Shown: one piece after another, positions 1 to 64,000 of the stretch
How positions within the stretch are numbered: position 1 is the first letter of the stretch
Layout: each line of letters begins with the position of its first letter
Source of the DNA: Caecitellus pseudoparvulus
Lineage: Eukaryota > Protista > Bigyra: Bicosoecida
Length of the DNA stretch: 64,000 nucleotides
Assembly (NCBI GenBank): GCA_965644315.1
Contig: CBFFRQ010000029.1
Location: 248,001 to 312,000 of the forward strand
Reading direction: 5' to 3'
Translations under genes and position numbers: made by a program
Notes under the pieces: generated by a model
Told to the model about the DNA's origin: nothing
Database searches by the model: none
What the model saw: only the letters and a program-made list of their open reading frames with translations

Positions 1-213
1 CAAGGGTGGCAAGGAGTCGGATGCCGCTGCTGGCAGCAGCGAGAGCAAGAAGTGAGCCTGGCACAGCAGCGCGTCGCCGACTGCCCGCGGCACGGGCCAC
101 TTTTTTCTTTCAACTAAGAATGTACGTCACACCTGCAGGTCTTGGCAGTTGTCCTTGCCACGCCCCTGCAGAGGCTGTTCGCTCGGTGGCGTTTCACGCA
201 CGTTGCGTGCAGC

Positions 214-2328
214 ATGGCCAGTGCTGAGCCCGTTGCGGGTGGGGGCGGGAAACAGGGTTCGTTGGCGCCCCACTGGCGCAATCGCGTGTGGAATCAATTG
301 CCCCCCTGCTTCCTTGCAGACTCAGACGAGCTGTATGAAGTTGCGCTGCTGCTGGACGAGCTGCGGCACCAGGATGTGCAGGTTCGCGTGAACGCCATGC
401 GGCAGCTCCCCCGAATCGGTGTGTGGCAAAGCCGCGTGCAGGCAGGCAAAAAGCGGCAAGTGCACGCACCCCCTTCGTAAATTCGCCCTTCCCTTCCCCT
501 CAGCCAAGGCCCTGGGGCCTGAGCGTGCCCGTGACGAACTCATCCCATTCCTCGTTGGTGGGTGCTGCTGCTGGCGCGGCTGGCCTCCGTCCCTGCACCC
601 CGCGCTGCCGCTCGCTGGGCGCAGACTCTGTGGATGATGACGACGAGGTGCTCATTGTCGTCGCAGAGGGCCTGGGTGAGTCACCACGGCGGCCCTGCAA
701 CTGTGCATCACCACACCCTCCCGCACCCTCCCGCACCAGCTGACCTGGTGCCACTGGTGGGCCCGCCTGAGCACGCCCATGCGCTACTGCCACCCCTGGA
801 GCGCCTGGCCACGGTGGAGGAGGTGTCTGTCCGCGACGCGGCAGTGAAGGGGCTGTCACAGGTTGCCAGTGCGCTGAGCGCAGACGACCTCACGCAGCAC
901 TACCTGCCCCTCGTACAGCGCCTGGCGTCGCGGGACTGGTTCACAGCGCGCATTTCCGCCGCAGGCCTGCTGCCCCCCGTGTACGCACAGCTGTACCCGT
1001 CCCAGGCGACGGCCCTGCAGGACATCTACTCAGCCTTGGCGCGGGACCTGACGCCCATGGTGCGGCGGGCAGCCTCGGCTCACTTCGGCAAGCTGACCAG
1101 CCTGGTGTCCACGGAGGGCCTGACTGGCTTCCTGCTGCCCCTCGCACAGCAGCTGGCCCGGGACGACCAGGACAGCATCCGCCTGCTGGCCATTGACAAC
1201 TGCACCGCCCTGGCCAATGCCTGGGTGGAGGCGGGCGCCACCGGCTCCCTGCCCCGCGACGTGCACGATTTGGTGGTGGAGTTGGCGAAGGACGCCAGTT
1301 GGAGGGTGCGGTGGAGTGTGGCGCACGGCATGGGGGCGGCCATGAAGCCCCTGACCGATCCACAGCACCTAGCCACCCTTGCGGGCGCCTTCGCAACCCT
1401 GTGTGGGGACGCCGAGGCGGAGGTACGCACGGCGGCAGCAGGGGAGGTGGGGGCAGTTGCCGCGCTGCTGGGCAAGGAGCAGGCAGTGCAGGTGCTAGTG
1501 CCGGGCGTGGCAGGGCTGGCTGACGACCCCAGCGAGCACGTGCGGGGGGCCTTGGCTCGCGTGGTCATGGGCATGGCCGGCACGCTTGGCGAGGAGGCCA
1601 CGGTGGAGCACCTGCTGCCGCTGTTCCTGAAGCTGCTGCGGGACACCGAGAGCACGGTGCGGCTGAACATCATCGGGTCCCTGGAGGCGGTGAACGCCGT
1701 CATCGGCGTGCGCCTGCTGGTGGAAAGCCTGCTGCCAGCCATCATGGAGCTGTCCGAGGACAAGCAGTGGCGCGTGCGCCAGGCCATCATCGCCTTCGTG
1801 CCCCTCCTGGCCAAGCAGCTGGGCCGGGACATCTTCGACAAGGAACTCACGGCCCTCTGCCTGCGCTGGCTGTCCGACGAAGTGGCCAGCATCCGGTCGC
1901 AGGCGGTGGCCGTGCTGGCGGACCTGGCGCGGGAGTTCGGCACACAGTGGGCCCTGGACACCGTCCTGCCGGCCCTCGCCAAGCTGAAGGGCGCGCAGAG
2001 CTACATGCTGCGCATGGTGTCCGTGCGGGCCGCCGCTGCCATCGCCCCTGCCCTGCCGGCAGACACAGTGGCGGAGCGCATCCTGCCGCAGGTGCAGGGC
2101 CTGGGCAGCGACCCCGTGCCCAACGTGCGGTTCAACGTCGCCAAGGCCCTTGCAGACCTGGCGCCGGTGTTGCCGGCAGCCTCTGTCGAGTCAGCTGTGC
2201 TGCCGCAGCTGCAGGCGCTGGAGGGTGACCAGGATCGGGACGTATGCTTCTTCGCTGGGCAGGCGCGGCAGGCAGTGCAGAGCAGCGGCGGCAGCGGCAG
2301 CGGCGGTGGCGGGGAGCACAAGGAATAA
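214..2328 (+). CDS. PPP2R1A: Protein phosphatase 2A scaffold (A) subunit, HEAT repeats; 4 short 5' introns
   Basis: Spliced N-terminus MASAEPVADSDELYEVALLLDELRHQDVQVRVNAMRQL...ALGPERARDELIPFL...DDDDEVL; HEAT motifs WFTARISA, TPMVRRAA, DQDSIRLLA, WRVR, DPVPNVRFNVAK; GT-AG introns restore the frame. Confidence 0.96.
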
Positions 2329-2538
2329 TGCATGCGGCGGAAGCGAGTGTGAGAGAAGTGCATTGGGTCATGGGACCAGGCACGCGCGGTGGCCTGGCCC
2401 ACGGACATGCAGGCACCGAGAAGCAAGACAGGATAGCGGGGAGCGGTGGGTGTCCACACAGAAGAGTGGCTGGGATAACCCAAAGTGACCCACCAGAGCC
2501 ACATTCTTGCCCGAGTGCGTCAAGTGGACCGGCAGCGC

Positions 2539-4200
2539 CTACTCAGCAGCGCCCTCCGCGGCGGCATCGGCAGTGGGCACTGCGCGCCGGCCAGGGCGCG
2601 CCTTGCGGCGGCCGCCGGTGCGCTTCCTGGAGGCACGGGACGCCTCCACCGTCAGCTCAGCGCCGTTGAAGGAGAAGGTGCCTGCCTCCTTGGCTGCCTC
2701 GGCGCCCTCCGCCGTGGCGAAGGTGATGAAGCAGAACTGGTCGTCGGCCTTGCGGCGCTGGAAGCGGGCCACGTCGCCGAACTGGGTGAAGGCCTCCACC
2801 ACCTCCTGCTGGTCCACGCCAGCGGGCAGGTTCCCCACCCACACGCGCAGGGGGTCTGCGGGGCGTGGCTCGGACTTGGCCTTGGCGGCACCAGCGTCGG
2901 CGCCTGCCTCGCCGTCGGCGGCAGTGGCGGAGCCTCGGCGGGGGCGGCGGTTGCGGCGGGGGCGGCGGGCGACTGCCACCTTGACCTCCACGTCAGCGCC
3001 GCCCAGGGCCTTGCCGTTCAGGGCGTCCACGGCAGCTGCAGCGGTCTCGGCATCCGCGTACACGATGTAGGCGTGGAGGCCGGAGACGGCAGAGTCGACG
3101 ACGGTGACCTTGACCACCTCGCCAGCACCCTCGCCGAATGCCTTGACATCCTCGGAGGTGGTGCCCTCAGCCAGGCCGTTCACGCGCAGCTTCTTGGAAG
3201 GGCGGGGGGCACGTGCAACTGCTGCATCGCCTCCTGCCGCAGCGCCAGCAGGGGCGGCGGACTTGCCCGACTTCTTCGGCCTCCTGGAGCGAGCCTTGGG
3301 CTTGTCCACGGCCTGCATGGACTTCTCCACGTACAGCGTGCGGCCCTCAACCTCCGTGCCAGACTTGGTCAGCGCAGCTGCGACATCAGCCTCCTCGTCG
3401 AAGTACACATGGGCGCTGGGGGCGAGAGCGGGGGCGGGACGCGTGCGTGACGTCAGGCAAGGCCGTGTGTGCATCGAAAGCGAAGGTGCAGCGTTTCGCG
3501 CCACGCCATTCCGCACTCACGAGCCACGGCGCCCGATGACGACCTTCTTGACGCTGGGCAGGTCACCAAGCAAGGCGACAACAGACGCCCGCTTGGAACC
3601 GTATGGCAGGTTGCGCACGTAGACGCAGTTGGGGACGGGCTCGCGCTCGACAGGGGCCCGTGCCTTGCTCACGCGCAGGCCGCGAACCTGGTCCTCGCGC
3701 AGCTTGGTGTCTGCCAGCTTCTCCACAGCAGCGTCGGCCTCCGCCTCGGAAGACAGCTGCACGATGAAGGCTCTGCAGCGGCGGGGGGGGGCGGGCGTGC
3801 GTGACGGCGAGCGTGGCGCGCAGTTTTCTGTGCCAGCTCAGGCGCGGAGCGGAAACGCGGTGGTCACCACGCCAACACGGCGGGGTGACACGCGTCCCAC
3901 GCGCGCCGGCCGCCCGCCGGCGCGGGGGCAGGCGCAGTGCCTGACACAGCAACACTGCCACTAAGAGCTGCACAGTGGCACGCACCGGCGAGTCACGGAG
4001 GCAGGGGTGACCGACACCACCGTGCCAACTCCTCCGAACGCATCCTTGATCTCGGCGTCAGTGACGTCCACGGGAAGGCTGCGCACGAGAACACTTGCCT
4101 GCCAGGTCTCGGAAGAGCTGCAGTGGAGGGGGGGCGCAGGGCACTCTGTGTGTGCAGGGAAGCTGGCGTGAGTGGCAGGCTGCGAAGCTTACGCGGCCAT
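2539..4200 (-). CDS. RNA-binding protein with four RRM domains (spliced)
   Basis: RNP2-like starts SVLVRSLP, CVYVRNLP, LRVNGL, VWVGNLP; RNP1-like AHVYF, HAYIVY, FCFITF; Arg-rich linkers; ATG at 4200 followed by a GTAAGC intron. Confidence 0.85.
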
Positions 4201-4625
4201 GGTTGCGTTTCGTTGCGTTTCGGGAGCCGAAGGCACGTGCGCGGGGGTGGCGCAGGGCAGCTGGGTGGCTGGAAGCAGGAATGCTTGATAGTGAGTGGGG
4301 TAGGTTGACAATGAGGATGTGGTGTGGTGGCGCTTGTGCTGCCCTGGAGGCCGGGGAGTTGGAGAGCCCCCCTCCCTCTGCAGTTGCACCCCCACCACGC
4401 CACTTGCGCCCTGGTGGCGCCGTGCGTCCGCACCGCGCCACATCCCCGAACCCACCACCCATCCAGCTAGGGTTTGCTTGCAGAGTGTGAAGCGCGTGGC
4501 TCCCTCCAGCGCCTGCGCGTGCGCCCCAGCACCAGTGCTTTGCCCACTCACCCCACCGCACTGCCCTTTGTGGGAGTGAAACGGCAGCTGCAGTTGGCGT
4601 CGCCGTCCGCGCCCCAGCCTCCAGC

Positions 4626-6422
4626 ATGGCGTCAGTGCTGAACAGCCTGCGCAAGAAGCTGTCCAGAGCAAGCTTCGCGGGGGGGTCCTCCGCAGCGGCA
4701 GCGGCAGCGGCAGCGGCAGCAGCTGCCGCTGCTGAGGAAAGTGAGCCAGTGTCGGCAGCCGGCAGGGCTCGGTGAGTGAAGTGCCCGTGCTCTGTGCAGT
4801 CGCCAGGCGGGCGGCAGCACCCACCACCACCCGCCACAGGCAAGCTTCTGTCATCAGGGAGCGCGAAGCAGTGTCCTTCGCCGACCTGCCGCAGCTGCGG
4901 GACACGCCCTCTGCCAAGCGCGAGGTACGGCGACAGCCTGAACGACACTGCCCCCTGCACCGCCTTGCAGCGCTCACGCCTCCCGCGCCCCCGCGTCGAG
5001 CAGGAGGTCTTCCGCAAGAAGCTGCAATTGTGCAGCATTCTCTTTGACTTTTCAGACTCCTCGGCGGAGGCTCAGTGAGTGCTGCGCACCCGCCTGCATG
5101 CACCTGCGGCACTGCACGTCGAGGTACACCCACGCTGCACCTGCCCTGCCTTGCACTTGCCCCGCCCCCCCCCTCCCGCAGAGGCAAGGAGCTGAAGAGG
5201 AAGACACTGCTGGAGCTGGTAGACTACGTCAACTCTCAGGCTGGGCAGCGCGTGTTCACGGAGGCTGTCATGCCAGATGTCATGGACATGATCGTGCGTG
5301 CCGCAGGCTGGTGCTGAAGGCCCAGACGCCACACTCCCTCGTCCCCTCCCCTCCCCGCAGCGAGCCAACATCGTCCGTGCCCTGCCCAAGATGCGGGAGG
5401 ACTTCGACCCCGAGGAGGACGAGCCTGCCCTGGAGCCCTCCTGGCCCCACATGCAGGTGGTGTACGAGTTCCTCCTGCGCTTCGTGGTGTCCCCCGAGGT
5501 GAAGGCGAAGGCCGCCAAGGCGCACCTGAACCAGAAGTTCTGCATGCACCTGGTGGACCTGTTCGACAGCGAGGACCCCCGCGAGCGGGACTACCTGAAG
5601 ACCATCCTGCACCGCGTGTACGGCAAGTTCATGTCGCACCGCGCTTTCATCCGCCGCTCCATCGCCAACACCTTCTACCGCTTCATCTTCGAGCACCCCC
5701 AGCACAACGGCATCGCGGAGCTGCTGGAGATCCTGGGCTCCATCATCAACGGCTTCGCCCTGCCCCTCAAGCCCGAGCACGTCACCTTCCTCACCCGTGC
5801 CCTCATCCCCCTGCACCGCCCCGCCAGCCTGGGCATGTACCACCAGCAGCTGTCGTACTGCATCACGCAGTACGTGGAGAAGGACCCCGGCACTGCCGCC
5901 CCCGTCATCAGCGGCCTGTGCAAGATCTGGCCCTGGCAGAGCTCCGGCAAGCAGGTGCTGCTCCTGAACGAGTTGGAGGAGCTGCTGGAGTTCCTGTCGG
6001 GGGATGTGCTGGCCGACTGCATGGAGGTGCTGTGCCGCACCCTGGGCCGCTGCGTCGGCAGCGAGCACTTCCAGGTGGCAGAGCGCGCGCTGTTCCTGTG
6101 GCAGAACGACCAGCTGCTGTCGCGGGGCCTGCTGGCGCCAGAGTACGCACCCCAGCTGCTGCCCCAGGTGCTGCCGGCCCTGCTGCGGCATGCAGAGGGG
6201 CACTGGAACCCCACCGTGGAGTCCCTGGCTGACCACGTCTTGAACACGTACCAGACCTCGGACGCCGCACTGTACGAGGAGTGCCTGGCCCGTGTGGAGG
6301 AGGAGGCTGCCGCCGCCAGCGCCGCGCAGACGCACGCGGCAGCCAGCTGGGCTGCTGTGGCTGAGGCGACGGAGGGCGGCGCCGGTGACGCAGAAGAGTA
6401 CGACGACGTGTACTACGGCTGA
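4626..6422 (+). CDS. PPP2R5: PP2A regulatory subunit B' (B56 family), spliced
   Basis: FRKKLQLCSILFDF, KELKRKTLLELVDY, FDPEEDEPALEPSWPHMQVVYE, FDSEDPRERDYLKTILHRVYGKF, HFQVAERAL, HWN. Confidence 0.95.
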
Positions 6423-6737
6423 CCGCGCTGCCTGGCCTGTGTGCCTGCCCTGCGTGCCTTTGCTCCTCTTGCCCCCGTCCACTCCCCCTGCTAGGCTTTG
6501 CCGGGTGAGCGGTGGCCTCCTGCCCTGCCCGCTCCCTCCAAATTGGAGGGCTCGCGGAAATGTCCGTGTCGTGGGCTGCCTCTGCTCGCATCCGTCAATG
6601 CACGAATTCAAAAACAAAACCTTCCCTTGCCTTCCAGCCACCCTTGGAGCTGCACAAGCAGTGCAGCACGACGAGCCACCTCTGCGTTACGTTTGGCGTG
6701 TTGTTGTGGGCTGCCACGGCAGGCCCCCCTGCACAGG

Positions 6738-8733
6738 ATGCAAGTGGACCATGAGGCGACGGCAGCCCTGCTCCTGCTCATGCAGGGGATGCATGGGCGG
6801 ACAGGGCTGCGGGGAGGCGGCCAGCCTGAGCTGCAGGAGCCAGGTATGACGTGGCGAGCCCTGCGGAATTCGCCCCGCACCCACACTTCTGCCCCCCGCC
6901 TCACACACAGGTGTGAACATGCATGACACCGAGTTCGAGCAAATGGACAATGTTCTCTACTCTGACTACGGCAGGGCTGTTATGCGCAGCCTGAGCATCC
7001 CAAAGGCGGCCCAGGTTCTCCAGCCAAAGGGCACACTTCCTCCTCCTCCCCTGGATCGCGAGCGCGTGGTGCCTGCGGCCCTACCCAGCGCGCTGCGGCG
7101 TGGTCCCAGCCTTGTGCAGGCACTAGCCTCTCGACGCGTGGGGGGTAGCGCCTTCATGCGTCGCAGGGGCCGCAGCACCGCAGCGCTAGCAGCTGGGCAC
7201 GTGCCCAACGCCCGACACGCCACAGCGGCGACGCTGGACGGCCGGGCGTACACGGGCCAGTTCAGCAAGAGCGGTGATCTGTTCGTGTCGGCGGGCCAGG
7301 CCGACGTCGTGACGCTGTATGACACGAGCGACCCCTTCGCCTGGACGCCGCACAAGCGCATCCAGTGCCCGAACATGTCGTGGACCATCACCAGCGTGGA
7401 CGTGCACCCCCAGGAGCGCTTCATGGCGTACACGACCATGGACAGCACGATGTACCTCGTGAACATTGGCGGCAGCACCGAGCTGCACAAAGAATTGCCC
7501 CTGAGTGCGCGTGCCGGGACAGCGGCACAGAGAGCAGGTTCTACAGGCCCTGACTCACCCGCCTTCGACCCAGCCGCTGGCGGGACCGGCAACCCAGACA
7601 GCACGTTTTCCCCATATGACCAGATGCTTGCGCGGTTCGGCGTGTTCCAAGCCAAGTTCAGTGGCACGGGGGCGGAGCTGCTGGCGGCATGTGGCGGCGG
7701 CGCCATCATGGTGTTCGATGTGGAGCGGGACACGACGACGCACTGCGTGCCGGCACACCACGGAGACATCAACGCCGTCGCGTGGGCAGACCCCTCCCCA
7801 GGCTGCAACATTGTCCTGTCCGGCGGCGACGACCGGCAGGTGAAAGTGTGGGACCGCCGCACCATGGGCAGGTATGAAGTGGACGTCGGCGGCACCCCCG
7901 TGTACCCCCGCCCAGCTGGGTACTTGCCGGGGCACTTGCAGGGTATTACGTCCCTGGCAGGGCGTGGGGACGGCCGGTACGTCGTGTCCAACGGCAAGGA
8001 CCACACCGCCAAGGTGTGGGACCTGCGGAACTTGGTCACCCCCGCGACGTACGATGCGGGCGGCGGGCGCAGAGCTGGGGGGTGGTATGGTGACTATGAC
8101 TACCGGTGGGGCGAGTGGCCTGGGTGGGGCGACTGCAAGCGGCACCCCATGGACGCCAGCGTGCTCACGCTGCGAGGGCACGACGTCACCGCCACGCTCA
8201 TGCGAGCCTACTTCAGCCCCCTGCACAGCACAGGCGGCGCCTTCATCTACACGGGCAGCTTCAGCCACGGCGTCGTTGTGTATGATGCTCTCACAGGGGG
8301 CATTGTGGACACTCTGGCGGGGCACGATGGGGCGCCCGTGCGGGACGCCTCGTGGCACCCGTCCCACGCCGTGCTCGCTTCGTCAGGCTTCGACGGCACA
8401 GTGCAGCTGTGGCACCACACGCCGACAGCTCGCGACGATGTGGACTCCCGACGGACGCAGCGGCAAGAGGCTCTTGCCGCTGCGCTGGAGGCCCGGGCCG
8501 GTGCAGGCGACGCAGCTGCCGACGCGCAGCCGGACCACGAGGCCATGCTCATGGACTTCATTGCCAACCACAATGTGGGGTACTTCGTCGATGGGGCAGG
8601 GCGGCGGCGGTACATCGTGCTGGCAGACGCACCGGGGAGTGACGCAGACGAGGCCAGTGAGCACGGCACGGAAGACAGCGACCATGACGGGGACACACCA
8701 CAGGCTGAGTCGCCCGACAGTCAGGCAAAGTGA
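6738..8733 (+). CDS. DCAF11: WD40 protein, DCAF11/WDR23 (LEC14B)-like CRL4 substrate receptor
   Basis: WD repeats with VKVWDRR, GHLQGIT, SNGKDHTAKVWDLR, YDYRW, TLRGHDVTATLMRAYFSPLHSTGGAFIYTGS, VRDASWHP; one probable 5' intron. Confidence 0.88.
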
Positions 8734-8871
8734 GGCTGCGAGTAAACCAGTACATACCATGACAATGCAACTGCCACCACGCTAAGTTCCTGTGTCATCA
8801 GCAGTGGGTGAACGTGGAATGGTGAGGTCGGAAATTGCTCCAGGCTGACGGCGTTGACTCCACAGACAGCC

Positions 8872-9990
8872 ATGGCAGCTGGCAGCCCCCCCGCGCTGCA
8901 GCAGAGCCCACAAGAAGATGAGCTGTCCCACCTCAACGTGCGCTTTGCGAACTACGCCATGAGCAACCGCTCGTGGCGCCAGCGTTTCCAGGAGCAGGCT
9001 GCAGAGCTGGCCAAGTTGCAGAAAGAACTCGCAGAGCTGCAGGGCAGCCAAGGGAGAATGCAGCACCTCAGCGATCGAGCAGAGCGGGCTGAAGCAGAGG
9101 CAAAGCTTGCAAAGATAGCCCAGGCTGAAGCAGAGGCAGACGCAGCAGCACAGCGGCGCGCAGCTGAAGCTGGCCAGCAACGCCTGCAGGCGCTGGAAGC
9201 GCACGCCGCCGAAGTGGAGACTGCGCTGGCCACAACCCGCAAACAGGCGGCAACTGAGCTGCAGGAGCGCCTGCAGGCACAGAGTGACCAGCACCGCGAG
9301 GAGATGCGGGCCGCTGCAGAGCGCTTCCACGAAGCCCTGACAAGCCGCACTGCTGCGATGCAGGCGCACATCGCCAGCGCCACCCAGCAGCAGCTGGAGA
9401 GCATGGCGCACCAGCTGTCAAGGCTGCAGGAAGAGAAAGAGGAACTTGAGAAGCTCCTCGCTGAGAGCGTGCAGTCTGCCGAGGAGGCCTCTGCACTGTC
9501 CACCCAGCTCCTTGAAAACTTGGCTGAAACGCAGGCCGGAGCCAAGGCAGCCGCCGGCCAGGCAGCAACGGAGCGGGCTGCACTGCAAAGCAAGCTGGAC
9601 GCCACGGTCCACGAGCGCGACACTCTTGCCAGCGAAGTGGCAAGGCTGCGGGCGCAAGTGGAGCGCTTCAACGTCGACATTGACCAGTTCCGTGCAATGA
9701 TGGAGGAGGAGGAAGCCCACCACGCACTTCGGCCGCCGAACCTGCCCAAGACCCACCTCCTCCCCCCTCCCACACAGCCTCCACCGCTGCCCCAAGCCAG
9801 CGAAGGCCACCACAGCAGCCCGGCGCGAGCCACGAGGCTGGCAGTGCCAACTGAAGGCAGCAAGGACGGCACGCCCCATGGCACAGCCACCGTGTACGTG
9901 CTGCCCAGGGGGTACGGCTCGTTTGGGGCCAATGCAGGGAGGGGGGTACCAGCTGTGTCCCCCGCCCAGGTGAGTCATACAGCATGGTGA
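8872..9990 (+). CDS. Intermediate-filament/lamin-like coiled-coil protein (paralogue 2)
   Basis: Coil-1A-like ELSHLNVRFANYAMSNR, ~264-aa heptad rod, rod-end NVDIDQFRAMMEEEE; Pro-rich tail; both motifs align with the 11724-13623 gene. Confidence 0.7.
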   Translation: MAAGSPPALQQSPQEDELSHLNVRFANYAMSNRSWRQRFQEQAAELAKLQKELAELQGSQGRMQHLSDRAERAEAEAKLAKIAQAEAEADAAAQRRAAEAGQQRLQALEAHAAEVETALATTRKQAATELQERLQAQSDQHREEMRAAAERFHEALTSRTAAMQAHIASATQQQLESMAHQLSRLQEEKEELEKLLAESVQSAEEASALSTQLLENLAETQAGAKAAAGQAATERAALQSKLDATVHERDTLASEVARLRAQVERFNVDIDQFRAMMEEEEAHHALRPPNLPKTHLLPPPTQPPPLPQASEGHHSSPARATRLAVPTEGSKDGTPHGTATVYVLPRGYGSFGANAGRGVPAVSPAQVSHTAW

Positions 9991-10280
9991 AGGAGTCTTG
10001 GCGTGAAATGCACCGCGTTCGGCTCATGCCAGCGCCCACCCTCAGCTTGGAGAGCACCTGGCATAACCACTCAGGCCAGGCTCAAAGGTCCACTTGCCGC
10101 CCTCAGGCAAACTCCACCACCTGCACTGCACACACGCCACTTCTGCGCAAACACTGCTTGCTGTCCCAACGACAGACGTCCACCGGGAAGCCACCTCCCC
10201 CTCGTTGTGCTCCGAGGAGGAGCGCGGACTCCGTGCGGGAATTGCTTTCAACGCAGGCAACAAGCCCCCGCTGCTGCACG

Positions 10281-11699
10281 ATGGCAGAGATGACAGAGCG
10301 ATTTCTGAAGGACCTGTGCAAGACGCATGATCTGTACAGAACTCCTCACTTGAATGACATTCTGTACTTGCACTACAAGGTGCGCCACAGCCACGTGAAG
10401 GTGGGGCTGCCCATCCGACCAGTAAAAACGCCACCCCGCCGGCTTGCCTGCACAGGGCTTTCGAACCATCCAGAACCTGGACGCGTACACGGGGCTGAAG
10501 GTGGTGTATCTTGAGGGTAATGGCCTCACCTCCATGCTGGGGCTGCACGCTCAGAAGCAGATGCGCACGCTGTACCTGCATGAAAACTGCATTGAGCAGA
10601 TCGAGGGGCTGGAGCACATGGTGTGTGGGCCTGCTGTGGCCCGGCAACGGAGCTGCAGGGCATCCCACTCACACTGCCTCCCCTCCCTTTTTTCGCCCAG
10701 AAGGACTTGAGCACGCTGAACATCAACCAGAACTGCATCAAGAAGCTGGAGGGGCTGGGCGCCCTGCCCAAGCTGGACACGCTGCACGTCGCCCACAACA
10801 ACTTGAGCAGTCTGGACGACTTGGAGCACCTGAAGGAGCTGCCGGCGCTGTCCAGCCTGGACCTGCAGCACAACAAGATTGAGAGCCCGGAGGTCGTGGA
10901 CCTCCTGGCGTCCCTGCCCGGCCTCAAAGTCCTGTACCTGCAGGGCAACCCCTGCGTGAAGGAGATCAAGCACTACCGCAAGACCATGATCGCGCGCTGC
11001 GCTGGCCTGCGGTACCTGGACGACCGCCCAGTCTTCCCTGATGAGCGTCTGCGTGCGGAGGCGTGGTGGGGCGGCATGCAGGAGGGTGGGCGTGCGGCAG
11101 CTGCCGCCGCTGAGCGGGCCGAGCTGGAGCGGCAGCGGGCTGAGAAGGCTGCCAAAGACGAGGCCAACTTCCGCCACCTGGAGCAGCTCCTGTACAAAGG
11201 CAAGCGCTCCCCGCTGCTGCCGGTGAAGGATGCCGGTGTCGTGCTGCCGGGGGCAGACAGCGCCTCCTCCGGCGATGAGGGTGAGGACGCTGCTGCCATG
11301 CCGGCGCCGGAGGCGGCCGCGCCAGCCGCTGACGTGGGCAGCGGGCAGCCAACGCAGCCCACTGCGGCCACCGTGCCACCCACGGCAGCTGTGCCTGAGC
11401 CCAGCTCTGCCGCAGCCCCCGTCGCCAGCGTGGGCCCTCATGGCGGTGCACTGGAGTTCAAGCCCAGCGTGCACGCAGCAGCAGGGGCGGCAGCCGACGC
11501 ACCTCCACTGCCTGCCGCCTCCACGGGGAACACAAAGTACGACTACACCGACCCTGCGTCTCGCCCCAGCGGCGTGGCAGTGCCTGCAGTCGTCGGGGCG
11601 GACGGTGTGCCTGTGCCGGACTACAGCTCTAACCCGGCGGCGGGCACGTACCCGGCACGCGCTGCCCAAGCAGAGACGGCAGTGGACGTAATGGATTGA
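10281..11699 (+). CDS. DNAAF1: Dynein axonemal assembly factor 1 (LRRC50/ODA7), LRR protein; 2 introns
   Basis: [32 protein letters not shown], LRR repeats, LRRcap YRKTMIARCAGLRYLDDRPVFPDER. Confidence 0.92.
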
Positions 11700-11723
11700 A
11701 GCAATGCAATGCCGCTGCCTGCC

Positions 11724-13623
11724 TCAGCGCCCATACCGGGAGCGGGGGGCGGACCGAGCACGGGTCCCCGTCATGGGGGACATGGGCACGGTGTGGGGGG
11801 GTGGCGCGCCGTACTGCCCGCCGTACATCTGCCCTGCCGTTGGCGCAGGGCGCCCAAACGTACCAGGTGTGCCGTGGTGGTGGCTGGGCGTGAACGTGGG
11901 GCGCGAGCTGCCCTGCCCATACTGCTGCCCTGCTGGGGCGGCGGCGCCAGGCTGCCCGTACTGCTGCCCTGCCGTGTAGGAGGAGGTGGAGGTGTAGGTG
12001 TGGGTGGAGGAGTAGCCACCACCCCGGAACTGGGGCGTGTAGCGAGGGTCGGCGCCGGGCGCAGCGTAGGAGTGCGTGGGGGCGGTGCCTGGGCGTTGGC
12101 TGGCCGGTGCACCCCCGTGGAAGGCGGCGCTGCCGGGCTGGCCACCCGAGGAAGTAGGGGGGCGCTGCTGCGCGTAGGAAGCGGGTGGTGCCGCACTTTG
12201 GGGCTGTCGCCCACCACTGTACATGTACGGGTTCTGGCCGGCCGCCGGCACCATGGCGGTGCTGCGCGGGCCAGCACCTGGAGGGGAGGAGTGCTGGGTG
12301 GGGCTCGCACGCGGCAGGGGGCCCTGGCGGCTGGCAGGTGGCTGTGGCAGCAGGCCTTCAGCTGGCTTCTTGGCCACGGGCAGGTTGTGGCGCTCCTCCT
12401 CCAGCTCCAGGATGCGGCGGTACTCTTCGATCTCCGCCGTGAGCCTGATCTTGACGCCCATCAGCGCGTCGAACTCGGCGTCCTTGGCTGCGCGGCACGC
12501 CTTCTCCTCCGTCAGCTCCTCCATGAGGGTCTGCTTCTCACGGCCCCACTCCGCCGCGGCAGCCTTGTGCACGCCCTCCGTATCGTTCAGCTGGTGCAGC
12601 AGGTGCGTGGCGAGCTCGGAGGCCTTGTCCGCCTCCTCCACAGCACGGGACACGTCTTGGCGCAGGCGGTCGTTCAGGCCCTGCAGCTCGTCCACCCGCC
12701 CTCGCAGGTGGTGGATCTCGCCGTCGTACTTGTCGTGCAGGTTGTGTTCCAGCTCCGCCAGCTTGGCGTGAGTGGCGGAGTCCCACTCGGCACGCGCCTG
12801 TGCCATCTCCCGGGCGTGGCCGTCCTTCAGGTCCGCCAGCACGCTGTCCTGCTCCGCCTGCAGCTGCTCCATGCCCTCTTGCAGGGAGCGGATGTGGGCC
12901 TCCTGCTCTGAGCCCGTCTTGAGGGCGTCGTTCAGGGCAGTCGTCTTGTCGTGCAGCTGCCCGCGCATGTCCCCCTGCTCAGCAGACAGGCGGTCAATGA
13001 GCTCCTGCTTACGTGCCGCGTCGGCCTGCACGTGGTCCAGGCGGTCCCGCAGCTGGTCCCGCTCCGCCTGGGCGCCCATGAGGGACTTCAGCGCCTCACG
13101 CAGCTGCACGTTCTCCGCCTCCAGGTGGTGCACCTTTGCGTCGGCCTTTTCCCCCGCCTCACGCTCCGTCGCCAGCTCGGTCTCCTTCTCCAGCAACTTC
13201 ACGCGCAGTGTCTCGAAGTCCGTGCGCAGGCCTCGGTTGTACACCACTGCAAGGTGGCGGGGAGGGCGGGCGCAGTGCAGCACGGCGCTGGCTTCGCGGC
13301 GTCCTTGCGGAACTCAGCCCTCGCAGCGACACCTGCACCAAACTGCCTGAACAGGCGATGGCAAAATGTACACAAGCACGACAGGTTCTGCTCCCTGTCC
13401 AACTTTGCCTTGCGCGACAGCACAGCCATGCAGGCACATGCCAGTTGCGTGGTCGCAGCGACACCGACGCACCATAGTTCGCGAGGCGCTGGTTCAAGTT
13501 GGACAGGTGGGCCTTCTCTTCCTCACGGGCAACATGCTCGTGCTGCACATGAGGGCTTCCGTGGGGGTGGGGTGGGGACCCTGCTGCACGCGCAGGGGAG
13601 CCCATGCGGGAGGGGGACGCCAT
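11724..13623 (-). CDS. Intermediate-filament/lamin-like protein (paralogue 1); one intron ~13248-13472
   Basis: SP-rich head; coil 1A EEEKAHLSNLNQRLANY|VVYNRGL; rod end EFDALMGVKIRLTAEIEEYRRILELEEER matches the IF consensus (KLALDxEIAxYRKLLEGEE); P/G/Q/Y-rich tail. Confidence 0.85.
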
Positions 13624-13825
13624 GTTGCAGCTTGTGGTGCCGTGTGTGCAATGCTGCTGGGAGCCAGGCTGCAAGGGGCGAGCGGGGCAGGGGCGCGCGG
13701 GGGACTGCGTGAGCACATGCGCGGCAGCGTGGGTGTGTTGGACATGAATTGCAATGACCTGTGTAATTGCTGCAAGGGGGCAGCGGGCCACGCCCCTGCC
13801 TTGTGCGGGAAGCTTCACAGGCGAC

Positions 13826-16800
13826 TCAGGCGCCCGGCGGCCGCTGCAGCGCTGGAGGTGCCTTGATGGCGGGTGGTGCCTGTCCTGCCTCCTGGGGACT
13901 GCTGCGCTCCCCCATCGCCTCCGCCTTGGCCAAGAAGTCGCCCTCCTCCAGGGCGCCGGGCGGCAGCCAGGCGATGACGGGCACCAGGGCCACCAGCTGT
14001 GCCGCCCGCACCGTCTCGGAGATGAGGCGGGCGCTGAAGATGTTGCGCAGGGCCGTGTACACGACACTGATGACGATGAGGTTGGCCAGCAGGAGCCCGA
14101 TGCCGAGGGAGCGCAGGTCATTCATGCGCTCGGCAAACTCCGCCTTGTCGGCGGCGATGGTGCGCCACAGGTCCGCACCCAGGCTCACGTGGTACAGGCG
14201 GTCCATCACGAACAACTGCTCCTGGCTGGCGATGGCCGAGGCATTGGTACCTGCCAGCTTCACTGTGCCGTCGTAGGTGGCGGAGTCAGTGGCGGAGCCG
14301 TAGGTGCACAGGGTGCTGTCGCGGGCGCCTGTAAACTGCGGCGCGTAGCACTGCAGCAGGGTGGCTGCCGAGAGGGAGAAGTAGTTCAGGAGGATGCTGA
14401 TGCTCTGGTCCACTGACACGCCCAGTTGCTGTGGCGGCGCGAAGGCGATGGCCTCCACGCGGACCTGCTCGTCAGGGGATGTCAGCGCTGGCTGCCCGGT
14501 CGTGGTGGTGTTGGCGGGTGTGGTGATGGCGGAGAGCAGGGAGAGACTGGGCAGGTCCACCCCTGCGCGGGCCTCTGCCTGCTGGCTGGCGCGCACGAGG
14601 CTCACGCCCGAGTTCAGGCCGGCTGTGAGCTCCTGCAGCTCCCGTGTGGCGCGTGTGATGGCGTTGAGGGAGGTGGACAGTTCCACTGCGGCGGTGGCGG
14701 GGGACACCACCGCGCCGTCCCCGATGACCACCTCCCGGGCCAGCGTGGCGGCAGAGATGACGTGCGCAGCCCGCTCCCCTGCCAGAGACGTCAGGTCCAC
14801 CACGACGTCCACATCCCCCACGGAAGCCACGGACACGGCGAAGGAAGACACCACTGCCACTAGGAGGGCGATGACCGACACACACATCCACCAACGCACC
14901 GCCGTCAGCGTGTCACCCGACACCTTGTCCCACAGCTTGCGGGAGGCGGCCGAGTCACGCTTGCTCTCAGGCGCCTTGGGCTCTTTCGAGCGGTCTGCCT
15001 TGCGCTGCCAGGCGCTGACGCCAGTGGGCGCCGTCTTAATGACGTTGCCCCGCCCGCTGCTGCTTGCGTGGCGCAGCAGGAGCTTCTTGCTGCTGCCGCG
15101 CTTCTCTTCCGGTGGCGCGGTGGGTTTCAGGCGGCCTTCCTCGGCAGCTGCGGAGGAGCACGCCGCCTCCATCAGCACCATGCTCTGGCGGTGCTTGGCA
15201 GTGCTCTCGGCAACGCTCATGTCAGCGGCTGCCTTCAGCCCCTTGTCGTCGGAGTACTTGTGGATGGCAGACACGTAGCGCTTGGTGCTGGGCCCGATGC
15301 ACATGTCCTGCTGCGTCCCCCCGCCGCCATCGACCGGCTGCACGGGGGTGCCATCCTCGTCCGAGCCCCACCCCCGCCCAACGCCGGACACGCCGTCCTC
15401 TGCCGACAAGTCGATGCTGGTGCCGAGCTTGGAGGGGTCCAGTCCCCACAGGACATCCTCCAGCATGTCCCCTCGCTCCGTGTCAAAGGTCCCTGCCAGC
15501 TGCATGTAGTGCCGCCGAATCGTGCGGTACTTGACTGCCAGGTCCGCCACACTCTCAGAGGGCACTGCCTGCACCACGGCGATCATCTGCCGGCGCGTGT
15601 ACCGCACCAGTGTCAGCACGGAGCGGAAGACGACGACGACGATGAGGGCGACGCAGAGCACGCCGAGGGCGACCAGGGCGCCGCCAGAGATGACCGCCAC
15701 GCTGACCACGCTGGCATCGCGCGCCTTGAATGCGGCGGTGACCCCGCCGATCCTGGCCTCCCGCCCCATGAAGCCGTTGCGCGAAGCGAGGGCCCAGGAC
15801 AGGCTGCGCGCTCCAAAGGACGTCGATGAAGGCGTGCCCCCCGTGTTGGCACCGTCGCAGGCCAGGGCGGGGGCCGCCTGGTCAGCGGTGGCGCCCTTCG
15901 CCAGCAACAGCGCGTGGCTGCCCAGCACGTTGCCGTAGTCCCACAGGGACACCTGCAGGAGGGCCAAGTCGTCCATGACGCCGCAGGCTGCTGTGCCCAG
16001 GGATGTGTTGCCTGACGCAGTGGGGGCCGGCGAGGAGTCGCCTGCCCGCAGCGCCAAGGAGGCCGCCACTGTGGTGGACAGGGCAGCTGGCACGTGCAGG
16101 GCCCTGAGGGGCTCCACCCACTGCTCCTCCACATCCGTCTGCACAGCATCGGAGCCGCCGGCGCCGTCCTCTGACACCGCCCTGAACAGGGACGAGTGGA
16201 AGCGCAGGAACACCTCAGTGGACTCCAGCAAGCGACTGCGCGCCTCCACCACCGCCAGCGCCGCCGAGTTGTTGGAGAAGGCGGGCGGGGGTGTGCTGCC
16301 GGCGAAGGACGGCACGCCAGCGCGACCCGCCTCCACCGCGGCAATGTTCACATCCCGGGCGTGCTGTGTCACCTGCACGCCCAGGTTGCGCCAGAGGGCC
16401 CAGTCCAGGGTCAGGTCCAGCGTGTCCTGCGTGCGGGTCAGCATGACCTCGTTGGCGGTGAAGGTGCCCACTGCCAGCAGGGCCAAGGCCGTGATGAAGC
16501 CAGTCAGCCAGGCACGCGCAGAGGCGAGGGGGTGCCGGGCAGCGCGCCGCCCAGCCGCCCTCGTGTTGCCGGCGTGCCTGGCAGGGTCGCTGCTGTGCCC
16601 GAACCAGTCCCCCATCATGCCCCTGCCCTCGCCCTGCCCCTGCACCACGGCGACAGGCCCCGAGGGGCCCACCGCCACCGCATCCAGGCCGTGCGTGATG
16701 CCACTGCGCCCTCGGCGGGCTGCCGCCAGCAGCAGCAGACTCGTCACGCTGTGGGCGTCGTCATCTTCCCCGTGGCTGTCAAAGGCGCTGGTGTCAGTGG

Positions 16801-19800
16801 CCTCGTCGCCGCCCCCGGCGCCAAATGCAGTGGCGTGGGCCGGCACCTCCCCCCGCTCCACGGCGCCCTGCACCTCCATGTTGGCGTACGCCTTGTCCAG
16901 GACGCGGTGGGCCAGGTCTGTGTCACCCACCACGTGCAGCAGGAACAACCCGTACGACTTCATGGCCACGGGGGAGCTGGGGAAGGTCTTGATCAGCGCC
17001 ACGTACGCAGAGTCGGCCTTGGTCGTGCAGGTGTGGATGACGTGCAGCAGCTCAGCCAGCTGCGCGTTCACGGTGGCTGCCGCAGCCTCCCGCACCGCCT
17101 CCGACTGCGCTTCAGACGCGCCCAGCAGCGCCTCCACCGCCTCGTCCTCCTCCACGTCCTCAGCCGGCGTGTCCAGGCCTGTGCCTGGAGAGGGTGGTCG
17201 CTGCGGCGCAGTGGCGCCACCACTCTGCCGGGGATGCCTCAGCGCAGGCTCGGGGGCCTCCTCCGCAGGCGCCAGCCCAATGGCCTCATCCAGGCTGATG
17301 GGGCCCTTGTCACGTTGAGAGGGCCGCATGGCAGCGGCGGCCTGGGCGGCGGCGCCCTCCCCCCCGTCAGCCTGCCCCCGCTCCTGCCGCAGGCGAGCAT
17401 GCCGGGCCGACCGCAGCGCCCTGACGGTGCGGAGGGAGCGCTGGGATCGCCCTGACAGGGCACTCCGGCCACTGCGAGCGGAGGAGGGGCGCATTTCAAA
17501 GGCAAAGCTGCCAGGGCGGCGAGGGGAGGCGGCTCCCCCGCCCTGGCCCGTGCCGTCACCCCCCGCCAAGGCCAGGTGCATCTGCATCACCAACTGCTCT
17601 GCCACGTCGCGGGAGGTGAGTTGGCGCTGGTGCCCCGTGAGGGGGCTCTGCAGGATGAAGCTGGCCTTGCGCCCCAGCGTGCGCCCGCGGGTCATGGGGG
17701 GAGACCGGGCCGCCAGGGCGCCGTCCAAGGAGTGCCGGCGGCCGACGGTGGAGCGGGAGCGGGTGGACTTGCGGGGTGGAGAGGCCTCGTGCCGGACACG
17801 CTTTGAAGTCCCTTGTGAGGGGGCCTTCGACGACTTGGAGAGGAAGGGGGGTGGCGGGCGGCCCGATTCCCCGGCCTCTTCCTGCTCCTCCTCGTCTTCC
17901 TCGATGATGGCAGAGGGCAGGGGCGTGGCGCCCTCCTCCGGCTCGGGGACGCCCTCGGACACCATGTACGTCTCGTGGTACTGGTGCATGATGTGCCACA
18001 TGGTGGCCAGGGCACCGACGGCCTGCAGGTGGTTGTCCCGGGCCTGTGTGAACAGCTGCTCGAACTGCATGATGGAGATGGAGTCCAGCGCCTCCCCCAG
18101 CTCCGCCGCCTGCTTCACCGACCTCCACGACTGCAGCTTGGTGAAGAGCTGGAACTGCAGGTCCATGGCGGCGGTGCGCGAGAGGCGCTTGGCCGCCATG
18201 AGCAAGGCCACCGCCTCCACGCCGCTGGCACGGTGCAGGAGGATGAAAGTGGACCTCGCCAGGCGCAAGAAGATGGAGGAGGGGAAGACGTTGAGGCCCG
18301 CCCGGAAGACGACGTCAGCCTGGGCGATGGAGGCGGCGGAGATGACGGCCGGCGACAGCAGCATGCGGGACATCAGCTCCACATCACTCGCGAACAGCCA
18401 GTACTGGTCCACGATGGACGCCAGCGTCACGTGCCCCGCGCCCTTCCACTTGCCTCCGCAGCAGTCCCGCTCCACCTTGCCCTTGCCCGCCTGGCGTTGG
18501 TGGATGAGGGCCTGCGCCGTCACCGAGTGTCGCCCAGCACGCCCCTGCACCACCTTGGGTGTGCGGGCGGCCAGGGTGGCGGTGGACTGGGCACGCCCCG
18601 TGCCCCGCCGGCGCATGCCCTGCTTGCGCATGCTGCTGTCGTAGTCCACCGTACTGGAGCAGCAAGTGCAGAAGAGCCAGTGCAGCGTGGTGCCTGCCGA
18701 CCACAGCAGGCGCGAGATGGACCAGAAGCAGCAGTACTGCGCGCCACACCCGCAGCAGCAGCAGAAGCAGCCACAGCAGCAGCCTTCAGGCGGCACCAGC
18801 ACTTCGTAGTCATCTGTCAACACCTTGGACCGCCCGGGGCCACCCTTTCGCTGCAGGGGGGAGGCGACGGGCGTGTGGCTGAGGCCGCCACCGCCCACGC
18901 CCCAGGCCACCTGCCGCAGGCTGGAGTCGGGCCGGGCAGGGTGCCCCTCCCCACTGCTCATGGTGGAGGAGCGCCTGGCAGGCAACTCTCGCGTGGGCTC
19001 GGGGGACCTCACGTCCACGCCGCCCTTGCTCCCTCGAGGGGCGCGGGGGGGGGGCTTCGGGGGCCCCTTCACCTTACGGACCTCCAGGGACCGTGAGCGG
19101 GGCACGGTGACGACGCGCCCGCCGGCGATGCCTGTCTCCCCCACACTGGGCCGACGGCGGGTCGCCTTGGCCTCCCCTGCGAACACCACCGCCGTGGCCG
19201 CCTCCGGCTCACTGTAGGGTGTCGTGCGCCCAGCACCTGGCAGGTGGGACTCGTGGCTGGCCGCGTGGGCAGGGAAGGAGGTGGAACGTGCCGATATGGG
19301 CACGCTGGGCGCCTGTTCGTCCCCGCTGGAGCCCCCCTCCTCATCCAGCAGCACCGCAACCCGTGCGGCAGCCATGCTCACCTCCCCGCTGGTGCGCCCG
19401 TCGCCGGTGGAGGACGGCGGGCGCTGCAGGAAGCCTGGCGCTGTGGGCAACACCTTGGCCCCGGCAGCCGCGTAGCGCGTGACGGCGGTGGTGCCTTCTG
19501 CTGCCGCGTGCGAGACGTCCTTGCCAAACACGATGCGGGCGGTGGCTGCGGCGATGGAGCTGTCTGAGAACAGCTTGGCCGCCTGTGCGTCTCGCCCCGA
19601 GTCCCCCGCTGCCGAGGTCACGTCCCGCCCGTGTACCAGGCGGCTCACGGCACGGTCGTGGTTGCGGAACATGCCTGCCGAGTCCAGCGCGCCCCCACGG
19701 GCAGACTCCAGGAAGTCCTGCACGTCTGCACCGGCGCTGTCCTGGGCCACCTGCGCCTCCGCCCACTCCGTGTCACCCTCCGTGGAACCCTCAGTGGCCA

Positions 19801-21387
19801 CGGACAGCCGGCGCAGGCGCGATGTGCCGCCGCCGCCGCCGCCGCCGCCAGAGGGACGCCGCCCGTGACTGGGTGGGAGGGCAGGCGTGGTGGTGCCACT
19901 GACGTCCTCCGGGCCAGTCGTGGGTGCAGTGGTCATGGGCATGCGGACCTGGCGCGGGGCGGCCTGGGGAGACAGGCTGCCGCTGGGGGGCGCAGAGTCC
20001 GTGGCTGCGGACCTCTTGTGGCGGGCGGGGTCCTGCACCAGCCACGCCAGCTGCAGGAATTGCCAGTACCGGTAGCGCACCCACGCCACAGCGGCCAGGG
20101 CGACGAAGAGGGACAGGGCGTTCCAGCCGCCGTACACGGCGACGTGGTACACCCACCAGTCATCGCCAGGCGGGTCCACCGTGTCCAGCTTCGCGTCCAG
20201 GAGGGGGCTGTAGAAGCGTGCTGCCCGCACCAGCACGCCCCCCAGTGCCACCCACGTCAGGGCACCGTAGGAGCCCACCATGATCTCGTTGGTGATGGAC
20301 CGGAAGTACGGCAGCGTGACGCCTGTGAAGGCAGTCTGCATGCTCAGCAGCAGGATGGCCACGAGGCCCAGTGAGAAGGGCTGCCCTGGGTCCAGCGTGG
20401 CCATGCCGGTGAGGATGGTGCGGACGAGGGTGTCCAGCATGTCCACGCGGCCCGACACCCGCGACAGGACGCTGGAGGAGAGGGGGTTGTCTTGGAAGTA
20501 GGTGAGGCGCACGAAGAGGGCGCCAGGCACCAGCACAGCCAGCGTCATGGCTGAGAAGATGCGCAGGAAGAGCACAGCGGGGTGGCTGCAGGAGGCCACC
20601 TGCCCGCCCGTCAAGTCTCCCTCGTCCAGGGTGGAGGTGCTGACGTCGCCATTCACGGCGGCCTGCACCCCCACGACGTCGTCCGTGACCACGGCAGGGT
20701 TGTCCACCGACGCAGAGGGCGGGCCGATGAAGGAGAGCAGGGCGTCGCAGTTGAAGGGGATGAGCATGACTCGCAGGACGGGGATGTATGCCACTGTCAC
20801 GATGAGCACGACCAGGACGCGCAGGAGGCGCAGGGCCCACAGGTGAGCGTACCGCCCCGACACGATGATGTTCCCCACGAACGTAGCGGTGATGACGGTG
20901 ACCCACACCAGCGCCGCGGCGATGGCGAAGCCAGTGTAGTACAGCGCAGGCTGCCGCACCAGCACGAGCAGGTCAGTCGTGCTGGCCACACGGAGCCAGG
21001 AAAAGTACCGCGTGGGCCATCCAAAAGCCACGCTCAACAAGAGGGAGAGGATTTCAGCCACGCCCACCAGCACGATGAGCTGTGGGAGGGGGTGGTGGGC
21101 GGCGCACGTGATGGCTCAACACATCGCCAGCGTTACACCTCCTTGGCGTCGCCCTGCACGCACCACGTCCGCCAGCTTCGTGCTAGTGCTGGCCCTGTGC
21201 TGCTCCGTCATGACATTCAGAATCTGTGTGGCAGGAGGCGGTGCCAGCGTGCAGGTTGGCCGGGAAAAAGCCTGCAGCGTCGAGCGCTGCCGCAGCGACG
21301 AGGCTGTGCAGGCTTCCGTACCTTGAACGCTGTGGAGAGCCATGGCGACAGGTTCATGCGCAGGGCGTTCAAGCTCGAGGTCTGCAT
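13826..21387 (-). CDS. Large multi-pass membrane protein, TmcB/TmcC (tiny macrocysts)-like
   Basis: N-terminal TM bundle (TLPYFRSITN), TPR-like segments GLNVFPSSIFL, MDLQFQLF, AYVALIKTFPSSPVAMKSYGLFLLHV; paired C-terminal TMs flanking extracellular loops; two short 5' introns give MQTSSLNALRMNL... Confidence 0.7.
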
Positions 21388-21871
21388 GGTGGTCGTCTGG
21401 CTGCTGCCCCGGGCCAGCGGCGGGCGCCGATCGATGCGTCACTGCAGGTCTCTTGGACTGCGTCAGAAACGCTTTCTGCGAAGCTGCCTCCAGCCACGAA
21501 TGGCTCGCCGCTGCTGCTGTGGCGAGGGACGCAACACACAGGTGGTGTGGGAATGACCGCGCTCCGTAGCGCTGATCCTCCAGCCCACGAGATTGTTTTG
21601 ACCACCGAATGCCGTGGCAGAGCAGGTGCGCATGCTGTGGTTTCGCAGTCTTTTTTTGAGTCCTGCGGAAGGCTGGCCAGTCTTCCTGGCCAGTCGGTCG
21701 GAAGGTGCAAGCAGTGCACCCCGCCGCTCAAACACCGCCCAGCATCAATCCCAGCGCTTGCGAGCGAGCCACCTCCCTCCGCACATGCCGGTGGGCACTG
21801 CAGGGGCCAGAGTGAGCAGGCAGCTGGCCAGCGTGTTGCTGAGCTGCAGAGGTGCACCTGCCGACGGCAAG

Positions 21872-23823
21872 ATGAGCACAGGCTCTCCAGCTTATGCAGC
21901 AAGCTATGAAATCCCAGAGTCGGTCATGCAGCAGCGCGGTGACGCCATTGCCTCTTCCCTGGCTGCCAGGCAACGTGCGTGGGAGCGGCGTTTCGCATGC
22001 CTTGCCCACCCGCTGCGGCGGGGCCAGAGCACTGCCCCCTTGCACGTACGGCGCGATTCCTCCACGTCCAGGTGACATGATTCGCATGTCCATGTTGGAC
22101 CAGCATCGCCAGCAGTGAGTCCTGCCCCCAGCGCATCACCAGGCGCTGCACATCGACGGCTGCAGCAGGTGCAAGTGAAACGCTGCCGAGCCGTCCTCAC
22201 GGTGTGCTGCCGCTGCCGCTGCGCAGGTCCCTCAGCGCGCTGCCCGTCGGCAACGCAGGCCTCTCTGCATTGGCACCCCTGCCTTCCCGTGCTCATGGCC
22301 TGCCCTATGCAGGTGCCGCCTCCCGGGGGGTGCGCCGCGAGCCGCGGGATGCAGCTGGCTTGCTGCAGCGGGCCGACGCAGTGCTGGCGCAGCGGGGCAG
22401 GCCTTCGCCGCACAGACACGCCCCTGAAGCAGCACTGCTGGCGCCCGTCACGCCGGCAGTGCAGCATGCCCCGTTGCCGGCGCCACACCCAGTGCAGGCT
22501 GCACCCCAGCACAGCCTGCCCCCAGCGGCAACGGCAGCTGCGCCCCATCCTCTGCAGCGGGCATTCGCAGACCCAGTGCAGCGGTCCCAGGAGGTGCTGG
22601 CCGTGGCAGATTCTCTCGCTTCGCGCCGCGCTGCAGAGGTGGCCCGGGCGCAAGCCGCTGCGCAGGCCCACACGGAGGCGGTGGCGGCGGCTCAAGCGGC
22701 GGCGGCGGCGGAGGCTGCACGGCAAGCGGCAGAGGCGGCAGCTGCCGCTGAAGCAGCTGCAGCACGGCAGCGCGCCGAGGCGTCGGCCCGTCGTGCAGCG
22801 CTCGTGGCGGAGCTGGAGGAGCTGGAGACAGCTGTGGCGGCGGCAGAGGCAGGTCTGGCCGAGGCGCAGGGTGACCACCTGGAGGCCTCCACAGAGCTGG
22901 CCAAGGTGGTCAAGTACACCAAGGAGCTGCTGCAGCAGGTGCAGAAGGCCAAGGGGGTGTGGAGCCCCACGCCGCGCTCCAGTGTGGCGGTGCAAACGGG
23001 TGAGGCTGGAGCTCGGGCAGGTGTGGTGGCCCCCCCTCTTGGCCTGCAGGCGGCGGCGGACCTGAGCAAGGCAGCGGAGGCGGCGACAGAGGTGTTGCAA
23101 GGTGTGCCGTCTCCTCTCCCCACACCTGGATCCGCTGCAGCGCAGGTCGGCAGCTGCGACCCCACCACCGCCGAAGCAGAGGCTGCCGTGGCGAGTGACG
23201 CCAGCGCACCGCCGACAGAGGCGGCAGCCCCTGCCCCTGTGCCAGCAGAAGCACCCACTCCACCCAGGGCTGACGCCTCCAGCGCGCCAGGTACCAGCGA
23301 CAGCAGCCCCCTTGCGTCGGCATTTGGGCGGGGACACTGGCGCACGCTCTTCTCTTCAGACGCCTCAGCGCCCGTGTCCACGCCAGGCACAGCCCTGGCG
23401 TCCATTGTCAAGGGCACTCCTGCTCCTGGAGAGGGCGCTGCGCCAGCTTCTGTGGCTGACGTTGGGAGGGGGCCCCCTGCACCCCCCTCAGGCCGACAGG
23501 GGCCCCACACCCTGGACAGTGTGCGGGCAGACATGGAGGCAGCCCGACCCCGCCGCTCAGCCAAGGTGGAGTTCTTGCAGCAGGGCGACGGGCGAGGTGC
23601 GGGCGAGGACAGCCCCCTGGCCCGGGCCAAAGGGCTGACCCCAGAGAGCAGCGCCTATGCGGAGCTGGCTGCCATCGACCAGCACCTGGCAGACATCGGC
23701 GCCAGGGTGCAGGCGGCCAAGGTCTCAGCAGCCGCCAAGGGCAGACACCCACGTGCCACGGGCCGCCTGGTGTCGCGCCGTCAGGCTGCTGCTGCTGCCC
23801 GCCCTCTGGCGCCGCCGGCGTGA
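21872..23823 (+). CDS. Hypothetical Ala-rich protein with central coiled coil (2 introns)
   Basis: ATG 21872 with GTGCGT and GTGAGT introns joining in frame to the 539-aa ORF; host-like codon usage; AATGCA at 23961. Confidence 0.6.
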
Positions 23824-23881
23824 CCTCATGGGAGGGGGGCGGGTCAGGCTGTGCATTGTGGGTGGGCAGGTGGCGGGAGCG

Positions 23882-24682
23882 CTACCGACTGGCGGCAGTG
23901 GCTTCTCTGTGTGCCGCCAAGGCATCGGGGTGGATGTCAAACACGACAGGCAGGTGCTTCAATGCAAAGGTGCCGTCCAACAGGCAGGCGTTCACGACGG
24001 CAGTGGACCCCAGTGCCCCGGCGCCGTACCCGTGGTGGTTGTGTCCGTGCACTGCAAGGAAGGGCTGCACGCGCCGCAGGGTGCTCTCCAACTCGGCGCA
24101 GGCGGCGGAACCTGACATCTTGCCGAGACCTGTCGGCGGGCCATGTGTCAGCAACACATCCACCTCGTCGGGGATGGCGCTGTACGCCGCCGCCAGCTCG
24201 GCAGAGTCCCGCTCGAAGGGCTGGAAGTTGGTGTTGGTGCTGTGGGGGCTGTTGGGCAGGTGCCACGGCGTGCCGTACACCCGGATGTCGGTGCCTGGCA
24301 CGGCGGCCTCCGTGTCCTGCAGGTACAGCACGCTGGGCAGGACAGCCCGCACCTTGTCGGGGCCCAGCTCGGCGGCAGTCGTGTCGTGGTTGCCAGAGAT
24401 GGCCATGGCGGTGTGGAAGCCCTTGGCGGCCTTCTGCTCGGCCACCCACTGCCCGAAGTCGTACAGGGTGTCCATGCCCCGCTGCAGGGGGTCAGACAGC
24501 CCCGCGTCGCGCAGCAGCATGTCGCCAGCGTGCAGTAATACGTCGCCTTCCGGCAGGTCCACTGAGCGGTGCTGCCCATGAGTGTCGCTGATCAGGACAA
24601 AGCGGATGGCTCCTCGCGCCTTGGCCATCTGGTTGGACACCACCGCCGTGGCGCCGCGGGAGGCGTACAGGAACTTGGCCAT
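23882..24682 (-). CDS. Calcineurin-like metallophosphoesterase (MPPED1/2-like)
   Basis: Motifs ISDTH, LHAGD, SGNHD, THGPP, HGHNH. Confidence 0.9.
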   Translation of the reverse strand: MAKFLYASRGATAVVSNQMAKARGAIRFVLISDTHGQHRSVDLPEGDVLLHAGDMLLRDAGLSDPLQRGMDTLYDFGQWVAEQKAAKGFHTAMAISGNHDTTAAELGPDKVRAVLPSVLYLQDTEAAVPGTDIRVYGTPWHLPNSPHSTNTNFQPFERDSAELAAAYSAIPDEVDVLLTHGPPTGLGKMSGSAACAELESTLRRVQPFLAVHGHNHHGYGAGALGSTAVVNACLLDGTFALKHLPVVFDIHPDALAAHREATAASR

Positions 24683-25009
24683 GGTGTGCCGCGGAAATTG
24701 CTGCCCACGCACGCGTGCACCGGCGGGGGCGCCCTGCGCAGGGGGGGCGAGTGGAAGGCGCGCAGAGGCGCCTGGGTGGGCAAACTGAACAATCACGAGC
24801 ATGTGCTGGGGTTTGTGGTGTGAGCGCACTCACCGTCTGCCCCTGCAGCACCCCACGCTGGCGATCGGGGACTCTGGTGGCGCACGCGTTGCCGTGACCA
24901 GGCTCGGCACCGGCGACGCCCCCGCCCTGCAGCGCCCACGCCTGTGCGCAGGGAGCAGCCCGTAGCACGACTCCTCAACACACCTGGGAAGCTCGCGACA
25001 GTCAGTGGG

Positions 25010-28000
25010 ATGAACCTGCTCTCACGTCTGCATGGCCGGCGGTGCGGGTCGTCGAGCGTGCGGCGCCAGCGAGTGAGGGAGGTGGGCACGGACGTAGAGG
25101 AGGCCCTGGCATGGTACGGACGCCAGGCCGACATCGGGGAGGATGACAAGGGTGTGCTGCGATCCCTGCAAGGGCTGCATGCGTGGAACACCACGCGAAG
25201 TTGCGAACCCACTGCGGCGTCCTGCGCCAGTACACATGTACGTGATGTTCACGAAACGTGGCTGAAACGTCCCCCCGCCACTGCGCCCCTCCTGCGCACC
25301 CCCTGCACAGGCGCTGGCGTCTGTGCTGCACCTGAACTCTGACCACGCGTCAGTGGACCGCGCAGTGGACGTCGTCGTGCGCAGCGACGGCCTGCAGGTC
25401 GTCCTGGCAGCGCTGCACCGCCTGTCGGCACACCTGCTGCGAGCGCCAGCCCTGGCGCCAACGACGACGCGGGCCCTGTGCAGCATGGCGTCGGACCTGC
25501 TGGCTGTCCTGCGCAACATCGCCTACGTCAGCAGCCAGGCGGACTACCTCCTGCACCGCACCGCCACGCTCTCCCTCGTCCTCTCCTTCCTGCCCCTCCC
25601 AGACTGCTTCGACCTGGCCGTGCTGGCAGGGGAACAGCTCCTGTCCACACGGGGGCCCTACGGTATCCCGCGCCTGCTGGACTTGCACGGCGTCATGCCT
25701 GCCCTGCTGGCACTGGACCCCACCCGCCTAGCCGCCGCCAGCCGCCTCCTGTCCCTGCTCGTGTACGAGCCGGAGCGCTCCAACGCGGAGGTGCCCCTGT
25801 CGGCAGCCAGCCTGGTGGCGCATTGGGAGGAGGAGCGTGTGCAGTATGCCCGTGCACGAGCAGGGGCTGCGCCGCTGCAGCCCCTGCCCCTGGCGGCGGA
25901 GGACGTGGAGGTGCATACGCCACTGCATGTGCGCATGACGGTGACGGAGAACCAGCTGGTGGTGTCCCACGCCACCCTGCTCATCCCCCGCCTGGTGGCG
26001 CTGCTGTCCACGCTGCCGCCGCCACCCGTGCGCGAGGGGCTGCACCTGCTCACGCCCCGCCCTCTCACCCCTGCCGCCAACGATGCCCTGCGCCAACAAA
26101 TGGCAGCCATGCCCAATGGCGCTGCCACGCTGCAGGGGCTGGGCGCACACCCCCACGCGGCGCTGGACGTGTTGACTGACATGCAGCTGAGCACCCTGGC
26201 TGCCACCGCCCGTGTGCCTCCGGATGTCCTCATGACTGCCCTGCGCAGCACGCCAGGCGTGCACGTGGACCTGCCCCCCCTGGAGGAGGGGGAGGCGGAG
26301 GACGCCAGACTGGCCGCCCCCATGCAGGAGGGGGGGGAGGCTGCCATGGCCATGACCTGGCCTGCTGCTGGCACTGGGGCGTTCGTCCCCCTGGACCCCG
26401 CCGCGCCGCTGCCGCTGAAGGAGGAGGAGGCGACAGACGTGCGCCTGGTGGGTGGGAGCCCCTCGTCGGCCCCGGTCCCCGCCGCCGACGCGCCCAGTGA
26501 GGCGCTGGGCGCTGGGGCGGAGGCCGCTGCGGGGCACTTGCTGCGGCACGTGCACGCGTCGCCGTCACCGCCGCCGCCGCCGCCGTCCCTGCCCCCCCTG
26601 GCTCTGCGCGACGTCGCCCGTGCCCGCATGGGCGACATCGGCGCCTTCGTCTCTGCCCTGGCAGTGCTGCCGGAGTCCTCACGGTACACGGCAGGCGCCG
26701 ACATGGTGCTGCTGGCCATGGCCCGGGGGCGGCCTGGCTTCGTCGTGAGTGGCGTCGTGAACGCGACAGTGGGGGAGGTGGGCCGGGGGCGGGGCGGCGC
26801 GGCGGAGGCGTGGTGGGCCTCTGCCGAGCAGCTGCGCAGGCTGTCCAAGCTGTCCCCCGCCGAGGCCAGCACTGGGGCAGCAGGGCCCACACCGGAGGAC
26901 GGCGCCTGGCCTGGCGCGCGGTTCGGCCCGGCACTGGTGAGGCTGCGAGCGGCTGCGGCGCTGGGCGGCGTGGCGCGGCCCAGCGTGCAGGAAGCCCTCA
27001 CGGCAGAGGCCTGGGAGAACGCGCGCGCCCTGTTCCGCGTGCCCTTTTCCGAGGAGGCCTTCGCCGGCCCCATGCTGCGCGTGGCGGCGCTGCTGGCGTC
27101 GGCCTGTGCCAGTGCCCCACAAGGCCATGAGGTGCGCGGTGAGGGGGGGGCTGAGGCCAAGGCCATCTTCTCAGAGGCAGACTTGCTGCCGGAACCCCGA
27201 CGTGGCGGCGTGGTGAAGGTGGCCTTGTCCCAGCCGCCTGGCGGGGCCGCCTCGCCCGCCCTCCAGACCGACCCCGTCGCCCTGCACGACAGCGGCAGTG
27301 ACACCAGCAGTGACACCGGCAGCGAAGAGGGGGGGGAGGAGGGGGAGGAGGCGTCTGACAGCCTGCTGGAGAGCATGCTAGCCATGCTGCCAGCCCACCT
27401 GCAGGCCCTGCTGCAGCACATGCCTGGCGTGCAGCGCACAGCCCTTCTGCGCTCCATGGGTGCGGGCCGGGCACCCGACATGGGCCCACGCCCCGCACCC
27501 CCATCCGCCCCCGTCCCGACACCGCTGGCCCCAGATGCCGCCGCCGCCATGGAGCGCGAGCTGGGGCGCATCGTGACCCTGGCGGGTGGGGACCGGGGGC
27601 ACGCCCACGCCTCCCTGGCAGTGCGCCGGACAGACCTCCTGGCGTGGTGGAGGCAGCACCTGCGCTCGGCATTCGCCGACCTACCCCGGCCAGCGGAGGA
27701 GGATGACGTCCCCCGGGCCTGGGCGAGCCGGCGGCGAGACCGCCCCGTCCCGCCCCCCAGCCTGGTGCACGTGCAGGCCCGGGAGCGCCTGGTGGGGCTG
27801 CGGGTGCAGGAGGCCGCCATCCGGGGCCGGCACACTGACATCCTCTGCGTGTTGGCAGGCCTGGCAGGCGGCAAGTTGCGGCGGTTCGTGACGGAGGCCA
27901 TGCTGGCGGCTGGGCTGCCGCGCGTGCTGTGGCGGCAGGTGGCGGACATCGACTGGGAATACAAGCCGCCTCCTGCGGGGTGGATCCCGCCCCGCCTGCA

Positions 28001-31000
28001 CGGGCCCGGGTGCCGGTGCACTGTGGAGGCCACCCACCGCATCCAGCTGCTGCGCGTGGTGTCCCTGACCCTGGACCGGGCCGATTTCCGCAGCATGTGG
28101 GAGACGTGGCTGTCCAAGGCGCGGGGCTTCACGGTGTGGGAGCTGACCATGCTGCAGGGCTTGGAGGCCGCCGGCGCCGCGTGGCAGGCCGACGAGCTGG
28201 ACGCCGTCCCGACACACACGGAAGGCGGTGTCGCGTACATGGCCCCAGGGGCCGCTGGCCGTGTGGCTGCCGCCGCTGTGCGCCGGGCAACAGACGTCGG
28301 CGGATGGGAGGCGGCGGCCCTGGCGGCACTGCGCCTGCCCGGCTCTGCTGCCAGTGCCGTGGAGGCGGCGGAGGTGGCGGAGCTGTGTGCCAGTCGCCGG
28401 GCTGCCTTGGCCAACACTGTCTGCTCCCCCGCAGGCGCCGTGCTGGCCGAGACCAGCGCCCTGGCGTCGCAGTTGGAGACGGTGGTGCGGCGCAGTGAGC
28501 TGCTGGCGCGCGGCGCGGCTTGGGAGTGGGAGGCGTACCTGCCTATGCTGCGGCCGGGGCAGGAGCCGGAGGGCGCCAGCGGCATCATGGATGAGCAGGT
28601 GGCGCCGGTGTTCGGGGGGCATGGGCTGGGCGTGGGGGCCATGCAGTGCCTGTCCACGGACCCACGCCTGGGCAGTGTGGCGTGCCGGCCCGGCCTCGTG
28701 CAAGCGCTGCGGGGGGAAGGGCTGCTGGCGCCACACCAGCAGCACCACGTGCCGCCCTTCCACCCCTGGCCCACACTGCCCCTGGCCCACGTGGCTGCGG
28801 CGCCCCCTGACGCCGCTGCGGGCAGTGCGCTGAGCACACCCCCCTACCTGGCAGGCGCGGGCGCCACCCCCCAGCCGGGCCCCTTCCGTGTCTTCCCGGA
28901 CGCCGCCCCCCGCGTCATGGGCTCGGCCCTGCACGAGACACCCCCCCTGGCCCTGACCCACACGGGCCGTGCGGAAGTGCGTCGGGTGCAGGGCCTGTTG
29001 GGCACGGCGGGCGCCCTGGCCACCGTGGGCGTCATGGACCCCGCCGACGCAGGCAGCATGGGTGTGTCCGGGCGAGCCCTGCTCCTGGGCACGCTGTGCC
29101 TGCCGCATCCCTCCGACTGCGGCATTGACCTGGAGCCACACGTGCAGCCGTCACGCCAGTTAGCAGAGGAGGGGGAGGAGGCGGTGGGGCGGCGCCAACT
29201 GTACCCAGCCGGCCTGAGCGCCAAAAGAGCCATGGAGGGCGATGCGTGCCTGGGCACCATAGGGCGCATGCTGCTGGCGCTGCGAGGGCTGCCGTACCGC
29301 GCCCCCACCCGCTTCTGGGTGTCCTCCATCGTGCAGTCCGCCATCAGCCACGCGCCGACGGCCGTGCGGTGGTGGGCGGCGCGCTCTGGCGTCCTCACCC
29401 GCATGCTGGCAGACCTGGTGCTGGTGTTCGACCGCAGTGTGAAGCGGCAGCTGACAGCCCGGCAGGCGGCGGCGGGCCCGGGCCTGACAGCGCCCGGATC
29501 GGCAGACGACGGCAGCACGGCGCTGGGCGGGGACGGCTGCGGCGGCGTGACGGAGCGCCACCTCATGCAGAGCTGCCTGGACATCGTGGGCGTGGTGGTG
29601 AAGAACAACCCGCTGGGGCTGCGGCTGCTGGACCACCTCATGCCCCCCCCCGTCACGGCGGCGCTCCTGCGCCTGTCCCTGGAGCGCCCCGTGGACTCCA
29701 ACGTCGCCATCCGCAACATCATGCTGACCATGTACTACGTCGGCGCAGGGCACAGTATGCGGCGGGTGGCGGAGGCTGGCCTGGCGCCGCCCCCGGACCT
29801 CACCCACCCCGCCCGCTTCATGGCCCTGCCCATCCTGCACGCGCAGTCGGCGCCCATCGCGCTGCCGGGGGGTCTGGACCCGTCCACCGTCTCCCCCACC
29901 ACGCCCCTGCTGCCGGCGGACGCGGAGTCTGCTCTCATCTCTGCCCAGGGACCCTCCAACGGCCTGCCACGCTGGACCCTGGTCAGCCGGCGGCGGCCGG
30001 CGGCGGGGGGGCGGCTGGAGCTGCGGGGCACGGACCGCCTGGACTGGTTTGGCCAGCCACACGTGCCGCTGGAGGTGCCGCCCACTGTGGTGGACGCTCC
30101 CCCCGTCACGGCGGCGCTGCCTGGCGTGGAGGCTGAGCCCGTGGGGTGTGGCTTCTCGTGCACCCTGCACGCACACTGTGTGCCCCTCGTGTACCTGCTC
30201 ATGGGCGGCATCGCCAGCGCCCAGGAAGTCACGCAGGAGAACCTGTGCACGCTGAACAGCGCCATTCTGCACTTTGTGCTGGCCCACGCGCAAGGCCGCC
30301 TGCCGGGCCTCGTGGCCGCTGTGCGGGCGTACGCCGCGGCGGTGGAGGCGGAAGACTTGAGCCCTGGCGCCCTGGACGCCGCTGCCGTTGAGCGGGAGAG
30401 CGGCGTGGCCCCCGACTCGCCGCCGATGTGGTTGCCCACGGTTCGCTCCCTGGCGGCCTACCTGCACCAGCAGGGGGCGGAGTACGGCGTGCCGGACGTG
30501 GACAGTGACGACGAGGAGGGCACAGCTCTGCTGGAGGCCTCTGGCGCCGCCGCTGCCACCTCTGCTGCCCCTGGCGACCATGAAGATGACGCGGAGGAGA
30601 AGGAGGAGGGGGGGGAGCCGTCCGCCTACCAGGCGGCCGTGTCCTCTTCCCGCCATGCCCGGGCCCACAGCCGGCCCACGCCGCAGCCTCAGCGCACGGG
30701 GCAACCCAGCAAGGGCACACTGGGGCAGTTCGAAGGCCTGCTGCGGTTCTGGCTGCAGCACTACAAGGCTCTGGATCGGGACCGGCCGTCGCTGCTGGTG
30801 TCCACGGGGTTCGCGTACGAGGCGTGGGTGGAGACGGTGCTGCTGCTGCTGGGACAGTGGACGCGTGAGGCAGCCCCGCCCGCGCCCCTGCACCACCTGT
30901 CCAGTGCCCCCCTCGACATGCCCACGCCGCCCCCCCTGTCGGCGCACCGAGGACTGTCCTGGCTGCACCCTGCGGAATTCGGCGCCACCGCCCTGGCCGC

Positions 31001-31034
31001 CGAAGCGTACAGAGCCGCCAGCGCGCTGCTGTGA
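25010..31034 (+). CDS. TRPC4AP: TRPC4AP/TRUSS-like protein with long insertions
   Basis: RLHGPGCRC, RFWVSSIVQS, QSCLDIVGVVVKNN, VDSNVAIR, VTQENLCTLNSA, LLRFWLQHYKALDRDRPSL...WVETVLLL resemble conserved TRPC4AP blocks; one 5' intron. Confidence 0.78.
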
Positions 31035-31035
31035 A

Positions 31036-31049
31036 AATGCACCTGCATT
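31036..31049. promoter_or_regulatory. Opposed AATGCA/TGCATT hexamers (candidate poly(A) signals) in a 17-nt convergent intergenic gap
   Basis: TGA-aAATGCAccTGCATTgg-TTA; the same hexamer follows most stop codons in the window. Confidence 0.6.
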
Positions 31050-31051
31050 GG

Positions 31052-32089
31052 TTACGGCATCCACCCTGCGATCTGCCACACGCTGCCCTCCGCCGCGCCT
31101 CTCTCCCACGTCACGAAGCTCACGGCTCGCATGGTGGGAGTGCCGCCGGCCGCGGCGTCGTCGGGCAGTTCCTCCAGTTCCGCAGGCGCCGTGGCGGGGT
31201 TGAAGGGGGTGTCGGCGCCCACGCTGCCCAGCACAGACGGCGCCTCCCACTCCACGCTTCCCGAGCCTTCGTTCCAGTAGTACACGTGGCCTGAGGAGGG
31301 GTCGGCCACTGGGCGCCAGGGGGTGCCGGGAGGGGGTCCGCCACTGCCCTGCCCACTGCGGCCTGCGCGGCCCCGGCGAGACTTGGACCCCTTGCCATCG
31401 CCCTTGGGCAAGGGCAGGCTCACTGGCAGCTCCCGTGTCACCAGGCGCGCTGTCAGCTGGAAGTGTGTCGGGTGCGGCATTTGGCTGATGGAGCGGGTGA
31501 GCGAGTCGCCGTAAATGACTCGCGCCTGCACCACCTTCACGGGCTCCAGCAGGCTCAACACGTCGAAGCCCAGCACGGCGCCGTGTGCGCGCTGGCTGGC
31601 CGCCAAGCCGGCCTTTGCAGACTGCAGGGTGGGGGGGGGCGTGCGTGAGCACATCAGCCTGCGCAGTGCACGCCGGCGCAGGTCCGCACCATGAACATGG
31701 GCCCAGTGCACACCTCCTTCAGCGCCTCCTCGTCACCCCTCACGTAGTACATGTGGAACGCCTGGTATGTGTCCTGCGCGAGGGCACGGCGTGGCGGCTC
31801 AGCGTGTGGAGGTGCTCGTCTGAGCTGCGGAAATCGAAACACGCACGGGGGCGATTTCCTGCTCAAACAGCTTCGCACTAAAGTCTGGGAACTGCGTCTC
31901 CACGCGACTGCGGGCCCAGTATGTCGCCCAGTCCGCCGACTGCTTGCGCATGGTGGACCGCAGGGGGCCCAACAAGGACGCCCGACTGCTGGCTGCCGCC
32001 AAGGGTCCGCTGGGCAGCACATCGAAGAGGCGGCCGGTGGACTGCCGGGCCGCCTGCGCCGCTGCGCTGATGGCCTTCTGGTACGCCAT
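31052..32089 (-). CDS. Tim44-like (mL45/Mba1-type) domain protein with an inserted WW domain; 2 introns
   Basis: FPDFSAKLFEQE..YQAF...GDEEALKEVCT...VVQARV...QLTARL...FVTWER...WQI; WW motif WRPVADPSSGHVYYWNEGSGSVEWEAP. Confidence 0.65.
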
Positions 32090-32573
32090 GGTGGGTGGCG
32101 TGGCGTGCGTTGGTGTGCAGCGTGTCGCTGGCGCGTCGCGGGAGGGCGTGGGAAGTGTGTGCCGGCGAGAGGCGGACGCCGAGGGCCAACGGGCGGAACG
32201 GGGGGGGGCGGGCCCAGCGCCCTGCCCCGTGACATTTCGCAGTATCGCACACTCCTCTCCGTTAACACCGTGCCCCACGACCCTGGAGCTGCAGGCCTGC
32301 AGCCCACTCGAACCCGCCAGAGCCGTGCACCTGTGCAGGGTGCGCCTTGCTCGCTGCAATTTCCGCCGTTCCCGACCAGCTCAGCGCCCCGCGCTGCGGC
32401 ACGCAGCCGCCTGTCGACACTGCCCACCCTGCGCAAATCAATGTAAGTGGCTGCAGCCTTGCCTGGTCACCACGGTAGCTTGCGCTGCCGAGGGCCACCT
32501 CGGCAGCCTGTGCGACGTGGCGCGTGTCGTGGCGCAGGCAGTGGCGACACGCTTGCCCCTCCCCCCCCCACAG

Positions 32574-33695
32574 ATGGCGCTGACGGCGAAGCACCTCACC
32601 ATCGCGGGTGTGGTGGCCTTTTACTTCTTCGTTTCCATCTCCCTCGTCTTCACGAACAAGGTACTGCTCAGCGACGACAGCCTCAGCGTGCCTGCGCCCA
32701 TGTTCGTGACGTGGTTCCAGTGCGTCGTCACAGTCGCCGTGTGCTGGGCCCTGGGCAAGGCCGGCAAGGGCGCCGCCCAGGGCAGCTTCCTGTCCCAGTT
32801 CCCCGAGTTCGTGCTGGACTGGGGCGTCGCGTACAAAGTGCTGCCTCTCAGCTGCATCTTCGTGGGCATGGTCATGTTCAACAACCTCACGCTGAAGTTC
32901 GTGGAGGTGTCCTTCTACAACGTCGCGCGCTCCCTCACCATCGTCTTCAACGTCGTCTTCACGTACCTGCTGCTGGGCTCCACCACCTCCCTCGCCACCC
33001 TGGGCACTCTCGCCGTCGTCATCCTGGGCTTCCTGGTGGGCACCAAGGGGGAGGTGAACTTCTCACTGGTCGGCACACTGTTCGGCGTCGCCGCCTCCGC
33101 CTTTGTGTCCCTGAACTCCATCTACACGCGCAAGACGCTGCCGGCAGTGGGGGAGGACAAGTGGTTGCTCACCGCCTACAACAACGTCAACGCAGTGCTC
33201 ATCTTCATCCCCCTCATCCTGCTGTCGGGGGAGGCCACACTGCTCACGGAGTACACCACGACGCTGCAGAACCCCGTGTTCTGGGGCGCCATGCTGGTGT
33301 CGGGCGCCTTCGGCACGCTCATCGGCATCGCCACCGTGCTGCAGATCCAGACCACCTCCCCCCTCACCCACAACATCAGCGGCACGGCCAAGGCCGCCGT
33401 GCAGAGCATCCTGGCGGTGCAGATCTGGCAGAACGAGATGACGGCCGCCGCGTGGATCGGCCTGGCCATGGTGCTGGGCGGCTCCCTTGCCTACGCTTAC
33501 GTGCGGAAATTGGAGATGGACGCCGCAGACGCCCAAGGACCCCCTGCCAAGGGCGCCCCCGCCGCCGCTGCCCCTGCCCCAGCAGCGGTGTCCTCTGCTG
33601 CACCCTCCTCCGATGTGGGGGACGAATTTGGCACGGGTGTGACGGAGGATGAGGAGGCGCCCCTGCTGAAGGCGCGTGGCGACGGCGCTGTGTGA
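32574..33695 (+). CDS. SLC35C1: GDP-fucose transporter (SLC35C1-like nucleotide-sugar transporter)
   Basis: YFFVSISLVFTNK, APMFVTWFQC, FNNLTLKFVEVSFYNVARSLT, TSPLTHNISGTAKA; ~10 TMs; probable 5'UTR intron ending just before the ATG. Confidence 0.9.
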   Translation: MALTAKHLTIAGVVAFYFFVSISLVFTNKVLLSDDSLSVPAPMFVTWFQCVVTVAVCWALGKAGKGAAQGSFLSQFPEFVLDWGVAYKVLPLSCIFVGMVMFNNLTLKFVEVSFYNVARSLTIVFNVVFTYLLLGSTTSLATLGTLAVVILGFLVGTKGEVNFSLVGTLFGVAASAFVSLNSIYTRKTLPAVGEDKWLLTAYNNVNAVLIFIPLILLSGEATLLTEYTTTLQNPVFWGAMLVSGAFGTLIGIATVLQIQTTSPLTHNISGTAKAAVQSILAVQIWQNEMTAAAWIGLAMVLGGSLAYAYVRKLEMDAADAQGPPAKGAPAAAAPAPAAVSSAAPSSDVGDEFGTGVTEDEEAPLLKARGDGAV

Positions 33696-33728
33696 CGTGC
33701 GCTCGCCGCGCCTGCATTGGAGGCGCCC

Positions 33729-34531
33729 TCACGGCCCCAACGGCACCTGCGCCGCTGCCGCGTACGCTTCAATGCACTTGCGTGTCTCTTCACTGTCAGC
33801 CTCGGCAGCCTGCGCGGCCAGACACACGCCCCAGGCAGCACCCTGCTCTGGCGGCAGCATGCCCCCCCACACACGAGCCTTGTGCGCTGGCAGCGCAGCC
33901 ATGACCACGGCCACCCACGCTGACCGCAGGGGGGGCGGCGCCTCTGCCAACACCACGCCCATCTCCCCCAGCACGCTGCCTTCCTCCGCCTTGCCCTCGA
34001 ACCAGCCCTGCCACGCGGCCGGGTCAGTGCACTGCAGCAGCTGCAGGCGGTCGCCTGCGCCACGCCGCGCAGCCCACGCAGACAGAAACGACCGTGCAGA
34101 GGTGGCTGGGGCCGTGGATGGCGTGGAGGCGCCCTGGGCAGGGGCCCCTGCACGCCGCCGCCGCCGCCCCAGCCCTGACCGCCCCACGCTGGGCGCCGCC
34201 GTAGTGCTCTGCACACCCTGCAACGCGGCGTTTCGGATGGGCGGGAACTTCTTGACGGCGTTGCCGGCCAGGACCTCCATGTCCTTTTGCGACACGGGCT
34301 TCTGGTTGGCACAGGCCACCAGGTTCCGGAACGCGTCGTACGACGGCGCAGTCAGGATGGCACGCTTCTTCATCTCGTCTGTCGCGTACCGCCTGCGCTC
34401 CGTCTCGACAGCTGCGAGCCACGCAGCGGCAGGGTCCTGTTGACCTGCATGAGTGCTGCACACCACTGCGTCTCACCTGTGGCAAGTTCCTTCTCGATTC
34501 CGCTGATGTCATACTGCCTCGCGTCGGCCAT
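33729..34531 (-). CDS. CCDC103: Dynein attachment factor CCDC103-like; 1 intron
   Basis: IEKELAT|AVETERRRYATDEMKKRAILTAPSYDAFRNLVACANQKPV matches the dynein-attachment N domain; PATSARSFLSAW begins an RPAP3-C-like region. Confidence 0.75.
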
Positions 34532-34725
34532 GGCAGCGCCGGAAAGTCTGGGAAAAACGCTGCCGTTTCGACTGAAACGCCAGCACGCCAGGCACCCCCT
34601 GAGCTCCAGTCAGGAGCCTACAGATGGTGGATTCGACGTGTACGTGGAAAGTGTTCCCACCTTGCAAGTGTGCGCCGAGTTCCTCGACCGCATCATTGTG
34701 CTGCACATGCATTAGTGCCGCCGCT

Positions 34726-35641
34726 TCACCAGCGCGACTCGATCCACTGGTTCCCCACGGCAGTCGTCTGCGGCGTGAGCAGCGTGCCCGTCTCCACCCC
34801 GCCAGCGCTGTGCAGCTCCAGGGCCTTCTTGGCAATGTCTGCCGGGCTGGTCCACGTGGAGGTGTCTGCGCCCGGCATGCCAGCGCGGTTGCCCGGCGTG
34901 TCGATGGTGAGGGGCAGAATGCCCACGACGGTGGCTGACGGCAGCCCACCCGCCGCCAGGCTGGCCACCAGCTGGTGCGTCGCAGCCTTGGCCATGCCGT
35001 ACCCGATCATGCCGGGTGTGCCAGCCCTGGCGGCTTCGGACCCCGTCAGCACCAGCGTGCCTTGAGGCCGCAACAGCGTGCTGGCGAGGTGGGCTGCCAG
35101 GACACTGCTCTGGATGCAAGCGTGGTACATGGCCTCCACGCCGTCAAAGACACTGTCAGAGCTGATGTCCCCGCCAGCCCACCCTCCAGCCGTGCAAAAC
35201 ACCATGTCAAAGGTGCCTCTGAGGGGTGAGGGGGGGGGCAGGTGCTCGCGCCGCCGGTGCAGGGGCACCCAGGCCACTCACGGCTCATGTGCAGCCAGAA
35301 TGTGCTTCTTGAGCTCCGCAGAAGCCTCCTTCATGGGCAGGTCGGGAGACACGGAGTAGCTTTCCTGCGCTCCTTGTGCCGTGCTGTGGTGAGGGCAGGG
35401 GGGGGGCTGCGGTGTGGCGTGTTGATCCAGTTTCCGCAGGAGTCCGCCCGCCTCACTTGACGTCGCAAGACACCGTGTGCCACTGCTCCGCGTTGAAGAG
35501 CTGCAGAGCTGCCTGTCCCAGAGCGCCCCCGCCCCCGTACACCAGCACCTTTGGCTGCACGCCAGCGCTGGCAGACGTGGCGAGGTGCCGCAGTGCGCCG
35601 GCCTGGCGCCTTGCGCTGGCCGCCACTGCTGCCCGAAGCAT
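34726..35641 (-). CDS. QDPR: Dihydropteridine reductase (SDR); 2 introns; N-terminal presequence-like extension
   Basis: VLVYGGGGALG, AGGWAGG, GTPGMIGYGMAKAATHQLV, LDTP-like IDTPGNRAGMPGADTSTWT. Confidence 0.92.
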
Positions 35642-35753
35642 GATGAAGTGCTCTCTCCGCGACCACGCCGGCAGTGTGTGCTCGCTGTGACCAGTGCGAG
35701 GCTGGGTGTGGCTCAAGAACGTCTTGGATTGTGAGGGAGCCGCGGCTTCGTGA

Positions 35754-37039
35754 TCACTCGGCAGCTGCTTCTGCCGCCGACACAGCCATGGCAAGAGCCC
35801 CCGCCTTCGTCTCGTTGCCGCCAATGAACCCCGCAGCGTGCACGAAGATGCAGCCGGGGATGCCAGTGACACCGCTCAGCTCCTCGTCCCGCGCCCCGCG
35901 CCACGCAGCCGGCAGCGGCTTGCGGTTTTTGAAGGAGCCACGCTCCGCAGGCACTGCTTGCAGCCGCCACTTGCCCCGGGTGTCGGGGTACACGACGTAC
36001 TTCAGCTGCCCAGCAGGCGCAGCACCCTCAGCCTCCAGGTCGAAGATGTGCCCCTGCCAGGGGCAGTACTGCTCCAGCACCATGACCTGGCCACTGGCGT
36101 GCACGCTGGGCGCCTGCGCCAACGCAGCAGCCACCAGAGTGCGTGCCGGCAGCCAGTCCTGCGCGTAGCCCGCGACGATCTGCACGAACTCGGTCACGGT
36201 GACCTTCACTGCTTCCTTGAACGCCGCCATTTCCGCTTCCTCGCTGTGGGGCTGGTGCCACTTGAGGTTCAGGCGTTTCACGCGGCTGGCTAGGTCGGTG
36301 CTGATGGTGTACTTGGCCGAGGCGCCGCCGCCAGGCCCCTGGCACACCATGTCCACGCCGTTGTCGATGGCGTCCACCTCCTGGATGAGGCCTTCGTACA
36401 TCTTGCCCACCAGGACGGTCAGGTCAGCCTCGCTGAGCGTGGGGCCGGCACCCCCCTGCGCCGCTGCCGCCTGCACCACCTCTGCGCCGAAGTGCTTGAA
36501 AATGAGCCCTGCAGAAGACAGGCGGATGTCGTGCTCGTCGTCGTAGCTGTCCTGGAACTCTGGCTGGTGGTGGTCGAAGCGCTTGGCCTCGGGGTCGTAC
36601 GTGCCGCCGACGTCCAGCACGATGGCGGCGCCGTCGATGTCCTCAGTCTTGCGAGTGCGAACGAGCGGCATGCTGGCGTACTGCGGCAGCAACTTCAGCA
36701 TGCCCACACCCAGTGCCTCGTCGCAGTGGAAGCTTCCGTGGTGTGTGCACATGTACTCCGCGTCCTGAGCGCAGCGGGTGAGGGCTGGAGGTGGACAAGG
36801 TGGGGCTGGCACGCCGTGGGCGTGGAGCAATTTCCGCGCCGAGCCACTGCGCGCTGCCGCTGCCATGCACACACCGCAGGGGGGGTCCCCGTGACGGGGG
36901 TGCTGTCGATGGTGGTGTACAGCTCCTGCATGAAGCCCTGCCGGTCCGTGCGCGGCCGCTTGGCCTCGGAAGCAGCAGCCATGGTCAGCAGCCGAGCGTG
37001 TTTCTGCACAACCAAGCTCGCCGCACGCCGCGCCAGCAT
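35754..37039 (-). CDS. MYG1: MYG1 exonuclease (UPF0160); 1 intron
   Basis: THHGSFHCDE, DVGGTYD, RFDHHQ, LSSAGLIFKHFG, DAIDNG, RKPLPAAWRG, CIFVHAAGFIGG. Confidence 0.93.
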
Positions 37040-37199
37040 CCTGTGCTTGCCCCGAGCCTGTGTGCGCGTGTCACACAAGCAAAACGAAACCTGGAAAACT
37101 TAGCGTGGTCGGTCAAGAGTGGGCGTCGGCTGCATGTGTGCCCCGGCCACCAGGCCAGAGCTGCTCGAGTTGCCGTCTGCATTTGAAGCGAGTGGAGCC

Positions 37200-38600
37200 A
37201 TGAGCTCGGGCGGCGCTGCAGCTGCGCTGCCGAGCGAGCCTCGTCCCCGCCCGCGCTTCGCCAAGAAACTCTCCTCTCTTCTACACCGCAAAGCCAAGCG
37301 CAGCACTTCCCCGGCTCCCTTTGGCACGTCAGGTGCGCATGGGGTGGCCGGGAGTTTCACGCCGTAACGCTGCCGCACTCTCCCTTGCCTGCTCCCACTG
37401 CGCAGCGCCCACTGGCCGCGAGAGCTCTAAGTGGAGTGTGCGCAAGATGGGCAAATACGTTGTCGGGGAGCCGCGCTCCGCTCCTCTTCTGAGCGGCGCT
37501 CAGGCACCGCCACGAGACGGCCGAGCCAGGGTCGCCAAGCGCACAGCAGGCCCAGGCAAGCGGCGGCGCAGGAAGCCCACCCGCCGCAGGTCTGCCGCCA
37601 CACACAGCAGCGACAGCTCCGGGTGGACTGTGCCCACCCAGCCCGCTGCTGCAGCTCCCCGAACCAGCCAGGACAGTGTGCAGGCGACATCCTACGCGCC
37701 GTCCCACCACATCCGTCTACACGTCCGATCCCCGCCACGCAGCGACACGCCCTCCCGAGCCAGCAGCAGCGGCCGGGGCGGCGCAGTGCAGGCCCTTCCC
37801 TCCTCGGCACGACGAGTTGCTACGCCGCCAGATGGGGGTCACGGCGCCCACCACATGCCGGTGCCGCCTCCGGGGTACACCTGGAGACTGACGCCCGCAG
37901 GTGAGAGGGGGCGGCCTGAGGGGGGGCGGGGTGGCGCTGCGCAGGACGCTGTGCCTGAGCCTGCCCCCGGCCCCGGCGCCCAGCACGTGTCTATTTGGAA
38001 CAACCACACATTCACCGTGCCGCAGGGCGGGGGAGCGGGGCCCCCCCCCGTGCACCGCACACCCCCCCCTCGCAAGCACATGCCCCGACCCACACCCGTG
38101 CGCCTGCACCCCTGCCCTGCGCCGCGCACACCACGCCCCCCCCCGTCCACACGGCAGTGCAAACCTCCCCGGCAGGCACACCCACCCACCCCGCTGGACA
38201 GACGAGTCAACCGCCCTCCCCCCCCGACCAGCCAGCTGAGTCACGGGAGCCCCCGGTCGCGGCAGTCCACGTGGCTCGTCTGGGCGCCATACAGGCCCTG
38301 CTAGCACGTGCCCCAGAGCGGCGGTGTCTGACGCCTGACAGCTTGGAGGGGGGCGGAGGGGGTGTCGCTCTGGACACCACCGCCCCGCCCCCCCAACAAC
38401 AGCAGCCCCTGGCTGTGGCGTCACCCCGCTCCCTACAAGCGTCAGAGTCCACCCTGCCTGCTGTAGGTGGGGGTGGGGTGGGCTCGGCGCACACGCCACC
38501 TCGCAGTGCTGTGCCGGAGGTGGGTGCCGACCTGCTGCAGCTGGCGGCAGGCGACAGCGACGTTGGTGCGATCACAGACCTGGACACGTCAGGTCAGGGG

Positions 38601-38633
<33 letters not shown>

Positions 38634-39098
38634 GCGTGGGGCGGGGGCCAGGTGGGGTGGGGGGGCGGTCTCCCCCCCACGGACACGACACACTCGACGG
38701 CCAGCGACTCCACGCCCCCTTCCGGTGCTGACGCATTCTCCCTGGGCTGGTCAGGCAGCGACACATCCAGTGTCGACGCCAGGGCGCCGCCGCCCCCCTC
38801 GCTTGACATGCACTTGCCCGCCACCCCGGCATCCCGGACCCCGCCGCCGCCGCACTGCCTTGCAGCTCCCAGCCTGGTGCTGTGGTGTGAACAGGCCACT
38901 CGCAGCCTGGTGGCCCTGGAGAGCAGCGTGGGCGGCGCCGTGGCGCTGCTGGGTGCCATGGCGCAGCAGCACAGTGGGCACAGGCGGCGCAGGCGGCGCC
39001 TGCAGCGTATGGCTCGGCATGTTCGGCGGGCTGAGGGGCTGGTGCGGGACATGGGGCAGACTGGCGCAGCCCTCAGTGCAATGGTGCGAGCAATGTAA
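37200..39098 (+). CDS. Hypothetical low-complexity Pro/Ser-rich protein; model needs a frameshift near the C-run at 38041-38049
   Basis: ATG 37200, intron GTGCGC..GCGCAG, two overlapping long ORFs (37321-38304, 37995-39098), helical C-terminus. Confidence 0.4.
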
Positions 39099-39252
39099 AT
39101 CTGGACGCGACCTGGACGCACGCACCTGCAGCTGCCTTGCTGCGCCCCAAGCGCACACAGCCGGCGATCACCAGCGAGCCGCAGTGCCTCGTGCGACAAG
39201 CCGTGCTTGTGCCTGGGCAGGCGTGCCGCCTTCCGCAGCGCGCCCAGGAGCC

Positions 39253-41634
39253 ATGGCGCGTTCCCTGCATGGCGCCCTGATCGCCTCCGCCCTTGTGCTC
39301 CTCACCGCCTGTTCCAGGCAAGCGCAGGCGAGGTATGTCGTGCCTCCTGCGGAAATCGAAGGTGCGTCAAGTGCACTGCAGCACACCCCGGGTGCGACGC
39401 CCAGCGTCACCGCGAGCCGTTCGCAGCCGCAACACTGTACCCCAGCTGGGCACACCACCACTTTGTGTGGCTGAGCAGCCCCCAGAGCAACCAGGTGAAT
39501 GTGACCCGATACGTGGCAGGTGCGTGGGCAACGCGGCAAGTTGCAGGGACGGCGCACGCCACGCCTGCCGGCCTGCTGCGCCACAGAGTACAAGGCCAAG
39601 AACATCACTGTCGGTGCCATCAACATTGACAGTCTCTGGTGCGTGCCGCCCCGCGTCACCCCGTCCCACCCCACCCCTGCACGCCGTGCGCCGCCTGCGC
39701 CACGCCTGCGCAGGGCCACCGGCACCAACAACTTCATTGTGGACACGGCCAAGTTCCCCGACATGAAGACGGTCATCGCAGGCATGCACGCCCAGGGCAT
39801 CCGGGTCATCTTCTGGACCACCTCCATGATCGACACCGACAGCAGCAACTTCAACGCCTCCATCGCCACGCAGGCGTACGTGCGCAACGCAGTGGATGAC
39901 ACGCCCAGCCCCCTGAAGTGGTGGCACGGGGAGGGCCTGCTGCTGGACTACGCGCACACGCCGTCCAGGGAGTGGTGGGAACGCCAGCTGGACCAGGTGC
40001 TGTCCTTGGGGTTGGATGGGTGGAAGGTGGACGGTACGGACCCGTATGTGCTGGAGTATCTGGCACCACGCAGCTGGAACACCAGCGCCTGCCACGACGG
40101 CGTGTACTCGTACAGGGACTACGCAGACGCGTATTACGGCCACTTCTTCAACTACACCTACGCCTACACGGGGGGTGACTCCATCATCTGGTCCCGACCC
40201 GTGGACTCATACCCCCTCCTCTCCTGGCCAGGGCCCGGCAACGCATCCGACTCCAGCACCGAAGGCATCTCCGCCTACCTGCACTTCAGCCCGCACTACG
40301 TCATGTTCAGCGGGTGGGTGGGGGACCAAGATCCCGACTTCAACGGCCTGCGTGACGCTCTGCGCAACATCATCCACTCGGCCTGGGCCGGCTACACCAA
40401 CTTCGGCAGCGACACCGGCGGCTACCGCACAGGCCCCGGGCCTCTGGGCCGCACAGGGGAGCTGCTCCTGCGCTGGGCCGCCGTGAACGCCTTCCTGCCC
40501 CTGTTCGAGAACGGCGGGGACAAGGAGCACCGCCCGTGGAAGTTCGACGCGCCCGGAAGCACCCTGCACGTGGACGCGTACCGTGTGCTGGTGGCGGCAC
40601 ACTACGAGCTGGAGCCGTACCTGTACAGCCTGGGGCACACGGCGTACGCGGCGGGCGTGAGCGCCATCGCCCCCAACCAGGCCCCCCTCGCACCCTACCC
40701 CTTCATCCTGCAGGGCAACACCATCCACGACTATGCCTTCATGCTGGGGCCCGACTACTTCGTCGTGCCGGTCGTGCACGCTGGCGCACGCACAGTCACG
40801 GCGTCCTTCCCCGGCCCTGCCCAAGTGGCGGCCCTGGCCACCCTGCCCGACGGCGAGGACGTGTCTGGCGTGGCCTGGGTGTCTCTGTGGGACCCCACGC
40901 TCGTGGTGGCAGGCGGCACCAACGCCACCCTGAACACCTCCTACATCGGCAACGTGCCAGTGTTCCGCAGGGCCAACGCGCTGACCCCCTTGCATGTGTC
41001 CACGCCCCTGCTGGGACATGGGGACGCCGCCTCCGCCTCTGCCCTCACCCTCACCGCCCACCTGCTGCCCACACCGGCCCTGCAGGCGGGCTTCACCACT
41101 CGGACGGTCGTGAAGACATGGAAGGCGCGGGGGACGCAGGCAGAGCTGAAGGTGTCGCCACCCGACGCTGCCGGGCGCGTGAATGCCACGCTGCTGCTGT
41201 CTGCCTGGTCCCGAGCGGACCTGGACACGGTGCTGCTCCTGAGGGGTGTGGCGCCGACGGCCGACACACGCGTGGTGGGGACTCATGCCAACGCCCAGCG
41301 GGGGCAGCGCGCTGCATCCACCACTGCCATCCCGCGCCAGCCTGCGACACTGCTGGCCTCCGCCACCACGCGGTTGGCGACGGGTGTGGGCCAACGGGCG
41401 CGGCAGTCGTCGCTGCCGCTCACGAGCGCTCAGGCCGACGTCGCCTCGCCCTACATCGGCTATGGCTTCGACCCGCAGGCTCCGAGCATGACTGTGCACG
41501 GTGCCGCCCCGCAGCCGTACTGGGCCGCAGCTGGCGCGCAGGACAGCGCCGCCGGGGTGCCTGAGGTGTTGGTGCGAGCAGGGGACGCGTCGCTCGGGCT
41601 GCAGGTCACCCTCACACACCTGCGCATTGGGTGA
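39253..41634 (+). CDS. Secreted/lysosomal glycoside hydrolase family 31; 3 short 5' introns
   Basis: Signal peptide MARSLHGALIASALVLL; KFPDMK, GIRVIFW, nucleophile motif GLDGWKVDG, acid/base WVGD, GSDTGGY, ELLLRW. Confidence 0.88.
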
Positions 41635-41825
41635 GGGGGGGGCAAAACACACACCCCAATGCACGTCACACTGTCTTTTCTGCCACCGGCTTTCCTCAGG
41701 GGCGACCCAGGGGACGTTTCAGACGCGTGCAGGTGGCGCACGAGACACCAGAAGGAGCGTGCTAGGCGCGCAGGCCAGCACTGCCCAACACACACAGCAG
41801 CACCCGCGGACAGGGCGACGGCGAC

Positions 41826-42187
41826 ATGATCGAGGTGGTGGTGAACGACCGGCTGGGGAAGAAGGTGCGCGTGAAGTGCAACGAGGACGACAGCGTGGGG
41901 GACCTGAAGAAACTCGTCGCGGCGCAAATCGGCAAGTGCCGCCAACGCTGCTCCGCACCTGTCCCTGCCCCCTGAAGCTGGCATGCCCGCCCCGCCACAG
42001 GCACAAAGCCCGAGAAGATTCGGCTGCAGAAGTGGCACACCATTTACAAGGACCACATCACCCTGGACGACTGTGAGGGGCGCGCGGCAAGTGCCTGCGG
42101 AAATTGCGCGGGCGCACCCACTCCACCCTCGCCCCCTTCGCAGACGAGATCCACGACGGCATGAGTTTGGAAATGTACTACACGTGA
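41826..42187 (+). CDS. UBL5: Ubiquitin-like protein 5 / Hub1; intron 1 GC-AG (41932-42000), intron 2 GT-AG
   Basis: [73 protein letters not shown]. Confidence 0.96.
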
Positions 42188-42214
42188 ATTGCGGCCCATG
42201 CAACGCCCCGGGCT

Positions 42215-43908
42215 TCAGTCCTTGCTGTCCAGCTTCTCCTTGGCCTCCCGCTGCTTGACGGCAGCAGTGGCCTTCTGCAGGATTTCCCCCAGCACTTCAG
42301 GGTGAAAGGCGCTGCGCGAGGGGCGAGGGGGGGGGGCAGGCTGCAGCGGCGGCCCTCACCAATGCATGGCCTGCGCGGCAACACTCACCCAATGTCCTCC
42401 AGCATGTGCATCTGCAGCGTGTCGGCCTTCATGTCCGCCACCTCGTAGCTGAAGTCGAACTTGGACTCGCAGTCGGGCTCGTCCTCCGGCTCGTGCAGGC
42501 TGGCCATGTACGGGTGCAGCAGCGCCTCCGCCACCGTGATGCGCTTGTTGGGGTCGAAGGACAGCATGCGGTCCAGCAGGTCCAGCGCCTGTGCGTCCGC
42601 CGTGGGGAACAGGCTGCTCCACGCCTGCTTGGGCTTGCCCGCCAGCTTCTTCATGAAGGCGCGGGCGCGACTGCCCTTGACGAACTCCAGGTCCTCGTCC
42701 GCCGGCGTGCCCAGCACATCCACGATGATGCGCAGCTGGTGGATGTAGTCGTCGCCGGGGAACAGCGGCTTGGTGCCCAGCAGCTCGGCGAAGATGCAGC
42801 CCACAGCCCACACGTCGATGGCCTTGGTGTACTGCTGTGTGGACAGCATGACCTCTGGCGCACGGTACCACCGCGTGACGACGTACTCTGTCAGCTCCGG
42901 GCTATCCTCACTCATGCCCCGGGCCAGGCCGAAGTCACACAGCTTCAGGGAGCAGTCCGCGTTGAGGAGGATGTTGGAGGGCTTCAGGTCGCGGTGGATG
43001 ACCTCTGCGGAGTGCTGTGGCGAGGGGGGCGGCGGGGCGTGCAGGGGCGGACGGGCGGCGCCTGCGCCTCCGGCCCACGCACCATGTACTTGAGTGCACA
43101 CAGCATCTGGTACACGAAGTACTGGATGTGCTCCTCGGACAGCTGCTGCTTGGAGTAGATGATGCGGTGCAGGTCCGTCTCCATCAACTCGCTGACGATG
43201 TACACGTCCTTGAACTTCTCGTAGCTCTCTGGTGGCTGCAGGTCGTCGATGCCCAGCACCTGCACCACAGCGCGTGAGCGGGTGTGCCGCCGGCGCAGCA
43301 CTGCGCGGCAACTCCACGCCCCACGCACGTTCTCGTGGTCAAAGTGCCGCATGAGCCGGATTTCACGCAGGATGCGCTTGGCGTCCGTGATGTCCCCGAA
43401 GCAGTTCCTGCGCGGGCGCCGGCCACAAGACGTGCAGGGCAGGTGGGCAGTGGAGCGGCGTGGGCGGCCGACTCCGCCTGCACGCCCAGCCCAGGGCACG
43501 GCAGCACGGCAGCACGCACGGGATCTTCTTGATGGCCACCTTCTTGCCAGTCTGGGTGTCCAGCGCAGACCTGTGGGGGGCAGGCGCGGCGGGGTGGCGG
43601 GCCAACTTCGACACTGCTGCCAGGTCAGCATCGCTGTGCGACAGCAGCACCTCCGCCACTCTGCACGCACACGACGACTCCTGCGTTCGGGGAAGCACAG
43701 GGGCACGTGCAGCACAGCACACGTGCGCAGCAAGCGCAGGTGGCCCGCGAGGCACGGCCCACGCACCGTATGCGCCGTGCCCGATGGGCTTGCGAATCTG
43801 GTACCGAGTGGACACCTCGAAAACGGACTCGGCGATGGTCACCCGCTGCACGCCCTCGCGGACAATCACAGACTTAGGCGACGAGCTTGTCGGCCCATCT
43901 GCTGCCAT
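42215..43908 (-). CDS. Mitogen-activated protein kinase (TEY type), multi-exon including a 10-nt microexon
   Basis: IGHGAYG, VAIKKI, DAKRILREI, HRDLKPSN, CDFGLAR, LTEYVVTRWYRAPE. Confidence 0.95.
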
Positions 43909-44245
43909 GGCTTCGTGTGGCGGATGCTAGCGCGTCCTGACCTCGACGCCGCGCCTGTCACGGCCAGGCGGGCGTGCAGGGCAAGCAGCGGGAATTGAAG
44001 GCGGCGGCGTTGGCGTGGCGGCGGCGCACAGGAGGGACCCCTGCCACGATCACTGCTCAACTGGGCGAGGCGGAACTCGAAAGTGGGTGTTGTTGCTGGC
44101 TTTTTGGCCGCACCTGTCGGCTGCTTGAAGCAACCCGCCCGCCCCCAAGCGTTGCGAAGCAACCAACGCAAGCAGCATGCTGCGGTGCTGCATTCTTGCG
44201 ACGCGCCACCGCGACACCGCGCCCTCAAGTCGGACATGGCACGCC

Positions 44246-45172
44246 TCACTCCAGCACCTGCTGCTGCATGTTCAGCAGCCACGTCTGGTACTCTGCCTCC
44301 TCCTTCAAGTCCGCCGCCGCCAGCACCCGGGAAGCCAGCCCGTCGTCAATGCCCAGGGACTCCAAGTGCTCGTAGAACGCCTGCTGCAGCTTCATGTCCA
44401 AGTCAGCAAAGGTGGGGCCCTCGTACAGGGGGGAGTTGCCCAGCTGCTCCAGAGTCATGCCTGCCGGCACCAGCTGCACGCCGACAATCTCAAAGGACGC
44501 CTGCTCGTCCACAGGCAGGCCCAGGGAGAACAGCGTGTCCTGCTCGGCGCCCTCCTTCGACACCCGCACGGTGAGGGAGATGATCTCCACCTCACCTGGC
44601 TCCACGGAGTCCTCCTCCTCCGTCGCCTGCAGGTCCACGTGCTCAGTGCCGTCCACAGGCATGCTCTCAGGGTTGCACGCGTTCACCGTGATGGACACGT
44701 TGGAGCTGCCCACTTGCTTCTGCAGGGAGAACAGCGCCTGCCCTGGCTGGCAGTCCACTTCGAAATCCGCGAACTCCTCGCCCAGCGCTTCTGGCAGCGA
44801 CGCCTGCGTCACGTAGCCCTCGTTCGCCTGCGAACCAAATTCCGCGTGGAATGCAGAAGCAGTCACACACAAGCGACTCCCCACCACTGCACCGTCCGGT
44901 GGGAGCGGCAGAGTAGCTGAGTCAGGCATTTACATGTGCTGCTCTTGTCAGCGCCCTGAGCTGCCCCTGCGCTCCCTGCTCCTCGCAAGCCAGCAAGACC
45001 ATGCGCTGCCTCCACAACTCACCTTTTCGTACTCAATCTCCTCTGCCAGCTTGCTGGCCAAGGAAGACATGCACACACGCTGCGCACGCCCCAGTGCCAG
45101 TGCAGGCATCGGAGCAGTCAGCGTTCGGCGCAGTGCACGGGCGGCTGCCCCTGCAAGCATGCTGGCTGCCAT
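44246..45172 (-). CDS. Mitochondrial acidic matrix protein Mam33/C1QBP family; 1 intron
   Basis: Presequence-like N-terminus, LAEEIEYEK, YEGPTFADLDMKLQQAFYEHLESLGID, KEEAEYQTWL. Confidence 0.88.
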
Positions 45173-46143
45173 GGTTCTGCGTTGGCTGGCGTCGTAATAC
45201 TTATGGAGCCTGGGACGGACTGAGCAGCGGGTGTGGGAAGTATGGGACGAGGAATGTGTGTTGGTGCTGAGTTTTTTGTCAGGATGGGCTGATTGCGTTC
45301 TCATTTGGCAGGCGGCGGGCGCGTGTACCCGCTGCTGGTGTGCTGGAGCCAGGCGCAGCATGATAACACGAGCTTTGCGCCACTGCCAAGCGCGCATGCC
45401 AGCCCACACCTCGCCTGCCCAGCGCTTTTCACGCCCAGCACCCCCTGTCTCACGCTGCACTCACGCGGCAGCCTCCACCGTCAAGATTGGGACTGTCACG
45501 GATTCCTGGATCAAGATTTGATCCCAAAACCAAGGCCCTTCAGCATGTGTCGAGAAAAAAAGAGTGAACAGGAACCTGTGTTGGACTTGGATTGGCCAAG
45601 GCAGCATGAGAGGGGCTGAGGATCGTGCCATGGAAAGGGCACATAAAGACTGGCTGATGTCAAAGAGTTATAAAGGGTCGTATGGATTTGGAGCTTGCCA
45701 GCACCCTCGCGGATCATGAACCTTCGTTTCACTGCTTGTGGGCCACTCTCGTACTGGATGACAAAAAGTACCCCACCAGCCATGGCACCGAGCCAAAATT
45801 TACACGCGAGCCCCCAAAGACCGGATAGACAATACGTACAGCGTGCTTGGTGTGTCCAAACGTGCCAGCGTTTGGCGTTTCACCTTGACACGCAACTCAC
45901 GCTCAGGCAAGCTGTGCCTACTGCGCCACGCTTGCATTGAGCGCAGGAGCGAATGTGTCGTCTCACTCCTAACTTGGAAGCGGGGCCTGTGCAAGAGTTC
46001 TTGTGCATTGCAAGGGACTCCTTGCTCGAACGTGGTGCCGACACAGGGGGAAATGGTGCTGTGTTGTCCACACACCTCGCACCGCAACGTCACGTGGCAC
46101 CACGGACCAGCCCCGCTCTCAAACCAAGGCAGTTCAGGCCACA

Positions 46144-49100
46144 TCAAGCCCATGCTACAGCAGAGTCAGATCCATCACGTTCAGGGGCTGTGGCGCTGGG
46201 CTCGGCCCTGCCTTCCGTGTCCATGTTTGTGTACCCCCTCTTGCAGCCGCTGCAGTGCCCAGCACGGTAAGCCAAGAAGATAATGACAACCACCACCAGG
46301 GCTGCAACGAGGGCCACACCGATGCCAGTGGCGATGAGATTGCCGTCTTTCTTTGCCTTGCTGGTCGCTGCAGCGGCAGGGGCTGCCGGGGACGGTGCGG
46401 CTTCCTCGACGTTAGCCACGTTCACCACCATGCTTGCCGACACGGGCTGGGCAGGGGAGCCAGCGTCTTGCCCAGACAGGGTGAGGGTGTACTGTGTAGT
46501 GCCGCTCTCCCAGTCCAACACGCCGGCTGTCGTCAAGTCGTACCCTGTGCCCGTGGCCACCAGAGCGAAGGGTGCCGAGGCAGGCGACAGGGTTGCCGTC
46601 ACAGCGTGCCCCTCGGGGTCTGTGAAGGTCAGCGCACCCACCACGGTGCCGACGGCAGAGTTCTCCTCCACAGTAAAGGTGCTTGGGCCGGTGTATGTGG
46701 GTGCCTCGTTCACATCCTCGATGGTGACGGTGACGAGGACGCCCTGCGAAGCTGGTGTCTCCTCAGCGGGGGAGTCCGTCAGCAGCACTAGCAACTCCCA
46801 CGTGTTGCTCCTCTCAGATCCATCTGGGCGGGCAGGTGGGTTCTCAAAGTCAAAGCGTGTCTTGGCATGGACGCGCCAGATGGTTCCGGTGTGCACGAAC
46901 TCGAAGTGCTCCGAGCCTACGCCCAGCACCTGGATGGAGTTCAGCTCGTCGCCGTCCTCATCTGCCACACGGATGACGCCGAAGGGCACGCCCACGTCTG
47001 AGTTCTCCGCCAGCATAAAGTGGTCGGTGTACGTCGGCTCTCCGTCCGGGTCAGGGTTGGTGTTGGCCAGCTTGGGCGGGTCGTTGGCGTCCAAGATGTA
47101 CAGGTACGCCGGCACGAGGGTAGTCTTGGCGCCGCCCGCTGCATCCAGGTTGTCTCCATCGTCCGTCAGCTCCACGCAGAAGGGCACCACACGGGAGCCC
47201 TCGGGTGGGGTGGGCGCTGCAGCATGGCTGATGTTGGGCGGCACTTGATTGGCGCCCATGTACGTGTCATTGTTGGAGAAGTCTGCCGTCGCTGCACCTG
47301 GCACAGACACAGCACCACATGGGTCGTTCACGTTGAAGGCTACAGGCAGGCGTCGCTCCTGGTGGCCAGCTGCGCCTCCCTGCCAGGGGCTGGTCGCTTC
47401 ATAGTCGAACCCCTTGACCGCGAGCAGGGCCCACACGCCGGCGCTCGTCAGTTCTGCAGCAAGGGAATCACCGGGTGAGTGCACGACGACGCTGGACAGG
47501 CTGTCCCCCGCATCCACGTGGAAGGCGGTCAGCTGCCCCAGCGGCGCGCCTGGATCGCCGTTCTCCACAACGGTGAAGGCGCGAGAGCGCAGTGCGCCCG
47601 ATGGGATGGGTTCCTCGTTCACATCTCCAAACTGACCGCCTGTGACTGTGGTCACGATGGGCTGAATGGCGCCTCCTCCGATGTAGTCGTACAGGGGCAC
47701 AGTGAGGTCATGGCTGAGGGTGGGCAGGTGCAAGAGTCCAGCGCTGGGGCTCTGAGAGCTTGCTGCCACCAGTGCCTCGAAGTCCAGGTGGGCGCCACAG
47801 AGGATGACGACATTGAAGCGAGTGCCCTTGTTGGAGATGTCGTGGGGGCCGGTCACTGCAGCAGTGGTGGTCAGCGTGGGCAGAGATGTGGAGCCGAAAG
47901 ACGTCGTGATGGTGACGTCTTCAGGCCGCACGGAGAAGGTGCCGAAGCCGTCGACGGTCTCCAGGGAGAAGTCGGGGTCATACCCTGGCACCACCATCAT
48001 GATTTGGGCTGTGTCCACGCCCTCCAGGCACGTGAACAGCTCAGCCTCATCCAGCGCCAGTTCGAGCGGGTCTTCATCCATGTCAGCCACCAGCACGTCG
48101 TAGGCTGGGCCCTGGGCGTTGTCCTGCTCAGGGATGCTAGAGGACACGACCACACGCAGGGGCGCCTCTCCCAAGGCACCCTCCACGCTGTAGTGCTGTC
48201 CAGTGAGAGGGGATGGAGAGGTCACAGTGCCCTCCACAGCAAGCCGCAGCGCCTCCAAGTCCCAGCTGGCGTCGGCCGTGTCGATGCTGCAGGTGGCCTC
48301 CACGTACGCATTGGCGCTCGTGTGGCTGAAGGTGCCACAGGAAGCCGTGAGGCCCTGCAGCGGCTCAGGCACGGTGCCACCAGACGGCCCGGCCAGGGTC
48401 AGTGTGAAGTCCAGCAAGTTGCCGGGGCGGTTCAAGTCGTGCAGGCGGATGTAGAAGTCCTGCACGACTGGTGTCACGGGGCCGAGGGTGGCTTCGTCGA
48501 CGGTGTAGGTGAGGGACTGTGGGAAGGACTGGATCTCCAGCTCCGGCTCCACAACGTCCGTCACGATGAGATCATGCTGTTGGCTTTCCACACATGAGCT
48601 GGGCCCGCATGCGACAAACTTGATGGGGAAGAAGAATGTCTCGGGGTGATCTGGAGCCATGAGGTTTACACCTGCGTGAGCTTGCAGAGCTTCGGTGTCA
48701 ATGGCGCCCGCACTAATGCTTGCAGAGGAGGTGGTCACGTCAGAGGCGGTCATTGCAACGAGAGATACGTCCAACGCCCTTCGCCCATCAGCCATGGTGC
48801 TGCCTGTGTTGTTCGAGTCGATTGTGCTGATGACGTGGAAAGTTAGCCCAATCGAATCCCATACGCTGACCATGGGGTACGAGACGGCACCCGGGAATTC
48901 TTGCTCAACGTTCTCGGTGACAGCAATGTCTGAGCCAGTGATCGAGGCAGGTGGCTCTACCGCGTTGCTCAGGGTGAGCGTGGCGGGCTCACTGGCAGCA
49001 CCCCACACGCCTGGCAAGACCTCGAACTGCACCACGAAGTCCAACACAATGTCAGGAGCGCTGGACGTGGTGAAGTCAGCCAAAGCACCTGCAAGGGCTT

Positions 49101-52100
49101 CGTAGTCCAGGTTCGTGGTGGCCACTGTGACGGTATAGGTGGCGGAGCCAGCAACTACGGCTGGGGTGCCGATGGTGATGCCCAGGGCGGAGGAGCCGGG
49201 CTGCAGGACATCATCAGAGTCCTTCAGGGGTGCCCACATAGGATCAGTGGAGGTGACAACGATACGAGCCTTCAGTGCGTCGGCTTGGTGCTGAATGCTG
49301 CCATCTCTCAGCACGACGTCAAATGTGGCGTTAACGGTGGGCTCGCCTTCCAGCACTGTAATGTAATGGTCCCGGGAGCCCTCTGCGAAGGCATCCACAG
49401 TGATGGGCCCAGCTGCTTCACGCACAGCAAGGGGGACGGGCACTGTGCGGGGGACAGCCTGGTCGCACAGGCGCGCAGCTAGCTGCAAATCCAGATCTGG
49501 CCTTGAGCCAGCTCGCAGCGTGGCAAGCAAGGTTGCGTTCACGGGCTCCGCATCGCTGCCTGCCATGGCACTGGCCAGCAACTTGTACGAAACGCCGGAT
49601 GGGAGAGACAGCGTGAATGTAGCCGTGCCAGCTTCCGGGACCTCCACTGCTGTCTGCACGGTTGGGATGGCCAGGGCGCCTTCATCGTTGAGGGCTTCAA
49701 TGGTGGAGATCAAGTTCAGCTGAGGCACGTCCGATGCACTGGCAAAGTCGTCGTCCAGGGCAGTGAGTCTTGCCACCACTTGCCCCGGTGGGCTGTCCTC
49801 CAATGGACTTGGGGCTTCGTCCGCAAGTGGCTCATTCACACTGAGCGAGGAGAGCCAGGAGTGTGAGAGGGTGAAGTCAAGCACGTTGACACCGTGGTCG
49901 CTGGTGATGGCGACTTGCTTGCCTTCGGTGCGAACGTCTCTTCCCAGGTTCTCACTCTCCGTACTCGCCACAAGCAAGTATGAGCCATCGGGCATGCTGT
50001 CCATCCCGAGTGCATGCGCGGGTGCTGACTCGCTTGAGTGAAGGAGGGGGTCAAGGAAAACGGCAACAGCACCCGCACCTTCAATCTCTTCACCCAGGAG
50101 CTCGGGTGTGAAGTCCATCATTGGAAGCAGCAGATCGAGCTCGGCAGAGCCCCCTACATCGCCAACAACGGGCGCTTGATCGCCCACACGCAGGTAGTCC
50201 TGACCCCCAAAGATACCAACAACGCCAGCGGGCAGGCTGCCAGCTTCCAGGAACACTGTGCTCGCCGAGGCCGGGCCAAAGTTCAGCCCACCTGCGCCTG
50301 CGTCGACGATGTACACCGCACCTCTGTCATCACCCCCATCCTGGCTGGCCATGCAGTTGCTCCCAGGCGCGGATGCAATGAAGCGTGGCACGGCAGATGC
50401 CGCGAAGCTGGAGACGTCAATTTGCCCGCTGCCCATCTCGGACTCTTCGCAGCTGCCAACAAGCACCATCACGCCGTTCGGCAAATCGTCCAGATCGATG
50501 GGTACATGAACCGTGTCTTCCTCCGGACCGAGCAACGAGTCGTGAACAAGGACAATGGACCCAGCAGGACTCTCGTCCTCTAAAGCGCCCCGCCTTCGCG
50601 CAAAGTCTGGGGAAAGGAGCACAAGGTCGTTGGCCCCGTTTCCATCAACATCAGCCACCTGGAAGCTGCGGCCGGCCAGATAAGCGTCTTCAGCGACACC
50701 CACAATCCTCACAAGCCCTGACTGACTGTCAGTGCCATCGACAGTCACGACAGCGCCCATGCTGCCTTCGATGAGCGCCGGGTGCAAGATGTAGACACCC
50801 CCTGCCTTGTTGCGTGCCTCATCGTCAAGTTCACTGGGCCCAAGCACGAGTGCTGTCTGACCGGGAGACCCCAAGAAGGCGACATCCAAGGTGTACTCGA
50901 TTTCGGACGCATCATCTGCCACGGGGAGCACAAACGTCGCAATGCCGGCTGTGCCGCTTTCGTGGTCCAGCTGGACAGGTGAATCTCCTTGTTCCCCGCC
51001 CGCAATACTTGGCACTTCTGCAATGTAAACTGCGCCAGGAGTCGCACTTGTACCTGCTGCTTCGAATGGCGTGCTCATAATGAGACGAGGTCCATCGCCA
51101 AAGTCGTGCACTCGCTCAAGCCGAAGAACTGCGCCCTGTGACTCAGCACCAAGGAAGCCGGTAACCCCAGCAGGAAGGGAGGCACTCTGGAAGACGATAT
51201 TGCTGCCTGACTCCAGATCGTTCAGCACAGCCGGGTGAATGACGAACACCCCCCCCACAGCCGCGTCAGCTGTGCCTAACAGCAGGTTCGGGTACGATAG
51301 GACTAATGCGCGTGCCCCACCTTCGCCGAGGGCTGCAATGAGGTGCTCCTCTTGTCCAAGAGAACCCTGGTCGCCGCTTCCAAGGAGAAGCAGAACACCT
51401 GGTAGGGCTTCCGAAGCAGAGATGATTGAAATCGTGGACCCTGACTCTGTTGGAGGATCAGGCAAACCGCGAGAGCACAAAGCAGCGACAGCGCCCACGT
51501 TTGAAGCGGAGTCAGAGTTGAAACTGGGCGTTCGAACAACGACATCAAGCAGATCGTCGTCATCCAGCAGCTCGAGAGTGACGCCCCCTTCACCAAGTTT
51601 GTCGTCTTGGGCGCCAGCCCCAAAGGCAAGCGTCTGTTTCGGCAGGGCAGCGGGGTCGATTTCCACCACATCCTCCTCTGTGGCCAGTTGTGCAATAAGA
51701 TCCCACTTGACCAGGAACACAGCGCCAGCTTGGCTTTTCAAGACCCCTCCAGGCAGCGAAAGGGTGGTCTTGGAGCTCTGCAGCACGAGGTCTAGCCCGG
51801 TGCTGCCATGAAAGATGGACCCCCAAAGCGTCGGGCCGTGAGCCAATTTGACATCGGTGGATATGCCCACAAATCCAAACACCCCTGGGGCGTGAACGGA
51901 GCGGTCCAGCACAATGGCAGGGTGGGTGCTACCTGATTCATGTGGGACGACCGTTGGGATCTTCACAAAGAACACGCCTCCACGCCCACTGGCGAGGCTG
52001 TCCGATTCAACGAGAAGCGCATCAAGCGTCGCATTGAGTGACACACGGGACACTCTCTTGCCTCCTCTTTTCGCACCGGCGCCCACAGCACCGAAAATGT

Positions 52101-52650
52101 ACGGCGGCAGGTTTGCCGGGTCCAGCTCCACGGCGCGGGATCGTGAGCTGTCAGAGAGAAGGGCTGCCACATCCAGAACGACGAAGACGCCCTCATCTTC
52201 ATCGCGGATGAGGAGGTCTACCGACGGGCCGTCACTGAAGTTGCCAGCCTGGACCTCGGCAAACCCAAGGCTCTGCGCTCCATAAATGGCCAACACGCCG
52301 TCCGGAAGGTGTTGGGTTGGGTCCATATCCTTGAGCACGCTCCCTCCAGGCGTTTGAGCGTGAGAGAACCTTGACATGACGACATAGATCACACCGCGGT
52401 TGCTGCTCCCTCCAACATTGCCGGAGGCTGAGCGCATGGTGTGGTCGGGCTTCCCGTCCCCATCCACGTCGCCGAGGGGTTCGTGGATGAGCTCTGGATC
52501 AGTGCCAGCATCGGGAACCTGGAAGCGGCGATTGTTCGAAAGCGTGGCATTCGTATCCACTGAAGTGATCTTGGGTGGACAGTCTGGGGCGGATGCCACG
52601 GCGGCACCTGAGGCGGCGTGAGTGAGGAGAGCAATGCCGTGCCGCCGCAT
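46144..52650 (-). CDS. Giant type I membrane protein: N-terminal FG-GAP (integrin-alpha-propeller-like) repeats + tandem cadherin-like repeats + TM + short tail; intronless
   Basis: DVDGDGKPD, DVDGNGANDL, GAVFLV/GAVYIV repeats; cadherin signatures LDYE/FDYE/FDFE, DVNEEP, DANDPP, DVNEAP, VEENSAVGTVVG, DEDGD; TM LIATGIGVALVAALVVVVIIFLAY; start uncertain (ORF open to 52716). Confidence 0.82.
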   Translation of the reverse strand: MRRHGIALLTHAASGAAVASAPDCPPKITSVDTNATLSNNRRFQVPDAGTDPELIHEPLGDVDGDGKPDHTMRSASGNVGGSSNRGVIYVVMSRFSHAQTPGGSVLKDMDPTQHLPDGVLAIYGAQSLGFAEVQAGNFSDGPSVDLLIRDEDEGVFVVLDVAALLSDSSRSRAVELDPANLPPYIFGAVGAGAKRGGKRVSRVSLNATLDALLVESDSLASGRGGVFFVKIPTVVPHESGSTHPAIVLDRSVHAPGVFGFVGISTDVKLAHGPTLWGSIFHGSTGLDLVLQSSKTTLSLPGGVLKSQAGAVFLVKWDLIAQLATEEDVVEIDPAALPKQTLAFGAGAQDDKLGEGGVTLELLDDDDLLDVVVRTPSFNSDSASNVGAVAALCSRGLPDPPTESGSTISIISASEALPGVLLLLGSGDQGSLGQEEHLIAALGEGGARALVLSYPNLLLGTADAAVGGVFVIHPAVLNDLESGSNIVFQSASLPAGVTGFLGAESQGAVLRLERVHDFGDGPRLIMSTPFEAAGTSATPGAVYIAEVPSIAGGEQGDSPVQLDHESGTAGIATFVLPVADDASEIEYTLDVAFLGSPGQTALVLGPSELDDEARNKAGGVYILHPALIEGSMGAVVTVDGTDSQSGLVRIVGVAEDAYLAGRSFQVADVDGNGANDLVLLSPDFARRRGALEDESPAGSIVLVHDSLLGPEEDTVHVPIDLDDLPNGVMVLVGSCEESEMGSGQIDVSSFAASAVPRFIASAPGSNCMASQDGGDDRGAVYIVDAGAGGLNFGPASASTVFLEAGSLPAGVVGIFGGQDYLRVGDQAPVVGDVGGSAELDLLLPMMDFTPELLGEEIEGAGAVAVFLDPLLHSSESAPAHALGMDSMPDGSYLLVASTESENLGRDVRTEGKQVAITSDHGVNVLDFTLSHSWLSSLSVNEPLADEAPSPLEDSPPGQVVARLTALDDDFASASDVPQLNLISTIEALNDEGALAIPTVQTAVEVPEAGTATFTLSLPSGVSYKLLASAMAGSDAEPVNATLLATLRAGSRPDLDLQLAARLCDQAVPRTVPVPLAVREAAGPITVDAFAEGSRDHYITVLEGEPTVNATFDVVLRDGSIQHQADALKARIVVTSTDPMWAPLKDSDDVLQPGSSALGITIGTPAVVAGSATYTVTVATTNLDYEALAGALADFTTSSAPDIVLDFVVQFEVLPGVWGAASEPATLTLSNAVEPPASITGSDIAVTENVEQEFPGAVSYPMVSVWDSIGLTFHVISTIDSNNTGSTMADGRRALDVSLVAMTASDVTTSSASISAGAIDTEALQAHAGVNLMAPDHPETFFFPIKFVACGPSSCVESQQHDLIVTDVVEPELEIQSFPQSLTYTVDEATLGPVTPVVQDFYIRLHDLNRPGNLLDFTLTLAGPSGGTVPEPLQGLTASCGTFSHTSANAYVEATCSIDTADASWDLEALRLAVEGTVTSPSPLTGQHYSVEGALGEAPLRVVVSSSIPEQDNAQGPAYDVLVADMDEDPLELALDEAELFTCLEGVDTAQIMMVVPGYDPDFSLETVDGFGTFSVRPEDVTITTSFGSTSLPTLTTTAAVTGPHDISNKGTRFNVVILCGAHLDFEALVAASSQSPSAGLLHLPTLSHDLTVPLYDYIGGGAIQPIVTTVTGGQFGDVNEEPIPSGALRSRAFTVVENGDPGAPLGQLTAFHVDAGDSLSSVVVHSPGDSLAAELTSAGVWALLAVKGFDYEATSPWQGGAAGHQERRLPVAFNVNDPCGAVSVPGAATADFSNNDTYMGANQVPPNISHAAAPTPPEGSRVVPFCVELTDDGDNLDAAGGAKTTLVPAYLYILDANDPPKLANTNPDPDGEPTYTDHFMLAENSDVGVPFGVIRVADEDGDELNSIQVLGVGSEHFEFVHTGTIWRVHAKTRFDFENPPARPDGSERSNTWELLVLLTDSPAEETPASQGVLVTVTIEDVNEAPTYTGPSTFTVEENSAVGTVVGALTFTDPEGHAVTATLSPASAPFALVATGTGYDLTTAGVLDWESGTTQYTLTLSGQDAGSPAQPVSASMVVNVANVEEAAPSPAAPAAAATSKAKKDGNLIATGIGVALVAALVVVVIIFLAYRAGHCSGCKRGYTNMDTEGRAEPSATAPERDGSDSAVAWA

Positions 52651-53990
52651 TGCAGCTGCAGCGGAGGGCACGCTACGCACCAAGCAGAGCCGCAGCCAAG
52701 AGCAGCACGGGTGCAACGGATTTCATGATCATTCAAAGCGGTGCCAGGTGGATTCGTGTACCTCGCAGCGGGCAGGGTCGGAGCGCAGGCAGCAGCATGT
52801 GTTTGTCGCTGCCGCCGGTGGGGAACGAGGTTCTCCGAGGCCGGCACAGGCGCGGGCTCTGCACAGCGCCAACGAAGGAAGCCTGCAAAGGGACCCTTAG
52901 GCAGGAGAAGGGGAGTTTGGATTATGCGAGCCCGCGTGCTCGGCGGGAGCTGTGCTGCGTCCCCCCCAGCCGGGCTCTGTGTGGCACCTGCCGAGCGAAG
53001 GATCTCAACAACCTCGCACGGCGAGCGTGCAGCCGGGTGGCGTTCGTCGCATGACAGGCCCAATCTCATGCTCAACCCAACGTCATCACATCAATGGCCT
53101 GGTTCATGACCGTGAGCGGGGCTGTCTAAGGCTTGCGGCGTGTGCAGGCAGTGGTGGTTGCGGGAGTTGGAGGTGAAACGGCCAGGTGCATGTGCAGTGC
53201 AGCACCACTTCCTCCACGACGACCTGTTTGATGCTCACGACAGCAATTGCAGCCATGACAACGAGGGGCTGCTTGAAGTAATGTTAAAGGCTGCCAGGGA
53301 CCAGCGGTTCACTTGGACCCGCCCCAACTGCACAGTAGCACGAGGGTCTACGATGGACATGTGCCCAGGGATTGGCTGACGGGGAGAGCCATCTTCTCTG
53401 ACAGACGTGGGTGTGGATACAGGCTGGGATGCCAATCAGTGACGGATCGTGGGGTGCGCTTCTGCGAAGGGCACTGGCCAGGTAGCTCTCGCAGAGCTGG
53501 CGCGGAGGGTGTGCAGCCCAGCTCCTGCCTCGCCTACTTGCCGCAGCGCCGTATTCTCAGGAGGCGCAGCCTGCACGGCGAGTCAGCTGTCTCATGGCGG
53601 ACTTCCACCCCCCCCAGAGTCTCCCGCTTGAGAATGCAGCAGTGCTCCGCTCGTGGGCGCGTTTCCATGGCACATCCCTTGCGAGCAATGCTTTCACGAG
53701 TCCGCTCCACAGCCGTCTCCTTCACAAATCCCCCCCCACCACCTACGTGCGTGCAGGTGCACACGGCCCCCTTTGTCTAGGCAGGGCGCCAGCGGGATCT
53801 TGTGGCCAGGCATTCCTTGCCTGCTGTGCACGGCGGCAGTGGTCGTGCGCCCTTCTCGCTGGGTGGAGGGCCAGAGCGGAGGAAGTCCTCGTACGCGATG
53901 GCGGGTGAGGCTGACGACCATGTGGGTGTGCTTGGGGCGTCCAGCTGTGAGGGGGCGTGTCAAACACCCGCCGACTCCCGCTCTGCGCAG

Positions 53991-54751
53991 GTGAAGGGGC
54001 TGATAGAGCAAGCTCGGCTGCAGTACAAGTGCGTTGGCGTGCAGGTGCAGTGCAGGAGGCTTGCGCAATTACCGCAAGTGTGCGGCGCTTGCGCAGGTCC
54101 CAGGCGCTGGAGGCGATTGCGAAGGCCAAAGCAGACACCAAGCGAGCCATGCAGGCGGAGCTGGACGCAGCGAGGGCCTCTGCGACGGCACAGATTGCTG
54201 CCCTTCGGCACCAGCTGGCGAACGAGCGGCAGCGTGGGGATGTGATGCTGAAGCGGTCCCTGGAGGCGTTGGTTGAGCAGCTGAAGGAGGCGGCGAGTGC
54301 GGGCAAGCACAGCTCTGGCTCACGCCCTGCTCAGTGGAACGGCGCTGCGCTGTTGAAGGTGGTGCGGTCGTGCGCCAATGCGGTGTACAGCCAGCTGAAC
54401 TCTGCGGGGGGCGGGCAGGTACAGGACAGCACCCTGGACGCCGAGGACGCCAAGCGGCTGGGGCTGCGGGGCAAGGGCGTGACGATGCTGGGGGGAGGGA
54501 TGGCGTCTGTCCCTGCCTCGGCGGCTGCGGAGCTGCTGGGGGAGGGGGCGGGGTCGTCGCCGTGGCCGCCTTGCCCCGGCAGTCTGAAAGATGCAAATGT
54601 GCTGGGTAGGTTTGCTAGCCGAGCTCACAGCCTGCAAGGAGTGCGGGGGAGACACCAGGAAAGTGTGATCGAGCTTGGTTTGTGTATTGAAAGCTGCTCA
54701 CGAGTTTCGCTGGTTTGTTTCCGCTGTCACTTGGGCACGTCATACAGATAG
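53991..54751 (+). CDS. Small spliced coiled-coil protein of the duplicated cassette (copy 1); 5' end unresolved
   Basis: Introns 53905-53990 and 54029-54096 give RWR|VKGLIEQARLQYK|SQALEAIAKAKADTKRAMQAELDAARAS...; differences between copies are mostly synonymous in this frame. Confidence 0.55.
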
Positions 54752-54761
54752 CCGGCGCGTG

Positions 54762-56870
54762 CTACTCGAAGTAGAAGAAGGGGCCCATCGACGGGAATCC
54801 GCCCATTCCGCCCATCATGGGATGCCCCATCGGGACAACCACGGCATGTCCGCCCATGCCCGCCCCGTGCAGAACAAGAGGGTGTCCGCCCATCCCCACC
54901 GCCATTGGGAGGCCCAAGTGAACCACGCCACCGCGCTCCCGCCTTCGGTTACGCAGTTGACGTACTTCTTCTTGGTGCCTGCGTTCTTGGGCTGCTTTCA
55001 GCCGCTCTTGCTCTTCTTGTTCACGCTTGTTTCGCTCGCGGATTTCAGCAAGCTCTTTCCTTCGCCGGGCATCTGCTTCAGCCTGCTTGATTGCCTTCGC
55101 CGCCTCGGCTGCTCGTGTCTCTGCGCTTTCCAGAGCTTCCATGCACCGGGTATGGTCTCGCGAGACTGCTGAAGCTGCTTGGCTAAGGGCAGTTCTGACA
55201 GCAGCCTCTGACGCCTGCCAAACTGCTCGCAGGAAGGGCTGCTCGAGGGAGGCGTGCTGAGCCCAGGTGGGCACCTCCACACTTGGGATGCTTTGGCCAT
55301 CAACACTGACAGTGTGCACGCCAAGGGAGGACAAGCGCCGACCCAAGGACTGCTTGACCCACGCGGGAGCGACGCATTTGCTGCGGATTGGCAGCTCATG
55401 TCCGCCTCCAGTGCACCATGGGTTCGGATCGCCTGCCGCTCCGGGGTGAGTGGCAAATCGAAGCTGCTGAATGTCCCGTGTCAAGCGTTTCAGGCGCTGT
55501 TGCGCCTTTGAGACAGCTGCAGATGCTTTGTGTTGAACTTCGGCTTTCGCAACTTCCGAATAGTGAGCAGTTTGCTCTCGGACGGCTTGCGAGATGAGTG
55601 CCCAGGCGTACTCTGATGCGGCTGATCTCATGCGCTGGCACCCCGCTGGGGAACCAGTCACCATTTTGTGCAAATGTGTGACTCGGTCGCAGACACCTTG
55701 GGTCGGTGTTGCCATCACCAACAAGGCATGGATGCCTTCGAAGGTATCCATGAATGGGCAAGTTGTGCTGCCCTGCAAGGCCTTTGTGATGCTCTGTCTG
55801 CCCGGTTCTGCAACAGCAGCACGGCGAAGCAGGACATGCGCAGGGTATTCTTGTGCAAGACAGGTAAGTTCGACGAGTTTTTGTTCTAGCTCAATACAGG
55901 CGTGCTCAAGTCGGGCTTGGGCAGCAGCTTCCTTCAGAACCTCCCCAAGGCTTTTTGAGCAGTGCTGTCCACTCCTTCGCCATGTTCGAACTGCCTGGGC
56001 GAATGCTTGCATGAGACCACCAACTTGGCTGGCTGATATACTGTCCCAGAGACCATCTCCATCTGAGTCGGCCTGGGCACACGCACCAATGGTGGTGCGA
56101 AACGAAACCCAAGGCCCCTTGTCAAGGCTGGCTTCCCTCAGGTCTGGGAGTGTCCACAACCTCACGCTGCTGAAGACTTGAGAAGCGTGCAGCCTGATTT
56201 GGTTTCGCTGTTTCGCTGATGGGGATTGTGCAGCCTCCAAGTTCAACACGCGGTCAGAGAGGCTCCGGTCTGAGCCTGTTGCACCAGCTCCTGAAAAACG
56301 GTAGTCTCTTAGCACAATGTGCAGGTGTCCCAGCTGTCCTCCGAAGCCTGTCAAGTGTGCAACTTCGGCTGTCGACTCGAGCAAGTAGCTCACCTGCTTC
56401 AGGATGTGATCCCGTCCGACACTGGTGCAGTTTAGGATGATATTGGAGCACAGCGGCAGGAGAGGCACAACTAACGTCCAGTCATGGTCGTCACCATTGT
56501 TTCCCCAGCCCTCGAGGTCGAGGAGCGCTGTTGCCCGGCTTCCCTCAGTTTTAGGTTTGCACACACGGCAGCCTTTGGTGCAGCTTTCCGCCGAGTGCCC
56601 AACAGTGAAGGGGCCAGACATGGAGCCTGTGTGGAGGAAGTTGAGGAGGGAGGACTTGCCGCTGCGCATGTCTCCGATTGCGCACGTCAGCCCAAGCCGC
56701 GTTTCAGGATCTGAGCTGCCCTGCAGGAGTTGGACACCCGCCTCATGCATCTCGGGGTCTCCAGCTTCGTTGACAGACATGAGGAGTACGTCAGCTTCTG
56801 GAGCCTCGCAGCGTCTCCATGTGCCATCCACACTCGCCCATTTCATGCTTCGTGGGGACTCCGCGGCCAT
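54762..56870 (-). CDS. GBP/atlastin-family (dynamin superfamily) large GTPase A, copy 1
   Basis: G1 GDMRSGKS, G2 FTVGHSAESCTKG, G3 LLDLEG, G4 IVLRD; helical/coiled-coil C-half; Gly/Met/His tail; intronless; likely ATG 56870. Confidence 0.85.
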   Translation of the reverse strand: MAAESPRSMKWASVDGTWRRCEAPEADVLLMSVNEAGDPEMHEAGVQLLQGSSDPETRLGLTCAIGDMRSGKSSLLNFLHTGSMSGPFTVGHSAESCTKGCRVCKPKTEGSRATALLDLEGWGNNGDDHDWTLVVPLLPLCSNIILNCTSVGRDHILKQVSYLLESTAEVAHLTGFGGQLGHLHIVLRDYRFSGAGATGSDRSLSDRVLNLEAAQSPSAKQRNQIRLHASQVFSSVRLWTLPDLREASLDKGPWVSFRTTIGACAQADSDGDGLWDSISASQVGGLMQAFAQAVRTWRRSGQHCSKSLGEVLKEAAAQARLEHACIELEQKLVELTCLAQEYPAHVLLRRAAVAEPGRQSITKALQGSTTCPFMDTFEGIHALLVMATPTQGVCDRVTHLHKMVTGSPAGCQRMRSAASEYAWALISQAVREQTAHYSEVAKAEVQHKASAAVSKAQQRLKRLTRDIQQLRFATHPGAAGDPNPWCTGGGHELPIRSKCVAPAWVKQSLGRRLSSLGVHTVSVDGQSIPSVEVPTWAQHASLEQPFLRAVWQASEAAVRTALSQAASAVSRDHTRCMEALESAETRAAEAAKAIKQAEADARRRKELAEIRERNKREQEEQERLKAAQERRHQEEVRQLRNRRRERGGVVHLGLPMAVGMGGHPLVLHGAGMGGHAVVVPMGHPMMGGMGGFPSMGPFFYFE

Positions 56871-57269
56871 TCTGCAGTTCTCCTCGCTTCCGGCAACTGG
56901 TCGTGCTATCAAGTCTCTTGAACTTCTTTCGAAACGCACGCCAGCCCAAAGCTGCCTATGCGTTGGAAACACAAGTAACAGGCAGCGCATTGTTGGCAGT
57001 TAGATTTGGACGGTGGAGGTTGTTGTGTGCTTGCATCCTGTCAGCCTGAATGACATCTTTCCAGCTGGCATTGCCGGCAACTTGCAGTTGGACCCCCCCT
57101 GCTCTGAGGGGGCAGGGGGTGCGTTGGGCACACCATCCCACAGCAGCTTCTGTGTATCACACAACCCATTCATCTGGACATCTCGGATTCGAAGAATACC
57201 GGCCATCTACGCTGCATCCCCAGTCCTACAATCGCGCGTGATCCAGCTCATTTTTTCTCCCCGGTCCAC
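56871..57269. promoter_or_regulatory. Probable bidirectional promoter between the divergent GTPase genes
   Basis: ~400-nt gap between head-to-head ATGs with central palindromes CCAGCTGG and TTGCCGGCAA and a CCCCCTGC..GCAGGGGG inverted repeat. Confidence 0.5.
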
Positions 57270-59576
57270 ATGGCTTCAGCTACGGAAACCACTCGCGCTA
57301 GTGCAGGTGGTGCAAGTGCCGATGAAGTTTCACCCATGGCTGTGAAAGTCATGCACGTGGATGAAGCAAGAGCAGTACCCGTTGTCAACATTGACGCATT
57401 GAAGCGCTGCGACTTCTCACTCCGGGAGTGCGTCAACATTGTGTCGATCTTTGGCCCTCTCCGCTCTGGGAAGAGCACAATGCTCACACGCCTCGTTGGA
57501 ATGGAGACGATTTTGGACTTCAAGGACACAGAGGAGGGCATGCACGCCTCTCCGCTGTTTGTTGTGAAGCATGACTCCAAGCCCTGCACCGTGGGAGTTG
57601 ACATGGCAACTGAGCGTTTCTCGGTCGCGGAGGTGATGAGCACCAAGTCAAAGCTGAGTCCTGATGCTGCAGCTGCCGCTCCACAAGTCGCCCTCATGGA
57701 CGTTGAGGGTGCGGGTGACAAGGGGGATGGCTATGACCTTACGTTGATCACCCCGATTCTCCCCGTGTCAAAGGTGGTTCTTTGGCGGGTCACATGGGCG
57801 GGTCGTGATAAATTGTTGCAGGAGCTGGAGGTGTTTCGTCAGGCTGCTGAGAGCCTCAAGCCTGTCGAAGAGGACGAAGTACCTTTGCCAGACAAACCGC
57901 CCTTTGGCCATCTTGTCATTGTTGTCAGAGATGCCAAGCATCTGGATGCTGCCACAACGTCTGCTGGAGCAACCATATCCGAACAGATCCTGGACAGGGA
58001 GCGTGTTCGGCCTACGGCATCAAACAGGAAAAGCATTGGGCAGCGCAACGAGATCAGAGCTGCACTGTATGACTGTTTTGCCTCTGTCACTGTGCATGCT
58101 ATGGCCGATCCGTTCTCTGACTTGGAAGGGTACGAGCGGGGCATGTGTGAGTTGCGGGATATGGTGGGTGAAATGCTGCTGGAGCCCCACAAGCTGTTTG
58201 GTGAGGCCGACATTCTCGCGGGCGACCTCCCTGATCTGCTTACAAGCCTGGCGGAGGCAGCTGCTGAGTCTGAGATAGTGTTGAACATGCGATCAGCGGT
58301 GGACACTCTGCTCGAGAATCGAGCGCGTGTTGCTTTGTCAGAGTACGGCAGAGCTTTGGACGCGAACTCTGCCAAGCTGACGTCCACTTTGGACCCTATT
58401 GTTCAAGTGTCTGTCGTGACGCAGCAGGGGAAAGAGCCATTGGGTCTTGACTCTGCAGGGGTGAGCCTTGAATGTGTGCAGAGAGCATTGGAACTTGCGG
58501 AAGCCAGCGGGGCACAGGGTCAGGCAACGGCAGCTGGGGCAGGATTCGGGGGGGATGGAGCAACTGACTCTTGGCTTGATCTCCTGCTGGGCATATCTAC
58601 CGACTACAGTGAGGCTTTGCAGTTGTTCAGCGCCACGATGGAGAAACTACACTTGTCAGCGGTGCGAGAATCCTTGACGAAGTTTAAGGGTCAACTTGAA
58701 GCAGCAGCTCGCCACAATGCTTTGCATAAGGCATCGGAAGCTCTGTATGCACTGCAAAGCAACATGCAGACGTGGGCCCGCAGGGATGCCACGTCATCGA
58801 CTCTGGGCATTCGAGCCCAGTTATTTCAGCAAGTGCCTGCTGCTGCGGCCGAGTGCGGCGGCCACGCTCTGGACGCGCAGACCATGTGGCATGAAGCTCC
58901 TGGGACAGCAACAATATTGGAGGATGTGCTTGGAGGCAGGGGCTCGTCTTCGCACCTTGCTCTTCCGTCTTGCCTGCAACTGCTGCCACCTGCAAGCAGG
59001 GCAAAGTTGACCGACACGCTGCAAGACATTGTTGCCCAGTTGGAGGCGGAAGCAGTGGCAGCTTTGGAGCAGCGGTGCGCCGCAGAAGCAGCTTCTCTGT
59101 CTGCTCAAGAGCGCCAGCGTCGTGTGGAGGAGTTGGAGGAGAAGGCGGCTGCTGCTGATGCTGCTCACCGCGAGGAGATGCGCCGCATGCTGGAGGAGCA
59201 GAAGCAGGCAAGCGAAAAGATGCGAGCAGAGCAGCAAGAGAGAGATGCTCAGCATGAGAAGAAGATGAAAGAATTGCAAGCAGAGTTGTTGCAGCAGCAA
59301 CGACAGGCACAGGCACAGATGCAGCAGCTTGCCCAGTCCATCGCTTTCTCTGGTGGGGGCGGGGGGGGCGGGGGATTCGGTCCGATGCCGCCCGGTCCGA
59401 TGCCGCCCGGTCCGATGCCACCCGGTCCATCATCAGGTGGGCCGATGGAGCGTGTTATTTATTCGCCCCCGCGAAGGGTGAACCCGTGGAATGCGTTCCA
59501 GAAGGCCAACGCAGGCCGAGGATGGTCTCCGTCTCAAATGTCCCGTGCCTATAAACGATTCAAGGGAGGGCGATGA
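57270..59576 (+). CDS. GBP/atlastin-family large GTPase B, copy 1
   Basis: G1 SIFGPLRSGKS, G2 PCTVG, G3 LMDVEG, G4 IVVRD; E/Q/K-rich coiled coil; GPMPP repeats; basic C-terminal mini-domain; intronless. Confidence 0.87.
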   Translation: MASATETTRASAGGASADEVSPMAVKVMHVDEARAVPVVNIDALKRCDFSLRECVNIVSIFGPLRSGKSTMLTRLVGMETILDFKDTEEGMHASPLFVVKHDSKPCTVGVDMATERFSVAEVMSTKSKLSPDAAAAAPQVALMDVEGAGDKGDGYDLTLITPILPVSKVVLWRVTWAGRDKLLQELEVFRQAAESLKPVEEDEVPLPDKPPFGHLVIVVRDAKHLDAATTSAGATISEQILDRERVRPTASNRKSIGQRNEIRAALYDCFASVTVHAMADPFSDLEGYERGMCELRDMVGEMLLEPHKLFGEADILAGDLPDLLTSLAEAAAESEIVLNMRSAVDTLLENRARVALSEYGRALDANSAKLTSTLDPIVQVSVVTQQGKEPLGLDSAGVSLECVQRALELAEASGAQGQATAAGAGFGGDGATDSWLDLLLGISTDYSEALQLFSATMEKLHLSAVRESLTKFKGQLEAAARHNALHKASEALYALQSNMQTWARRDATSSTLGIRAQLFQQVPAAAAECGGHALDAQTMWHEAPGTATILEDVLGGRGSSSHLALPSCLQLLPPASRAKLTDTLQDIVAQLEAEAVAALEQRCAAEAASLSAQERQRRVEELEEKAAAADAAHREEMRRMLEEQKQASEKMRAEQQERDAQHEKKMKELQAELLQQQRQAQAQMQQLAQSIAFSGGGGGGGGFGPMPPGPMPPGPMPPGPSSGGPMERVIYSPPRRVNPWNAFQKANAGRGWSPSQMSRAYKRFKGGR
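59379..59429 (+). repeat. 15-bp coding minisatellite (GGTCCGATGCCGCCC)x3 encoding GPMPP
   Basis: Read directly from the sequence. Confidence 0.9.
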
Positions 59577-59980
59577 CTCAAGGCGGACTCCCGACCCTCC
59601 CAGAGCCCCCCACTCCAGAATGTAGCACTGCTCCGCTTGTGGGCGCGTTTCCAAGGCACATCCCTTGGGACCAGAGCCTTCCCAAGCACACCTTGACAGA
59701 GCCGTCCCCCTTCACAAATCCCCCCCCACCACCTACGTGCGTGCAGGTGCACACGGCCCACTGTGTCTGGACAGGGCGCCAGCGGGATCTTATCGCCAGG
59801 CGTCACTTGCCTGCTGTGCGCGGCGGCAGCGGTCGTGCGTCCTTCTCGCTGGGTGGAGGGCCAGAGCGGTGGAAGACCTCGTGCGCGATGGCGGGTGAGG
59901 CTGACGACCATGTGGGTGTGCTTGGGGCGTCCAGCTGCGGGGGAGCGTGTCAAACACCCGCCGACTCCCGCTCTGCGCAG

Positions 59981-60741
59981 GTGAAGGGGCTGATAGAGCA
60001 AGCTCGGCTGCAGTACAAGTGCGTTGGCGTGCAGGTGCAGTGCAGGAGGCTTGCGCAATTACCGCAAGTGTGCGGCGCTTGCGCAGGTCCCAGGCGCTGG
60101 AGGCGATTGCGAAGGCCAAGGCAGACACCAAGCGAGCCATGCAGGCGGAGCTGGATGCAGCGAGGGCCTCTGCGACGGCGCAGATCGCTGCCCTTCGGCA
60201 CCAGCTGGCGAACGAGCGGCAGCGTGGGGATGTGATGCTGAAGCGGTCCCTGGAGGCGTTGGTTGAGCAGCTGAAGGAGGCGGCGAGTGCGGGCAAGCAC
60301 AGCTCTGGCTCACGCCCTGCTCAGTGGAACGGCGCTGCGCTGTTGAAGGTGGTGCGGTCCTGCGCCAATGCGGTGTACAGCCAGCTGAACTCTGCGGGGG
60401 GCGGGCAAGTGCAGGACAGCACCCTGGGCGCCGAGGACGCCAAGCGGCTGGGGCTGCGGGGCAAGGGCGTGACGATGCTGGGGGGAGGGATGGCGTCTGT
60501 CCCTGCCTCGGCGGCTGCGGAGCTGCTGGGGGAGGGGGCGGGGTCGTCGCCGTGGCCGCCTTGCCCCGGCAGTCTGAAAGATGCAAATGTGCTGGGTAGG
60601 TTTGCTAGCCGAGCTCACAGCCTGCAAGGAGTGCGGGGGAGACACCAGGAAAGTGTGATCGAGCTTGGTTTGTGTATTGAAAGCTGCTCACGAGTTTCGC
60701 TGGTTTGTTTCCGCTGTCACTTGGGCACGTCATACAGATAG
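59981..60741 (+). CDS. Small spliced coiled-coil protein of the cassette (copy 2)
   Basis: Duplicate of 53991-54751. Confidence 0.55.
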
Positions 60742-60751
60742 CCGGCGCGTG

Positions 60752-62860
60752 CTACTCGAAGTAGAAGAAGGGGCCCATCGACGGGAATCCGCCCATTCCG
60801 CCCATCATGGGATGCCCCATCGGGACAACCACGGCATGTCCGCCCATGCCCGCCCCGTGCAGAACAAGAGGGTGTCCGCCCATCCCCACCGCCATTGGGA
60901 GGCCCAAGTGAACCACGCCACCGCGCTCCCGCCTTCGGTTACGCAGTTGACGTACTTCTTCTTGGTGCCTGCGTTCTTGGGCTGCTTTCAGCCGCTCTTG
61001 CTCTTCTTGTTCACGCTTGTTTCGCTCGCGGATTTCAGCAAGCTCTTTCCTTCGCCGGGCATCTGCTTCAGCCTGCTTGATTGCCTTCGCCGCCTCGGCT
61101 GCTCGTGTCTCTGCGCTTTCCAGAGCTTCCATGCACCGGGTATGGTCTCGCGAGACTGCTGAAGCTGCTTGGCTAAGGGCAGTTCTGACAGCAGCCTCTG
61201 ACGCCTGCCAAACTGCTCGCAGGAAGGGCTGCTCGAGGGAGGCGTGCTGAGCCCAGGTGGGCACCTCCACACTTGGGATGCTTTGGCCATCAACACTGAC
61301 AGTGTGCACGCCAAGGGAGGACAAGCGCCGACCCAAGGACTGCTTGACCCACGCGGGAGCGACGCATTTGCTGCGGATTGGCAGCTCATGTCCGCCTCCA
61401 GTGCACCATGGGTTCGGATCGCCTGCCGCTCCGGGGTGAGTGGCAAATCGAAGCTGCTGAATGTCCCGTGTCAAGCGTTTCAGGCGCTGTTGCGCCTTTG
61501 AGACAGCTGCAGATGCTTTGTGTTGAACTTCGGCTTTCGCAACTTCCGAATAGTGAGCAGTTTGCTCTCGGACGGCTTGCGAGATGAGTGCCCAGGCGTA
61601 CTCTGATGCGGCTGATCTCATGCGCTGGCACCCCGCTGGGGAACCAGTCACCATTTTGTGCAAATGTGTGACTCGGTCGCAGACACCTTGGGTCGGTGTT
61701 GCCATCACCAACAAGGCATGGATGCCTTCGAAGGTATCCATGAATGGGCAAGTTGTGCTGCCCTGCAAGGCCTTTGTGATGCTCTGTCTGCCCGGTTCTG
61801 CAACAGCAGCACGGCGAAGCAGGACATGCGCAGGGTATTCTTGTGCAAGACAGGTAAGTTCGACGAGTTTTTGTTCTAGCTCAATACAGGCGTGCTCAAG
61901 TCGGGCTTGGGCAGCAGCTTCCTTCAGAACCTCCCCAAGGCTTTTTGAGCAGTGCTGTCCACTCCTTCGCCATGTTCGAACTGCCTGGGCGAATGCTTGC
62001 ATGAGACCACCAACTTGGCTGGCTGATATACTGTCCCAGAGACCATCTCCATCTGAGTCGGCCTGGGCACACGCACCAATGGTGGTGCGAAACGAAACCC
62101 AAGGCCCCTTGTCAAGGCTGGCTTCCCTCAGGTCTGGGAGTGTCCACAACCTCACGCTGCTGAAGACTTGAGAAGCGTGCAGCCTGATTTGGTTTCGCTG
62201 TTTCGCTGATGGGGATTGTGCAGCCTCCAAGTTCAACACGCGGTCAGAGAGGCTCCGGTCTGAGCCTGTTGCACCAGCTCCTGAAAAACGGTAGTCTCTT
62301 AGCACAATGTGCAGGTGTCCCAGCTGTCCTCCGAAGCCTGTCAAGTGTGCAACTTCGGCTGTTGACTCGAGCAAGTAGCTCACCTGCTTCAGGATGTGAT
62401 CCCGTCCGACACTGGTGCAGTTTAGGATGATATTGGAGCACAGCGGCAGGAGAGGCACAACTAACGTCCAGTCATGGTCGTCACCATTGTTTCCCCAGCC
62501 CTCGAGGTCGAGGAGCGCTGTTGCCCGGCTTCCCTCAGTTTTAGGTTTGCACACACGGCAGCCTTTGGTGCAGCTTTCCGCCGAGTGCCCAACAGTGAAG
62601 GGGCCAGACATGGAGCCTGTGTGGAGGAAGTTGAGGAGGGAGGACTTGCCGCTGCGCATGTCTCCGATTGCGCACGTCAGCCCAAGCCGCGTTTCAGGAT
62701 CTGAGCTGCCCTGCAGGAGTTGGACACCCGCCTCATGCGTCTCGGGGTCTCCAGCTTCGTTGACAGACATGAGGAGTACGTCAGCTTCTGGAGCCTCGCA
62801 GCGTCTCCATGTGCCATCCACACTCGCCCATTTCATGCTTCGTGGGGACTCCGCGGCCAT
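60752..62860 (-). CDS. GBP-family GTPase A, copy 2
   Basis: Same protein as copy 1 except DPEMH to DPETH. Confidence 0.85.
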   Translation of the reverse strand: MAAESPRSMKWASVDGTWRRCEAPEADVLLMSVNEAGDPETHEAGVQLLQGSSDPETRLGLTCAIGDMRSGKSSLLNFLHTGSMSGPFTVGHSAESCTKGCRVCKPKTEGSRATALLDLEGWGNNGDDHDWTLVVPLLPLCSNIILNCTSVGRDHILKQVSYLLESTAEVAHLTGFGGQLGHLHIVLRDYRFSGAGATGSDRSLSDRVLNLEAAQSPSAKQRNQIRLHASQVFSSVRLWTLPDLREASLDKGPWVSFRTTIGACAQADSDGDGLWDSISASQVGGLMQAFAQAVRTWRRSGQHCSKSLGEVLKEAAAQARLEHACIELEQKLVELTCLAQEYPAHVLLRRAAVAEPGRQSITKALQGSTTCPFMDTFEGIHALLVMATPTQGVCDRVTHLHKMVTGSPAGCQRMRSAASEYAWALISQAVREQTAHYSEVAKAEVQHKASAAVSKAQQRLKRLTRDIQQLRFATHPGAAGDPNPWCTGGGHELPIRSKCVAPAWVKQSLGRRLSSLGVHTVSVDGQSIPSVEVPTWAQHASLEQPFLRAVWQASEAAVRTALSQAASAVSRDHTRCMEALESAETRAAEAAKAIKQAEADARRRKELAEIRERNKREQEEQERLKAAQERRHQEEVRQLRNRRRERGGVVHLGLPMAVGMGGHPLVLHGAGMGGHAVVVPMGHPMMGGMGGFPSMGPFFYFE

Positions 62861-63260
62861 TCTGCAGTTCTCCTCGCTTCCGGCAACTGGTCGTGCTATC
62901 AAGTCTCTTGAACTTCTTTCGAAACGCACGCCAGCCCAAAGCTGCCTATGCGTTGGAAACACAAGTAACAGGCAGCGCATTGTTGGCAGTTAGATTTGGA
63001 CGGTGGAGGTTGTTGTGTGCTTGCATCCTGTCAGCCTGAATGACATCTTTCCAGCTGGCATTGCCGGCAACTTGCAGTTGGACCCCCCCTGCTCTGAGGG
63101 GGCAGGGGGGTGCGTTGGGCACACCATCCCACAGCAGCTTCTGTGTATCACACAACCCATTCATCTGGACATCTCGGATTCGAAGAATACCGGCCATCTA
63201 CGCTGCATCCCCAGTCCTACAATCGCGCGTGATCCAGCTCATTTTTTCTCCCCGGTCCAC

Positions 63261-64000
63261 ATGGCTTCAGCTACGGAAACCACTCGCGCTAGTGCAGGTG
63301 GTGCAAGTGCCGATGAAGTTTCACCCATGGCTGTGAAAGTCATGCACGTGGATGAAGCAAGAGCAGTACCCGTTGTCAACATTGACGCATTGAAGCGCTG
63401 CGACTTCTCACTCCGGGAGTGCGTCAACATTGTGTCGATCTTTGGCCCTCTCCGCTCTGGGAAGAGCACAATGCTCACACGCCTCGTTGGAATGGAGACG
63501 ATTTTGGACTTCAAGGATACAGAGGAGGGCATGCACGCCTCTCCGCTGTTTGTTGTGAAGCATGACTCCAAGCCCTGCACCGTGGGAGTTGACATGGCAA
63601 CTGAGCGTTTCTCGGTCGCGGAGGTGATGAGCACCAAGTCAAAGCTGAGTCCTGATGCTGCAGCTGCCGCTCCACAAGTCGCCCTCATGGACGTTGAGGG
63701 TGCGGGTGACAAGGGGGATGACTATGACCTTACGTTGATCACCCCGATTCTCCCCGTGTCAAAGGTGGTTCTTTGGCGGGTCACATGGGCGGGTCGTGAT
63801 AAATTGTTGCAGGAGCTGGAGGTGTTTCGTCAGGCTGCTGAGAGCCTCAAGCCTGTCGAAGAGGACGAAGTACCTTTGCCAGACAAACCGCCCTTTGGCC
63901 ATCTTGTCATTGTTGTCAGAGATGCCAAGCATCTGGATGCTGCCACAACGTCTGCTGGAGCAACCATATCCGAACAGATCCTGGACAGGGAGCGTGTTCG
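63261..64000 (+). CDS. GBP-family GTPase B, copy 2 (5' part, truncated by window)
   Basis: Duplicate of 57270 onward; DKGDGYD to DKGDDYD just after G3. Confidence 0.85.
   Translation, partial: MASATETTRASAGGASADEVSPMAVKVMHVDEARAVPVVNIDALKRCDFSLRECVNIVSIFGPLRSGKSTMLTRLVGMETILDFKDTEEGMHASPLFVVKHDSKPCTVGVDMATERFSVAEVMSTKSKLSPDAAAAAPQVALMDVEGAGDKGDDYDLTLITPILPVSKVVLWRVTWAGRDKLLQELEVFRQAAESLKPVEEDEVPLPDKPPFGHLVIVVRDAKHLDAATTSAGATISEQILDRERV

Follow-up and report, generated by a model that had tools for sequence, protein, structure and literature searches.

The end of the window (the whole stretch of 64,000 nucleotides that was analyzed), from a marine protist with high G+C, is occupied by a genuine tandem array built from a three-gene cassette. 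Each cassette carries a small orphan gene and two head-to-head genes, A and B, whose sequences support their assignment as GTPases of the GBP/atlastin superfamily with intact catalytic motifs. The features are listed in Table 1. The unit was aligned by BLASTN to the window and the remainder of the contig. Unit 1 is 5,990 bp long, unit 2 is 98.8% identical to it with 67 mismatches, and a partial unit 3 (65568-66547) shares 93.8% identity with unit 1 and 99% with unit 2. The contig ends at position 66547, within unit 3, and the copy number is therefore at least two full units and one start (~2.2 units). This bears out the initial annotation, which had described a ~5.99 kb unit present at least twice and had proposed a genome-wide count. 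That count found A and B twice each and the small gene three times, with no further copies in the 30.6-Mb assembly. Units 1 and 2 differ at 77 positions, 47 of which fall within 53591-53840. The codon differences between the two copies of B (3 synonymous, 8 nonsynonymous) are too few for their split to be interpreted. Because the copies of A and of B are near-identical, the cassette was amplified without diversification, and there was no sign of an arms race. Thus, the copy-number expansion that had been suggested stands as amplification but not as diversification.

Table 1. Features of the array (coordinates of the window; continuations past 64,000 lie in the remainder of the contig)
Feature	Position	Strand	Remarks
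Tandem unit 1	53591..59580	.	First ~250 bp are the diverged array edge
Orphan gene 3, part coiled-coil	53898..54751	+	Main frame 53957-54751; three array copies
GTPase A	54762..56870	-	702 aa from likely start ATG 56870; ORF reaches 56990
Shared 5' intergenic region	56871..57269	.	399 nt, 54.6% G+C; presumed bidirectional promoter
GTPase B	57270..59576	+	768 aa
Tandem unit 2	59577..64000 in window, continues to 65571	.	Followed by partial unit 3 to 66547
GTPase A copy 2	60752..62860	-	2 codon differences from copy 1
GTPase B copy 2	63261..64000 in window, continues to 65567	+	11 codon differences from copy 1

As first described, A and B are intronless, mutually divergent in sequence, and divergently transcribed across ~400 nt. 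Both are uninterrupted ORFs, the intergenic region is the whole distance between their start codons, and the proteins share 27% identity over 226 aa. Inside the genome, the nearest relative of B is A (E 8e-20). In X5, from another organism, a 303-nt contig covers 56817-57119 with 1 difference. GTPase A consists of a G domain (~aa 35-300), a helical middle, a 110-residue charged helix (536-646), and a Gly/Met/His-rich tail. GTPase B has a G domain (aa 24-300), a helical middle, a long helix (574-691), a Gly/Pro linker, and a basic two-helix mini-domain (739-766). The tails of A and B had no Pfam match, even at E<=10.

The small coiled-coil gene that had been claimed for each unit is an orphan gene, in part coiled-coil. 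Its main frame is supported by the 7 synonymous to 1 nonsynonymous differences between copies, the other frames giving 3:13 and 1:7. A first exon from the ATG at 53898, followed by a 65-nt GT..AG intron (53991-54055), is possible from the sequence. With the long second part of the protein as query, no relatives were found in Pfam or the Atlas, and its only copies in the genome are those of the array. The 220-aa ORF at 59573-60235 is unlikely to be a gene.

All four G motifs claimed for the two GTPases could be read in both. These are the P-loop GxxR[ST]GKS with its arginine finger (GDMRSGKS in A, GPLRSGKS in B), the switch I threonine (CTKG, CTVG), DxEG (DLEG, DVEG), and RD as G4 (VLRD, VVRD). 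The motif residues align to R48, K51, S52, T75, and D97 of hGBP2. The comparison of GBP and RHD3 profiles suggested in the initial annotation came out on the GBP side. Pfam GBP (PF02263) was passed, weakly, by A (35.4 bits) and B (29.5 bits) at a cutoff of 21.1, while neither protein matched RHD3_GTPase (PF05879). The RHD3 Pfam search of the genome gave no match either, but its controls were equally silent. In a PDB sequence search, A matched hGBP1/2 weakly and B had only low-complexity coiled-coil matches.

In AF2 models of A and B, the G domains reached pLDDT >90 and the helical part only 40-80. The large G domain fold was recovered by Foldseek (E 1e-14), and VIA-align gave a Z of 26.1 both to atlastin-1 (4idn; 265 aligned, rmsd 2.9) and to the hGBP1 LG domain (2bc9; 260 aligned, rmsd 3.0). 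The overall shape of B was closest to GBP clusters in the Atlas (GBP4-like: 437 aligned, rmsd 4.3). GBP_C (PF02841) was not matched by A or B at E<=0.01 and is found in six further genome paralogues (five GBPs and one atlastin-like protein). We also observed that the helical part of B resembles GBP clusters by shape despite lacking the PF02841 match.

Neither protein has the C-terminal TM hairpin or CaaX box whose absence had been noted. No 19-residue window with hydropathy >=1.6 was found outside the G domain in A or anywhere in B, and the C-termini are FFYFE (A) and RFKGGR (B). Elsewhere in the genome are an atlastin-like gene that encodes two TM segments (C52, on contig 52) and five canonical GBP genes (C13 x2, C69, C38, C80), of which C80 is a CaaX GBP ending in CTIQ. 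Since the genome holds its own TM-hairpin atlastin-like gene and a CaaX GBP, we do not regard A and B as orthologues of the ER-fusion GTPases.

An exhaustive HMMER profile search of 1.84 billion representatives found 452 relatives of A and B, and Pfam GBP was carried by 57 of the 60 best-scoring of these 452. A word-based protein similarity search with the G domains of A and B gave no match at E<=1e-3, which we ascribe to its sensitivity limit given the 452 relatives that the exhaustive search recovered. Metagenome scans with B and with A gave no relatives. Members of the clade occur in brown algae, Nannochloropsis, Picozoa, and one fungus (e.g., Nannochloropsis oceanica KAM3573080.1, named "guanylate-binding protein", Ectocarpus CAM9142812.1, and Jackrogersella KAI1105451.1). 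Their signature is GxARxGKSFLMN, CTxG, DxEGQGD, FGHLHIVxRD, and RNxIR. Other members are fused to PH, PX, FYVE, kinase, or aerolysin modules, which A and B do not carry, and we count the PH, PX, FYVE, and aerolysin fusions as support for a link of the clade to membranes. The tree topology was (A,(B,P0001)), where P0001 is the closest relative of B (34% identity) and has the C-terminal mini-domain in common with it. No branch of the clade is longer than that of A, which evolves very fast (2.52 changes per column). An AU test on a 33-row subset of the 129-row tree did not reject A and B as exclusive sisters (p 0.256). In our reading, A and B are two old paralogues of a divergent, widespread, uncharacterized GBP-like clade.

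Modeling lends support to A and B dimerizing through their G interfaces. The complex scored an ipSAE of 0.71 in three runs compared to 0.00 for the best control, with a partner pLDDT of 79 and at least 82% of contacts agreeing between runs. Of 78 solved complexes, 51 reach the mark for this score, as do 2 of 108 mismatched pairs. The modeled interface consists of the P-loop, switch, and G4 faces. The A-B score does not separate a heterodimer from a homodimer or tell which family member binds, and it may be recall of the solved GBP and atlastin G dimers. Of the heteromeric A-B GTPase that had been inferred, the modeling supports the G-interface dimer but does not show a preference of A for B over homodimers.

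GBPs are central to animal cell-autonomous immunity and have recently been linked to plant immunity. To our knowledge, almost nothing is known about protist GBPs. By analogy with the animal and plant proteins, a role of A and B in cell-autonomous defense is plausible. We propose, with about equal belief and doubt, that the tandem cassette encodes two paired active GTPases that assemble through their G interfaces, with dose set by amplification and defense as a plausible function. Judging from the kept motifs, A and B would each be an active GTPase. GTP binding would bring the G domains face to face via the canonical G interface, giving A-B heterodimers and possibly homodimers too. The helical stalks and the two unlike tails, hydrophobic and Gly/Met/His-rich in A and a basic mini-domain in B, would carry the assembly to a membrane or another target. 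Transcription would proceed outward from the shared 0.4-kb promoter region, with co-transcription balancing the two partners, and tandem amplification would raise the dose.

A serious competitor, which we think has a lesser but real chance of being correct, is that A and B are housekeeping GTPases of membrane remodeling or trafficking (phagosome, vacuole, or organelle dynamics) that take no part in immunity, and that the repeat arose by a recent, selectively neutral segmental duplication whose copies unequal crossing-over has kept alike. The near identity of the copies and the clustering of their differences at the array edge are what homogenization predicts. The clade is widespread and its members are usually single-copy beside ordinary genes, as in Nannochloropsis, where the neighbor is GCN1, and the PH, PX, and FYVE fusions suggest phosphoinositide membranes in general. 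The related NTPase DFCP1 is a GBP-like ATPase that works in autophagy (PMC10329651). However, the genome already encodes one atlastin-like and five canonical GBP proteins, the branch of A is very fast-evolving, and one protein of the clade carries a fused aerolysin pore-forming domain. In addition, GBP genes of the stramenopile Aureococcus respond to giant-virus infection (PMC5917014).

The initial annotation had suggested testing whether the divergent pairing is conserved in relatives, and in part it is. In Ectocarpus sp. 8, two clade members lie head-to-head 2.9 kb apart, and on contig L041, P0008 is head-to-head with a very divergent GBP-like gene. However, the upstream side is visible in seven contexts of relatives and five of them have no partner gene; for P0001, there is no A-like gene in 1.7 kb upstream. 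Among the loci seen, only that of this protist has the pair and an orphan third gene amplified as a tandem unit. The partner on L041 and A were also considered as orthologous "A-type" genes, which was rejected (12.7 bits) because that partner scores higher against many other clade members than against A.

An arrangement of two unlike paralogues around a common promoter region thus recurs in at least two other lineages. A bolder form of our proposal is that head-to-head pairs of a conservative GBP-like gene with a fast-evolving one are selected and recurrent (this protist, Ectocarpus, and L041), forming obligate asymmetric G-domain heterodimers of a sensor or regulator and an executor that defend against giant viruses or ingested bacteria, with dose tuned by amplification. 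We consider this doubtful. If the pairs do work as heterodimers, they would represent a novel way of working within the GBP/atlastin superfamily. If they do not, the locus would be no more than two membrane GTPase genes that were recently duplicated as a segment. The organism looks like a tractable giant-virus host, which would make it suitable for testing how GBP-based defense arose.

The array region is lower in G+C, as had been noted (56-63% versus 65-75%), and GC3 is 0.59-0.60 in A and B versus 0.87 in the window's housekeeping genes. The low GC3 (0.60) may reflect low expression. None of the runs on record as RNA holds the array stretch, and two runs whose RNA origin is guessed, X6 and X7, hold four and two small contigs from it, respectively. 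The composition could also be explained if the cassette had been acquired from a giant virus or mobile element, and giant viruses do encode GBP/atlastin-like proteins (an Atlas cluster, and matches in Yasminevirus and Megaviridae). We judge this origin very improbable. The A+B profile found no relatives among IMG/VR contigs, the nearest relatives are cellular, the other GBP paralogues of the genome are likewise reduced in GC3 (0.64-0.79), and the 42-64 kb interval showed no integrase, capsid, or terminal repeats.

It is equally hard to believe that the duplication is an assembly artefact, whether a collapsed or mis-joined repeat or haplotypes placed end to end: the contig does end within the third unit, but the 77 differences are structured, with the left edge of unit 1 diverged and units 2 and 3 99% identical there, end-to-end haplotypes would give no third start, and a second, independent sample of this organism (run X3) covers 30/30 bins of 54700-60600, including the unit-junction bin, and has several variant contigs in the region where the units differ. 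No single listed piece of that run bridges the junction.

Three known systems can be set beside our preferred reading of A and B as a paired, G-interface-assembling GTPase cassette. DFCP1 (ZFYVE1) also has a GBP/atlastin-like P-loop domain, which dimerizes on nucleotide binding and acts on membranes (PMC10329651). It differs in binding ATP, in having T189/G190 in place of the P-loop arginine, and in its two FYVE domains, whereas A and B lack FYVE domains and retain both the arginine finger and the RD motif. Atlastin and Sey1/RHD3 have an equally similar G domain fold (Z 26.1 to 4idn) and dimerize through the G interface, but A and B lack their C-terminal TM hairpin and the RHD3_GTPase match. 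The animal interferon-inducible GBPs (hGBP1, hGBP2, and hGBP5) share with A and B the P-loop arginine finger, the switch I threonine, DxEG, and RD. They also share a G domain followed by an elongated helical domain, occurrence in gene clusters, and a G-interface dimer, which for A and B is predicted. The structural agreement extends to a Z of 26 to 2bc9 and to 327 residues aligned to full-length 1f5n. However, A and B are only 13-17% identical to the animal GBPs, have no GBP_C match and no CaaX box or polybasic tail, and carry a much longer charged C-terminal helix with different tails. Finally, the animal GBPs form arrays of close paralogues, while A and B are head-to-head paralogues of 27% identity.

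We searched the window with a repeat search and BLASTN and identified a sequence directly repeated every ~5,990 bp. The assembly consists of 30.6 Mb in 215 contigs, and the window spans positions 248001 to 312000 of a 314,547-bp contig. With the 2.5 kb of contig past the window end added, the array resolved into two full units and the start of a third, in agreement with the ~5.99-kb unit "repeated at least twice" of the initial annotation. Units 1 and 2 differ at 77 positions, 47 of which fall in the 250 bp that open unit 1, and units 2 and 3 are 99% identical across the stretch matching this diverged edge. Collapsed haplotypes would not yield a diverged edge together with uniform interior copies. 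Unequal crossing-over or gene conversion in a real array would produce such a pattern. A genome-wide count confined A, B (the two GTPase genes), and gene 3 (the small gene) to the array, with no additional copies in the remainder of the 30.6 Mb searched. As the contig also ends within unit 3, we take the array to be cut off by the assembly. The unit boundary falls directly after the B stop codon.

Features of the array, its surroundings, and related genes (window positions unless a contig or DNA piece is named)
Feature	Location	Strand	Remarks
Unit 1	53591-59580		repeat search and BLASTN
Unit 2	59577-65571		98.8% identity with unit 1
Unit 3	up to contig end		first 976 bp only
Gene A	ORF 54762-56990	-	likely start ATG 56870, giving 702 aa
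A tail	54765-54932	-	aa 647-702
Gene B	57270-59576	+	768 aa
B mini-domain	59484-59573	+	aa 739-768
Gene 3	frame of 53957-54751	+	from between-unit substitution pattern
Compositional island	44000-64000
FG-GAP/cadherin ORF	46144-52716	-	2,190 aa
Kinase ORF pair	42385-43766	-	two overlapping ORFs
Two canonical GBPs	C13:641498-646731		tandem, same strand
GBP genes	C69, C38		canonical, one each
Canonical GBP of C80	C80:180032-182533		C-terminal CTIQ, a CaaX box
PF02263 gene	C95		divergent
Atlastin-like gene	C52:7598-9380		hydrophobic segments at aa 366-425 of open frame
Ectocarpus sp. 8 pair	L037:1784-7147; L037:10001-14991	-; +	CAXNAN020000134.1; P0003 and opposite-strand neighbor; intron-containing
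L041 pair	L041:430-2523; L041:3540-5594	-; +	Logan SRR11534415; P0008 (684 aa) and 697-aa partner
Jackrogersella minutella gene	L040:8001-13161		KAI1105451.1

Sequencing runs also matched the array. Logan contigs from X3, a second sample of the same organism, covered each of the 30 bins between 54700 and 60600, the one with the junction among them, with multiple variant contigs where the units differ. In the same run, contig depth summed across 59625-60600, on the left of the unit, was 3 to 7 times that over gene A; this stretch showed several variant contigs, as well as small indels near 59720. This excess could reflect more, diverged copies of the left part than were assembled, or merely overlapping contigs that were summed. 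Run X5, from a different organism, contained fragments matching A, B, the sequence between them, and the region of gene 3 at 95 to 99% identity, and X6 and X7, which are RNA by guess only, gave a few small contigs within A and B.

The proposed content of each unit, two large divergently transcribed GTPases ~400 nt apart plus a small gene, was borne out. The start codons of A and B are separated by 399 nt with a G+C content of 54.6%. For A, we favor the likely start because the AF2 model opens there with a GBP-typical N-terminal strand and the 40 upstream codons look non-coding. Copies of A differ at 2 codons, and copies of B differ by 3 synonymous and 8 non-synonymous changes. In the gene 3 frame, 7 synonymous changes and 1 non-synonymous change separate the units, compared to 3:13 and 1:7 in two overlapping frames; this synonymous excess supports the frame as truly coding. 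Gene 3 may also have a first exon that begins at ATG 53898 and is followed by a 65-nt GT..AG intron (53991-54055). With the long second part of gene 3 as the query, neither Pfam nor the Atlas gave a relative, and the genome has no paralogue outside the array. The tail of A is a Gly/Met/His/Val-rich low-complexity stretch with GMGGH repeats that closes on the aromatic FFYFE; it is modelled as disordered, matches nothing in Pfam, and could be membrane-inserting or metal-binding. The C-terminus of B forms a basic mini-domain of two helices, NPWNAFQKANAGRGWSPSQMSRAYKRFK (pLDDT ~85), which has no Pfam match, is absent elsewhere in this genome, and contains 3 of the 8 non-synonymous differences between B copies.

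Both proteins matched Pfam GBP (PF02263) modestly, at 35.4 bits for A and 29.5 bits for B (cut-off, 21.1), and the Pfam search gave no match to GBP_C or RHD3_GTPase in either. The AF2 models have G domains with pLDDT >90 and helical C-terminal halves at 40 to 80. Using VIA-align, we found that A tied between atlastin-1 (Z 26.1, 265 aligned residues, rmsd 2.9 Å) and the hGBP1 LG domain (Z 26.1, 260 residues, 3.0 Å); full-length hGBP1 scored Z 25.5 (327 residues, 5.4 Å), and RNF112, Sey1, and SMG9 ranked below atlastin-1 and hGBP1. Foldseek on B gave the same picture. The overall shape of B was nearest to Atlas GBP clusters, namely GBP+PX, plant GBP+GBP_C, and vertebrate GBP4-like, the last with 437 residues aligned at rmsd 4.3. 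The genome holds seven further PF02263 genes, including the CaaX-bearing GBP on contig C80 and the atlastin-like gene on contig C52, whose two hydrophobic segments correspond to the atlastin hairpin. As initially annotated, A and B both lack a TM hairpin and a CaaX box. Given these separate genes, A and B do not group with constitutive ER-fusion atlastin/Sey1 orthologues. Their assignment as GBP-like, not atlastin or Sey1, is supported. Both retain the P-loop with its arginine finger, the threonine of switch I, DxEG, and RD. With all motifs kept, they are predicted to be active, guanine-specific enzymes, and neither resembles a pseudo-GTPase.

A word-based protein search found no relatives of A or B. 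An exhaustive HMMER search with a profile built from both G domains recovered 452 representatives at E<=1e-3, of which 207 reached E<=1e-10. Pfam GBP was present in 57 of the top 60, with a best E-value of only 8.7e-19; fusions among these 60 involved PH (6), PX (2), FYVE (1), protein kinase (2), cNMP-binding (1), and aerolysin (1) domains. The last is the Jackrogersella minutella protein, in which an aerolysin pore-forming toxin domain is fused with a GBP-like G domain. Named members of the clade include Ectocarpus, Nemacystus, Nannochloropsis oceanica ("guanylate-binding protein"), Picozoa, and the fungus Jackrogersella, and its signature is GxARxGKSFLMN, CTxG, DxEGQGD, FGHLHIVxRD, and RNxIR. 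P0001 is an orthologue-like relative of B (34% identity over 328 aa) and carries the C-terminal mini-domain of B (NPWNAFQ...Y+) twice. A has the longest branch in the tree (2.52 changes per column) and joins (B,P0001) with SH-aLRT 83; A and B as exclusive sisters were not rejected in a 33-row subset (p-AU 0.256). The best reading makes A an old inverted duplicate of B that has evolved fast; its age is uncertain.

We inspected the neighborhoods of eight relatives; for P0005, the contig ends 239 nt from the gene start, leaving its upstream side unseen. Divergent pairing recurred in Ectocarpus sp. 8 and L041, and no facing partner was seen in the other five contexts with a visible upstream side (P0001, P0002, Nannochloropsis, P0160, P0163, and the fungal gene, counted as five). 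In the Ectocarpus pair, the starts are 2.9 kb apart and the G domains 44 to 48% identical. The 697-aa partner in L041 keeps GPERTGKS, CTRG, and DTEG, with VCAN replacing the RD guanine-specificity motif, and matches the clade profile (hhalign probability 97.6%, E 4.5e-12); it may be a changed-specificity or pseudo-GTPase. It showed no specific kinship with A, so the head-to-head pairs look like independent inverted duplications, or ones too old to trace. Pairing in three lineages, in this small, non-random sample, is suggestive of selection for co-regulation.

To model the complex, we used A residues 1-345, B residues 20-345, and two GTP in three runs with three controls. The A-B complex reached an ipSAE of 0.71 in all three runs (best control, 0.00), with a partner pLDDT of 79 and at least 82% contact agreement among runs. 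In a calibration set lacking small molecules, 51 of 78 solved complexes and 2 of 108 mismatched pairs reached this mark. The modelled interface is the canonical G interface, comprising the P-loop, switch regions, and G4. Structures of the GBP1 and atlastin G dimers have been solved, and a pass is also obtained with close relatives of a true partner. The model thus shows predicted compatibility of A and B with a GBP-type G dimer and does not speak to a preference for each other; the proposed heteromeric module is supported at the level of this model.

The G+C content of the window is mostly 65 to 75% and drops to 56 to 63% from ~44 kb on. This latter part is a compositional island (GC3 0.59 to 0.68 versus 0.87) in which no viral or mobile-element hallmarks were seen. 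A and B have a GC3 of 0.60 versus 0.87 in neighboring genes, and all GBP paralogues of the genome share the reduction in milder form (0.64 to 0.79). Low GC3 in A and B may stem from weak basal expression and not from a foreign origin. Giant viruses encode GBP/atlastin-like proteins, and a sequence search found no viral relatives of A or B. The large ORF adjoining the array matches Pfam FG-GAP (integrin-propeller type) and cadherin (GC3 0.68 versus 0.87 in housekeeping genes). The two overlapping ORFs at 42385-43766 each match part of the protein kinase domain (profile positions 115-263 and 43-114) and look like a single kinase gene split by an intron or frame change.

A role for A and B in immunity would rest on analogy. 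In its favor are the roles of animal and plant GBPs, the reported change in expression of GBP genes in the stramenopile Aureococcus upon giant-virus infection (PMC5917014), the clade member fused to aerolysin, the rapid evolution of A, and the tandem amplification, each by analogy. Against it are the near-identity of the copies, the ordinary single-copy contexts in other species, and the part that other members of the GBP/atlastin superfamily, such as DFCP1, play in membrane trafficking (PMC10329651).

The fold of A and B is not new. What is new is the uncharacterised GBP-like clade and, within it, the arrangement: unlike paralogues that recur as a head-to-head pair and that are tandemly amplified in this array together with an orphan gene. 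A and B lack the TM hairpin of atlastin, a feature that the atlastin-like gene of this genome has.
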